The position numbers were made by a program, and so were the translations under genes. From positions 395,850 through 459,849 of the forward strand of contig NMRA01000110.1 of NCBI GenBank assembly GCA_002633005.1: 64,000 nt of DNA, read 5' to 3'. The notes below the pieces were generated by a model. The model did not search any database. It saw only the letters and a list, made by a program, of their open reading frames with translations, and was not told the DNA's origin. Positions 1 through 64,000 of this stretch are shown here, in pieces (positions within the stretch are counted from its first letter, which is position 1; each line of letters opens with the position of its first letter). This DNA comes from Phoronis australis. Its lineage: Eukaryota > Animalia > Phoronida.

Positions 1-1961
1 TAAATGCTTTCCACATTCAGAAAATACAAACTTTTACGGAGTTAAAATCTATAGCTTTGTACACATATAACTAAATACACAGACCTGCCAATAAGGTCCA
101 ACATCAACCTTACACAAAGATAAAATAAACCTCTACAGTTTAAACATCAAAAGACATAACTCCTAAAAATTACTCAACCTGGTGAACACGATTACAGAAC
201 ATGTTGATCACTTAAAGCCATGCATCACCCAAATGAATGCTCAGGTGATTTAACAATTACTTCAGACTTAATCCGACATGAAGAGTACCCCTACCCCTTA
301 ATATCAGCGTCCTGAGAGTCGTGTTTGAGTCCAACATATCACATATGGCGTGGGCACCGCGGGAACGGATGGAGTTGTCGGATAAATTCTGAAAAATTAC
401 ACTTGCTTATGAAGAAACTCATAAAGGTTGCAAACAAAATTGCTTTTGGAAATCTGGTTGATACTGACCATAAAACAACAAGAAATAGAAGAAAAATGCA
501 AAGCGTTGAAATGCGCCATGGACTACACTGCAGCCACTGGGTGGTGCTAAATACAATGATTTGTTGCTGCATGGAATATACTCGTCAAATTTCACAAATA
601 TCGCGTAGGGAGTTTCGGAGATACATATTCTGTAAATAGAAACACAAGCGAAAGTGCCACAAGGGGCACAAAGTTCTTGGATCGATACGAACATCAATGT
701 CAGTCGTGCTGTTGTCAGTAGGAAGACCTTTGCAATATTCTTAAACTCCTTTTGCTTAGTTAAGTGGATAAAAAGGTTGACGCAACAAACAGACTAAAAA
801 CAACTTCTAGGTGGCGCAAACTAAGTCTGTTCCATGCAAAAAAGGTGCAGTCACCTTCCCAGTAGAAACTTATTTGTGTAAAAATTAATGAAATTTTGCC
901 AAGGAACACATATCATATAAGTGGAAGTCATCGTAAAAAATGAAAGCTGTGATTAAAAGGCACTGCTGTAGTCAAATGAAAGTTGCCACTAGATGGCACT
1001 GCTGTAGTCAGATGTGCCAAAAAGTGGTCAATATAAAAAATGGCACTACAGAACAGAGCTGCAGTCAAATGAGTTCTTAATTCGTTGTCTATGTTGTCAG
1101 CTTCATAGAAACATACATGTCAAACCTCATTAAGATCCTGGAAGGGGTTTAGGAGATACAAAAGTGGACGCTGGAGGCCCAAGTGGTCAGATGACTGCAA
1201 GTTGCACTCACACACAATGTATATTATGTGGACACACAAAAATGACCACTCAGGGGCGGGCACTGAATAAGTTAAATCCATCTAAAACTGGGCAGTTGCC
1301 TTCTTAGAAAGTCATTTTCCAAATTTCACAAAGATCCATCCAGGAATTTGTTAGATAATGAGGCATATACACAGAAAAAAATTCCACTAGGGGGCACCAA
1401 AAGCAGTGGGACTCATCTTGGAATCAGCACCAGGCTGACTTTCCTCAGTAACAGTATTCCCACCAGCTGGATTGAATTTGAGCTCGGTGAGAACAGCAGA
1501 ACGCTATCAACTTGTGTTCAGCTATGCCTCGAAGATGAGACCACTGTGTTCCGTGTTTTAGGAATAATTAAATCGCTAAGTTAAGGAATAATTTCCACAC
1601 TGCAGTGTAACAGCAGTGACTCAAAAGTTTACAAGTCCAAAGCACATAAAAGCATTGTATACTTATCACAGATAGGACAACATAAAACTTAGCATGATAG
1701 CTCAAAATCTGAGCATGGTGGTCAAATTTGAGTGTGGGGAGCTCAAAATCTGAGCATGGTAGTCATGCACCCACATAATATTATGTACATGGGGATACAT
1801 AAAAAATAAGATAACAAGCAATATAAAATTTCCACAATTAAGAAAGAGAATGCACACTTCAACAAATTGTAAAACTTGATAAAATTATAAACAAAAAATA
1901 AATTTTAAAAATTATGCAACTCATTAAAAATATTCTAAGCACAAATAGTTAATTCACTTAC

Positions 1962-2069
1962 TAAAAATGTTAGAAACATATTCTCCTTCAACATGTCTGC
2001 AAAGTATGAACCACCAGCGCCCTCTAGATGATTGTCGGTGAGATCTAATGTTTCAACCACGGTGTTCAA
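1962..2069 (-). CDS. LRRC74-like exon, first LRR
   Basis: catttccag|TTGAAC...TTA|gtaagt; 108 nt; [36 protein letters not shown] (RI-like LRR). Confidence 0.88.
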
Positions 2070-5000
2070 CTGGAAATGGAAATGGAAATCAGAGTTAATT
2101 AAAGTGGAACTTGTTAGCTCTGTGATTGCTTGGTCAAATTAGTTAGAAACACAACATATAACACAACATATAGCGACGATGTGAATATGAAGTATGATGA
2201 AAATTTCTAAACGTTTTTAAGAACAAATTTTGTGGCAAAAATGATCTGCCGCAAGTCACTGAACCATGTCCAGTAAGTATCGTAACGTGGTGCTGGGTAA
2301 TAACACTGTATGATGCAGGTTATGTGAGACCCCAAGGTATGTCATTAGTTCAAAGGTCACCTATTTGCAGAATGTTTTGTTTTCACATTAATTTTACAAG
2401 TTCACTATGAATACAACTACACTTTGTTTAGCGTAGCTGATGTTAAAACAGCATTGTGGTTGATAGTTCCTGCTATACATTAACATAGTTAGGACCACGC
2501 AAATATACCTTTAAGGTAAAGATTGAGCAGGAAAATACATGTGGTGTCTCATGGTGTGAGCCTGTATACAGAACTGGGCCTGCCACCTATTGTCTATAAC
2601 TTGACTCAATCGCATCAACATACGTATACACATACATATTTCTGGAAAGAAAAGTGGCAGCTAAGACCAGCTTCTACTGAATTTTTCAAACTTTCTGAAA
2701 CATACGCTGTCATGTTCAGCCATAGTTTTTAAATAGTAATACCACCTAATTATGACACGAGACCTTGGATTGATGAATTCTTGATCATCATTAACCATTC
2801 TTCATCATCACAGAGATGCGTGTGAAGCTTTCCAGGTTAACTTTAATTTTTAAATTTAATATTGAAACCATGTATTTGAATTCAATTTTGAAAACTCTAT
2901 ATTCAATCTAAATTTGAAAAATGAAACATTAATGTCAAATTTTATAGTTTCAGTTAAAATTGAAATAATGACTAAAGGTTTAATGTTAGCATTTTCCAAC
3001 CTAATGTCACTTTCCCACCAAGACTGCAACTCCCCCATTTGGTGGAGTTGTACTCTATGGGAAAGTTAACTGCTGAACTGAATTAGCTATTGTTACTCCT
3101 TTCAAAGTAAATGAATAAATGTAAGGAGTTGTGCCACTCTGCTTCAGTGGGAAGTGTTAACTCCACTTTGGCTGGAGTAATTGCTGGGGTCTTGACATCA
3201 ATCACGCGAGACCCAACAAGACATTCGTCCCTCCTCCGTCTTTCATTACCACCTATCAATAGTCCCATGTAAATGAATAACACACTCAAGGAACTCTAGA
3301 GCCGCGCTGCTGAGGTTGCGCCACACATGCGTGTAAATTGTTTGCATTCATTTTTTCGGTCTTGTCTTATTACGGAATTTACTGTCACTAAAATGTTTTC
3401 GATGTTTTTCAACTGAAATGCTCAAGTCATGTCATTAGGAATCCCTTTATCAGTTCTTGATAGCGTATGATTATACCAGAAGTAAATTAAAATACCGTAT
3501 TTGCCCTAACGTGCTTTTAACACCGGTCAAGTTTTTTTTTATTAGTCTTCATGTACAAAAAATCTGGATTCCTGTTGAGTGAGAACATATACATCAATTT
3601 TCAAAATCCTCCTTAGAATGATTTGGTTGATAGAAGGGCGGACGCCAAAAAACAGACTTGAAAACAGCAAAAATGACCACTAGGTGGTGCAAAACACTTC
3701 GAATCCATCCGAAAACAGTAGGATAGTGTCCTCTCACCAATAGATGCCTCTATTCCAAATTTTATGATAATTCATTGAGAACCTTTGAACTGATACAGAG
3801 GTAACCATAAAAAGTAAAATTGCCACTAGGGGACACAACGGTAGTCAGATCCGTCCAAAAGTAGTCTTCGTTCATTGTCAACTTTATATAAATACATTTG
3901 GTAAATTTAGTAAAGATTTTGAAGATGGTTTAGGAGATACAGCCATGGTCGCAAAACAAAAACAAAACTCCCACTAGGAGGCGCCACAGTCGTCGGAAAA
4001 TCATCGTCAGCAGTCCTCTTCATAATTTAATGCCGGTTTGGCTCGTAAAGGTGCAGACATCAAAAAACAGACTCGAAAACAATAACAAGAGCAACGCAGA
4101 GCGTTGAAATGCGCCCACAATTGCACCGTATACAGTATCCTTCTAAGGTTCTTTATTGGTACCATCAAGTGGCCAGTAGAGGGCATATATGTATTATGTT
4201 GTACTTTGCAAAATGGAAAGGCATGGTCATTGTCTCCTCAATAGGCTAGGGGAAAAATGTGAGTGATCTTCATAATACAAGCACATCCTATACATCAGTT
4301 GCTTAAAGCACCACAGAAACATAGAATTAAAAACAAATTTACCAACATACCAGATTAGCACAGCGTTAAAATGCCAGAAACAAATTTCTACTTGGAACTT
4401 TTCCTTCATAGTCACGAAGTAACACAAAGTATACACCTGAAGACCTATGAAAATACAGAGGTCAATGTAAAATACTAAAATTGCCACTAGAGGCTTACCG
4501 GTAGTCAGAATCATCCTAAAGTCGTCACCGTCCGTTGTCAACATCACATAAATACACTTTCTTAATTTAGTAAAGATCCTGCAAACGGTTTGGGAGATAC
4601 AGCCATGGGCGCAAAAAAAAACTGCCACTAGGAGGCGCCACAGTAATCAAAGTCATGGGAAATTCAGCGTCAACCGTAATCTTCATAGTAAGAACATACA
4701 CGCCAATTTTCACAATCATACTTATAGCGGTTTGGTTGGACGCCAAAAAACAGACTCAAAAACAGTAAAAATGGCCACTGGGTGTCGCAAACTACGTCAA
4801 ATCCATCCGAAAACGAGAGGATAGCATCATCGCACTAATAGGTGCCTACATACCAAATTTCATGAAAATCCGTTAAGGACTTGTTACAGAGGTAAACGTA
4901 AAAAACTAAAATTGCCACTAGGGGGCACACTGGTAGTCGGATCCGTCCGAAAGTTCGCACATGCCGTCCCATTCATGAATGGAACATATGTGCCAAATTT

Positions 5001-8000
5001 CATGAACGTGTGACTAAGGGTTTTGGAGATAAAGCAGCGGACGCCGAAAGCCGGACGCCGCCCGGACGGACGGATGGAGATGATGGCATAATGCGTCCAC
5101 ATATAAATATGTGGGCGCATAAAAATGGCCACTATGCGGTGCAAAATATCTCCACTCAATCAGAAAACTGTAGGATAGCTTTGCCTCACTAATAGATGTC
5201 TAGATGCCAACTTTTATGAAAATCTGTTTAGAACCTTTAAAGAAACAGAGGTAAACCTGAGGCTCCACACATATATTGGTGCAAGCCCAGTCTCAATAGG
5301 CAACTGGCACACCATAGGTTGTCACTGTTGGTCTAGTTTTCTGTTGCTCCCTGTAACTGACTGTCTGTGTGTTTCAATACTTGTCCTAATTGAGCTTAGC
5401 AAGGTCATTGTGTTTTTTTCCTCTGATGATGGTGTTTCAATAAACACCAGTTCTAATCCTTTGTCGTTTTTATTAAAATACCTGTCCCAGGCAAAAGTTG
5501 GCCCAGAACAAATACACAGTATATAGACATTCTGTAGTATAACAAACTCAATCAGCCATCATGATGGACGCAATGGTATACCGGGGTATGTACCTTTCAA
5601 CCTGCCAAATTATGCTTCATAATTTCAACATTGTGGTTAAATTAAAAACAATAAAAGCATTAATAGCACTATTGCAAAATTGAACCATGGAATATTGGCT
5701 GTCAAAATCTCATTTGTCAATATCAGGTTGAAAATAGAATTTCTAATTCTGATCAAATATTTCATGTTTCAAACTTCTAATTTCAAAACAAATGTAAAAT
5801 GAAAATCGAAACACAGATCATTATGATGAGGAGAAACTCACATCAGAGCTTTCAATTTTACTTAAATATCAATTTTTGAAACATGGTACAAACATGAATA
5901 TTGTTTTCTGCAACAAGAGTGAGACCAGAACAATGAAAACCAGGTCAAAAGGTCACTAAAATGAACTGGCAATTGGAATAAGTTTTGTTTTAAAATACTA
6001 CAGTAGTTATTGTATAAACAAGTTTGGATCGAACAGAAATAATGATATTGAACAGGTTTACATGAAATTAAGTCTAAAATGATGTTTATTAGCACAAGTT
6101 TCCAATTTTCCCAATACTCATCAGAGTAACAATTAACACCAGTGAAGTCCTAGGATAGAAATGGATCACATCAATGCACATGACCAATTAGTAACAAAGG
6201 AACTGCTGGTATCCAATTTAGGTAACAAGTGGTAGCAAAGCCATATCCAAACAACAACAGCCTGCCTATAACCAGCTACCTTTCTACCAATGTTAACCAA
6301 TTGATTAAATCCATTGAAGAACATTATAAAAACTTTACGCTGAGAGGGCCGAGAGGGCAAGAGGTTTGCATACAAACTGCCTCTACCCTTTGCTTTGTAT
6401 AAAAACTTTCCACTATACTTTGGTTTGTATACAAACTTCCACTATACTTTTAAGGTACTTTCCTTACTTCGTATGAAACACATCTGGAGCGTGGATGCAG
6501 ATTCAAATTTATAGAGAACATGAACTGTCCAAGGTAACATTTTATTTCAATATTTCTTGTAAAAGCATACCAATTCCTCAATTTTTTAAAACAAGTAATT
6601 TGTATTCTTATTATAAAAAGGAATTGAGAGATTAACAGTTTGCTTTTTTCAGGACAACGATAAATGAGATTTCAAAAACAAATTCACACATGGTCACTTC
6701 CAAAATATTGTTGTGAATTGTTTTTCAAACGATTTTATGGATGCTTATCAATATCATTTTGATGAAGAGCCTGGAAAATTATGATAAACATGAACAATAA
6801 CTAACAGAACTGTAAAAACATTTTTGGTATTGGTATTTTGAATATTTACATAATCTTGAAGGGTTTACAAGACCTGAGAATGTTTACAATTTTCAAAACT
6901 ATGAATGTTGAAATATGATACAATTAGGCATTAATTCAGAAATAAGAACTTTTATTCAAGCACGTACCAAAAAAAAAACCCAGAAAATACTTCCTAATTC
7001 TTTGCTACTCTGTCCCGAGTCTGTGGCATTTTACCATAACACTATGCATGTGAATCCTGATGGTTGGCACATTTTGTTTGTCAGATGAATGAAAATGATT
7101 GTATAGCCTCATCGACCTAATGAGTTTGAATTTAGCCACATCAGGTTTGAATAATCATGAGTCTGAGTTAAAAATTTCTTTTTGAAGTCGGCAAGTGGTA
7201 ACCAACTTGCTAACACGTGTATCCTTGTTGGTTACTACTTGATATTTTATTCTGAATATCATAGCCTCGGTTTCGATGTAAATTATTGTAATGAGTATTT
7301 TAAGCCGGTTACCACTTGGCAGTGATTGTAACTACAGTTATGAGCTGTCTGTACTATGTGGAGAGTCTCAGTGCAAGATGGCTATACAGGAAAAGACCGA
7401 TTCTTACCTCGGTGCAGAGTTCATGACGATGCAGTAGAATTGAAAAATAACTTTGAAAAGCCAAGGTTCATTTGCTTATGACTGGTCGAGAACCAATTTG
7501 GCTGACTTTTTAATTATAATAACCGAGAATATGCCAATAATTCATGACGGTATGCAGATTAATCACCAAGTCAACTTTCAGTAACGTCCTCTATAACCTA
7601 AACAATGAGTCTGCATTTTTATCTAAATGTCTACAAACTAGATTTTCATTCAGTATATTTCTAAAAGTGGAAGGCCTGTATAATTTGATTTTTGACTTTA
7701 AAAGTACCAAACTGTTGTCAAATGGGTCACATGACCATGTTTTTTTACTAAAATTTACAAAAATTTATATTGATAGCTAAACAACTGTATCAAAGACAAA
7801 AAAATTTTGTTTGATATAAATCAAAAAAACACTGTTACAGTTTTCTAAAATACCACCTGTTTTTGTTTTATATGAAAATCATCAGTCCTACTTTTGACAA
7901 GCACTCATACGAAAGCACATTTTAAAAACTTCTAACAGCATTCTGGAGAAAGTTTATAAGTCAGTAATATCCAAATGTTTCATGTAAATCCAAAATGGCT

Positions 8001-11000
8001 GTTCCTGAGATAAGATCATTTGATAATCACTCAAAGTTACATGAGTGTGGTACTATTTTAAGAACCCCAAAGTACTTCAGGGGAAACGTAACTTAGACAA
8101 AAGGTTGCAACAAGTACCATTCCTGTACTCATCGGTCATAAACAAGAAACCAGCGGCAAACAAACCGAACCAATAGCAGAAGCGTAGGAAGCTGGCAACC
8201 GCAAGGACCCCAAGGGGTGAAACAAATGTGCAAATCCCCCCTTCTAACATACCCCCACATATAACTTCTTAGTGATACAGTATGTTTTAACATCATATGC
8301 ATTTCATCAACGTAGTTCCACTATATTTAAAAAAATTATTTTTTGCCATCAGAATGGAGGATCTTAAGAAAGAGTGTGACAGGACTCTAAGAGATATAGG
8401 AGGACAGATTCAGGGACTCTGTACCCTCCAACAGGTGGAGGCAGTCACTCAAGAACTTTGGACACTGAAAAGAATCACTGAACAGCTTGCACAAAACGAG
8501 ATGGGCGGAAATTCGCGAGGAGAAAACAACATATCAAGCTATCGCGAGGCACGTTGTTTTACAAACACAGGTAGGTCTGTACAACTCATCAAACAAGAAA
8601 ATCATGTTATTTGATTCAGAAACATACGTTAAGACGACTCCATAATAACATGTCACCCTAAAATGTAACTTTCCCATTGCAGGAGTCCCGTGGACTATTC
8701 TGGGCAAAACTTTGGCTGGCCGAATTGTGGCACAGGAAACAGGGTCGGAGGCCATACCAGGCTCGGAGGCCTAATACCAGGGTCGGAAGATAACTAAGAG
8801 CAATGACAACTGTGACTTTGTATAACGAAGAATATGTTCACTAAAAATGGACAGATTTCTAATTTTCTTAAATTGACCAATAAGTGTTGTTAACGTACTA
8901 GAATACCATTCTGTGCACCGACCTTTCAGGAATCACTGTCATTGTAAAGTAAACTATCCTAAGAGTTAAATGCAAATGTTAGTTTGCTGCTTGCAACAAA
9001 TGCTGTAAAATAAAGTTACTGAAGTACAACTAAAAGAAACCTAATAACACCTTTCTGGAATACAATGACATGAAAGGATTGTTGAAGGTGACCACTAATT
9101 TTTGATGAATAGACTACAAAAGCAAAGGAAAAAATTATATTACAAAAAATTACCCTGGGTGGATATGCGATAGATTGCCACCCACCTTTACAATCTCGTG
9201 TTATACCCGGTATAACCTATTCTTGGTCTGAAGCATTTTACTATTACGATATACGACTTAAATTGCATCTCATCTCCACTTTTGTTGTATCAAAGTAATC
9301 TAGCTTCTGAGTACTTCTTTGATTATCACATGTAAATATGAACAGGATTGATATAAATTAAAGACAGACAAATCAACCGTAATCAAAATGTATCTATGGA
9401 TGTCTATAGTACAGTGCACATCAAAAGTATTCAGACAAAATGTCCCAGAATTCCCTGTCATTATGGTCCTGGTATATAGTTTGTAGTGTATTTCTAATAT
9501 ACCCACCACGACAAAATGAGTCAGAAGTCGGAAACTATTATATTTCCTGACCAGACTGCAAACAGTCGCTATCGGTTAAAATTAGGTCAAATTTTTTTAT
9601 TGCAGATTATGATTATTTATTCATTCTACTTCACAAAACAATACTTTAAAACAAGCAATCTTAATTTTAAACCTTATTTATTTCATTTTGAAAAACATCA
9701 CCTTCTCCACGACTGCATATTTTGTGAAATTTTCATCGAAATTTGCCGGTTTTCGTGTCCTCATTGCTCAGTCTTCCGATGACCCAATTCGCTCGTAAAC
9801 ACATCAACAGAAAGGTCAAACTCTGCTCATTATGCATGTAGTAAGCTCTTTGAGTTTTTCGTCCAATCATCAGTCGTTATTTCACTTTTTGCATTCGGGG
9901 TATTTTCAACAGAAGTGTCACTCACCAGTCTTTTAGCTAGCAACGATCTTTTAACCCAATGCATCGCTGACCTCATTCGCTAGAACTAGTTAAGTGGGTG
10001 TGAAACTGTAGGGTCGCGAGGTCACGGCATGTTTTCAAGACAGTAAGATGGCTGGTCGCGGTGTTGCTGATATCTCAATGATTAACTCTTGCCTCTGACT
10101 GCCGTATCAAGATCAGCGAGAATAAACTGAACTCATCAAAGAGCACATTTGTTGATGGAGACAAAGATGAATTTCGTGACGGCGACGAGTCGTCTGACGA
10201 CAGCAACTCGTCGCCAGATGAGTTTCATGATCGACCCATCGCGAATACGGTTACGTTGGATTCCAAGGCGTTGGATTGGAACAAACAGAACTAACTTGAA
10301 GAAAACAGTCCGGATTAGCTTAATCGCACAACAATGTCATGTATCTGCAAAGCCAGTGAATCGGGGTGCAAGCAGCTGAATATAACTGCAAGAGAGAACA
10401 ATCTCCGATAGGGCTGAATCACTCGGTGAGAAGTCGAGGAAATCGTTGCTCTTCAGTCAGTGTCAGTGGACTTGGAATGGATAGGGATGAGTGACTGTCA
10501 TTTTTTTTCAAAATTATTCACACTAGCGTAAAATTTTGAATTATTTTGAACAAAAATCAGCCAGAAACCTGTATTTCGTAATCTACAGGACTTCATTTTA
10601 TTAAACTTCTACAAAATACACTTTAACAACTTGTTTTACTTGCGGTAACCCCTCCTGCCACAAGTGGACTGACCCTGTATACATTAGCTGGGAAAGTTTT
10701 CCTATGCACAGTAGTCAGATACATACGCACAGTAGTCGGATACATACGCACAGTAGTCGGATACATACGCACAGTAGTCGGATACATACGCACAGTAGTC
10801 GGATACATACGCACAGTAGTCGGATACATACGCACAGTAGTCAGGTACATACGCACAGTAGTCAGATACATACGCACAGTAGTCAGATACACATGCACAG
10901 TAGTTTTGTTTCACACTACTTCAATGCAAGGTCAGTCCTTCAGCATCACAGCTCCTCTAACAATTGACCTATCGCCAGGATTTTGAGTGACAGCTTAACT

Positions 11001-14000
11001 GACCATTTAGAACGCATCATTTTTGACACACCTTGGTTTCCAAGCCGCCACTTTACCCGACAAACAACACGTTGCCGGGTAAAACTTATTGCTTATTAGT
11101 CGACATTATGCAAGGGGGCGGAGCTTGCGATAGGTCAATTCGCCAAAACCAAGAGACACATATGCAGTGAAATGGTAGCTCCAGTCAAATCTAGACTACC
11201 GTAATCGTTCGGGTTAACGCCCATGTTCGGTTAACCGCCCATCCCCTACTTTTGGTGGATTTTCGATTTAACCGCCCACTGCTCGGTTAACCGCCCTCCC
11301 CCGATTTTTTGGGTTCGCCAATTTAACCGCCCAGGGCGTTAACCCGAACGATTATGGTAGAACAACTCATGACCAGTTCTAAGACCAACAACTTTCGCTT
11401 AAAATGTAAGTAGTGAATCAAAGACTATAAAATAAAAGAGCAATTGATAACAGTGCCCACTCTGAGTTGATAATAGTGACCTCTCTGGACAATACAATTA
11501 ATTATCAAAGCAGCATAAAAATAAACTCCCCACAAGCTGCCTGACACTGTTAACATTTGACAAACTCCACAGAACAAAACCTGAAACCACAATTTTATTT
11601 CTTGATTCTCATTAGCAAGTAACCTGGTAATAGAATAGTTGGGAATACTTGGGTAGTCTGAAATCATAGCTGAATGCTGATTTTCAACTCTGGCACCTGG
11701 GCAGAATTCGACTTATGACTTGGATATCGGTTGAAACTATGAGGTCAGCAAGCAACAAAAGTGCCACGCCCATCAATCAATCAATCAATCAATCAAACAA
11801 CCACTTCATTAAAGGTAAAGGACAAAAACCATAAGATAGGAACTAGACACTGCTACTGTATAGTCACTCAGTCATACATGTTGTGTATACCAGATACTGT
11901 TACTGTATAGTCACTCAGTCATACATGTTGTGTATACCAGATACTGTTACTGTATAGTCACTCAGTCATACATGTTGTGTATACCAGACACTGCTACAAG
12001 TATAGTCACTCAGTCATACATGTTGTGTATACCAGACACTGCTACAGTATAGTCACTCAGTCATACATGTTGTGTATACCAGACACTGCTACAGTATAGT
12101 CACTCAGTCATACATGTTGTGTATACCAGACACTGCTACGGTATAGTCACTCAGCCATACATGTTGTGTATACCAGATACTGTTACTGTATAGTCACACA
12201 TTCATACATGTACACAAACTTCTTATCCCATATTGGAAGTGTTTGTAATACTTGTGTCATAAGCATATTCAACAAAGCATGATAACATCTTACTAGGGCA
12301 ATAATTCACACAGATCTACCTGTACACAGACAAGTGGAAGGGGAATCAGGGACAGAGACAAATACAGTCAACACTCACGGCCAACAAAGTAAAGATTTAG
12401 TTCAAGTCAACTTTACTACCTAGTCAGTTGCTGTTGCAAGTGGCATACCATAACAGTACTGTGAAGTACCTAAACATCCATACAACTCAAGCACATTGTC
12501 TCTAGACCATGACACAACTGTGAAGTACCTAAACACCCATACAACATAAGCGCCATATCTTTAGACCATGACAGTACTATGAAGTACCTAAACATCCATA
12601 CAACATAGGTGCCATATCTTTAGACCATGACAGTACTGTGAAGTACCTAAACACCCATACAACATAAGCGCCATATCTTTAGACCATGACAGTACTGTGA
12701 AGTACCTAAACACCTATACAACATAAGCGCCATATCTTTAGACGATGACAGTACTGTGAAGTACCTAAACACCCATACAACATAAGTGCCATATCTTTAA
12801 ACCATGACAGTACTATGAAGTACCTAAACACCCATACAACATAATACAGTAACTGTAAGTGACTCAAACAGCATGTCCTACCTTGAATGCAGCTGCCAAA
12901 GGTTTAGCTGCTTTGCTGCCTAAACAGTGGTGTCGCATGCGTATACTGTGTTCATGGAAGTTGCGCTGCATGTAAGAACAAGGCAGAATACCTGCAACAA
13001 GAATCACATAGCAGTGACACTGACATGGTAACCAGATTCACATAGCAGTAACACTGACATTGTAACCAGATTCACATAGGAGTGACCTTGACTGTTGATG
13101 TCAATGCTATATGAATCTTGTTACCAGACATTGTAACCAGATTCCCAAAGCAGTGACTTTCACATATCAACCACATTATTACAGCAGTGTGACGTGCCTC
13201 AGACTGTGAGATGCACCTGGCAGAGGGATGCACACGGTAGTGAGGTGCGCACGGCAGTGAGGTGCGCATGGCAGTGAGATGCACATGGCAGTGAGGTGTG
13301 CATGGCAGAGACTCAGATGCACCTGACAGTGAGCTGCGCATGGCCGTGAGATGCACATGGCAGTGAGATGCAAATGGCAGCGAAATGCAAATGGCAGCGA
13401 AATCACCGAGATGCACATGGCAGTGAGATTCACATAGCAATGGAGTTCAGATAGCAATGTGATTTGCATAGCAACGGGATTCACTAAGTGGAGAAATTCA
13501 CTAACGTATATTGATTTGCATAGCAGTGAAATTCAAACAGCAACAGGAATCACAAAACAGTGAAATTAACATCATAACATGAATCACATGGCAAACAGGT
13601 TCACATGGCAAGCAGATTCACATGGCAATCAGATTCACATAGCAAGCAAGGACCACATTATATACAGCAGTGGAATTCAGTCACGGGAGTATCTCCATCA
13701 TGCACAAAAATTGCAAAACAAACAAAGACCCACAGAAAAAATAGCTCTTTCATCATGACTACTCAAACTTCCCAAGTGAGTAAATTTAATACAAGTCAAG
13801 AACGTACCCATTTTTTTACACTGTTCCTCATAGAAATATTTCCCTGTTGCGTCTAATGGCTTACTCGGTTCTTCTGAAAACAAAATAAATAAACAAAATA
13901 AATAAACAAAATAAATAAACAAAATAAATAAACAAAATAAATAAACAAAATAAATAAACAAAATAAATAAACAAAACTGATTGAAATTTTACAAAAAAAT

Positions 14001-17000
14001 GCTCCACATATTACACATGTGCTTAATCATTGCTTCAGAAGTAAACTGGCTACAAATTTTGAAAAAATAGGGTTTTAAACTTGTTAATTAGAAAAGAAAA
14101 TTTGAAATTTTTGTTGCAAATCAAATCAGTCATGTTTATGTGCATGAAGCACACTATCACTAGCTTCAGTTACACTGTTTCATGACATGTCTCAACTGAT
14201 GGACTTAATGCTGGTGATATCAGGACAATCCAACTCATCCAGTGGATAAGTTTTATGTAACAAACCCTACTTTATTTACAAATTCATTCAATCAAAAATC
14301 ACACATTGCATAATACTAATTTCTGTGTAATGCTCCTGCATAAAAACGAAGGCAGAAAACAAATACTGCCTACAACAGGTGGGTCTCAAGCATGTAATGC
14401 TTGAAGTGCCATCTATTGAGTGATGGAAACATCATCTGACAAGGCCACTATCACACACATTGAGGACATTTGCACTAAAATCAAAATTCAAACGCTATGT
14501 AAAATAACATCAGCAGTAAAATTCAAAATATCTACATAAATATTCAAGGAAACAGGACATTGAATAACAAACAGTTCACGTTACCATAGATACATAATTT
14601 ATGTATTGTAATCAGGAACTTCTGAAAGCCCCACCACCAATGATCATCATGCAAAATAACTAGGTACATAAGAACATGAAAGGACAGACAGAAGCAAGGG
14701 TAGCAATATTGTGACCTTCACCACCAATCACCACAACCTTGAAGGGCTGCCTCCACAGAGCCAGTTGAAGCACATCAGAACTTATGGGACAAAAGTTTGC
14801 AAGTGAAGAGTTTACAAGTGAGAACTTAAGGGGCAACAGTTTACAGCCTACAGGTAAGAAGACCGTAAGGGGCAGGGGTTTACAGGTCAGGAAACGTGAC
14901 AACTGTGTGTTGATCACGAACAAACACATCAAAATGCTTATTTCATTCAAATTTCTAAGATTTCTATAACTGCTGCAATAGTTTAACTGAGAAACACCCA
15001 TTACCTTGCTACAAATCAAATGTCAGAAATTTTGTCTTATTCCTTTTCTTTTAACTGTAGTTTGGACTTTTTTATTCCCACAGAAAAAAAAAAATTAGCA
15101 AATCCATTTTTGTTTCGGGTTGACCAAAAATATTCGCTACTTGCCATTTCAAATAGGTGATACACACATTTGTCACATTAAATGAACACTTTACGCCGTT
15201 TGATTTCCAATAACGAGTGTAAACTATATTTACCTGGCTCCACAAACTCTGATGCTGTAAAATCACAAGTTAGCACGTGACTCAAACAAGTGTTAGAACC
15301 AAGGGCAGCAATTAGATTAAAATAAAAAATTTTGTGAATACTAGAACCACTGAACACAAACCTTTTGCAACACTAGAATTTGAACTCGCCGCACTAGTCA
15401 GAAATGTTCGCTCCTTTTGGCTAGCTGGTCGTACGATTTTTGGAAGTTGACGCAAACGTTTTTGTTGAAACAACTGTTCACATTCCCTTATGACAAAATC
15501 CTTGGTTCCAGCTCTACAACTTCCACAGCTGCTTCTGGTGTGTGTATACGATGACTTCTTACGCGAAGACATAGTGTTTTTAATGATACAGTATTAATTA
15601 TACTGCTTTCACACTAGTAATTGAAATATTCCACCTGGTCTCATAGACTTGTGACATTTCCCAAGAAACAGTCAAAGTATTATACTCATACAATTTCCAT
15701 GACAACTAATTTGGTTCTTCAATTTGACTAAAACATCCAGAACTGCTGACCAATCTGTAGACCCTAATACAACTCTTGGATCAATCCCAGACATACATCC
15801 ATACAAGTTTGTTCTCGTCTGATAGCTGCCATAATTTCCTCAAAGCTGTCATGACATCACCAGACATCAATCACTCCATAGTGCAGAACCAACACCAACA
15901 GGTAAATATCACTTCTTAGCAGCAACTGTGAGTCCTCCAAGTTCTTTCAAATTGTTTTATCCATAAACCAAGTAATAGACCTAGTAGTGATGTCTGCTTC
16001 TAAATCCAACAACAAATTAGTGGACGGAGATAGCTCTTCACACAGGCTATACACAAGCTAGTGTTCACGGTCGACCAGTCGAGAATTGAAAGTGAGCAAA
16101 CAGCAATTGAAGAGTTTTTAAATACAACCCATCACCACTCAGAGTCAGTATTTGTTTGTAATTGACAGCTGTATGTCAATGCAAATGAACTCAACAAAAC
16201 GGACTTCCCCACAACAGGCCATTCAACGTTGTGTAAATATTTTAACAGCATAAAGCATCAGTGGCACCCGTACAGTTGTTACTCAGGTGGCACGTGATGC
16301 ATGTGTTGGACAAAAAATGAAACCCAAGAACACCACTGGCCTATTGCGAGCCCACTAATTTAATAATGTGATTAGTAAAAATATGATACAGACGTTACCA
16401 ATAAATATTGAAGCACACGCTGATTAAATATTTACTGTGCAACTTAAAAGAAGTCTAATAAATTAACGACAAATATTTAACTAATCATTTGAATCCGTAA
16501 ACCAACACTAAACAAATATGGGTTGAGCAACTTGACACTTAATTGGATATCGTACATTTTTACAATCTATTCATTAAAACGGAACATTCAAGTATATTTA
16601 CCATGATGCAAGGCCAACAGTATTGTAAGATGTCTCAGACTTTACTGTTGCACAAGACCAAAGACAAATGTCAGAATTAGGCTAACTTTGAAATATAATA
16701 TCTCAGATACGCAGATTTAAATGAAACTCTCAAATACTATGCTTTTTGGACTGCTCTACAATATCCAGACAGGAATTCTTATCAAAGTGATCAGCTTTTC
16801 CATGAGGCTATCAAAAATAGGACTTTTAAGGTTTCTGTGTGTCACAATTTGGTCTGACTTGTATATGATTTGAATATCAAGAGATTGCTGTAGTTAGTTG
16901 GTCTATGCAAAGCCAACCCCTATGTATTGTTATCAAAATGTGCTCGTTTTGCAAGTGCAGGTAGCTGTCATGATTATGCTGGTATACACGTGCTACTGGG

Positions 17001-20000
17001 CAGTCTACCAATAGTTTGGGCGGAGAGCAGTTGTGCTTTGCCACGCTCTTACTTTATATTTGAAGCACATGGTGCTCATACCAGTCAAAACGCTTTGGAA
17101 CATGCAAGCGTGTTTTGTATCGAATATTTGTTAGTACAGGTACTTATATGTTATGCTAGTCAGTTTAATTTACCTGAGCGTTCCGCGCTTTAGAATTTCT
17201 TCTAGATGTAATTCGAAAATAAGTTTATGCTATGGTTGGGTACTGAGTCGGTTGACTTACTTGATACTGTACCTATGTAATTTCTAGGTGACCCTAAGTT
17301 TTATCACCACGCAGCTGAACCATGGGTGCAGGAGGCTGGTCAAGCTGGGCGGCGTAATATTTGTCAAGCAGTGAAAATCTCTGGTGCTGAGAAGCCAAAG
17401 TTGTGGCAAGTGTAGGACCATAGACACTGAGATCCTTGTAAACTATAGCAATTCTCGTATCGGCAATCATTGTGTTTGTGCGTGCGTGCGTGCGTGTGTG
17501 ACAGGTAATATATATTATATAGATAACTTGTTCTGTTTTGTGTCTTGAGAAATTGTCTGACACTAGACGAACTTGACACTGTGAAAAACTGACAAGTCAC
17601 ATGATAAAACAAAAACAAAATGATAACTAAAAAATCTGGATTAAGTTTTTTGAGATTTCATTCATACCAAATGAAATTTGGTAAAGTTATTGATATTGTG
17701 GTTTTGCTATAAATGTAATATTTTTACTAATTTTCATAAAATAAACACGGTCACGTGACCCAATCAACAGCAGATAGGATTTAAACAAAAATGAAATTCT
17801 GCAGGATTTCTGTTTTTACAAAATACATAATTTTCCCATAGTCAAGTTCCATGTTACTCAGATTTAGCTGAATGTATACACCACAGACTTTTCAATAACG
17901 TGTTACATAACCTTGCATGTTGCTATAGTTACCAGAGGACAGACAATATGTTTGCATCTCAACACTATAGTGCTTTGGATGGCATAAAAGCAATTTGCAA
18001 TCACTTCAAAGAAGTTCAACAATCACCGCTTTTTGTAAATGTGAAGAAAGACTGCTGGACTTGTCACAAAAGTGTGATTTTGTTCAAAACGTTTGCATGA
18101 ATTGTGAAGACATTTCCTTAAACTTTTGCATTTCCATAGCTTTGAGAATGAACGTGATCCCAAATTTTTAAGAAAATACAAATATCTCGCATAATAAAGA
18201 ATAAAAAATTTACATGATATGACGTTCTAGACTCACACAAAAGCACTACCGTACAAAGGAAGTGCATTTTATGTAGTATTTAGTATTTGTTATTAACATG
18301 TCAATATTTACAATCTTTATTGTTAAAAAATGTCTTTGTAAATAAGTAAACAGAGATGTTAAGCTATGACAAAAATTGGAATGGCTGACAAATTAATGTT
18401 GCATTACAAAGTTTAACAGCAATATAAAGTCACACAGCAGCAACATTTTATTACTTTTGAAATGAACAATGAGCAGAGCATCCTATTGACACTTGAACAA
18501 ACTAAAAAACATCTAATGTTTGGTGAAAAAACACCTTCAAAACAGAGTCATTGGAGCATATTTGACATACTTTTAGCAAGTGTGAAATGACAGACCACAT
18601 ACTGCACATTAATAGTCATCCTCTCAACAAAGCGATAACAGGAAGCTCAACCGGAGACAGATATTCGAAAATGATAGGATTACATTCAGTTGAGGTTTAA
18701 TCCTGTACTTTCTTCTCAACAGCAAATCTAAGATACATCATCTGTGAACCAGTCCATGGGAAACTGAAACTCATCCAAGTATGCCAGACAGGAGTGCCCT
18801 CTATTGTTGATATGGAAAACTACAGCTTACTGCCTTCAACTCTACCTTTGTCAGCAGTGAGTGACTCAGCAGACAATCAATGGAAAAAGTGGACAGCAGA
18901 TTCATTCACACTATCACTTCATTGATACTACTTGGCAACTTCAAGGTTACTGAAAGTAGGACCCTAGAAAAGGGGACTAACTTAGGAACATTTCTCAGAT
19001 GAGGCTTCTTGGATTCATATCAAACTTTAAGAAACCATGCTTTATGCATTGTTTTCTAAAATGTTGTTTTGGTATGAGGGACAATCAAAAAATAGAACTT
19101 TTATGGTTCATAAGAGAAAAATTTGAAGTTGCATTAAACAAAATCATAATTTAGAAAACAAAAAGTTCATCATTTTTAAAATTTTACATCCAACAAAATT
19201 GGGGTGATGATGATACTGTTATTTTGTTGTGTAATGTGACTTTCTTTTTTTTGCTAAATTTTACTAAAACATGGTCACGTGACCCAATTAATTGATATAG
19301 GTCAAAAATCCAATTCTACAGGCTTCCTACTAGTATAATTCAGTAGCAGCTCCTTGTTAACACAGACTTGATTAAAAATACAACTTTATTCAGGGCTTGG
19401 AATGACCAATGACAAAAAACGCGGAAACTTTTACGGCCCAAAACATGCGCGCTACCCAGCCTTGAAATAGTCAATGTGAACTTTTCACCGACAAAAATCA
19501 GTAGGACGAACGTTACCGCCATCAGTAGCATGCGTCTGCGTCTTTTTATCTCGTCCATCCACTCCGACCCCCACACATTTTTGGCTGCAGAGCCGTAGTA
19601 TTTGTCACCGCGGTTTACAATCACACGGGACGCCATTGAAAATCCCACCACGCTATCCCAGATGCCCCGGCAATGTTGATAATTTACGTTCCTCCGAAAC
19701 ATAAAGAGCAACTTCCGCTTTTCGAGGTGAACGTCGTCGGCAACACCGCGGTAAGAAAGGAATTTGCCGCGGATATTTTATATCAAATCCGATTTTTTTA
19801 CGCGGAAATATAATAAAATGCGCGGAAAGAACATTTGAAAAAAGCGGAAATCCGCGTTTCTGCGGAAAATTCCAAGCCCTGTTTATTTTGTGTTGGACTG
19901 CTTCACAGACACTCACTCCTATTTTCTGTACAGTTAACTGTATGCTAGCTCTGTTCTTCTATTGGCCAGTTAGGCTTCTCACCGTGTGGTACTCAAACAC

Positions 20001-23000
20001 CATGCTTGAATGGTCGTCTACCTGCTGTCACTGTTGATTTTGTTTTTACCATGTTCATTTTATCACGTGCTTTTTATTTTAATTTGTTTATGTCTATTGG
20101 TAATTTACTTCATTCAGCTGTTGATCAAAACTATACAGAGAATACAGGTGAGTGATTGTTGGGCTATCCAATAAAAAACAGTCGTGTTTTTAATCAAACT
20201 TTCTACTTTTCAGAAAATATATACATTTACCATCAGATTAAAATCAATACTTTTTTGCTAATTAGCTCAGTGCACATACTCATCAGTAAGGACCTACGGT
20301 ACATCACGTGAAATATCACGTCTCAGCAAACTAAAACATAGGACGCCTCGACCTTGCACCAATTTACCAGTAAAAGGTTTCTGTTCTATGTCAGATGAGA
20401 GGAAGAGAACTACAGCCAAATATAGAAACTGAAAGGTACTCAAGAGACAGGCATGGATGCCTGCATGGCCCACAGGGGTCACTGCTACAGCTAAATCGGT
20501 CAAAGTACACCAGAGCACGATACACAAGCCAAACAAAGGTCTTGCTGCATAAAAGTTTATACTTCCGAGTATGTTACGCCAGATAACATCTTTCAACATC
20601 AAATTTATCCGCAACTCTCCCCGGAAAATTATTTACACGCACAATTTGTGACAACTGTATACAACCTAAGCCAGCTTACAGAACACCAACTCAGATAAGG
20701 TCACCTACCTACAATGAGATCTTCCTCAAGATCGGTGTCGTAGTCCTCCGAGACGTACTCTCCGACCTCTGTATCATCAACAACTATGAGAGGTACCCTG
20801 TAAACACATCACACTGAGTCAAGCTGTTCCGTTATTAGATTAAGGAGACTATCACACCTCCACTAGGTGAATATGAAAACTAAAATGCTTTTAGGGCCTG
20901 CAGCAGTGTCACCTATCCACTGTACAGAACAGGAACCCTCCCGAGATATTACATGAATTAGAAGTGGAAAGGTACCATTGTAGTAATCAGCTGAGCGTTA
21001 TGTCTGATGACTATGGTGTTCAGCATCTATTTAGTTTGATATTTTGGTGAATATTATGTGTGGGTTTGTTTGTCAAATATTTTGTACTGGATTTGTTTTT
21101 GAGACAAACAGTTTACATTTTTTTTTATGTAGATTAACCCAGTCAAGACATCAGCAAACAGTTGAAACATGACCCATAGCAGCATGACTGGGTTATCTGT
21201 TAGTCCACCTTTGTACAGTAAACAACAGAGCTAATTTGGGAGACTAATGAAATTTCAGTTTATTATATTTATAAAAGAAATAACACCAAGTAAAAAGTTC
21301 ATCATTTTCAAGTTGCGTAATAGAACAAGGCCATGAGCATTTGGAAGACTCAGTTTTAGAAATTATTTTGTTCTTAAGTCATGAAATTTTAGTGACTGTG
21401 GAAAATAAATAAATGTTGTTCATACTTGAGAGGATAATTTCATGGGATCGTACAAGTATTTAAAAACAAAAATAATAACAACAATAATGTTATAATAACA
21501 GAAACATTAAAATGATAATTATTAGTAATCGTTAGACGATGGACATTGTTATTCATCCAGGTAAATTAAGATGCGAAAAACTATAAATCACAGAGGTTTC
21601 AGATTTAAGTTGTCTGACTCATGATCCAGGGCCTTGTAGTTGTTGTCTATAAACACCATCAGAGAGCGACAAAATTTTCACAGGAACCAAAAATTCATCA
21701 ATTCCCAGTAGAAGTCGGGTAAACTCCACAACGTCAGGAAATTATTTTACACTATGTACCAGAAATTGCGATTTATAATTTTTACATCTTATTAGTTATA
21801 CAGTTATCATTTGCGTCCTTTATGTTTTTCGTTCAAACCTATTTCATGCGAGACGCTACACGCACCGCAAATTCACAACAGATGTTACTGCTGTTTTATC
21901 ATCATTATCATTATCACCAGTAAGAACACAATAATCATTATCATTATCACCAGTAAGAACACAATCATCATTATCATTATCACCAGTAAGAACACAATAA
22001 TCATTATCATTATCACCAGTAAGAACACAATCATCATTATCATTATCACCAGTAAGAACACAATCATCATTATCATTATCACCAGTAAGAACACAATCAT
22101 CATTATCATTATCACCAGTAAGAACACAATCATCATTATCATTATCACCAGTAAGAACACAANAGCTCAACCGGAGACAGATATTCGAAAATGATAGGAT
22201 TACATTCAGTTGAGGTTTAATCCTGTACTTTCTTCTCAACAGCAAATCTAAGATACATCATCTGTGAACCAGTCCATGGGAAACTGAAACTCATCCAAGT
22301 ATGCCAGACAGGAGTGCCCTCTATTGTTGATATGGAAAACTACAGCTTACTGCCTTCAACCCTACCTTTGTCAGCAGTGAGTGACTCAGCAGACAATCAA
22401 TGGAAAAAGTGTATAATTCAGTAGCAGCTCCTTGTTAACACAGACCTGATTAAAAATACACCTTTATTTTGTGTTGGACTGCTTCACAGACACTCACTCC
22501 TATTTTCTGTACAGTTAAAGAAGAATGCCACCCAAAAAACAACCTATTCTATATCAAGTTAGATCGAGTAGCTCTACCCGATAACGGCAGGCTCGGTTGC
22601 GTTACCTGACACCTGACGGCAGACGGAGGTGTTCAAATTATCCAATGACATAATTGGTTTCACACGCAGTCTGTTCAGCAGTTCACAACTCGGATTAGTG
22701 GTATCAGCTTATCGCTTGAATTCATCGTTTAACACCAATTAATCGTCAAAATTTGATGTAAAACCCTTAGAAACACACCGAGTTCTTGTAAAAACGTGTT
22801 GTTTTATTTCGCTGTCACGGATTTATTGGTATTTGGACAGATCGTAGCCTACAAAGTTTGGCAGGCCAATTTACCAAGCAGGATTTTGCACGGTCTATTA
22901 CCTTTGCTGCCGGTATCAAAAGCTGGTAATGCAGTGGTTTATTCATTGCTGGCTTCTTAAAACATTTGCACTTACTAGCACTCCAAGGCAATACAAATTG

Positions 23001-26000
23001 TATCTAATGAGACAGACTTTGATTCGGTTTCATATAAGCATTGGTTATGAGAATAATTCATTTTGAAACAGAACGCAGAATAATGAACGTCTACGCAATT
23101 TCGACTTAGTCAAGAGATCATCCGACGAAGACCACACTGGTCGGATCGTTACTATAGGTTTCACAGGCTACCGGTTCGAACCGGAATACACTGATTAAGA
23201 AATACTAGTGATGAGGCACCGTGAACATGCACAGGCAACGGAAAGTATGGATAGTTCTTTGGTAAGCTGGAATTCGTCAGAGAAATCACTGTCCATGAAA
23301 TGCCAGCCACAGACACGGAGATGTTTCACGGTCTCATACTTGCTATTAACAGCGTACCTTTCATTCTTCACTACCGCGAGCCACTTCCTAAGCATTTCGG
23401 GCTCTCGAGGAAGTCGAAAAAAACGATATACCCGCTTTCTTCGCAGCTTCATACTTCGGACAAGCGGGAACCGATGCACTGCAATATAGCGACATTCACT
23501 CTGCAGACGCACCACTGATGTCGCTGCGTCGCTCCTCACCTTCCTCACAGGTTAACGTGACACCTCCCGGCAAGGTGAGGTCGACCGTATAAGAGGTGAT
23601 GTGGATATAGACCGATTAAGACTGTAAAAAAGACTAATTAAATCGGGTGGCATTCTCCTTTAACCATATTCTAGCTCTGTTCTGCTATTGACCAGTTAGG
23701 CTTCTCACCGTGTGGTATTCAAACACTATGTTTGAATGGTCATCTACCTGCCGTCACTGTTGACTTTGTTTCTACCATGTTCATTTTATCACATGCTTTT
23801 TATTTTAATTTGTTTATGTCTATTGGTAATTTACTTCATTCAGCTGTTGATCAAAACTATACAGAGAATACAAGTGAGTGTTTGTTGGGCTATCCAATGA
23901 AAAACAGTCGTGTTTTTAATCAAACTTTCTACTTTTCAGAAAATATATACATTTACCATCAGATTAAAATCAATACTTTTTTGCTAATTAGCTCAATGTA
24001 CATAATTATCAATAAGGACCTACATCAAGTGAAATATCACGTCTCAGCAAACTAAAACATAGGACGCCTCGACCTTGCACCAATTTACCAGTAAAAGGTT
24101 TCTGTTCTATGTCAGATGAGAGGAAGAGAACTACAGCCAAATATAAACACTGAAAGGTACGCAAGAGACAGGCATGGATGCCTGCATGGCCCACAGGGGT
24201 CGCTGTTACAGCTAAATTGGTCAAAGTACACCAGAGCATGATACACAAACCAAACAAAGGTCTTGCCGTATAAAAGTTTATACTCCGAGTATGTTACGCC
24301 AGATAACATCTTTCAACATCAAATTTATCCGAAACTCTCCCCGGAAAATTATTTACACGCACAATTTGTGACAACTGTATACAACCTAAGCCAGCTTACA
24401 GAACACCAACTCAGATAAGGTCACCTACCTACAATGAGATCTTCCTCAAGATCGGTGTCGTAGTCCTCCGAGACGTACTCTCCGACCTCTGTATCATCAA
24501 CAACTATGAGAGGTACCCTGTAAACACATCACACTGAGTCAAGCTGTTCCGTTATTAGATTAAGGAGACTATCACACCTCCACTAGGTGAATATGAAAAC
24601 TAAAATGCTTTTAGGGCCTGCAGCAGTGCCACCTATCCACTGTACAGAACAGGAACCCTCCCGAGATATTACATGTATTAGAAGTAGAAAGGTACAACAG
24701 TTTACTGTAGTAATCAGCTGAACGTTATGTCTGATGACTATGGTGTTCAGCATCTATTTAGTTTTGATATTTTGGTGAATATTATGTGTGGGTTTGTTTG
24801 TCAAATATTTTGTACTGGATTTGTTTTTTGAGACGAACAGTTTACATTTTTTTTGTATGTAGATTAACCCAGTCAAGACATCAGCAAACAGTTGAAACAT
24901 GACCCATAGCAGCATGACTGGGCTATCAGTTAGTCCACCTTTGTACAGTAAACCCCAGAGCTAATTTGGGAGACTAATGAAATTTCAGTTTATTATATTT
25001 ATAAAAGATATAACACCAAGTAAAAAGTTCATCATTTTCAAGTTCCGTAATAGAACAAGGCCATGAGCATTTGGAAGACTCAGTTTTAGAAATTTATTTG
25101 TTCTAAAGTCATGAAATTTTAGTGACAGTGGAAAATAAATATATGTTGTTCATACACAAGAGGATGATTTCATGGGATCGTACAAGTATTTAAAAACAAA
25201 AATAATAACAACAATAATGTAATAATAACAGAAATAGTAAAATGATAATTATTAGTAATCGTTAGACGATGGACATTGTTATTCATCCAGGTAAATTAAG
25301 ATGCGAAAAATTATAAATCACAGAGGTTTCAGATTTAAGTTGTCTGACTCATGATCCAGGACCTTGTAGTTGTTGTCTATAAACACCACCAGAGAGCGAC
25401 AAAATTTTCACAGGAACCAAAAATTCATCAATTCCCAGTAGAAGTCGGGTAAACTCCGCAACGTCAGGAAATTATTTAACACTATGTACCAGAAGTTGCG
25501 ATTTATAATTGTTTACATCTTATTAGTTATACAGTTATCATTTGCGTCCTTTATATTTTTCGTTCAAACCAATTTCATGCGAGACGCTACACGCATCGCA
25601 AATTCACGACAGATGTTACTGCTGTTTTATCATCATCATTATCACAAGTAAGAACACAACCATCATAAGTACTACCCACCTGTCCATCCCCTCCTCATCC
25701 TCCAGCCCCTCCACATCCTCCAGCCCTTCCACATCCTCCTTCAAGTTGTTATTCACCTCCACCACCTCACCCTCCCCGCCCCCCTCGCCCTCCGCAGGTA
25801 ACTGCGTCTCCAAGTTACCAGTTTTGGGTCGGTTTGCATTTAGTAATGCCTCAAACTCAGCCTCATCTGAAACAACATGGGCATTTAATCAATGTAAAAC
25901 TTACCATGTGCTTAATGACATTACCATATCCTGTAGTATTAACAAATTTAAGTTATTGAAAAATGACCAGCTTTAATTCCCTTCTGCAAATTACATTATC

Positions 26001-27540
26001 AAGGTATTTCACAATAGGAATCCCAATAGTTGCATAGTAATTAATATTAATAGTACATAAATATGAAACATTATCAGGAGTCAATGGGAGAAATTCACCT
26101 TTAAAGCGTACAATACCAGGACAAGGTTCACAATTATAGACAACATATAATCAATATTGAAAAGAATAATAAGCTAAATCTACAGGACACTACAGAGGTT
26201 ATCACCACCAATCACACTAACAGCAGATTTATACTTGTTAAGTAAATGTTCTGTGAAGTGGATCCTCTAATATAACCAACTGAATGACAATATGGGAACA
26301 TTTCAACAGTTACTGCTTTTAAACTTCATCAATTTTTGTGAAAATCAAAATAATCTGTCTCACAAAAAGCATCAACAAATTCCTTAAATGAACAGCTTAA
26401 TACTTAATAATATGCAAATTTTCACACACATACACGGAGCAAAACGGGACATCGAGTGAAAATAATATATTACACAGCTAAAATGTTTTTCTTCCACAAT
26501 GTATACTATAATCCATGTCAATTTATTGATGCATAGATGTCGATTAAAACAAAACATGTGGAAATAAAATACATTCCACCATGATATGGAGGTGAGATCA
26601 TTGCCTGTAGCTTTCTTAGAATAAACAGTTTTGTCAAATGTGAGTTTTAATCAACTTTGTCACAACTTTGCAAAAACAGTTTCAGACGTGTATTTACCAG
26701 CAATGTAGTGATTTTGCACAGTGTTTACATTAGTCATTTCCTTTTAAACACTATCTAATAAACGTCCTTATAGAGCCACTTTAATTGTCCTTATAGAGAA
26801 ACTTTAATTTTACATACCCACTTAATCCTAATTGAAAATAAATTACAAATTGAAATACCTTAATATGTATAAATACATAATGATATCAGAGATCTATATA
26901 TACATGTCAAATCTAACCTTTGAATTAAGTTCGCTTTCCACTTAAATTTCTGCATAATGATATCTATATAATAAAACAATTAATATTGTCATGACAACAG
27001 TTTTAAGCTCTGTTCACACGCAGCTCAACTAAGTGTAAACTGCACTTGGGGCAACTTGCACTTAACTTGACACAGCTTAAGAGGATGGCACAAATGTGAA
27101 AGAATTTAATTAAATTTCATTCTTTTGATGATAACGACAATTAACGACTCAACCACTGTAGCTTCTTCCACATAAAAGTTCACATATTGATCAAACAATA
27201 CCTGAACTATAAACCAGAGTCAGTACGTACCTGGATCAGTTGGTTGCTCTAATAACACTTCTGGGTCTGAATACTCCGACTCTGCAATCTGCGTGATCGC
27301 CCAGGAGCGCGAGTCCGGCTCCTCAGATGGTGCCTCACCACCATCCAAGGCACCTCCACCTGGCTCCACTCCATTGGTCAGTCTAGTTTCTTCGCTCATA
27401 TCTGCCGAAACTGTTAGTTTCGTTTTACCCATGTTGCCATTATGGTTCCCACGTGACGTGGGCTTCACAGGATCATAAGGTTCCTCAGATAGCAATGTAT
27501 TGGTTAGTATGTTCTGAGTTTTATCCATGCTGACATCCAT
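1962..27540 (-). CDS. LRRC74A: LRRC74A/B-like leucine-rich-repeat protein, 5' part (3' exons lie left of the window)
   Basis: complement(join(27231..27540,25680..25866,24429..24517,13808..13873,12882..12991,1962..2069)). Introns are GT-AG with consistent phases. Translation includes [10 protein letters not shown]...[88 protein letters not shown], matching the LRRC74 N-terminal pattern (DTDLE..Y...CK.MG+.P.SY...+.HH.LG..NT.V..L+L.DN). Confidence 0.85.
3560..5260 (+). repeat. Dispersed repeat built of ~130-150-bp diverged units (non-autonomous Helitron/Helentron-like), carrying CCACTAGRKGGC motifs
   Basis: Recurrent CCAAATTTCATGAAAATCCG / GGAGATACAG / AAAATTGCCACTAGGGGGC units; related tracts at ~590-1410, 31680-33300 and, inverted, at 38730-39340. 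Confidence 0.6.
8354..8774 (+). CDS. Putative small two-exon ORF (102 aa) nested antisense in an LRRC74-like intron; function unknown
   Basis: join(8354..8570,8683..8774): acceptor ttttgccatcag just before the ATG, donor ACAG|gtaggt, acceptor ttcccattgcag, AATAAA near 9009. [47 protein letters not shown] looks amphipathic/coiled-coil. Confidence 0.35.
10704..10902. repeat. 21-bp minisatellite, ~9 copies
   Basis: Unit GCACAGTAGTCGGATACATAC. Confidence 0.95.
10962..11140. mobile_element. Short MITE (family also at 30914-31092)
   Basis: Inverted ends AATTGACCTATCGC...GCGATAGGTCAATT; a closely similar second copy lies in the window. Confidence 0.75.
11199..11357. mobile_element. Tc1/mariner(pogo)-type MITE
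   Basis: TA flanks; TIR CCGTAATCGTTCGGGTTAACGCCC...GGGCGTTAACCCGAACGATTATGG; internal TTAACCGCCC repeats. Confidence 0.8.
11844..12210. repeat. 47-bp minisatellite, ~8 copies
   Basis: Unit CAGACACTGCTACAGTATAGTCACTCAGTCATACATGTTGTGTATAC. Confidence 0.95.
12452..12843. repeat. 59-bp minisatellite, ~6.5 copies
   Basis: Unit ACAGTACTGTGAAGTACCTAAACACCCATACAACATAAGCGCCATATCTTTAGACCATG. Confidence 0.95.
12882..12991 (-). CDS. LRRC74-like exon
   Basis: ttgttgcag|GTATT...AAG|gtagga; [37 protein letters not shown]. Confidence 0.88.
13000..13690. repeat. Degenerate ~17-bp tandem array
   Basis: GCAGTGAGATGCACATG / GATTCACATAGCA variants. Confidence 0.8.
13808..13873 (-). CDS. LRRC74-like exon
   Basis: gttttcag|AAGAA...ATGG|gtacgt; 66 nt, phase 1 to 1; [22 protein letters not shown]. 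Confidence 0.85.
13877..13976. repeat. 13-bp tandem repeat forming the polypyrimidine tract of the 13873 acceptor
   Basis: (AAAATAAATAAAC)n on plus = (GTTTATTTATTTT)n on the transcribed strand. Confidence 0.9.
19391..19881. mobile_element. hAT-like MITE with 6-bp TSD
   Basis: TIR CAGGGCTTGGAAT...ATTCCAAGCCCTG, flanked by a TTTATT duplication; empty site in the duplicate block near 22463. Confidence 0.85.
20709..20797 (-). CDS. Identical second copy of the LRRC74-like DYDTDLEE exon (probably the other allele, assembly duplicate)
   Basis: Same sequence as 24429-24517, inside the 18644-25660 duplicated block. Confidence 0.55.
21898..22162. repeat. 33-bp VNTR, at least 8 copies (one copy in the duplicate block)
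   Basis: Unit ATCATCATTATCATTATCACCAGTAAGAACACA; truncated by the N join. Confidence 0.95.
22519..23659 (-). mobile_element. Kolobok-like non-autonomous DNA transposon with a frameshifted THAP domain
   Basis: TTAA TSD (22515-22518, 23660-23663); TIRs AGAAGAATGCCACCC / GGGTGGCATTCTCCT; absent from the duplicate block (empty TTAA near 19934). THAP: [14 protein letters not shown]...[22 protein letters not shown]...[13 protein letters not shown] (ATG 23495, frameshift in an A7 run). Confidence 0.85.
24429..24517 (-). CDS. LRRC74-like exon (DYDTDLEE motif)
   Basis: gtttacag|G...GTAG|gtaggt; phase 2 to 1; [29 protein letters not shown]. Confidence 0.82.
25680..25866 (-). CDS. LRRC74-like exon, acidic/Gly-rich
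   Basis: gttgtttcag|ATGAGG...GACAG|gtgggt; phase 1 to 2; [15 protein letters not shown]...[13 protein letters not shown]. Confidence 0.8.
27231..27540 (-). CDS. LRRC74-like first coding exon (exon extends 5' to 27664)
   Basis: Acceptor tttctttcag at 27665; ATG at 27540 ([10 protein letters not shown]...EQPTDP); donor GTACGT, phase 1. Confidence 0.75.
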
Positions 27541-29448
27541 CAATTTCAGACAGATGTTACATCCAACACGCCAGTTTTCAATGCACAAATATCCAAAGGG
27601 TCTTCCTTATCTCATAGCTGTATACATTTTTCCTCACAAAATTGTCGTCTCACTAAATTAGAGCCTGAAAGAAAGCAATAAAAGAAACAGATTTGAACGG
27701 ACAGTGCTGGACAGTATTTATGATAAAGCTCTACATTTGCAAGACTGAGCTTTCAATAGATTCTTCATAAATACGAGTGATCAACAAGTTCAAATCATAA
27801 ATACGTAAGAATAATATTTGCATTTAACGTGGGGACATGATACACCAAGCATCTGCAACAAAAGATTAGAGCATCAAAATTATTATAATCCTGTTGAAAG
27901 CTGTCGATGGTTAGCCGTAATGTAGAACAGTTTAGAGACTGTAAATGAAAATTCCCATCAGTCGCACGTTATCTTGAACTGTAGGCAGAAAATGTGACTG
28001 AATATCTGGACATCCTTTCAACTCACCAAGTATCACATTGTACAAGTTACACACTGCTAGTTAACACAGTCAAACTTACCACTAGAGCCAAGCTTTCCAC
28101 TGTCTCCTAAGTGAAATGATTAAGTCACGGTCAATGACTACAATATTCCAGCACAAAAGGTAATCATAGTGGAAATTCTACTATAGTCTCCCTACCTGAG
28201 AATCCCATTTATGACATTAGATCAGTCCAGACATGTGAATGACAAGGAATTCCTTTTTTGTTCCTTCAACAGTCTAATTACTTTCATGGCCAACTGAGCC
28301 TTACAAGGTAGTCAGAGGGCAACAGTTTACTTCATCAAACCAACTGTAAAGAAGCCAGCAGGAAAGACTCTCCACTCTGATAGGGAAATAATAAAGCTAA
28401 TCCACTTGGACACAATAGTACATGTAAATCCCCTTCAACCATTGACTGCACACACCTTCTGAGTCCTTTCCACTCTCCCCTCTGTCACTCCCTCTATGAC
28501 TGCTGCTAGTCAACACTTAGGAAACAGTTGCAGAAATAACCAGTGATTAGCTTACCTTAAATAAATAATCAGTTCATAGAGCAATTAAATTGTTGTTATG
28601 AATATGCATTGACCTCCAGCCCAGGTAGGACAAAGTAAGGGTAAGGTAGGTGGACCCTTACATTGTCAGCCATAAACAGGCCACAGAATGAGCCCCCTTG
28701 TTGCAGTTTATAAGTAGATTAGTTTGCATGATTGATGGCTTTGTCAGGGCCCTGGTTACAATTCATGCAGAAATCAGAGCCTAGTGTGGAATCATAAAAG
28801 TTAAAGAATGTAGTGTGTTTAGAGTGACAACAGGTATATAGAGGTCAGATCATGTAACAATTTCTATATAATTATTTTCATTTATATTCATCTCCTCTCC
28901 TGCTGAACCCTTAACTTCAACAAGCCATTTAACACAATGAAAAGTGAACACAAAGCCCCAGAGATTTGATAACCTCCATGACTTGGATGATGGATCCCCT
29001 TGTTGATGTAAACCCAAATGTTACAGAACAACTCAAAAGTTGACAACGTCAAGAGACAGCGTCCAGAAATAATTGATATACTATATATCTACAGAAATAC
29101 CAGAAGATGATAAATTTGCGAAAATGGTTTTCATGACCAAAGACACACATTCTTAAAAATCCCAATTCATTCTAAATGAAAATAAAACGGAAAATATTTG
29201 AACAAAAATATAAATAGTAAAATAATTATATTTGATTGCATTTTTAATATTGGACAGTGGAATGCATGGACAAAAAATAACTACTTGGACACTGAAAAAA
29301 GCGGAATAAAAAATCAGTTTAAAAACAAGTGTCAGTACAGTAAGATCCTAGAACTTCGCGAAATAAACAAAACCATAAGACATGATATATAATCAATATT
29401 ATTCTACATAAAACTGGTAATTTCAAGATGTTGTTAAAATTCCCCTGA

Positions 29449-29636
29449 CCATTCTTCTTTCACCAACAAAACAAATACATGCAATCTTAACTATTCTTCT
29501 TTCACTAACAAAACACATACATGCAATCTTAACTATTCTTCTTTCACCAACAAAACACATACATGCAATCTTGACTATTCTTCTTTCACCAACAAAACAC
29601 ATACATGCAATCTTAACCATTCTTCTTTCACCAACA
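29449..29636. repeat. 42-bp minisatellite, ~4.5 copies
   Basis: Unit CTATTCTTCTTTCACCAACAAAACACATACATGCAATCTTAA. Confidence 0.9.
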
Positions 29637-30913
29637 TGCCATCTTAAAATCAAACAGCGATTTGAAAACTGAGAATCAAACGACTTCATAAATAATTGCT
29701 AGCGATCAATAAACCTGTGTCATAAAGTTAAGTTCATACATTTCTAAATTGTAAACTTCAGTAAATGGTGCACTGCCTCATTAAGTAAATGCACACAGGT
29801 CACATGACTGAATACAACAAATGACAGAAATAAATGAATAATCCATGACATGATCGTGATTTTCAAATCACCATGGCAATACATTTAATTTACCCATTAA
29901 CACAATCCTCAATGAATTAAAACCACAGAAACTTATTCTGAAATTGAGTAATTCTTCTAAACAATGAAAAATCATATTAACTCTAAACATGACTTTTATA
30001 ATTTTTAGAATCATGAAAATCAATTTGCTCAGCACTTCAACAAGAGACTTGTTTGTCTTACGGTACAAACATATTTAGCATGTTACAGCAAATTCAGATG
30101 TATTGAGTGGTGTTTTCGACAAATTAGTAGAAATTGTCAACATTTGTTTAGCTTTTAGCTTAAAGCAATATCATTAAAATAAACACAAAACTATATTTTA
30201 TGGCAGAGGAAAGCTTGCATAATTAAAATTTGAAATTAACACTAATGTCACTCATAGGACCGTATTTTTAAATTAAAAATTGATCCAAAATGTATTTTGA
30301 CAAACTTCATTCAAAGCAAACAAAAATAGTATTAAAGGACAACCGGAGAAAGGGAGGGACATAGAGAGATCAATACTACTTACAAGTTTTTGGCATTCCC
30401 AGCTTTGAGAACTCAACAATGAAGTTCCCTGATAGTTACCTTTACAACACACAAGGTAAAGTGACTAATCTGGCCACCAGGTGTCACTTCTCTGCTTGAG
30501 CCAGGACCATAGACTTGAGGAAGGTAGACAATCCCGACATGGGCTGTGGCTGTCATTCTGTCGGGGGCAGGTTGTAACCATCTTGTGGACAGCATGCACC
30601 CATTTTGTGGGCAGGTTGTATCCATCTTGGGAAAAGGCTTTACCCATCTTGACACGAATCTAAAAACAGACAGACATTTAATAAGAGAATTGGTCCAAAC
30701 AAACAACAATGGGTTTTGATAGAACACTGGCTTAAAAGCCAGATTGATGAATTTTTAGAAAATCCAGCAACAGCTAAATTTTCTTCTATAACAAACCTTC
30801 CATTTAGAAACCTGTAAGTCGTCAGTGAGACCTCAGATTTTGTTTAGGGGCCTGGTGATCAAAGTCGCCATGCAGTGATCAAACTTCAAGATCTATGAAG
30901 AAACGGGAATGGA

Positions 30914-31092
30914 AATTGACCTATCACCATTATTTTGAGTGACGGCTTAACTGACCATTTAGAACGCGACATTATTGACACACCTTCGTTTCCAAGCCGC
31001 CATTTTAACCGACAAACAACACATTGCCGGGTAAAACTTATTGTTTGTTAGTCGACATTACACAAGGGGGCGGAGCTTGTGATAGGTCAATT
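30914..31092. mobile_element. Short MITE, second copy
   Basis: AATTGACCTATCAC...GTGATAGGTCAATT, colinear with 10962-11140. Confidence 0.75.
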
Positions 31093-33681
31093 GCCCAGCA
31101 AACACCTACAGAGCCCAACCCCAACATAATCACATGCTTTAAATGTTCACCCAAAGACATGAAAACACCCAAACAGCTCCCCCTATAGTCAACAGGAAAT
31201 AGCGGTTCTCAGTGCAACATCCAACAACTCCTGGACGGCAAGGTGGGAATGCCACGGCACCCTCACTGTGGGGCCTCACACATGGGTTTTATTTTTTGGC
31301 GAGCTCATCCATTAAGTGACTTGTTGGTAATTTTGCCACATTTGGTAACTTCATATTATGCAGTGTTGAGACCTGCATTGGTTGCTCCTCAACAATCACA
31401 CAACATTTTTTCACTCAGGGTGCATACTTTTGTTTCAGAAATGGCATTTTATGAAGTTTTCGTTTCAGCTTTGAGACTTCTTTTTTTAACCAACATGGTA
31501 TATGGAATATCAGATAAAAATTTTTGTGAAGTATCATCATTTAGTTTTTTAGATTTGAAATGTGCCCACAACTGCACTAGGCACGCTTCTAGAGGAGTGT
31601 ATCCCGGCTAAAGAAAAAAGGTCAACAATGGTTTCAGTTTTTTACAAATCTGTTTGAAACAAAGCAAAAGCTATCGTTTCCTTGATAGAAACAAGTTATT
31701 TGCCAAATTCCATACACATTCCTCAAGAATGACTGGTAGACTCATGAGCACGTGAAACTTTAATTGTTACTGGAGGATGCCAGTACAAAATTTCGACCAA
31801 ACTCGTCTCAAAATCAATGTCAGGTACAATCTCCTCAATAAATACATGAAGATCCATCAAAAATTTTGCTGATGTTAAGATGGAACATGTCTGAAATTTC
31901 ACTCATGCCATTCTACATATGAACACATGGGCAGAAAAATGGTCACTAGGTGAAGACCAATATGTTGAATTCATCCCATTGCAACGTTTTTAGGAAAACA
32001 CTAACCAAACTTCATGAAAATCCTGTGGATGCAAAAGAACAAAACTGACACTAGGGGGTGCTACACATAAAAACAAGGACACATATAGACACTTGCCTTA
32101 CTAGTAAAGTGGCCAATGCAACTAACACTCGCTGGCAGAGTAGTTACTCAGTAGGTGGCTGTCCAGATCGCCAGGAGGCCAGCAAATCTTTAGAATGGTT
32201 AGGAACTGTATCGTTTTGTGTAGAGTTCAAAAAAATAAATTCTCATCAGTCTATAGTGTTCTTACTTATACATTAGCTTCAGTGATAGCACATGAATACG
32301 TCAGGCTAGTTGCATAGTCGGAAATGGTGATCGATTACTAAATGAATACATTTGTCAGTCACAAACTGTTTATTCTGTGCAACAAGTTTATTTTTCAAAA
32401 GAATCCGTCTTTAATCGCTGCTTTGAAAATGTGTGTTTACTCTGTTCTAAAGTTTTAGTATAATCCTAATGAGCTCACATGAAACTGTTTGAATAACCAA
32501 TTTTTCCACATATGCCCAAATGTTGATTCGATTCACCGTGTCAACTTGATTAGTGCAGATATTACGACTGATTAACAATGATTTGACTCAATAACTGAAT
32601 TAACTGGCAATCACTGTCACGTGACTTACTAGTGGTGGAAATGGGAAAGATTCAATTTTGTAGCCTAAAGTTTATTTAGACATCACCAGTCATTCAACTT
32701 TGATGTTCAAGGTAAATGCATTTTGGCACTGAGTTAGTTCCTTCAGAACGAGATCCATAATATAGACATTTTTCAACACATCTAGGCCTTAAATCCCTTC
32801 ATACAGGTTCCAACATATTCACCAATGATATACTGCTTTGTCAAAATTCATTGAGATCCATCAACTCGTTCTCTAGATATCATCTGGAAATGCATTTATC
32901 ACAGAACAACACTTGAAAAGCCCCTTGTCAAGAACAATTGGTTATAACTGCAGTGGTGGGCCTGAATGCACCAAAAAATTCAATGGAACCGGTGCATTCA
33001 TATGACATACCTTGGCTCTGTGTAAAGTTTAACTGAAATCCATCAAATAATTGATTGGTTTACATCACGAAACGTTCCTCCCCAAAAAGCATTGAAAAAC
33101 TCAAATTGCCAAAAAGCCACACCCCTCTGATCCCAGAGGGTGACTAAGCACATTAAAAAGTGGTACTGTTCTAGTGATGCCTACATCCTTTTGCCAAATT
33201 TCATAAAAATACAACCAGGGGTTTCAGGATATCGAGCGTACACTCGGACAGCAGTATAGGCCAACAACCGGACCCCAAGGCTAAATCGACATGGTCGTCA
33301 CCAGACACCAGGTGGGTGTATTGAATCACTGCTTATTAAAAGTAAGTAAGTAAAATGTTTATTTTGCATCGGTATGGTTAACAGCAAAAACAGTAGCACA
33401 AGTGCTAGTGACCAATATAAAATAAGAAATTTTTGTACAAAAAAGGAAGGGCTATGTACAGAAAGTATACAACATACATGACTTATCAAGCATCAAAAGA
33501 CAGTATTTGACAGCGTAGGCAAAGTTGGCATTCACAAGTTTGGCATATACAGCAACTTAACTCATTTATAAAGGTATTGAGATCTTGGCAACATCTTATA
33601 CATTTACTAGGTAACTTGTACCATAAAAATGCCCCCTGGTGGTGAATAGAATAAGCTCATAGGATGTAGTGGTTAACCTTA

Positions 33682-33878
33682 CGGTAAAGTCGCGTGATTT
33701 TCGGACGGCCCGCCATTTTCGACCAAGAATAAATATTTACGAAATGAGTTTTTCATAGTCCACGAAATTCGTACAAGGTCCAAAAACTGTTTTTCAAAGA
33801 TCCTCGAATTTCGGACATTGTCATAAACATCAGAATTTTGTCCCGCGACTTTCGGACAAGGAAAATTTTAGATACGGT
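33682..33878. mobile_element. Degenerate CCGTA-ended MITE
   Basis: CGGTAAAGTCGCG start, internal TTTCGGAC repeats, CGCGACTTT inverted match and TACGGTA end. Confidence 0.45.
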
Positions 33879-33984
33879 AATTTGGGATCGAGGCAACTCC
33901 CGTGTCACTAAAGTGTTCAACGGATGATTACTACTGTATAAGGCTCGAGTCCGAGAATCGGTATAACGGGTTTGTAATTTTTAC

Positions 33985-34150
33985 CTTGTCTTGACGATGT
34001 CACGACCGTTACTCGATTGTCTTGCGTTTAGCTTGTGTTTGGCGCTTTAGCTATGAAAAGAATCACCGAGTTCCGCCTAACGAAAATTTCTGATGAAAAT
34101 ACAAATAGGAAATACACCGAAGGCTGCAACTTTTCGTTGTAGCGTAACAT
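33985..34150 (-). promoter_or_regulatory. Putative non-coding first exon/promoter of the LRRC74-like gene
   Basis: CpG-richer patch with a minus-strand donor AAG|gtaaaa at 33985/33984; quasi-palindrome GTTGTAGCGTAAC (34136-34148) loosely resembles an RFX X-box. Confidence 0.35.
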
Positions 34151-34392
34151 GTGCTCTGGTTTAAATAGGCCGTGCTGTTCGACTCCCGACTGTGACATTG
34201 AACATGCACGCCTGACATCAACTTGCGTGTTTACGAAACGTTTTTATTTTAAAACGTCCTGGCCTTTGCAAATGCCCAACTATCGCCGGACAATAAGTTT
34301 TGCTGCCACTTACCTGCATCCCGGCGAATGATTGAAATCTTCGTGCAGCCGTTCTGGGCTTGCTTAATAATTTTGAATGGGACAGTTAGCAA

Positions 34393-35147
34393 NNNNNNNN
34401 NNNNNNNNNNNNNNNNNNNNNNNNNNNNNNNNNNNNNNNNNNNNNNNNNNNNNNNNNNNNNNNNNNNNNNNNNNNNNNNNNNNNNNNNNNNNNNNNNNNN
34501 NNNNNNNNNNNNNNNNNNNNNNNNNNNNNNNNNNNNNNNNNNNNNNNNNNNNNNNNNNNNNNNNNNNNNNNNNNNNNNNNNNNNNNNNNNNNNNNNNNNN
34601 NNNNNNNNNNNNNNNNNNNNNNNNNNNNNNNNNNNNNNNNNNNNNNNNNNNNNNNNNNNNNNNNNNNNNNNNNNNNNNNNNNNNNNNNNNNNNNNNNNNN
34701 NNNNNNNNNNNNNNNNNNNNNNNNNNNNNNNNNNNNNNNNNNNNNNNNNNNNNNNNNNNNNNNNNNNNNNNNNNNNNNNNNNNNNNNNNNNNNNNNNNNN
34801 NNNNNNNNNNNNNNNNNNNNNNNNNNNNNNNNNNNNNNNNNNNNNNNNNNNNNNNNNNNNNNNNNNNNNNNNNNNNNNNNNNNNNNNNNNNNNNNNNNNN
34901 NNNNNNNNNNNNNNNNNNNNNNNNNNNNNNNNNNNNNNNNNNNNNNNNNNNNNNNNNNNNNNNNNNNNNNNNNNNNNNNNNNNNNNNNNNNNNNNNNNNN
35001 NNNNNNNNNNNNNNNNNNNNNNNNNNNNNNNNNNNNNNNNNNNNNNNNNNNNNNNNNNNNNNNNNNNNNNNNNNNNNNNNNNNNNNNNNNNNNNNNNNNN
35101 NNNNNNNNNNNNNNNNNNNNNNNNNNNNNNNNNNNNNNNNNNNNNNN
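34393..35147. other. Assembly gap (N run)
   Basis: 755 N; further single-N joins at 22163, 38235 and 42701. Confidence 1.
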
Positions 35148-35149
35148 AA

Positions 35150-35620
35150 AATCGCACTCCAGACGACTGAAAATGGGTCAACATGCGCCAGATCAGCCAT
35201 CTTGAAAGCAACTTCCGGTTTTTCGGCTTTGTATAATAGCATGTTATATACCTGTAAAAATTCGAAGGAATTGGTCTGATAATACGCCCTCTAGAGGAGA
35301 AAACGTTTTTAGGCCAAAATCGAGGTGCGCATGCGCGATCGCCGATATTTCCGCCATCTTTAATCGGAAGTGAACAATTTCCAGTATACTTGTAGCAAAC
35401 TTCCGGTCCATTCACTGTGCCGATTCTTAGCCTTTTACGTAAAAAATTGTAGCCTCCAGAAGCATTTGAACCTTTAAATGGAAACAAAATGGCCGCCATA
35501 GCCGCCATCTTGGATCCGATTTTGACGAAAAACAATTGGCTTGCATGCAGTATTTCCGGAAGTACGTGTTATGTGTAAATTTCGTGATGATCGGACGAAC
35601 ATTGCGACCTGTATCGTGCG
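35150..35620. repeat. Interspersed repeat related (inverted) to 54300-54780
   Basis: GCCCTCTAGAGGAGAAAAC vs TTTTCTCCTGTAGAGGGCG; GATATTTCCGCCATCTTT vs AAAGATGGCGGAAATATC. Confidence 0.55.
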
Positions 35621-36655
35621 AACAAAAAAAAAAACGAGAGCGCTCGGAGGAGCGACGCTTGGCCGAATTAATCGAAAAGACGATGATGAGGGAGACGACA
35701 ACAATCATGACGATCAAGGCGGCAAATATGAGTAATACGATAACATTCATGTTACTAGCGAAGAAATCAAATAGAGAGCATTAACAATCAACTACAATAA
35801 AGAACAATAGATGGCGCAACATGACATTCCAGTCTACAGTACGACAGTGCTGGCTGGGTCAGTCTGGGTCAACTAGGCATAACCAAAACAAAGTTAACTG
35901 AAAGCCAGCCAGCTGCGTGCTTGCCTAGGTGACCGAAGGAACGGTATCCGAAAATCTCGAATAATTCAAAAAGTAGACGTCGTAGCGCAAAATGGAAAAG
36001 ATCTTCTGAAAGCCCATTCAAAACTCTATCTAAATTTGTAGTTTGGCAAAAATCCAAAAAAATTTCGAGAAAATTGAAAATTTGTCGTTTTTTTTTGAAA
36101 TTCAAAGTTAAATTATTCGAAGAATTCCGCCAAGTAAAAAAACAAACTTAGTGGAAGAGCAACATACTAGGCGAAATTTATTTCGCCAAGTAATATGGCC
36201 AAATAAATCAAAATGCATAATGAATCTTTAACAAGTTAGTCGCTAGTGTCTCGGGTCCAATATGACGCAGACGGAACCTTGTGCTTGTCAAGGTAGTGGT
36301 TCACTTAGCCAGCCAGCTAGAGCTCTATATGGTTCACTTTGCTTGCAATGGGAGAAATTTTTAAATAGTTATATTAGCTATGCTTTTAAAGTTGTAAAAC
36401 TTTAAAAATATCGCACATTACCTAACATATACGGGGTTGAACCACAAAAATGAGATGATCGACCTTTCAAATTTCGGAGGGATTCCACAAGCGGGAAAAG
36501 GTGTCGCTAAAAGTATAAAGTCAAGATCTTCTTTTTTTTATCAGCACATTATTTTAAATTTAATATTCAATTTTGAAGTAAATTACGAGTTCTTGCTGAG
36601 CAGAATATTGTTTTTTCTGAATTTGATTGATTCACATTTTTAAACCCTAGTTTTA

Positions 36656-36767
36656 GTGACGTCACCGTTTCTTGTGCACACCTTCAAGACGAATTTAGTT
36701 ATTTTACTGACGATTTAGCTATTACAAGCCGTTTGAAGTGGTTAAGGTCATGACTTTGGCTTCGAAA
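36656..36767 (+). promoter_or_regulatory. Putative AdipoR promoter / 5' UTR exon with a perfect CRE palindrome
   Basis: GTGACGTCAC at 36656-36665, followed by a strong donor AAA|gtaagt at 36767/36768. The first coding exon begins at an acceptor (41683), so an upstream non-coding exon is expected. Confidence 0.45.
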
Positions 36768-38729
36768 GTAAGTTTATACACGGCAAATATAATTATTTAA
36801 TGTTTCGTTCGTTTTGTTAAATTTGTCTTCTGAGATAGAGTGTATGCTAAAATGACTCTCAGTGAGTCTTGACTGAACATGTCATTGGCAATGGGTAAAT
36901 ATATTAATATGGATGCTTTCGATCATTCGTGTGTACTCGTGAGTCGTGTAGACAACACCGCCGTCTCAACTGGCCCCAGTAGAGACGGTGGTCATTCTAT
37001 AGGCTCTCCATACTATCCTTACATCTGTCTTATCCCTTGGTGCGAGCAGTGTGAAAGTGGCCAAGTTGCCGATTTGGATGTTGACTGTTGTAATCAGGAA
37101 CCCGTGTAACATTCAGTTACTATTAATGTACTGCACTGGTTGAATATAACAGTGAGAACTAATTTCATTGCCTGCTTCTCAAAATCAGGGACCGCTATAT
37201 CTGACCAGTGCTAGTAATGTGTAACTGGAATGTTCTCAACTCTGTGTTAGCATGACACCTGTTGGTCATTGTCGGAGCTAGTGTATTTCTCCATTTTGGG
37301 TCATACCTTATTTGGCCATTGTCCTTGAATTCCAAGAACTTTAATTGGGTGACTTGTCATTGACCCGGTTTGTCATGTGATGCAGGGACTCATCTGTCCT
37401 GGCCGTCATTAAAAAAGCACTTTCTTCAGCGATCCTGTTTGGTTCTATGCATATTCTCAATGATCCGTGTCTATGGGAATTAAAATGACTTTGGCAAAAA
37501 ATTATCTTTTTTGGGTCGCTGTTAACTTATTCACTGCATGATAACCACAAATTATTTTAATTAACATCGCGTAAGTTAAACCTCAAGAGCTAGCGTAGCA
37601 CGTGACTTGGGGGATGACACTTGCAAAAAGTAGCATGGGAGAATATCTGGAGGACCTTTGTCTCTCTTGGACTTTTTATTTGTGAACTAGTGTTATTTTG
37701 CATAACAATCACGAAATGGCACCAGGCGAGAGAAGTTGAGTGAACCTTGACAGATTTTCATGGATATCTTCAAATTTATTAAGTTTACTAAATTCTCTAC
37801 AGAGACACGGTATCTGTTAATTATAACTCACTGTATATATGCATACTTTTTTTGAGATGAGCAACTTTTTATTGTGATCTACTATCTCCTGTGTACACCT
37901 GCGGCATCCACAACATCAGTGCTGTAATTACTGTATTCGCCGTAACAACCGCCCAGGGTGCTTAGAAAAGTTCGTTTCAGGGGGCGCTTATTATAACCCA
38001 AGGCCGTTGAAACCCGGTCTCCGAAACGGGTGAAATCGGAATCTAAGATTCATTATATTTACGCTCTGTGACATATCTGGGAGGGGGGACGGCACTTGAT
38101 ATAAAAATTTATGGGTGGTTGTCTTTTGAAGAAAATTTAGATTATGGGTGGTGGTTCTAGAAAGAAGTATCATTAAAAGTGGGTGGTATTTTGTGCCCTA
38201 ACACTGACCTCAATGCCCTCTGAAAAAATTCAAGNACTTACCAAAAATTCACTTGACAGATACCCAAAAATACAACAAAATAAGCCCATGTTGCTAGTAT
38301 ACTAAGTCAATATGTACACTATGCCAATATTCAAGTCATGGTCTACTTGATTACAGGCATATGTTGTATAGTCATATTAAAATGAAAATTACAGCAACAC
38401 TAAACTGGTGTTAACACATCTAAGTAATTTGATGAATTTTTACTTAAAGGAGTCAGATAGACAAGTTCTAATATTCACTTGGCATAGTAGCCTAAATGTG
38501 TTCGTGGAAACATTTTGAGAGTCTTAGATTCTTGAAATTGAAAAAATCTTATTGAAATAACAGAGATCACACCTTGTGGCTGCCTAAGGTATTGCCCACA
38601 GGTGTCTCTGAAAACCAAGTTTCTGGTAACTGACATGAGTTGTGATCTCACATGGAGTTTTTCTGCACCTACAACAACTTTTGTGGTTGCATATAGTTGG
38701 CATCCTGTCCGTCCATTCGTCTGGCTGTC

Positions 38730-39340
38730 AATCGGTCCGTCTATCATTGTCCGTCAGGCGTCAATTGTCTCAAGAACCGATTGGCGGATCATGATGAAAT
38801 TTGGTATAGAGGTAATCGGCAGGTATGCGCCAGCACCAGTTGATTTTCGGATGGATTTGGTTACTGTGGTACTTCATGTTGGACGCTTTAGTTTTTGACA
38901 AGCCAATCCTTGTGTGTCGATTATCTCAAAAACTGCTTGACAGATCACAATGAAATTTGATACCGAGGTATATTGCAAGAATGTGCCCGCACCAGTCAAT
39001 GTTTGGATGGATTCAACTACTGTGGTACCCCTTGTTAGTTTGCGACTGCTCAAGTCATTGCTTGTCCATCGATTATCTTGAAACCGCTTAACGGATCACG
39101 ATGACATTTGGCAGAGAGATGGATGGCTGGTATGCGCCAGCAGCAGTTGATTTTTGGACAGATTTGGCTACTGTATCACCCCCTGTAGGCCATTTTAGTT
39201 TTTGACCAGACAGGTTGATTATTTAACAAAGCACTAGGTACAACTGGATGAAATTTGGCTCAAAGATATATGGCAGGGATGGATGCACCGTCAGAAGTCG
39301 ATTATTGTTTTGATTCAACCATCCTCTTAGCCACTTTTAG
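38730..39340 (-). repeat. Inverted member of the same repeat family as 3560-5260
   Basis: Repeated ATGAAATTTGG...GATTTTCGGATGGATTTGG...ACTGTGGTACCCC units. Confidence 0.55.
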
Positions 39341-39480
39341 TTATTGCCAATCGATTGTCTAAGTACTTAACAGGTCATCCTAGAGGCAATTTGTTTACAA
39401 GTGTTGCATTTTATATTTCAACCTAATTAAAAATTATGGGTCATGGGTTGGATAAATAAAAGCAAAATGCGGGCAGTAGG

Positions 39481-40160
39481 CAGGCCTTCATGCAGCGTAC
39501 GTCCTGGGCGTCTATTTGGACGCCCTAGCACTAATCTGGACGCCCTGGCAAGGACGCCCACATTGTAAGACTACTAGGACACCACAGTTAATGAAAGAGA
39601 GAAGTTGGCTCTTTCAACTCAGAAATGTATATAAAATGTTACAGTGTTCAAGCTATTTAGTAGATCTGTCAATCATAAGCTTGTGTTTGGTTGGCAGAGT
39701 ATCTCTGACATAGACACCTTATGATCTGTGCATGTTTTCTTGTGTTGGTAACTGCAGATTTGATGACTCATTGTACATTATATAAACCTAGTTAAGATGA
39801 TATGATAAACTTTATAACAGCAATTTGCACTCATCATTCAACCAAAATCTGTAATATCTGTAGTACCTGTTTGGTTAGCTATTTGTCTGTTTTCGTAAAT
39901 TTAGACATAAAAGTTTTGATCCACACAGTTTTTTTAGTAAAAAGATCACTACAAGAGAGCTGTTTTTTGTAAACTTACATGTAAAAGCCTTGTTCAACAC
40001 ATTTTCTTTGTAAAAAACCTCTCTGTGTATGGGAGGAGGGGGTTACTGGTCAATGGTGGTGGGGAGTGGGGGTAATGCGTCGTTTGGAATCATGGACGCC
40101 CTGGAATATTGGGAACCCCATTTTGGACACCCTATTTTCGAAATACTGCATAAAGCTGTG
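39481..40160 (+). mobile_element. hAT-like MITE (older copy)
   Basis: Starts CAGGCCTTCATG with a decayed 3' TIR; 8-bp TSD GCAGTAGG/GCAGTGGG; GGACGCCC subterminal repeats. Confidence 0.75.
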
Positions 40161-41691
40161 GCAGTGGGTAAACAATGACCCCCCCCCCCATACAGTTTTT
40201 ACTGGAACAGCCCTCACAGAATCTGACTTGGTTCATGGGATTTGAGATTTTATACAGAATAGCCATATTTCTGCAGCAAGTACGATAATTTTAGTGTTTT
40301 GGGTTTTTAATTAAAAAACATTCAGAATTCTGTACGGGCATTCTTGCCACATATCAGGCTATCCACAATCTGTGTTTGGTTTCTCGCTACAACTTACCTA
40401 TCTTGAGTCATTCAAGGTTTTCTTATTTGATAGTTGTCTATTATTGACTGATTCCTCATGCACTTTTAATAATTACTGCGTGTTGGTGTAATAGTCATTG
40501 GCGTCATGGTTATTGGATGTTCTTCGTTTCATTATTGACCTAACCTTTAAATATTTATTTGATTTCGACAAGTGTTGCTCCTCAGACTGCTTTCATCCTG
40601 AAATTTCCCACCTTATCTGTTACCTTATAATCATGTTACGCTTGGTACAAAGTCCTATATCATACCACTGACACAAACATAGTTTAACAAGGTTAAGTTA
40701 TCGTTCAGTTTGGCTTTACAGGAACATGTCTACGTCACATGGTTTATTCAGATCTAGCTGCTTTCTTGTAAGTCTAAGTCTGCATTCTAGTGTTTGCCTA
40801 AAGTCACAAGCAGTTTATAGCTTGGCTGGTCAGTAGACAATTCGAAGCATGTGAATACTCCTCAGTTACAAAAGTGCCCTGATCATGAATATGTTTTATG
40901 TACTTTTTGTGTGTTAATCAAGTCAGTAACTGATTGTATGAAAACCTTGTTCACTGTATGATGAGAAAAGTGGATGTTGTTAGCCAAGTTTGATTAGCAA
41001 GCATGGTAATAAAACATGACTGTTGTAATGCTAGAATTGCAATTCTCTACTTTGAAACATATCCATGGTCATCTTACTGAAACGTTGATTAGAAACATGT
41101 AACTCAGTCAAGTAATGTACTCCTGCCTGTGACTGTAGTTGAAACCTGACATCCTGGGCTGTATGTATTATGCAAACTGTTTCCCTTTCAATGCTTCGTT
41201 TTGCATTTTGGAAATTGGTTTCTTAAATGACTTGAGGTCTGTGACCTTGCCGATTAAAATAAGAGTTAACTTGTGCTCATTGTGGGTCTTGATTGTGTGT
41301 TCACCTGCTGAGTGCATGTGAGTCTCTCTCACCTTTCACCCGCCACGAGGATCATGAAGTCTTGATAATTACACTGAAGTAGGTGTTGTGATTCTAATTC
41401 TTCTTTTAAAAATACTTAGTATATGCTCAGATTCTTTCAGTTCAATGAATAGCATCATTTGATAGAACTTATGTATGTAGCACACAATGTAACAGTTCTT
41501 TGGTGTGGGAAAATGTCCGGATTAATCATTTTTTTGTGTGGCACATTTCATTTTGGTTTCTTTGTATTACGCACGGTCATAGGTTCTTGAGACAGTGTTT
41601 CGTCTGGCATCATGTGTGTATGTTTGTATGTATTAGTATGGCCACACTGTTGACTAGCACACATTTCCTCATGTGTCCACAGGATGGCGCC

Positions 41692-44600
41692 ATGAACCAA
41701 GGAAGTGATGAGGAGGCTCCCACCACGTCACGCTCCAGCCACTCTACGAGTTATCTCCTCTGCCAGACATCGGCGTATGAGGACCACTATGATGGCGACT
41801 CAGACTCAGACACAGACAATGTAACCAGACCTAAACAGAAAGAAATGGGAAAACTGTTACACAAGCGTCGCTCGGTAAGCAGTCAAGCTATCTGACTAAC
41901 ATACTTGCGTTGAAGTTTATTAAAATTTAGATTTATCTGGTTATCAAAATTGTAATCTTCCATTTTTCGAAAAGCCCACTGCATCACTAGAAATCCCCAA
42001 TTTCTCTCTGTGTGTTGATTGACAGGACCTGTGCGATCAACAGGACCTGTGCAATATCAACTCTCCTACTAGTGATATTAAAACCGTTTTTTTTTTTATA
42101 TTCGGCAAATTTTGGTTTCACTGTTCTGTCATGTTGTGCTATAATTTGAAGAAGCCGGTCAGTACTCAACTCTGTGTATGGTAGAATTTTTGGGGTGATG
42201 GATGGGGGCAGGCCTTCATCCAGGATTTCGAAAATAGGGTGTCCAAAATGAGGTTCCCAATATTCCAGGGCGTCCATAATTCCGACGCGTAACCCCCCAT
42301 CCCCAGCAATCCCCCCAAACACACAGATTTTTTTACAAAAAAATGCATAGACCAAGGTTTTTACATCTAAGTTCACAAAACAGCCTTCTGTAGTGAGCAT
42401 TTTTAATAAAACATTGGTGTAGACCAAGACTTTTACAATGCTATCAACCAAGTGTGAGCATAGCAACATTGTATATACTTTGTATATACATTGTATATTT
42501 CTTCCTGCTTTGAAAAAAGAGCCCCCACTGTGAGCCTTCAGAGGCTTCCTAGTAATCATTACAATGTGTGTGTCCAAACTTGAAAGGTTCCTATTGACAG
42601 TGGGCGTCCAAATGATACATTGGGCGTCCTTGCCAGGGCGTCCATATTAGTGCTGGGGCGTCCATTTGGACGCCCAGGACGTACGCTGCATGAAGGCCTG
42701 NCTGCTGTTTAATTTTTATTTCCTTGAATACAGAAGACTCCCTCAGACAGCCCTTTAGACACACATCTGACTGACGATGATTATGAAGAAGAGGTTGACA
42801 ATGAAGTGGATTCAGAACAGATAGAGGTGTCCGTACACCCCCTGCCTAAGATCATTGAGCAAGCGGAGGAGATCGCACACAAGGTGTGGGAGGCTGGCTG
42901 GGAGGTGGTCAGTCACCATCATCTGCCACAGTGGCTTAGAGACAATGACTTTCTACTGCATGGACACCGGCCAGAGCTGCGCTCGTTCATTGAGTGCTTC
43001 AAGTCCATCTTCCGTATTCACACAGAGACTGGCAACATCTGGTCACATCTCTTAGGTAATCATGTACTCTTGTTGCTATGGAAACTCCTGTGTACCCATG
43101 TTCTGTCACATAAACTCCCGTATACCCTTGTTCTGTCGCATAAACTCCCGTGTACCCTTGTTCTGTCGCATAAACTTTCATGTACCAATGTTCTGTCGCA
43201 TAAACTCCTGTTTATTCATGTTCTGTCACATAAACTCTTGATTTAGACCTGTTGTAAACTGGTTTCATCTTTCTCTGATAAGGCATGAAGAACTGAGAGT
43301 TGATTATTGTTAGAGACCCGCTTTGGGTATACAATACTTGGCTGTGTCAAGTTAACTTATTAAGTGAGGAGGCAGTGTGACCTGGTTGATAAGTGCCCGC
43401 TTTCTTTACTCGAGGTCGTGGGTTCGAGTCCCACCAGGTCACACTGCTAAACCCTTGAGCCAGGTTTCTAGCTCCTCAGCTTGGTTTTAACCATATACCA
43501 ATAAAGCATAAAAATATTTCCAGTTGGTCAGTGCAATGGGCCCACATGCGAGGCCTGCGCACGTCTGGTACAACGTGTATCAGACCGCCTGCAATTAATT
43601 TATAACTCATTAAGCTTGATCTGAGATAAGTCCCAATGCGTAATCAAACTCACAAGTTCAGTGGTGCAATCCAACCATTTGCTGGGCCAGCTAATCCCCA
43701 CAGGTTAACTGGCATACTCTTTGAAGCATATTTAACTGAAAACGACACTAGCCTTGACTTCATCTTGTGGCTGGCAGACAGCAGTGAATTATGGTGATTT
43801 GTAATGAATGAACAAAAACAATTACTTTTGTTGTTTAATTGTTATGGCCAAAGCTAACAACTTCATGAAGTTTATCCTATCCAGCGATATTCTCAAAATG
43901 CATTTTTCGGCCCCAAAACCATGCATGTCCATTTAAGATAGTTTCGTCCTAGTCTCAGAAATTTTTATCCATTGTTCTTAATGAGGGACTTGAGGTTTAT
44001 TTCATTGCCATTGTTTATGTAGTGTAATAAACAAACAGTCTTTGGATTTTTGTTGTTCTCTATGTCTGCTCATGACTAAGTGCTACATGTCCGTGGTTCT
44101 TATAGTGTTAGTAATAATTCGGTGGAATTTCATCTTCAGCGCTGCTGTCGGTTTTCAAATGCTTTGTGTGACTGTTGTCAGCTTGTAAACATCTGGTGAC
44201 GTGTAAACAATGCAACACAAAATGTGTAAACAATGCAACACAAAACGTGTAAACAATGCAACACAAAACGTGTAAACAATGCAACACAAAACAACATTTG
44301 TCACTTGAGTACACCACAATTGAAAACACAAAACTACTGTAACGGGTTTCTTGGTGCAAGTAGGTTAAGCAACCATCTTAAGTTAAAGGTGGAAAGTGAC
44401 CCTCAAACTGCATCAAATGATATTAGTAATTTTTTGCACAAAAGGTTCTCAAGGCATGCGCTGTCTGGTCACACTGGAGTAATTATGACAACTCAAATTT
44501 TAAATCCGATCACACGTTTACTAGTTATCTGTGCTGTCACTTGATGTTTCCGTGCTGACAACTGTCCCTCAATGCATTTTTCAGCAGTGCCTTACATAGA

Positions 44601-46722
44601 TGGAACAAGGGGAAACTCATTTCTGGAGTAATGCCATTTTTTGTTTCAATAAGTCTTCCTCGTAACTGGAAGATTGTATCCTCATTTCCCCTGACTGTTC
44701 ACTTCACTATGATCTTTCCCTGCTGTTTACCGACTGTGTTCACATGACTAATATATCCCTGTGTTCGCATGACTAATATATCCCTGTTTATTCTCTGCAG
44801 GCTTCACAGCATTTGTCGGTATGACCATGTACTTCATTTCACGGCCCTCCCTCGAGATCCAGTGGCAGGAGAAGCTGGTCTTTTCCGCCTTTTTCTTTGG
44901 CGCCATCTTGTGTCTCGGATTCTCGTGGGTTTTTCATACGGTCTACTGCCACTCGGAGAAAGTGGGAAAACTATTCAACAAGTAGGTTTTTAGTGTTTTT
45001 AACCCATTATGATTCACCGGTAGTTTATTCTGCGAGCCGTTGGTATAACTCAATCTTGATGTTTTATTCATGTTGTGATAAAAATCTAAAATATTTAAGT
45101 CACAGTTGACTGTATATGAGTGGATATTGCATTTGTCACATTGAACACGTGACATATTAGATTGGCGTGACCAGTGCTAAAGCTCGTTGTTTGACGACAT
45201 TGGATGTAGTTTGAACACAAGTTGTTGTCATGCTAGGCAAGCTGCCTCTAGAAATCTATCTACTTAGTCTATCTACTCAGTGGAATAGAAATCAAAATAT
45301 TTACCCTCAATGCATCACAACTGGTGATTTTCAACCTCATTTCCGTGTAGCTCCATGCTAGTTACGACCTTGACCTTTCACCAAGTGAGCAGGTCTGTCA
45401 TCGTATTTCTTCAGAAGGAAGTCAGCAATACTGTTTTATCTGTATACTTCAGGTCTCGAAATTTTACTCTTTTAAGAGGATTTCCTCTTTTTGGTTTCTA
45501 TTTCCTGATATTTGATTTCCAGTTTCCTTTTGTTGTCGTCTCTTTATTATCGTTATTTCGACTCTATAATGTTTCTTGCTGTTAAATTTTACAGCACAAA
45601 AACTATTTGTATCACATAAGCCTATTTATTTGTAGAAAGACACATCACCTGGAAAATTTTCCTCTTTTTTATCGTTGGTCATTACAAGCGCTGATCACAT
45701 GTTGGGACACAAGGTGTCACTCCTGACTTTCAACTATTGTGCCATTTCTTGGTTTATGATTGCACTGTACCTTTGCTCAATCTTGCGGTGTATTACTCCG
45801 TCCGTTCACTTACCTTGCAGATTAGACTACTGTGGTATATGCCTGCTGGTGATTGGCTCCTTTGTGCCGTGGCTCTACTACAACTTCTACTGCAGTCTTC
45901 TACCCAAAGTCTTATACATCGTGTCAATCTTCGTTCTGGGAATGGCCTGTCTTATCGTTAGCCTTCTCGACTTTTTCGCCACGCCCAGATTTAGGGCGTT
46001 CCGTGCAGGTGAGAGCTCACATTACAATTTAGCACTATGTAATTTAAGAATGATTAATATTTGGCAGTGGTTGCATCATAATCTATTCATGCAGACATAA
46101 TTACATGGCAGTAGTGTGTGATTCCTCTCCAGTTGGTACTCATGCTGTCATTGTATACAAATAATCTCTGTCTCACATTTTTCACTTCCCATTTCACTGT
46201 TCACATATCATTTCCCCATTCTAGGAATGTTTATTGCCCTGGGACTGAGTGGCATCGTACCCGCCATGCATTTTGTAATAGTACACGGGTTCTGGAACGC
46301 CATCAACAAAGCAGCCCTTGGCTGGCTCTGTCTCATGGCTCTCCTATACATCGTTGGTGCTGTCATCTATGCGGTGAGGATACCAGAGAGGATCTTCCCA
46401 GGCAAATGTGATATTTGGGTGAGTACTGGGAAAACTCCTCCATTACTGTTGCAAGTTTGTGATTTCAGTTTAACCTAATTACCACTAGGTGGGGTTAACT
46501 AGTGAAGTGTAAATAAAACATTAATTCTTAGATGTCGTTGATGTTGTGCATGTGTGCATAATTATTTCCTCTAGCGGCCATCTTTTTTTCCCACAGTTCC
46601 AGAGCCATCAGCTGTTCCATTTATTCGTGATCGCCGCAGCCTTTGTGCATTACCATGGTATAACAGAGATAGCTCACTACAGACTGTCGCTAGGAGACTG
46701 TATGGAGACCATTGCTGTTTGA
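41692..46722 (+). CDS. ADIPOR: Adiponectin receptor (AdipoR / PAQR family, 7-TM Zn-binding), 6 coding exons, 397 aa
   Basis: join(41692..41874,42734..43055,44801..44981,45821..46008,46225..46418,46597..46722). All introns are GT-AG, phases are compatible, total 1194 nt. Hallmark motifs: LPQWLRDNDFLLHGHRP, SIFRIHTETGNIWSHLLG, SWVFHTVYCHS, KLDYCGI, RIPERIFPGKCDIWFQSHQLFH. Confidence 0.97.
42209..42700 (-). mobile_element. hAT-like MITE, same family as 39481-40160, inverted
   Basis: TIRs CAGGCCTTCAT...ATGAAGGCCTG; shares GGGCGTCC subterminal repeats; right end abuts the single N at 42701. Confidence 0.8.
43078..43240. repeat. 30-bp minisatellite, ~5 copies
   Basis: Unit TTCTGTCGCATAAACTCCCGTGTACCCTTG, directly after an AdipoR donor site. 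Confidence 0.9.
43366..43610 (+). mobile_element. tRNA-derived SINE
   Basis: A-box-like TGACCTGGTTGA, B-box GGTTCGAGTCC, 15-bp stem GCAGTGTGACCTGGT/ACCAGGTCACACTGC, then CCCTTGAGC typical of SINE2 bodies; no intact tRNA cloverleaf. Confidence 0.7.
44199..44291. repeat. 23-bp minisatellite, 4 copies
   Basis: Unit ACGTGTAAACAATGCAACACAAA. Confidence 0.9.
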
Positions 46723-47964
46723 CGCCGGTGGGGACTGTTTTAGGAAGCAATAACTGAGAATCTTGCGTGGCAATGTGATGTGCAACCAAATTGTAAATAG
46801 ATGGTGGAGCACAGTCCTTATTTTTGTGCACAGTAGTATAAGTTATTCATGTTTGGACAAAAACAGATTTTTTTCAGACTTATATTCATTAGGTCACGTG
46901 ATGTGGCCAACAGATGGCGTGCTGATGGGACTTAAATGTTTGCAAAAAAAAATAGTTCAAAAATGCTGTTTTTCCATTGGTCAAATGCACTCTACATTTG
47001 TGCTTATTTTTCAATTCTTAGCTTACGTTACAGTAAACCTCACTTAATATTTATTTTTGTTGAAACATTTTGACAAAAAGTGGAATTACATTTCCACCCA
47101 TTGTTTCTGTTAAATTGAAGATTTATTACCGTATCTATACATGTGGCATGTTGTGGGCAAAACTTCTTGACCATTGTAGTCACTGTGAGGATTTTTAGCC
47201 AACAACTGTGGGCTCATATGACTTTAGGGTCAAAGCAATGGTTACTATTTTTATTATAAAGTTGCTATTTGTGAACATTTCTCTTCCATAATGAATCTTT
47301 TCATCTTTTCTCATTGTCTGTAATTGCATTCGACTGTGTTAAACTTAACTACACTCTATTGTACATATCACTATGCATTTTTTGGTGTACTTGTGGGCAG
47401 AGGGCGTGGCTAGACTATTTGGGCACCGCCCCCTTGATAGAATGATGTAACTTAGCCTTAATTAGTTGATCTCCTGATTGACAGGTCTTTATTTACCATT
47501 GAACTTCCAGCATTGGCACATCAATTCTCATCATCATGTTTGTTTTGATTCTATCTACTTTGCTGGTCCACATGTTTACACGAGGTACCCAGTCAACATG
47601 TGCACACCAGATGGCTCTACTGGTACTAATAACAGCTGTTTGATCACCAGTTTCATATGAATGTACTACAAGTCTGCTTGAGCATGATCATGTCATCAAT
47701 GTGGGGGATTTCAATTTCAAAATCCCTTGGTATGCAATTTGAGGGATTTCGTCTGTGGGCTGTTGTTTTTCTAATGCTTTGCCAGAGGGTTGTCAATTCA
47801 TAGACGTGTAAACAATACAGTGCCAAACTGCAATTTGGAAGTTTACTGTTGGCCACTGAGGCGATGTGGATCTTCAACTAGAGATAGAAATGCACTGTCA
47901 CATCACATTTTCAAAAAAATTGCGGATCTTGAATTTTTTTCTAATTCAGGTAACTACGGGACGA

Positions 47965-48833
47965 AGGCAACCTTTTTTCATGTCATTTTTAGCAAAAATA
48001 AGGTTCGTTGGTTATCCCAGACATATTTTCCACTTAATTACAGATTTTCGTAATTTAATTAATTAATCGTTCTCTACTCCGAAAGTGACGTTTTGGGAGG
48101 CAACAATTTCGCGCCAATTTCTTTTCATATAGTCTGACTGTGAGAGCCGTCGAGTCGGTCATTGAACTACCTCGGTTGTGATAAATTCTGCCTTCGTTTG
48201 CTTTTGTTTACAAGTCAGTCAACATGCCACACTACGTACCGGAAAGTAGGCCTACTCCTTATGGCCTGTAAGCAGCCCTGCTGTGATGTTGAGTAGTGGG
48301 AGTGAATACAGGCCCAGTGAAGAGGACAGTTTGACTTTCAATGAACAGATTGGTGATCCAAACTTTGGTAAGTTTATTGTGGACTAGTCTAAAGTATTGG
48401 GTCTATTTAGAAGGTGCCAGGTGTGTGGCGAGAGAGTCACACGGCGGGGTATAAGCTCGGGTCACTATCCAGTGGGAGTGTGTTGCGGGACACTCGGGCA
48501 AGTGGGACAGCAGTTGTTCCTCTGTCCGTGAGACGATAATGAGTACATCGCAGTACGCAGCAACAATGTGACATGTTGACTGACTAGTAAACAAAAGCAA
48601 ACGACTACCGAACTTATCACAACCGAGATAGAACAATGACTGACTCGGCAACTCTCACAGTCAGACTATATGAAAAGAAATTGGCGCGAAATTCTTGCCT
48701 CCCAAAATAACACTTCCGGAGTAGAAAATGAATAATTAATTAAATTACGAAAAGCTGTAATTAAGTGGAAAATATGTCTGGGATAACCAAGAAACCTTAT
48801 TTTTGCTAAAAAAGACATGAAAAAAGGTTGCCT
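47965..48833. mobile_element. Long-TIR (foldback) non-autonomous element, Kolobok-like end
   Basis: Inverted repeats of ~220 bp (47965-48187 vs 48611-48833); termini AGGCAACC...GGTTGCCT, with TTAA on the right side only. Confidence 0.8.
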
Positions 48834-49073
48834 TTAAGATCTATTTATTGAAACAAGACTTAAGACAAATATAAGTTTTATCTTGAAATTGACTGAACTT
48901 AAAGATTTGTATCTGTTATTAGGTGTAACCAGTGAGCACATTGTCTTTAATGTCCGAGTGATGTTTATTTACCTGTGAGGCATGATGTCCATTGTTGATT
49001 TCTTGTCAATGAAATGAAGCACTCTGCCTGTTTAACCCCTGGTACAAAAATTATGGTATTTCAGTAAGGTGTC

Positions 49074-49478
49074 TACTAGTATCCAGAAAACTACTAGTAT
49101 CCAGGAGACTACTAGTATCCAGGAGACTACTAGTATCCAGGATACTACTAGTATCCAGGAGACTACTAGTATCCAGAAAACTACTAGTATCCAGGATACT
49201 ACTAGTATCCAGGAGACTACTAGTATCCAGGAGACTACTAGTATCCAGGAGACTACTAGTATCTAGAAAACTACTAGTATCCAGGAGACTACTAGTATCC
49301 AGGAGACTACTAGTATCCAGAAAACTACTAGTATCCAGGAGACTACTAGTATCCAGAAAACTACTAGTATCCAGGATACTACTAGTATCCAGGAGACTAC
49401 TAGTATCCAGAAAACTACTAGTATCCAGGAGACTACTAGTATCCAGGAGACTACTAGTATCCAGGAGACTACTAGTAT
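49074..49478. repeat. 18-bp minisatellite, ~22 copies with three interleaved variants
   Basis: ACTACTAGTATCCAGGAG / ...CCAGAAA / ...CCAGGAT. Confidence 0.95.
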
Positions 49479-49938
49479 ACATGTGAGAATGGCTTCAGCG
49501 TATGATGTAAGGGTTACAATATTGTTATTCATTGGTAACTTGTTGTATTTGTTAGACTGCTGGAGTAAAGAGAAATATTTATGTCATGTGTCATATATTA
49601 AACATTAAAAGTGAGGTGTCTTCTTGTCTTTGTAATTCTTGTTTATCCAATGGGCATGGCTGTGATGACGTGTTAGTTCTATGTTCATTCATGAGTCTAT
49701 CTTTGACAGGAGGATAGTTTAAAACTTGGTTTTCCTGTTAAGTAGCGTTTGTATTTTCACACGTCATCAGTTAAGCAATAGACAAAAATGCGAGGAAGCC
49801 ACAGACGTATAAGTGAATGTTAGAGCTAAGCACTGCTGTTGGTTAAAGACGCGTGTTGAATGACGACGAGGGTGGCCGAGGACCGCCGCTAGATGGCATC
49901 ACGGTGGTTGACTGATGCTTTGGGGTGTGTACCCGGAG

Positions 49939-52510
49939 CTAATGATGATGTGGGAAGCACCCGCGAGTAGAATACTTGTCCAGTACTGTACCGTGCACAG
50001 CGTCTATGATACACGTGTGCTGGGTACCTTGAGATACATGTATGTTCATGTAGTGGACTTGATACGCGATGCGACAAATCGTTTCTTGGCCGGGTGTACC
50101 TGCAACGGTAGGTGTTTCGCTTTCATTATAAAGACTCTAAGGTAGTTTTAATCCTGCAATGATAGCGGAAGTGGTGATTTTGCAGAAAATGAATTTCTGT
50201 AGCATGAAATGAGAATGGATACTACGCTCTGCTACGTGTGTCACTATGGCAAAGCTTACAATTGGGTAAATGACGTCGTCACATGGTTACGAATCCTGGG
50301 GTCGACATAGGGCCGGAGACAGTCGAGAGAAAGAAAAAGCGAAAAATCAAGTAAAAGGTGTTTGGTTGTATCGCAGTCTCGCGTGGTCGTAAGTTTCTTG
50401 GGTCTGTTGAACATAGAGTATACCTACCCGTGTATATGTAGAATCTCGTAGATGGGAAGAATACCGTTTGGGGGGCTGTTTGACGAAATGCAAGCTTGCA
50501 CTTTACTATTGCCTCCTGCGGCGTAATCGATGGGGTCACGTTACCTAATAAAGAATTGAATGATAATTAATTCATGTCGGGATGATGTAAAACGTACAAC
50601 ACTGTAAGAAAATCATTGAAGACTGGTGCGTGTTTCAAGAGACCAAATCGATTTTTTGTTTAAAAATTAAGTAGAAAATCGAGCCAATTTTTTTTCATTT
50701 TCTCCAAGACATTGAGAATTGATTTATTAAAAATGTGACTCAAATTGCAACTTATATCCATGGATAGAAAATCGAGTCGATTTCATTTTTCTAATTCACT
50801 TGCGAATCGCACTGTGCAGTCGAGGCCACATTTTCCTCGTCATATGTATACGCCCAGTGTGAGGTCGTGGGCACATTTTCCTCTTCTCATTTTCCACACG
50901 TACAACGACGGTCAGGCCAATACTGTCAGTCGCTTCATTGATTATTGCGACGAGACGATGAAAAACTACTTTGGAACTATCAAAACGGTGTCGCTGAACT
51001 GGTGGATCGGACTTCTATGATAAATAAATATGACGAAGTTGGAACAACATTTTGATGTTATTGCACATCTTCTGAAACAAGAAATTTGCGATGTTATTTC
51101 CTGCTCGCAAGACGACAGGGTCCATCTGATTCGTGCACCTCCATCTCGGACTCCATGAATGAATTTGGGAAAAACTGTTGGATTCCGTCAGCGATCAAAC
51201 CCCGTGATGTGATACGCACCTAAGGTGACCTATGCAAAATTGCAATTCTGTTTCTGAAGCGCTTAACTGGTCGACGCGTCGTCAGGACTGATGCTTCCAT
51301 CTTATTGGTTGACGAGGAAGTTTGACTGATTGACATTCAAATAATTTAAGCTTTTTGCTTTGTTCTTCCGTATTTGCCGATCGCATATGTGCGTAAGAGT
51401 TTAAAGTTTGTAGTGACTTTTAATTCTTACGTTCTGAACTCTGCACTTCCAATGTGAAGAAAATGAAAACCAAGAATAGTGTTTTAATTTTCATTATCTC
51501 AAAAATACGAAGATAATAATTGACTCTTATTTTCTATTTTCGGAGAAATTGTAAGAACGAAAAAGTAAAGCGCGGAAATTGGCTGGATTTTCTAATTTTT
51601 CAGTTTGTTTTCAAAAACAAAAACGATTTGCTCCTTCGTTACACGAACCCACATTGGATGTTTTTAATTGAGAAGCGCTGCAAAAAGACACATCTTGGTC
51701 ACAGTGTGCACTACTTATTTCCGTCACAAATGTGGCGAGGTTGGTATGAATAATTGAACTCATTGGATGAACTAATTGTAATCTGTCCTTCATTTTAATC
51801 TACTAGTTTAAAATAAAGGAGAGATTATCAGTTGATACTAATTAGGATTCAAAATAATTTTAAACAGAGCTCATTTCATTTCAACTTCTTAATTTATCAA
51901 AATTACTAATCCGAACAGTACCAAGAGGAGAAGTAACAATCCACGACGTTTGGTAATGCGTGGTTGTGAAATGAGGATGTTCTCCTTCGGTTATCCATAC
52001 CTCTCAAGTCGTGTCCAACTCCCCTAACAATTTGTCCATACGCCCAGCCGGTGAACACGTCTGCTTCATTACCTTCCCTCGTATTTCTCTCCAATACGAT
52101 GCTGGCGTCATACACCTCCACGCCTTTGTATATCTGTTTATACTTCGCCTGAAGCAAATGATTTTCAACTTTTTTCAAAAATGTGCATTTATTAAAACCA
52201 CTGTTCTATACTTTAAAACATAATTGTCAGAAAGTCGTTTAAAGTTGTGTTTAGTCTTGACTGGCTGACTAGAAATCGAAAATTGAATCGGGTCTTATAT
52301 ATGTCGATAATGACGAACCTTCACAAAGCCTTGAGCGGTGGTGAAAGGTCTACCGGGTACAAGCTGGTCAGCAGCTTGGAAACGGAAAAACAAGTTCCTC
52401 ATTTCAGACATGGTGAAGTTCCTGTCTCTCTGCCGACTTAGTGGCAATCTCTCTTTTATGCAGCCTTCAGAAAATGTCGAGAAAACAATCACTGAAATTG
52501 AAAAAAACAT
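49939..52510 (-). CDS. Secreted M4/thermolysin-family propeptide-only protein (FTP + PepSY), paralog A, 205 aa; shortened signal and tail, possibly decaying
   Basis: complement(join(52319..52510,52001..52148,50428..50544,49939..50099)); same intron positions and phases as paralog B; MFFSISVIVFSTFSEG...AKYKQIYKGVEVYDASIVLE...TPSITPQEAI...RIAYQVHY...CIIDAVHGTVLDKYSTRGCFPHHH*. Confidence 0.72.
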
Positions 52511-54299
52511 AGTAACAAGTTAAAACGAAGGGATCCTGCTTCATTTAGAGGGTTTCAACAAAATCGGCACTTTCAGATCATTCATAAGTCACTAAAAGGT
52601 AGCACAAGTAATCCTTATTTAGCGGTCTTTGTGTTTTATCAAGACGAAGGCAATAGAGACTTGTGTCTGTTGATGTAAAGGAATCTAATGAACTGAAGAG
52701 TATGATGTACAAAGCGTGACTTAGGCTACACAGCTATTTGCATGCACTATAAACATTACATAATGTTGGTGGCTAAGAATAATTATTGTGTACGCCATGA
52801 TTAATTACTCTGACAGTCAGTCTAAACTACTGGAAGCGAACAATGAGCTGACCGTGTTACAGATAGTTCCAGAGATGAGTTACAGTGGCAGATTTAGGAC
52901 ATCATAAGGGGACCCAACATTTTGTCTTGGGCAATCGCGCAAAGCATGAGTGCTTGCGCGCCCGCGGCTTAAATTACTGGGGGGCTCGAAATTTTGTGAA
53001 TGTGGACCTTTATGAAATGAAAAGGTTCCCTTGTTCAACTACTTCACAAATATACAGAAGGGCTTTGACGCCGGCCCTTCATAATTGACTTTGACTCACA
53101 TGAATGTACCGTTTGCATGTTCAACCATCGTATGACATGCGCTCCAGATCCGAGTGTATCGTGGGCGATGTTTTTTTTTCTGGTAAAACAATTAAAGCGG
53201 TTAGTGCACATGCTACACGCTACGTAAATTTGATGGATTTCTCAGTAGAATTTCTAATGAGGTGGCAGTAGTTATTACGGTTGGCAAGCGTTCCTACCTA
53301 GTCATTGCTGGGCGCATCAAATGGCACTCAGTTGTAGAGTCAGATACCAAGCAATAATGAATTGCCCGGAAATCTTTTCTAATTTTACCTGGGGTCAAGA
53401 ATTTGAGATCATTATCATGATTGAAGTCATCCAAATCGTTTGAAGTTTTAATACGTCCTTACGTTTTGTTCTTAGACCTAGATCTGCCCTGGGCAGCCTA
53501 CTTGTTCCATCATGACTTCATAAGCTGAATTTGAACAATTCAAGTCAAACCCAACATTTCCCCAGAACAACAGCTAGTGGATCCGCACAAGTCTCCTGCG
53601 GCCGCTTTATTTCTTCATGAGATTGTGTAGTCATCGCCAGTTCGGCTGCCAAGCCAATACTTCAAAATGTAGTCGGACAATGCGCAGCTTTACCAAGGCA
53701 AATGCACCACAGACATAAAAATCTGTTGAAGTTAACCGAGTCACAGATTGACTAAATGCTCGGGACATTGAAATACTCACCCAAGAGAACCACACTTGTA
53801 GCCATGTCTCTTGCCAGCCAGGTGTGTGCCATGGTTAATTACTCCTAAAACACAGGTGTACGGTGCAGTGACAACACCTGTATTAATCTAAGTATGTAAA
53901 ACAGTAAATGCGTATTCACAGGCGATTGTAAAAATGGACCTGTAGTGGTAATTTCACCACAAATGCTATTTCACTCTGGCGTTAAATATATTTATGTGAG
54001 AATATGGACTCGTCTCACTTATACCCCTTTTTTCTTTCTTTCGGACTGCCGGATCCATCATTAGTCCTGAGTAGATTCGCATGCGGTCCTTTTGCACACG
54101 GGGCACTAGGCTGATGATTATCACGTGCCATAGGGTTAACCTTTGTTCTCAGTAACCATATGTTTCCTGTTTTCTTTGAATTCTGACGAGTATATTGCTT
54201 TGCTATCAAGTTTGTTTTTTAGTTCGCGGAGGAAAATCTTCAAATTTCGACTGAAGTATGTTGCTCTGACACTAAGTTAAGTTGTTTTGTACTTGGCCG

Positions 54300-54780
54300 A
54301 CGAAAAATGTGACCTGTAGACTGCGAACAAAACAAGTAAAAAACTTGACGTCAGAGCAACATACTTGTTGGAATTCGAAGTGAAATTTGCACACAACTTG
54401 TAAACCCAAAAGTCGGGGGAAAAGCCTGCTGTTGGCGTCATGATCGGATTTAAGATGGCGGACGTGGCGGCCACTTTTTATTCATTTTCCGTCTAAGACT
54501 CAAGGAGACCGCAATTTTTTGAGTAAAAAAGTGAAAATTGTCAGGGTTGTTGCGCAAGACGTGTGCTACAGATGTGCAGGATAACATTCAGTGGCGGTCA
54601 AAGATGGCGGAAATATCGCCCATGGCAAATGCGCACTTCGATTTACACTCTATCACAGTGCTAAACGAAAGTATAGGTGGCGCTGTGTCAGAGGGTAACT
54701 TCGATTTCGAGTAAAAAAAGTTTTCTCCTGTAGAGGGCGCAATATCAATCCGATTGCTTCAAAATGTTTTCATATATTAG
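54300..54780. repeat. Interspersed repeat related to 35150-35620
   Basis: Shared motifs as above; several AAGATGGCGG words. Confidence 0.55.
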
Positions 54781-56289
54781 CTCTTAATATTTATCTATAC
54801 TTTCCACCATCACCTCAAATGGTCTATTTAACTAATTCAACCAATTGTAGCGCCATCTGAATTATTACTAGCATTGCAATTGTGTTGCCATCTGTTGTCA
54901 AATGGTTACTTGAATCTACTCCACTTATCTTAATCAGTAGAGCAATCTTGGTGCTTTGAGTTCTTAAATTCATCAAAAATAAAGTTTTTGCATGAACCAT
55001 CTGAAGTATTACTATAATTGCTAGAAGAAAGACCTGCGAGTCAGTGACCGTTGAGCACAGTGCGGAAACATTTGTGCATGAATGAAGACTAAACGATGAT
55101 AATGAAAAAAGCGAACACGGGAATTATATAAGAGGAAATCAAAACCAAAGTCAATCAATAGGCCAAGTATAACCCGCCAAGTATAACCCAGGAAGAGTTT
55201 TTTTTGTTACGACAATGCTTTATTTGATATAGCTGAACAAGTTATAAACACTTCACAGAAAACATCAGAGACTGTCAAAACATCAACATTGAGTCTTTTC
55301 TCACAACATGAGTTTGTGGAAAACTCGCCTACTCGTTATTTAGTGAATGCCAGAACAGAAACTACCAAAACAGCAAAATACCGTGATAAATCTTGTTTCA
55401 CAACATAAGTATCTGGCAATCGAATCGCTAGCATATTGCTTAAAATAACACTCAAAATTACCCTAAATTAAAATCCTATATTTCTGCCGTCACAAACGTT
55501 TGACCTCAGTTGTTTTGGAAGCACAGATTTCATTTATTTTTCAGTTATATTTATGTGTTACACACCAGAGCTGGTATCCGTGATTGAAACTTTAGTTTAG
55601 TTGTAGAACCTTTTCTACTTTAAGCCTTTTTCTTCTTTGTTACATCTCGTTTAAAGAACGAGCTCTCTCATAATTGAATAAGTTTGGCATATCGGCGGTA
55701 GTTAAAAGTATCAACAAATTACTGTGTTCTTAAAATGGTTTGCTTGTTATGAACTTTCAAATCTATTTTCAGACCCTTTTATGTAAAAACGAGCAATGTT
55801 TGGAATTAAATATAAAAATGCAAATATTGCCATGTCCTATAATTCATTATTATTGAAAATTCAAAGTTGCTTAGATTTCAATGTCTCACATTTTAGAGAT
55901 TCTTGAATTGGAGAATTTTTAGCATAGGAAAATATTTTTTCTTCCAAATATGTGCTATCTAAAACAAAAATGGTCAAAAGATTCTGAAATTTTAGCAGTA
56001 AATAAGACGCTTTTCAATTTCAAACAAAAACTATTGCCAACATGACCATTCCTCTATTATCAAAGGCTGAACTACAGTATTAAGGGTGATAAAAATGTTT
56101 CTATGTTTTAAATTGTTTGAAGGCAACTGCACAGTGCAATCAATGCTAGTAATGATGCTCATTTCTCTTAATGCTTACTTTTACTGAGCATACTGACAAA
56201 ACAAAATTCCATCTTTTACTCATACTGTGTGCTAAAGTGAAGAGCATTTTGGTTATTTGTTTCAGTAAAAAGGGTTACTGTTTGTAATA

Positions 56290-56830
56290 AGGCTAAGTGT
56301 TTAGATGAAACGTTATTCAGGTTGACAAAAAATATTCCGGGTATCGTGGAGCAGGCTTGCAAAGATGTTTTTTAAACTTTATCATTAAAGTTGAGCGCAA
56401 CATTTTTGTTTCCTGTCAACTCATGGAAGACATTGAACGGTTTGTATGCAAGCTGTACGTGACTCATCATCAACAGTAAAGCACGTTACCGCATATTCAG
56501 GTTGAAATCTGTGATGGAATCAGCTCTGACTCTTAATCATGACTGTCTGCTGTTACGTGCCAGAAGAACAAACTACCAGTGCGCCATTCACAAACGAGCC
56601 TTTCAACATCATGTCAGTGCACCACTCATCTCCAGTTGGTAATGGTTGCCTTGGAGCAAGGTACAGTAGTATGAGGTTCCACTGGATGACTTTGCCTTTA
56701 GCCCCGAAAATGTCACGACAAATGTTAATTGTAAGTGTGAAGAGTGGTTGTAGTAAAAATGGGCTTTTGTTTGAAGTCGGGCATGTCATGTTCTAAGTAG
56801 TGTGACTGTTGGGATTGTGTAAACACGGTG
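56290..56830 (+). pseudogene. Degenerate AcademX-like transposase C-terminus (XPG-adjacent region + Cys-rich zinc finger)
   Basis: Frameshifted pieces IERFVCKLY..ARYRIF..RARRTNYQCAIHKRA..SPVGNG..HWMTLPLAP..NCKC.SGCS..KSGMSCSK.CDCWDCVN; TAGCC(C)AGCCAGCT end-like motifs near 57544 and 58212. Confidence 0.65.
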
Positions 56831-58723
56831 TGTCAAGAAACAACTTTTTATGACAATAGTAAGGGTATAAATGAGTGGATGAGGAGTGTGTGCTATTTTG
56901 TTAAAGAACTTTAAATTTGTAGCTTAAAGGAAAATATTGACAGCATTTTATTATGCTTGTGAGCCTCAGGACTGCATGTTCCCCTGTGACAGTTGGCATT
57001 GAGCTGCACTGTAGATACTGACAATTAATGGTGACAATTAATGAAAATAATGACAGTAAATTCATTGCAGAAGTGTTGGAAATGTTTGTTGCTCATATGT
57101 AGGTTGTAACATCAAATCTTTTTCAAGTTCCAAACGGTTAACAGTATTGTTCTTTTGTTAGGAGTTCAGAATCTAGTGGTATGTTTTCTACCCAACAGGA
57201 AGCGCTGCTAAATGTTTTCTTTTTCTCTTTTTTGAGCAATTTTCCACCCAATATCATAATATTTATCATTTTTCTTGTGCAATAACTTCAAATTATTGTT
57301 CACTTTTTGTCTAGTGTTGTTGGTTTTTGAAGATTGGTTTTCTGTGCCAAGTTTTGGAAAAATTCTGTTTTTTGAGGACAAATTTCTCGAAAATGTGTAA
57401 GTCAAACCTTGTGAACTTTTTAGATTCTTAAAGTATAGTACTTAATGACATTAAAACACCAAAATTATCTTGCTCCAAAAAAGTGGCCACGGAAGTGATT
57501 TTTGAGGCTTCCTAGTGTCCAACTCGCTGGTTGCCAGCGTGCTTAGCCCAGCCAGCTGCCGTCGCCCCTAGCGGCACGCAGGGAACCAGCGAGAGTGTCC
57601 AATGGACTATGGCCACGCGCATGCGCCATTTCCTAAATTTTCAAGACATCTCGGGAGATAATGATAGCCAATGAGCTATATACAACTCATTGATGGTAGC
57701 TTGGCAGCAGCAAAATTTCTTCTCAATGAAATTCGGTTTTTCGGTATCAAAATTCTAAAAACTCATAATGAAGTGAAACCAGTTCCTATAAACTGTTGTG
57801 ACGTGTACGCAACCTCGTGAAAGAACAACAGTTGATTGAAGAATCGGCGAAAAAAGAAACTGCCCAATAGGTGACGCATACTTCGTGGTGTCGAAAGAGG
57901 ACGCATAAGATCGCTCCACAATTTTAGCTGCAGAATAACGGTAGAACGCCATTTTTTCCAATACCAGAGGAATGGTGTAGTTTTTAATGACACTAATTTT
58001 TTGTCAGATTTTATCTGGTCATTTTTTTACCCACATCGGCGTAAAGCTGTACATTTAGTACACAGCTTTGTACCAAGGCTCGTAACTTCGAAGATAAACA
58101 AAATTCTTTAGTTAAACTCCAAAATTTGCCTTAAGTTTCTAAAAATGAGGTAGAAAATTAAATCTGAAACTAAATCAGGCGATCCAGATCCTCTCAAGGA
58201 TTTGACGAGTGTAGCCAGCCAGCTAGCTGTATGAAGACTGTCCTCAAAATACAGCTAGGTACCGTGTTTCCATATTTTGTATACAGCTTTGTACCAAGAT
58301 TGACGAAATGTAGAATATATATAGGCAAATAAAACAACAAAAATGGATGATCTGATATTTTCGGATATTATGATAACACCCTTTGTAAACAGAAACAGAA
58401 ATAAAGTAAAACCAAACACTATATGACAACTGACATCTGATATCTGGAGTAATGAACATGATACATTGTTGCGGAAAAAGTAAAGGATATAATTTAAGAA
58501 TTCTTTATGTTCAATCCATTAGGTTCAAGAGTGGCTTATGTATCCAAAATTGTTCTCTTTTGAGTCTGTGAGGGGTACTGTGGTATTGGAGATTTTCTAT
58601 TATTTGTACAGAAAGACCTTGAAGATTATAGTTTTTTGGAATTAAAATGATTACCTATGGTATAAGAAATATCTATATTCTCACGGTATAAGAATGTTAG
58701 AGTTAGGGACTGCTCTTGGGTGG

Positions 58724-61499
58724 CTAAAGACGCATGTTAAATGGCGACAAGGGTGGTCGAGGACCGCCGCTAGATGGCATCACGGTGGGGCGTGATGGTT
58801 TGCTGGAGCCTGTACCCGGATCTGAAGAACGAGGTTTCGGGAAGAACTTGAGGGTAGAAAACTTGTCCAGTACTGTACCGTGCACAGCGTCTATGATACA
58901 CGTGTCCTGGGTACCTTTAGATATGCTCAGGTAGCGGACTTGGTACGTGATTCGACAAAACGTTTCTTGGCTTGGTTTACCTGCAACGGTAGGTGTTTCG
59001 TGTTCATGATCAAGACTTTAAAGGTATCGGGTATTTTTAATCTTGCAATGATAGCGGAAGTGGTGATTTTGCTGAAAATGAATTTCTGCAGCATGAAATG
59101 AGAGTCGGTACTACGCTCAGCTACGTGTATCACTATGTCCAATTTTTAAATTGCGTAAATGACGCCGTCACATGGTAGCGAGTCCCGGGGCCGCGGGACA
59201 TAGGGCCGGAGGTAGTCGAGAGAAAAAAAGCGAAACATCAAATAAAAGATAGTGATTTTGGTCGTGTTTGCGAACACAATTTTGATAGAGTTGCTAGTGT
59301 GGGTAGGTCTTTATGCTGAGATTGTTTGATTACCGAACGCGTTTCTGAAACCTACGTACACTGGTGAGAAAAGCTAGGATAATCGCGAGTTAGGTTGTAA
59401 CGCAGTCTCACGTGGTCGTGAGTTTCGTGCGTCTGTGGAATGTAGACGATACCTACCTGTGTATATGTAGAATCTCGTAGATGGGAAGAATACCGTTTGG
59501 GGGGCTGTTTGACAAAATGCAAGCTTGCACTTAATAATTGCCTCCTGCGGCGTAATCGATGGGGTCACGTTACCTATAAAGAATTAAATTATAATTACTA
59601 CACGTCGGATGATGTAAAACGTACAACACTGCAAGAAAATCATTGAAGACTAGAGCGTGTTTAAAGAGACCAAATCGATTTTTTGTTTAAAAACAAACTT
59701 TTAAAAAGGACACATTTTTTATTTTTTGCTTTCTCCAAAAATTGAGAATTCGTTTAGTTATTGATTTATTAAAAATGTGACGAATTGGAACTTATATCCA
59801 TGGATCGAAAATGGAGTCGATTTCATTTTTCTAATTCACTTGTGAAACAGAGTATTCAGAAAATCAAAGTCTTATCCGTTTTTGCCCATTGTGCAGTCGT
59901 GGCCACATTTTCCTCAAGTCATTTTCCGAGGGTCAGGCCAAAGCTGTCAGTCTCTCCATTGATTAGTGCGACGAGACGATAAAAAATTGCCAACCTACTT
60001 GCGAACTATCAAAGCGGTGTCGTTGAACTGGTGGCCGGAATTTTATGATAAATAAATATGACGAAGTTGGAACATTTTTATGTTATTGCACATCTTCTGA
60101 AACAAGGAATTTGCGAGGTTATTTCCTGCTCGCAGTTACCAAGACGACAGGGTCCATCCTGATTCGTGCACCTTAATCTCGGACTCCATGAATGAATTTG
60201 GGTAAAACTGTTGGATTCCGTCAGCGATCAAACCACGTGATGTGATACGCACCTAAGGTGATCTATGCAAAGTTGGCTGTTTCTGAAGCGCTTAAGTGGA
60301 CAAGTCGTCAGGACCGATGCTTCAATCTTATTGGTTGACTAAGAAGTTTGACTTTGATTGACATCCAAAAAGATTTGAGCTTGTTGTTTTTGTATACCGT
60401 ATTCACTGATCGCATATGTGCGTAAGAGTCTAATGCAATGTAAAGAAAACGAAAATCAAGGGTAGTGTTTTAATTTTCCGAAAACTTGATAATTAATTCA
60501 TTTTTAATTTTTTTTAAATTTTCCATTTTTCGGATAAATTGAAGAACGAAAAAATAAAACATGGAAAGTTTGCTGGATTTTATAATTTTTCAATTTGTTT
60601 AAAAAAAATCGATTTGGTCTTTTGATACACAAACCCAGAGAATCATCACTAAGTCCTGATTCAGTGTGACCAAATATTTCCGTCACAAATGTGGCGAGGT
60701 TGGTATAAACAATGAGCTAAACACAACATTAAGCTCATAGGCCCTAGGATTCAAAATAATTTTAAACATAGTTTTAACAGAGATATCATTTCAACTTAGT
60801 AACTAAATTACTAATTCAAGTAGTACCCTGAAGAGAAGTAACAATCCACGACGTTGGGCAATTCGTGGTTGTGCTTAAATTCCGAAATGTTTATGAAATG
60901 GAGATTTTCACCTTCGGTTATGCATACCTCTCAAGTCGTGTCCAACGCCCCTAACAATTTGTCCATACGCCCAGCCGGTGAACACGTCTGCTTCATTACC
61001 TTCCCTTGTATTCCTCTCCAATACGATGCTGGCGTCATACACCTCCACGCCTTTGTATATCTGTTTATACTTCGCCTGAAGCGAATGATTTTCAACATTT
61101 TTCAAAAATGTGCAGTTATTAAAACCGCTGTTCTAAACTTTGAACATAATTGTCAGAAAGTCATTTAAAATTGCGTTAAGCCTTGATTGGCTGACTAGAA
61201 ATCGAAAATTGAATCGGGCCTTTTACTCTTGTCAATCAGTTTAAATTGATAATACGGCGATAAAGACGAACCTTAACAAAGCCTTGAGCGGTGGTGAAAG
61301 GTCTACCGGCGACAAGTTGGTCGGCAGCTTGGAAACGGAAAAACAACATCCTCATTTCAGACAGGGTGAAGTTCCTGTTTCTCTGCCGACGTAGTGGCAA
61401 TCTCTCTTTTAAGCAGCACTCAGAAAATGTCGAGAAAACAATCACTAAAATTGAAAAAAGCATAGCAATAAGACGTGAACGGATCGGATATTGCTTCAT
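58724..61499 (-). CDS. Secreted M4/thermolysin-family propeptide-only protein (signal peptide + FTP + PepSY + Pro/Ser tail), paralog B, 249 aa
   Basis: complement(join(61272..61499,60928..61075,59457..59573,58724..58980)); GT-AG introns, phases 0/1/1, 750 nt. Hydrophobic N-terminus MKQYPIRSRLIAMLFSILVIVFSTFSEC; FTP-like KAKYKQIYKGVEVYDASIVLE...GQIVRGVGHDL; PepSY-like TPSITPQEAI...FYIY...RITYQVRY...CIIDAVHGTVLDKFS; ends ...PRPPLSPFNMRL*. No HExxH motif. Confidence 0.8.
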
Positions 61500-64000
61500 G
61501 TAGTTTCACCAAAATCGACACTTGGCACAAGTCACTCAAAAAGTAGCACTGATTCATACAAGTTCTTATTAGCGGTCAGTCCAAAGTATGACGTAACTTC
61601 CTTATCGTTAGAAAATGTTATCACAATATATTGAAGAAACTCTGTTCTAGATCTAGGGACCAGTAGCTTTAGTTGGTAAATCTGTCGGTTGTCAGCACTC
61701 ATTTTTTGTATTGAATTATTTTGGTATTGATTATTCTCATTTCCGTGCTAGTGTATCTATTGTAGATGAGGGGAGGGTGCTACCATAGATGAGTTGGTAT
61801 ACTTGACGTAGTCAAAAGGGAAATTTCGTCACCAGTTTCTTTATGAAATGAAAAGGTTCCCTTGTCCACCTACTTCACAAATGCTTTGAGTCTTGACTTT
61901 GACTCACATTTATAAACCGTGTGCAATTTAATCGAAGTTAAGCCATCTTATATGCGCTCCAGATCTGTACCGTGTGCAAGTTAAACCATGGTATGATATG
62001 CGCTCCAGAAATGTACCGTGTGCAAGTTAAACCATGGTATGATATGCTCTCCAGATCTGTATCGTGGGCGATATTTTTTTTGATAAAACAATTAAAATGG
62101 TTAATGCACATGATGTCTATTACACGCCACATGAATTTGATGGATTTCTTAGTGCTATTTATAATGAGGTCGCAGCAATTGTAACGTCTGGCACGCGTTC
62201 CTAACTTGACATTACTAGTTTAATTTCACTATAATCCAGCATTTCTAAAATCTGAAAGAGAATTTTATTGTTTAGTTAAAATGTCTATGAAACCGCGTTC
62301 CGTTCAAGAAATCCACTTATTTCCGACCACTCATACGCGTATAAAACTGGTCTTGATCTAAGTTCCTTACTCAAACGGCCATTGGTTTCTGTTATTCCTC
62401 GAGGGCTTGCTTGGCGCACAATATGGCACAAGAACTCGACCTAAATGAAGATAAGCTTTTATTCTAAATATTATCTAAATTTCTTTTTAAAATTAACTTT
62501 GTGACTCGATAAAATTGTATACACCTAACTTTTGAGTATGAAAATGATTTATTTATATTCGTAATGATCTGTCATTATAACTTTAACATCATTTTTTTAA
62601 TTAAGTATTTTTGTATAAGTGGATATAAATTTCTTTGTATTTATTTAACTTCCTGGCACTTTCTGGGTATGTATATTTAGTACTGAATATTTCATAATAA
62701 ACATTACAATAAAGAAGTGCACAGCTTTACCAAGACATCTGCAACACACTAGACATCTATTGAACTTCACCGTGTCCCAGATTGACTAAATGCTGGACAC
62801 TAAAATACTCACCCAAGAGAACCACACTTGTAGCCATGTCTCTTGCCAGCCAGGTGTGTACCATAGTTATTTACTCTTAAAACACAGGTGTACGGTGCCG
62901 TGACAACACCTATATTAATCTATGGGAAAATGATAACAGCAAATACGCCTTTACAGACTTGTAGCGCTAGTTTCACCACATACGAAATTATTTAGCTCAA
63001 CTCTTAAAATTTTTCCGATTCTTTCTAAAAAATAAGCGTACTCCAAATAGTGCTAAGCAAGGCACCCTCTTTAGTCCGTCCTGTCCGCTTATACAGAAAC
63101 AAGATCCAGAATTAACTACAAAACGAGGGATATTTTCCAAAACCCTTTACGTTCCCTATGATTTAACAATGTAAAAAACCTGGTGTAGACGTTATCTGAA
63201 ATTCATTAAACTAATGACATATTGAAATACCATCAAGTGGTCCTATAATTTCACTTATGTATTACAGGTGTCGCTTCATTGAACACGCACCAACGCATGT
63301 TAGGTGTAACGGAAACACTCTACGAAAACTGGGATAGAAATAAACCCAGCAAGTCTCTCGATCAATTGGACTTATAATTAAAGGTGCATGGTACGCTTTT
63401 GTAGAACACAATTGAAATTACTTAGTGGGATACAGGACTGTTTAACACTACGTCACCAAAGCAACAAAACAATTGTCGACTCTAGTTGGTGCAAGTGACC
63501 TTACGACTTGGCTCTGTGGTAATTATCATGGGAAACCAATGCAAACAGTTGATCAATCCCCTGTCACAAAAGTGGAGTTCTTGAATAAGCCACTTATACA
63601 GCAACCAGGTGTGGACAAGAACCAGCCTTGGACGGGGAATCTTCTATACACTAGTGACCTCGGAGAATTGAGACCCCCACCCCCCACACAGCTGCAAGAG
63701 GCCAGAGAGCGTAAAGAATATTCCTTCAGTTTCATGGGCCCTGATGAACAAAAACAGCAGATCCAAAACGCCGAGAAAGTTAATTCCCAGCATTTTTAAC
63801 AACCACCTTCTGGAAATGGTTTAAATTCTCCCTAAACTTGCCTTTTACCACAAAAACAATATTTGATTTAGACCAGTCACCAACATGAAATTCTTTTCAG
63901 GGCAGTTCTTTAGTCAAAAGGATGATTTTTGGGCTTGGAAAGAGCTTACAATCTGTTAATGGTCGAGTCCAAGTAAGCTCACTTTGATAATCTTCTAATT

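Follow-up and report, generated by a model that had tools for sequence, protein, structure and literature searches.

An expressed tandem gene pair in Phoronis australis encodes M4-type propeptides without a catalytic domain

A contig of the phoronid Phoronis australis carries two paralogous genes in tandem on the minus strand, which we call copies A and B. They lie in the window analysed here, a stretch of 64,000 nucleotides, and the finding as a whole should be placed at 49939-62837. Each product, as read from the transcripts seen, starts with a signal peptide and continues as an M4-type propeptide; a catalytic domain is missing. We call the products propeptide-only because RNA reads pass both stop codons into the 3′ UTR without onward splicing. 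We tentatively propose, at a probability of about 45%, that each is secreted and acts in trans as a free-standing binder, inhibiting or chaperoning proteases of the M4 type.

Gene Structure and Expression

The two copies align over 49807-52605 and 58686-61549 with 77-82% DNA identity, and a second homologous block pairs 53008-53890 with 61839-62922, in agreement with the pair of minus-strand paralogs proposed in a first-pass annotation of this DNA. Both genes consist of five exons and four GT-AG introns, with phases 1, 0, 1 and 1 in each, and encode 207 (A) and 239 (B) amino acids. The first-pass annotation had correctly given identical intron phases at GT-AG sites, its quoted motifs and a stop codon right after the PepSY-like region. 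Its count of four exons was one too low, since copy A exon 2 (52489) is spliced to an upstream exon end at 53781 (57 + 33 reads). The start codon is the ATG at 53805 in copy A and 62837 in copy B, unless an in-frame ATG nine codons upstream (53832 and 62864) serves instead. A four-exon model starting at 61499 was rejected because the spliced upstream exon holds the start and the hydrophobic stretch at 61499 is intronic. From the corrected start a signal peptide is predicted, its hydrophobic core spanning residues 4-12 at a mean hydropathy of 3.43.

In copy A, the coding part of exon 1 (53781-53805) supplies signal-peptide codons 1-8, and exon 2 (52319-52491; RNA joints, translation) encodes the remaining signal peptide, an N-terminal segment and the first FTP strands. 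Exon 3 (52001-52148; RNA joints, Pfam) encodes the FTP core and linker, and exon 4 (50428-50544; RNA joints, alignment) aligns to the PepSY helix and first strand. The coding part of exon 5 (49939-50099; RNA reads, profile, fold model) contributes the PepSY sheet, a short tail and a TAG at 49941-49939. Continuous same-strand depth with no joints defines a 3′ UTR at 49540-49938, the lower end being approximate, which contains sequence homologous to the coding tail of copy B. The coding part of copy B exon 1 (62813-62837) is the same 25 nt as in copy A. It is followed by exon 2 (61272-61444; RNA joints at 61444 and 61271), exon 3 (60928-61075; RNA joints, Pfam, tblastn, copy comparison), whose FTP core is identical in protein sequence to that of copy A, and exon 4 (59457-59573; RNA joints). 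The coding part of exon 5 (58724-58980; RNA reads past the stop) encodes the PepSY sheet and a 39-residue Pro/Ser-rich tail, with the stop at 58726-58724. Convergent with copy A is an AdipoR/PAQR-type gene on the plus strand (42728-46445), of which four coding pieces were seen, three exons matching Pfam HlyIII at E values of 1e-8 to 1e-18. Such a neighbour shows that the pair belongs to a eukaryotic chromosome; it and the spliced introns were the grounds for rejecting bacterial contamination as the source.

RNA evidence came from stranded reads in three raw-read runs chosen by species label (X1-X3), covering 18-19% of each run. All six junctions predicted in the first pass, three per copy, were present. 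Summed over X1-X3, those of copy A had 41, 33 and 61 reads; those of copy B had 21, 11 and 24, nearly all from X1, and copy B was clearly expressed in only one of the three runs. Both copies are therefore transcribed and spliced, although silence of both had been named as a possible outcome that would speak against the annotation. Expression was modest, not exceeding about 7-17 reads per kb per million. Among the joints listed, 14 reads connect copy B exon 2 to exon-1 sequence that mapped on copy A, and we infer that the first junction of copy B is at its own exon 1. Same-strand depth in the bin covering that exon (62568-63051) was 9.3 in X1. At the other end of the genes, the last exon of copy A was covered at a depth of 17-50, with no listed joint leaving it and no read altering the stop, and onward splicing from this exon was rejected on that ground. 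Copy B reads extend past the stop into its own UTR, and those from X1 keep the stop as a different stop codon.

Relationship to Bacterial M4 Propeptides

Sequence comparison supports a relationship of the FTP and PepSY propeptide to those of gamma-proteobacterial M4 proteases. A profile of bacterial vibriolysin propeptides scored 43.1 and 42.1 bits on the two proteins over residues 58-200, against 13.4 for the best of 1000 shuffles. The FTP half of this homology is clear; the PepSY half is weak but collinear. A local FTP profile gave 25-26 bits (best shuffle, 8.6), with the invariant Q and G columns retained. Pfam FTP (PF07504) matched exon 3 alone at E 7e-4 and 19.9 bits against a gathering score of 21, this being a single-exon score for an exon that spans only profile positions 19-39, with intron 2 splitting the domain. 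The annotation had named both domains, and its FTP assignment was recovered in this way. Its PepSY assignment found no Pfam row (PF03413) when exons 4 and 5 were scanned singly, and a local profile of that half alone reached 9-10 bits against 7.1 for the best shuffle. The genuine M4 proteins L012 and L045 also fall below the PepSY cut-off (22.1 and 19.5 of 24). Atlas leads were 0.87 for FTP and 0.89 for PepSY.

A tblastn search with exon 3 against 72,556 plasmids returned only three matches, all annotated M4 genes (E 2). In a pairwise alignment, spliced copy B shares 29% identity with one of these genes across 139 columns (E 3e-11), and the highest pairwise score was 37.8 bits, to the Vibrio caribbeanicus M4 protein (L012). 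The two-domain layout and an IDA-x-G motif are in register with bacterial propeptides. An alignment of 69 rows, mostly Vibrionaceae, has 78 conserved columns, of which copy A kept 20 and copy B 21. The C-terminus lies 5 residues (A) or 39 residues (B) beyond the bacterial cleavage position. Both mature proteins have a basic pI (9.4 and 10.0), and they contain extra cysteines and two N-glycosylation sequons.

Exon 5 was modeled as a three-stranded sheet with a pLDDT of 81, the folding being guided by bacterial rows. Foldseek ranked the MCP-02 propeptide (3nqy_A) first for this model (probability 0.99, rmsd 1.6 over 36 columns, E 0.53), and the same chain topped a sequence-profile search with a partly bacterial profile. 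VIA-align added no information on the exon-5 model, the best Z of 3.9 belonging to unrelated chains, and exon 3 by itself did not fold (pLDDT 45). Single exons against PDB sequences gave chance rows only (gp41, carboxylesterase), and an NCBIfam search gave nothing usable. When exons 2-5 of both copies were scanned at E up to 1, Pfam listed neither Inhibitor_I29 nor Inhibitor_I9.

Relatives and Origin

Several searches for relatives, run with short queries and word filters, gave weak negatives. Exon 3 had no match at E 0.001 among 1.84 billion representatives; against longer proteins it drew 10 candidates, none of which scored. Exons 3 and 2 found no relative in metagenome contigs. Profile A3 drew 64 candidates among proteins of 15-254 amino acids, none scoring. 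Among proteins above 254 amino acids, 48 of 2277 candidates scored, all of them 47-97% identical to the Vibrio scaffold and the named ones being Vibrionaceae. The searches thus retrieved full-length bacterial M4 proteins, partly through the choice of scaffold and from comparison sets free of M36 sequences, and no animal or propeptide-only relative, a point against our preferred reading where deep-time conservation is concerned. As expected of a horizontally acquired animal gene, the pair combines a host chromosome, spliced introns and nearest retrieved relatives that are bacterial.

The lineage would have begun with a bacterial M4 gene that later gained introns. Everything past the propeptide would have been lost in one copy before the tandem duplication, since the same Pro/Ser-rich tail sequence is common to both copies. 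The pair itself is young, with a dS of about 0.12 between copies. Reads on exon 5 revealed no parent gene at 80% identity or more, which means either that the truncation happened some while ago or that these samples do not express the parent.

Sequence Constraint

Constraint is mixed: the FTP span is conserved between the copies, whereas change looks near neutral in the PepSY exon, in the tail and among the read alleles. Between copies, the FTP span has 0 nonsynonymous and 4 synonymous changes, with 0 of 58 residues differing (Fisher p 0.002), and dN/dS over residues 19-198 is 0.40 (p 0.015). Introns 2-4 have diverged by 9-13%, near dS. The PepSY part of exon 5 has a dN/dS of 0.98, and the tails are unconstrained, a 1-nt indel putting the stop of copy A in frame. 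Among the read alleles listed, which cover 40 of 274 rows, 13 of 20 coding codon changes are nonsynonymous, which is not under the neutral share (p 0.14), and two of the listed changes lie within the FTP span. H112K was found in both copies in X1, pointing to gene conversion or cross-mapping, and the paralog comparison is weakened accordingly.

These data bear directly on whether the genes are expressed leftovers. On this view a full-length animal M4 gene was copied in part, the copy retained the promoter and the first exons and underwent another duplication, and the result now drifts with little or no function. We consider this unlikely, although it is the strongest competitor. Near-neutral allele changes, an exon 5 dN/dS of about 1, a decayed tail with a frameshift-made stop, modest expression and the lack of orthologs in the searches, with conversion between copies possible, would all fit it. 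It accounts poorly for two frames that, in the window and the listed read variants, stay intact over about 200 codons and use every splice site, for an FTP span without a single residue change despite divergence of about 12% at silent sites and in introns, and for the failure to find a parent at 80% identity or more in exon-5 reads.

The same contrast could reflect a selected protein with a non-M4 partner, such as another hydrolase, a microbial surface or the matrix, much as the PepSY domains of YpeB hold the lytic enzyme SleB. Constraint here falls on FTP rather than on the PepSY sheet and C-terminus that PMC13556211 ties to inhibition in LasB, and the basic charge, extra cysteines and sequons would suit such a role. 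With the full two-domain layout and IDA-x-G motif in register, and no result pointing to another partner, we regard repurposing as improbable.

Absence of a Catalytic Domain

Neither spliced protein contains an HExxH zinc motif, and an M4 catalytic profile scored 2.6 and -2.3 bits on them, under shuffles. Over 2825 six-frame ORFs of the window, the best match to that profile was 5.5 bits (E 1.5), which upholds the earlier statement that no catalytic exon lies downstream. Of the features by which MEROPS defines an M4 peptidase, the signal peptide and propeptide are present and the catalytic domain with HExxH is absent. Each copy is a separate expressed gene for a protease proregion alone, as are stand-alone propeptide-like inhibitors. 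Residues 208-215 of copy B fall opposite the beginning of the mature domain of bacterial enzymes in pairwise alignments, too weakly to be called a relic.

A catalytic domain might still be supplied by a rare isoform or a separate gene, with these genes as its obligatory folding helper. M4 enzymes need their propeptides to fold (PMC13556211), and we examined 18-19% of each run and, at the genomic level, the window. Given the well-covered, joint-free last exon of copy A, copy B reads crossing their own stop, and a window without a catalytic relic in the six-frame search, we judge a split enzyme very improbable.

Discussion

Our preferred reading is a free-standing binder of M4-type proteases, and the predicted signal peptide makes secretion of the product likely. 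The FTP and PepSY sheets would clasp the protease domain, as in M4 proenzymes. M4 prodomains are described as both chaperones and inhibitors that remain bound once cleaved (PMC13556211; PMC10017501), and animals have free propeptide-like inhibitors of other kinds (PMC4089206). As for the target, we rank the host's own M4-type enzymes above microbial ones: CTLA-2 and crammer provide an analogy, and identity to the propeptides of Vibrio is low. A host target is itself doubtful. It is more doubtful still that a captured vibriolysin-type propeptide serves as a secreted defence clamp on the M4 virulence proteases of marine pathogens, a role that the first-pass annotation had raised with Vibrio as its example, with allele diversity as diversification against microbial enzymes.

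The closest known architecture is that of vibriolysin-type M4 propeptides (MCP-02, 3nqy/3nqz; Pseudomonas pro-elastase, 8cr3; Vibrio caribbeanicus, L012; Salinivibrio, L001), which have the same order of signal peptide, FTP and PepSY in the same register. Copies A and B differ in that the catalytic and PPC domains are both missing, the genes are split by four spliceosomal introns, identity is about 29%, and the proteins extend past the cleavage position and have extra cysteines. The MEROPS I29 propeptide-like inhibitors (CTLA-2alpha, crammer, BCPI; PMC4089206) are likewise separate genes for an inhibitory proregion alone, as are those of I9, and CTLA-2alpha is described in PMC4089206 as both inhibiting and stabilising its target. 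They belong to unrelated sequence families and their inhibition has been measured, whereas copies A and B have a bacterial-type proregion and are known here from genes and transcripts. YpeB of Bacillus subtilis is likewise a PepSY protein without a peptidase domain and acts in trans as an inhibitor and proposed chaperone; it differs in being a bacterial membrane protein with three PepSY domains and no FTP, directed at the cortex enzyme SleB (PMC13556211). IMPI of Galleria mellonella (MEROPS I8) is likewise a secreted animal protein and, being directed at M4 proteases, is a precedent for the defence role; it is a standard-mechanism inhibitor of 68 residues with five disulfides, unrelated to propeptides (PMC9002140).

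Our literature search found no free-standing M4 propeptide inhibitor in animals; such inhibitors are known for other protease families. M4 terms do not occur in the main text of PMC3750612 or in the supplements of PMC4729200 and PMC12756402. The M4 family is described as known almost only from bacteria (PMC7851659), thermolysins as absent from animals (PMC9002140), and certain proteases as necessary for full virulence in shellfish pathogens (PMC8067407). Should the defence role be true, a free-standing M4 propeptide inhibitor would be described for the first time, and animals would have a second answer to M4 proteases, unrelated to insect IMPI.

An expressed, intron-bearing gene for an M4 propeptide alone means that this module has been resident in an animal genome long enough for introns and duplication. 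If M4 binding is true, the pair would offer a natural inhibitor scaffold against the virulence proteases of shellfish pathogens, and the route by which a propeptide turns into a free inhibitor would extend from cysteine and serine proteases to thermolysins.

Expression and Gene Structure

On its minus strand the window carries a tandemly duplicated segment of about 4 kb, whose copies A and B lie about 9 kb apart (coding spans 49939–53805 and 58724–62837). We mapped RNA to positions 49500–64000 from three stranded raw-read runs (X1–X3) and one contig set, all with the same species label; 18–19% of the reads in each raw run were examined. The first mates of exonic reads lay on the plus strand, the pattern that most stranded protocols give for RNA of the minus strand. 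The first-pass annotation had proposed two four-exon genes, and its splice sites are canonical GT-AG. RNA reads splice out all three of its introns in both copies, with 41, 33 and 61 reads in copy A (sum of X1–X3) and 21, 11 and 24 in copy B, nearly all from X1. Its gene start and exon count did not hold. The hydrophobic stretch chosen as the start falls within intron 1, and an additional joint from 52489 to 53781 (57 + 33 reads) reveals an extra upstream exon, which encodes signal peptide residues 1–8 and is identical in sequence between the copies. We infer the first junction of copy B from a cross-laid row and from read depth over its exon 1. The corrected models have five exons (phases 1,0,1,1); copy A encodes 207 aa and copy B 239 aa. 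An in-frame ATG also lies nine codons before the assumed start in both copies (53832 and 62864, minus strand). With the 5′ end corrected, the original observation is confirmed at the transcript level, and its interpretation as candidate secreted M4 protease inhibitors is partly supported.

Homology to M4 Propeptides

A bacterial M4 propeptide profile scored the two products at 43.1 and 42.1 bits, the best among 1000 shuffles being 13.4. The FTP half of the proposed FTP-PepSY homology stands (25–26 bits vs. 8.6 for shuffles), and the PepSY half is weaker (9–10 vs. 7.1). Pfam FTP matched exon 3 at E 7e-4 and 19.9 bits (cut-off 21); the Pfam PepSY cut-off was also missed by two genuine M4s. A tblastn search of 72,556 plasmids with exon 3 gave only three matches, all Salinivibrio M4 genes (E 2), and spliced B is 29% identical to Salinivibrio M4 over 139 columns, from the FTP strands through the IDA-x-G motif. 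For PepSY, further weak support comes from Atlas matches to PepSY clusters at 0.89 and 0.86, and from an exon-5 model (pLDDT 81, bacterial rows as guide) whose top Foldseek row was the MCP-02 propeptide (E 0.53). The top-scoring relative was a Vibrio caribbeanicus M4 (37.8 bits), which identifies no donor because sampling was centred on Vibrionaceae. Sequence searches retrieved no animal relative. Several marine invertebrates have annotated full-length M4 genes. A bacterial locus (L048:1237–3228, plus strand) encodes a divergent M4-like protein (664-aa frame, HEIGH motif) with no Pfam FTP or PepSY row; its PepSY region locally resembles the copy A and B proteins, yet at 15–16 bits only.

Relative to 69 mostly Vibrionaceae rows, copies A and B keep 20 and 21 of 78 conserved columns. 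They extend 5 (A) and 39 (B) residues beyond the chain end of the MCP-02 propeptide structure (3nqy), an end that, in Gao's 2010 account, reportedly plugs the active site. In bacteria, the sheets of FTP and PepSY wrap around the peptidase domain, aid its folding and remain as a bound inhibitor after cleavage (PMC13556211, PMC10017501, PMC3831164, PMC5078317). A free secreted propeptide would embrace, help fold and inhibit an M4 protease in trans, and we give this reading of the copies a probability of roughly 45%.

Selection and Expression Level

The copies share 180 of 205 aligned residues (dS 0.126, dN 0.061), and their introns diverge by 9–13% (introns 2–4) and 25% (intron 1). Constraint across the gene is uneven. 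The FTP span has 0 nonsynonymous and 4 synonymous differences (p 0.002), and FTP plus exon 4 has a dN/dS of 0.08 (p 0.0005); both values survive the testing of nine overlapping spans. The PepSY part of exon 5 has a dN/dS of 0.98. Among the coding changes listed from reads (40 of 274 rows), 13/20 are nonsynonymous, a share not significantly lower than the 0.775 expected under neutrality (p 0.14); this counts against constraint. Drifting leftovers are a less probable reading of the copies than action in trans. In X1 both copies carry H112K, and some reads pass from exons like those of A to exons like those of B; conversion or cross-mapping therefore blurs the paralog comparison.

Last-exon expression is modest (at most about 7–17 reads per kb per million). 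For B, clear expression is limited to one of the three raw-read runs. Most reads mapped to 49500–64000 from X1–X3 are 90–99% like the window, and X3 alleles differ from those of X1 and X2; the species is highly polymorphic, or its populations are divergent.

Candidate Targets

For action in trans, we lean toward a host M4 protease as the target, since cysteine-protease proregions that occur as free proteins inhibit members of the family they come from and can stabilise them (PMC4089206); no host M4 was seen in the analysis. Service to a partner outside the M4 family is improbable. Defence against microbial M4 proteases, a speculative reading, has a precedent in the insect inhibitor IMPI (PMC9002140) and a motive in vibriolysin-dependent virulence (PMC8067407).

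3′ Ends and the Catalytic Domain

A second read mapping covered 49490–50140 at 80% likeness, with all differences listed. In copy A, reads cover the exon-5 acceptor, the stop and the sequence beyond it without a break down to about 49540, and no splice joint was listed in this interval in X1–X3. The copy A stop codon is unaffected by any of the 22 differences listed, at depths of about 24, 49 and 17 in X1–X3. Loose read ends from X1 are copy B sequence and continue beyond the B stop into the B UTR; the B stop in X1 is a different stop codon in 10/10 reads. Reads over the interval revealed no further paralog at 80% likeness. A catalytic profile from 18 bacterial M4s matched none of the window's 2825 six-frame ORFs (best 5.5 bits), and three HExxH-like strings are distant from both genes and have no profile match. 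The predicted absence of a catalytic exon is borne out within the window. A split or hidden enzyme is judged improbable. A Pro/Ser-rich tail sequence is common to both copies; B translates it, and in A it is left untranslated after a 1-nt indel. This suggests that the catalytic domain was lost before duplication.

In X3, six reads carry sequence resembling a 268-bp inverted pair, joined into the copy A 3′ UTR at 49738, a possible insertion allele. An 18-bp tandem array (22.6 copies, 49073–49478) adjoins the end of this UTR, and opposite-strand reads extend to 49490–49620.

Genomic Surroundings

Convergent with copy A is an AdipoR/PAQR-type gene (42728–46445, plus strand; Pfam HlyIII matches in three exons). 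This AdipoR-like neighbour, together with the texture of the genome, is the ground for reading the host as an animal. The inverted pair (47964–48834, 90% identity) is MITE-like. A THAP domain frame (23198–23503, minus strand, E 1e-8) is probably a P-element-like transposon remnant. Within 18644–25666, a 2-kb direct duplication (19934–21938 vs. 23660–25666, 95.5% identity) and a 248-bp copy beginning directly after the single N at 22163 (99.6% identity) may be assembly or haplotype artefacts. Acidic Gly/Glu-rich open frames at 27223–27606 and 25619–25888 (minus strand) look like coding exons of one gene; a Pfam scan of them gave no meaningful match.

Comparison with Known Systems

Unlike an M4 peptidase, copies A and B have no catalytic domain. 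They share the layout of stand-alone propeptide-like inhibitors but are built from the M4 family and belong to neither I29 nor I9. No earlier stand-alone M4 propeptide was found. Full-text searches of openly accessible journals and a minority of supplements, judged from titles and abstract openings, listed no animal M4 propeptide gene. Two papers describe M4 as nearly bacterial-only or missing from animals (PMC7851659, PMC9002140), and the text passages and supplements of PMC4729200 contain no M4 term. A precedent comes from a sponge whose bacterial-type metallopeptidases, of family M35, carry introns (PMC4784904). The finding is real, surprising and cheap to test, but it comes from a single young pair whose signs of constraint are mixed and whose activity is predicted.
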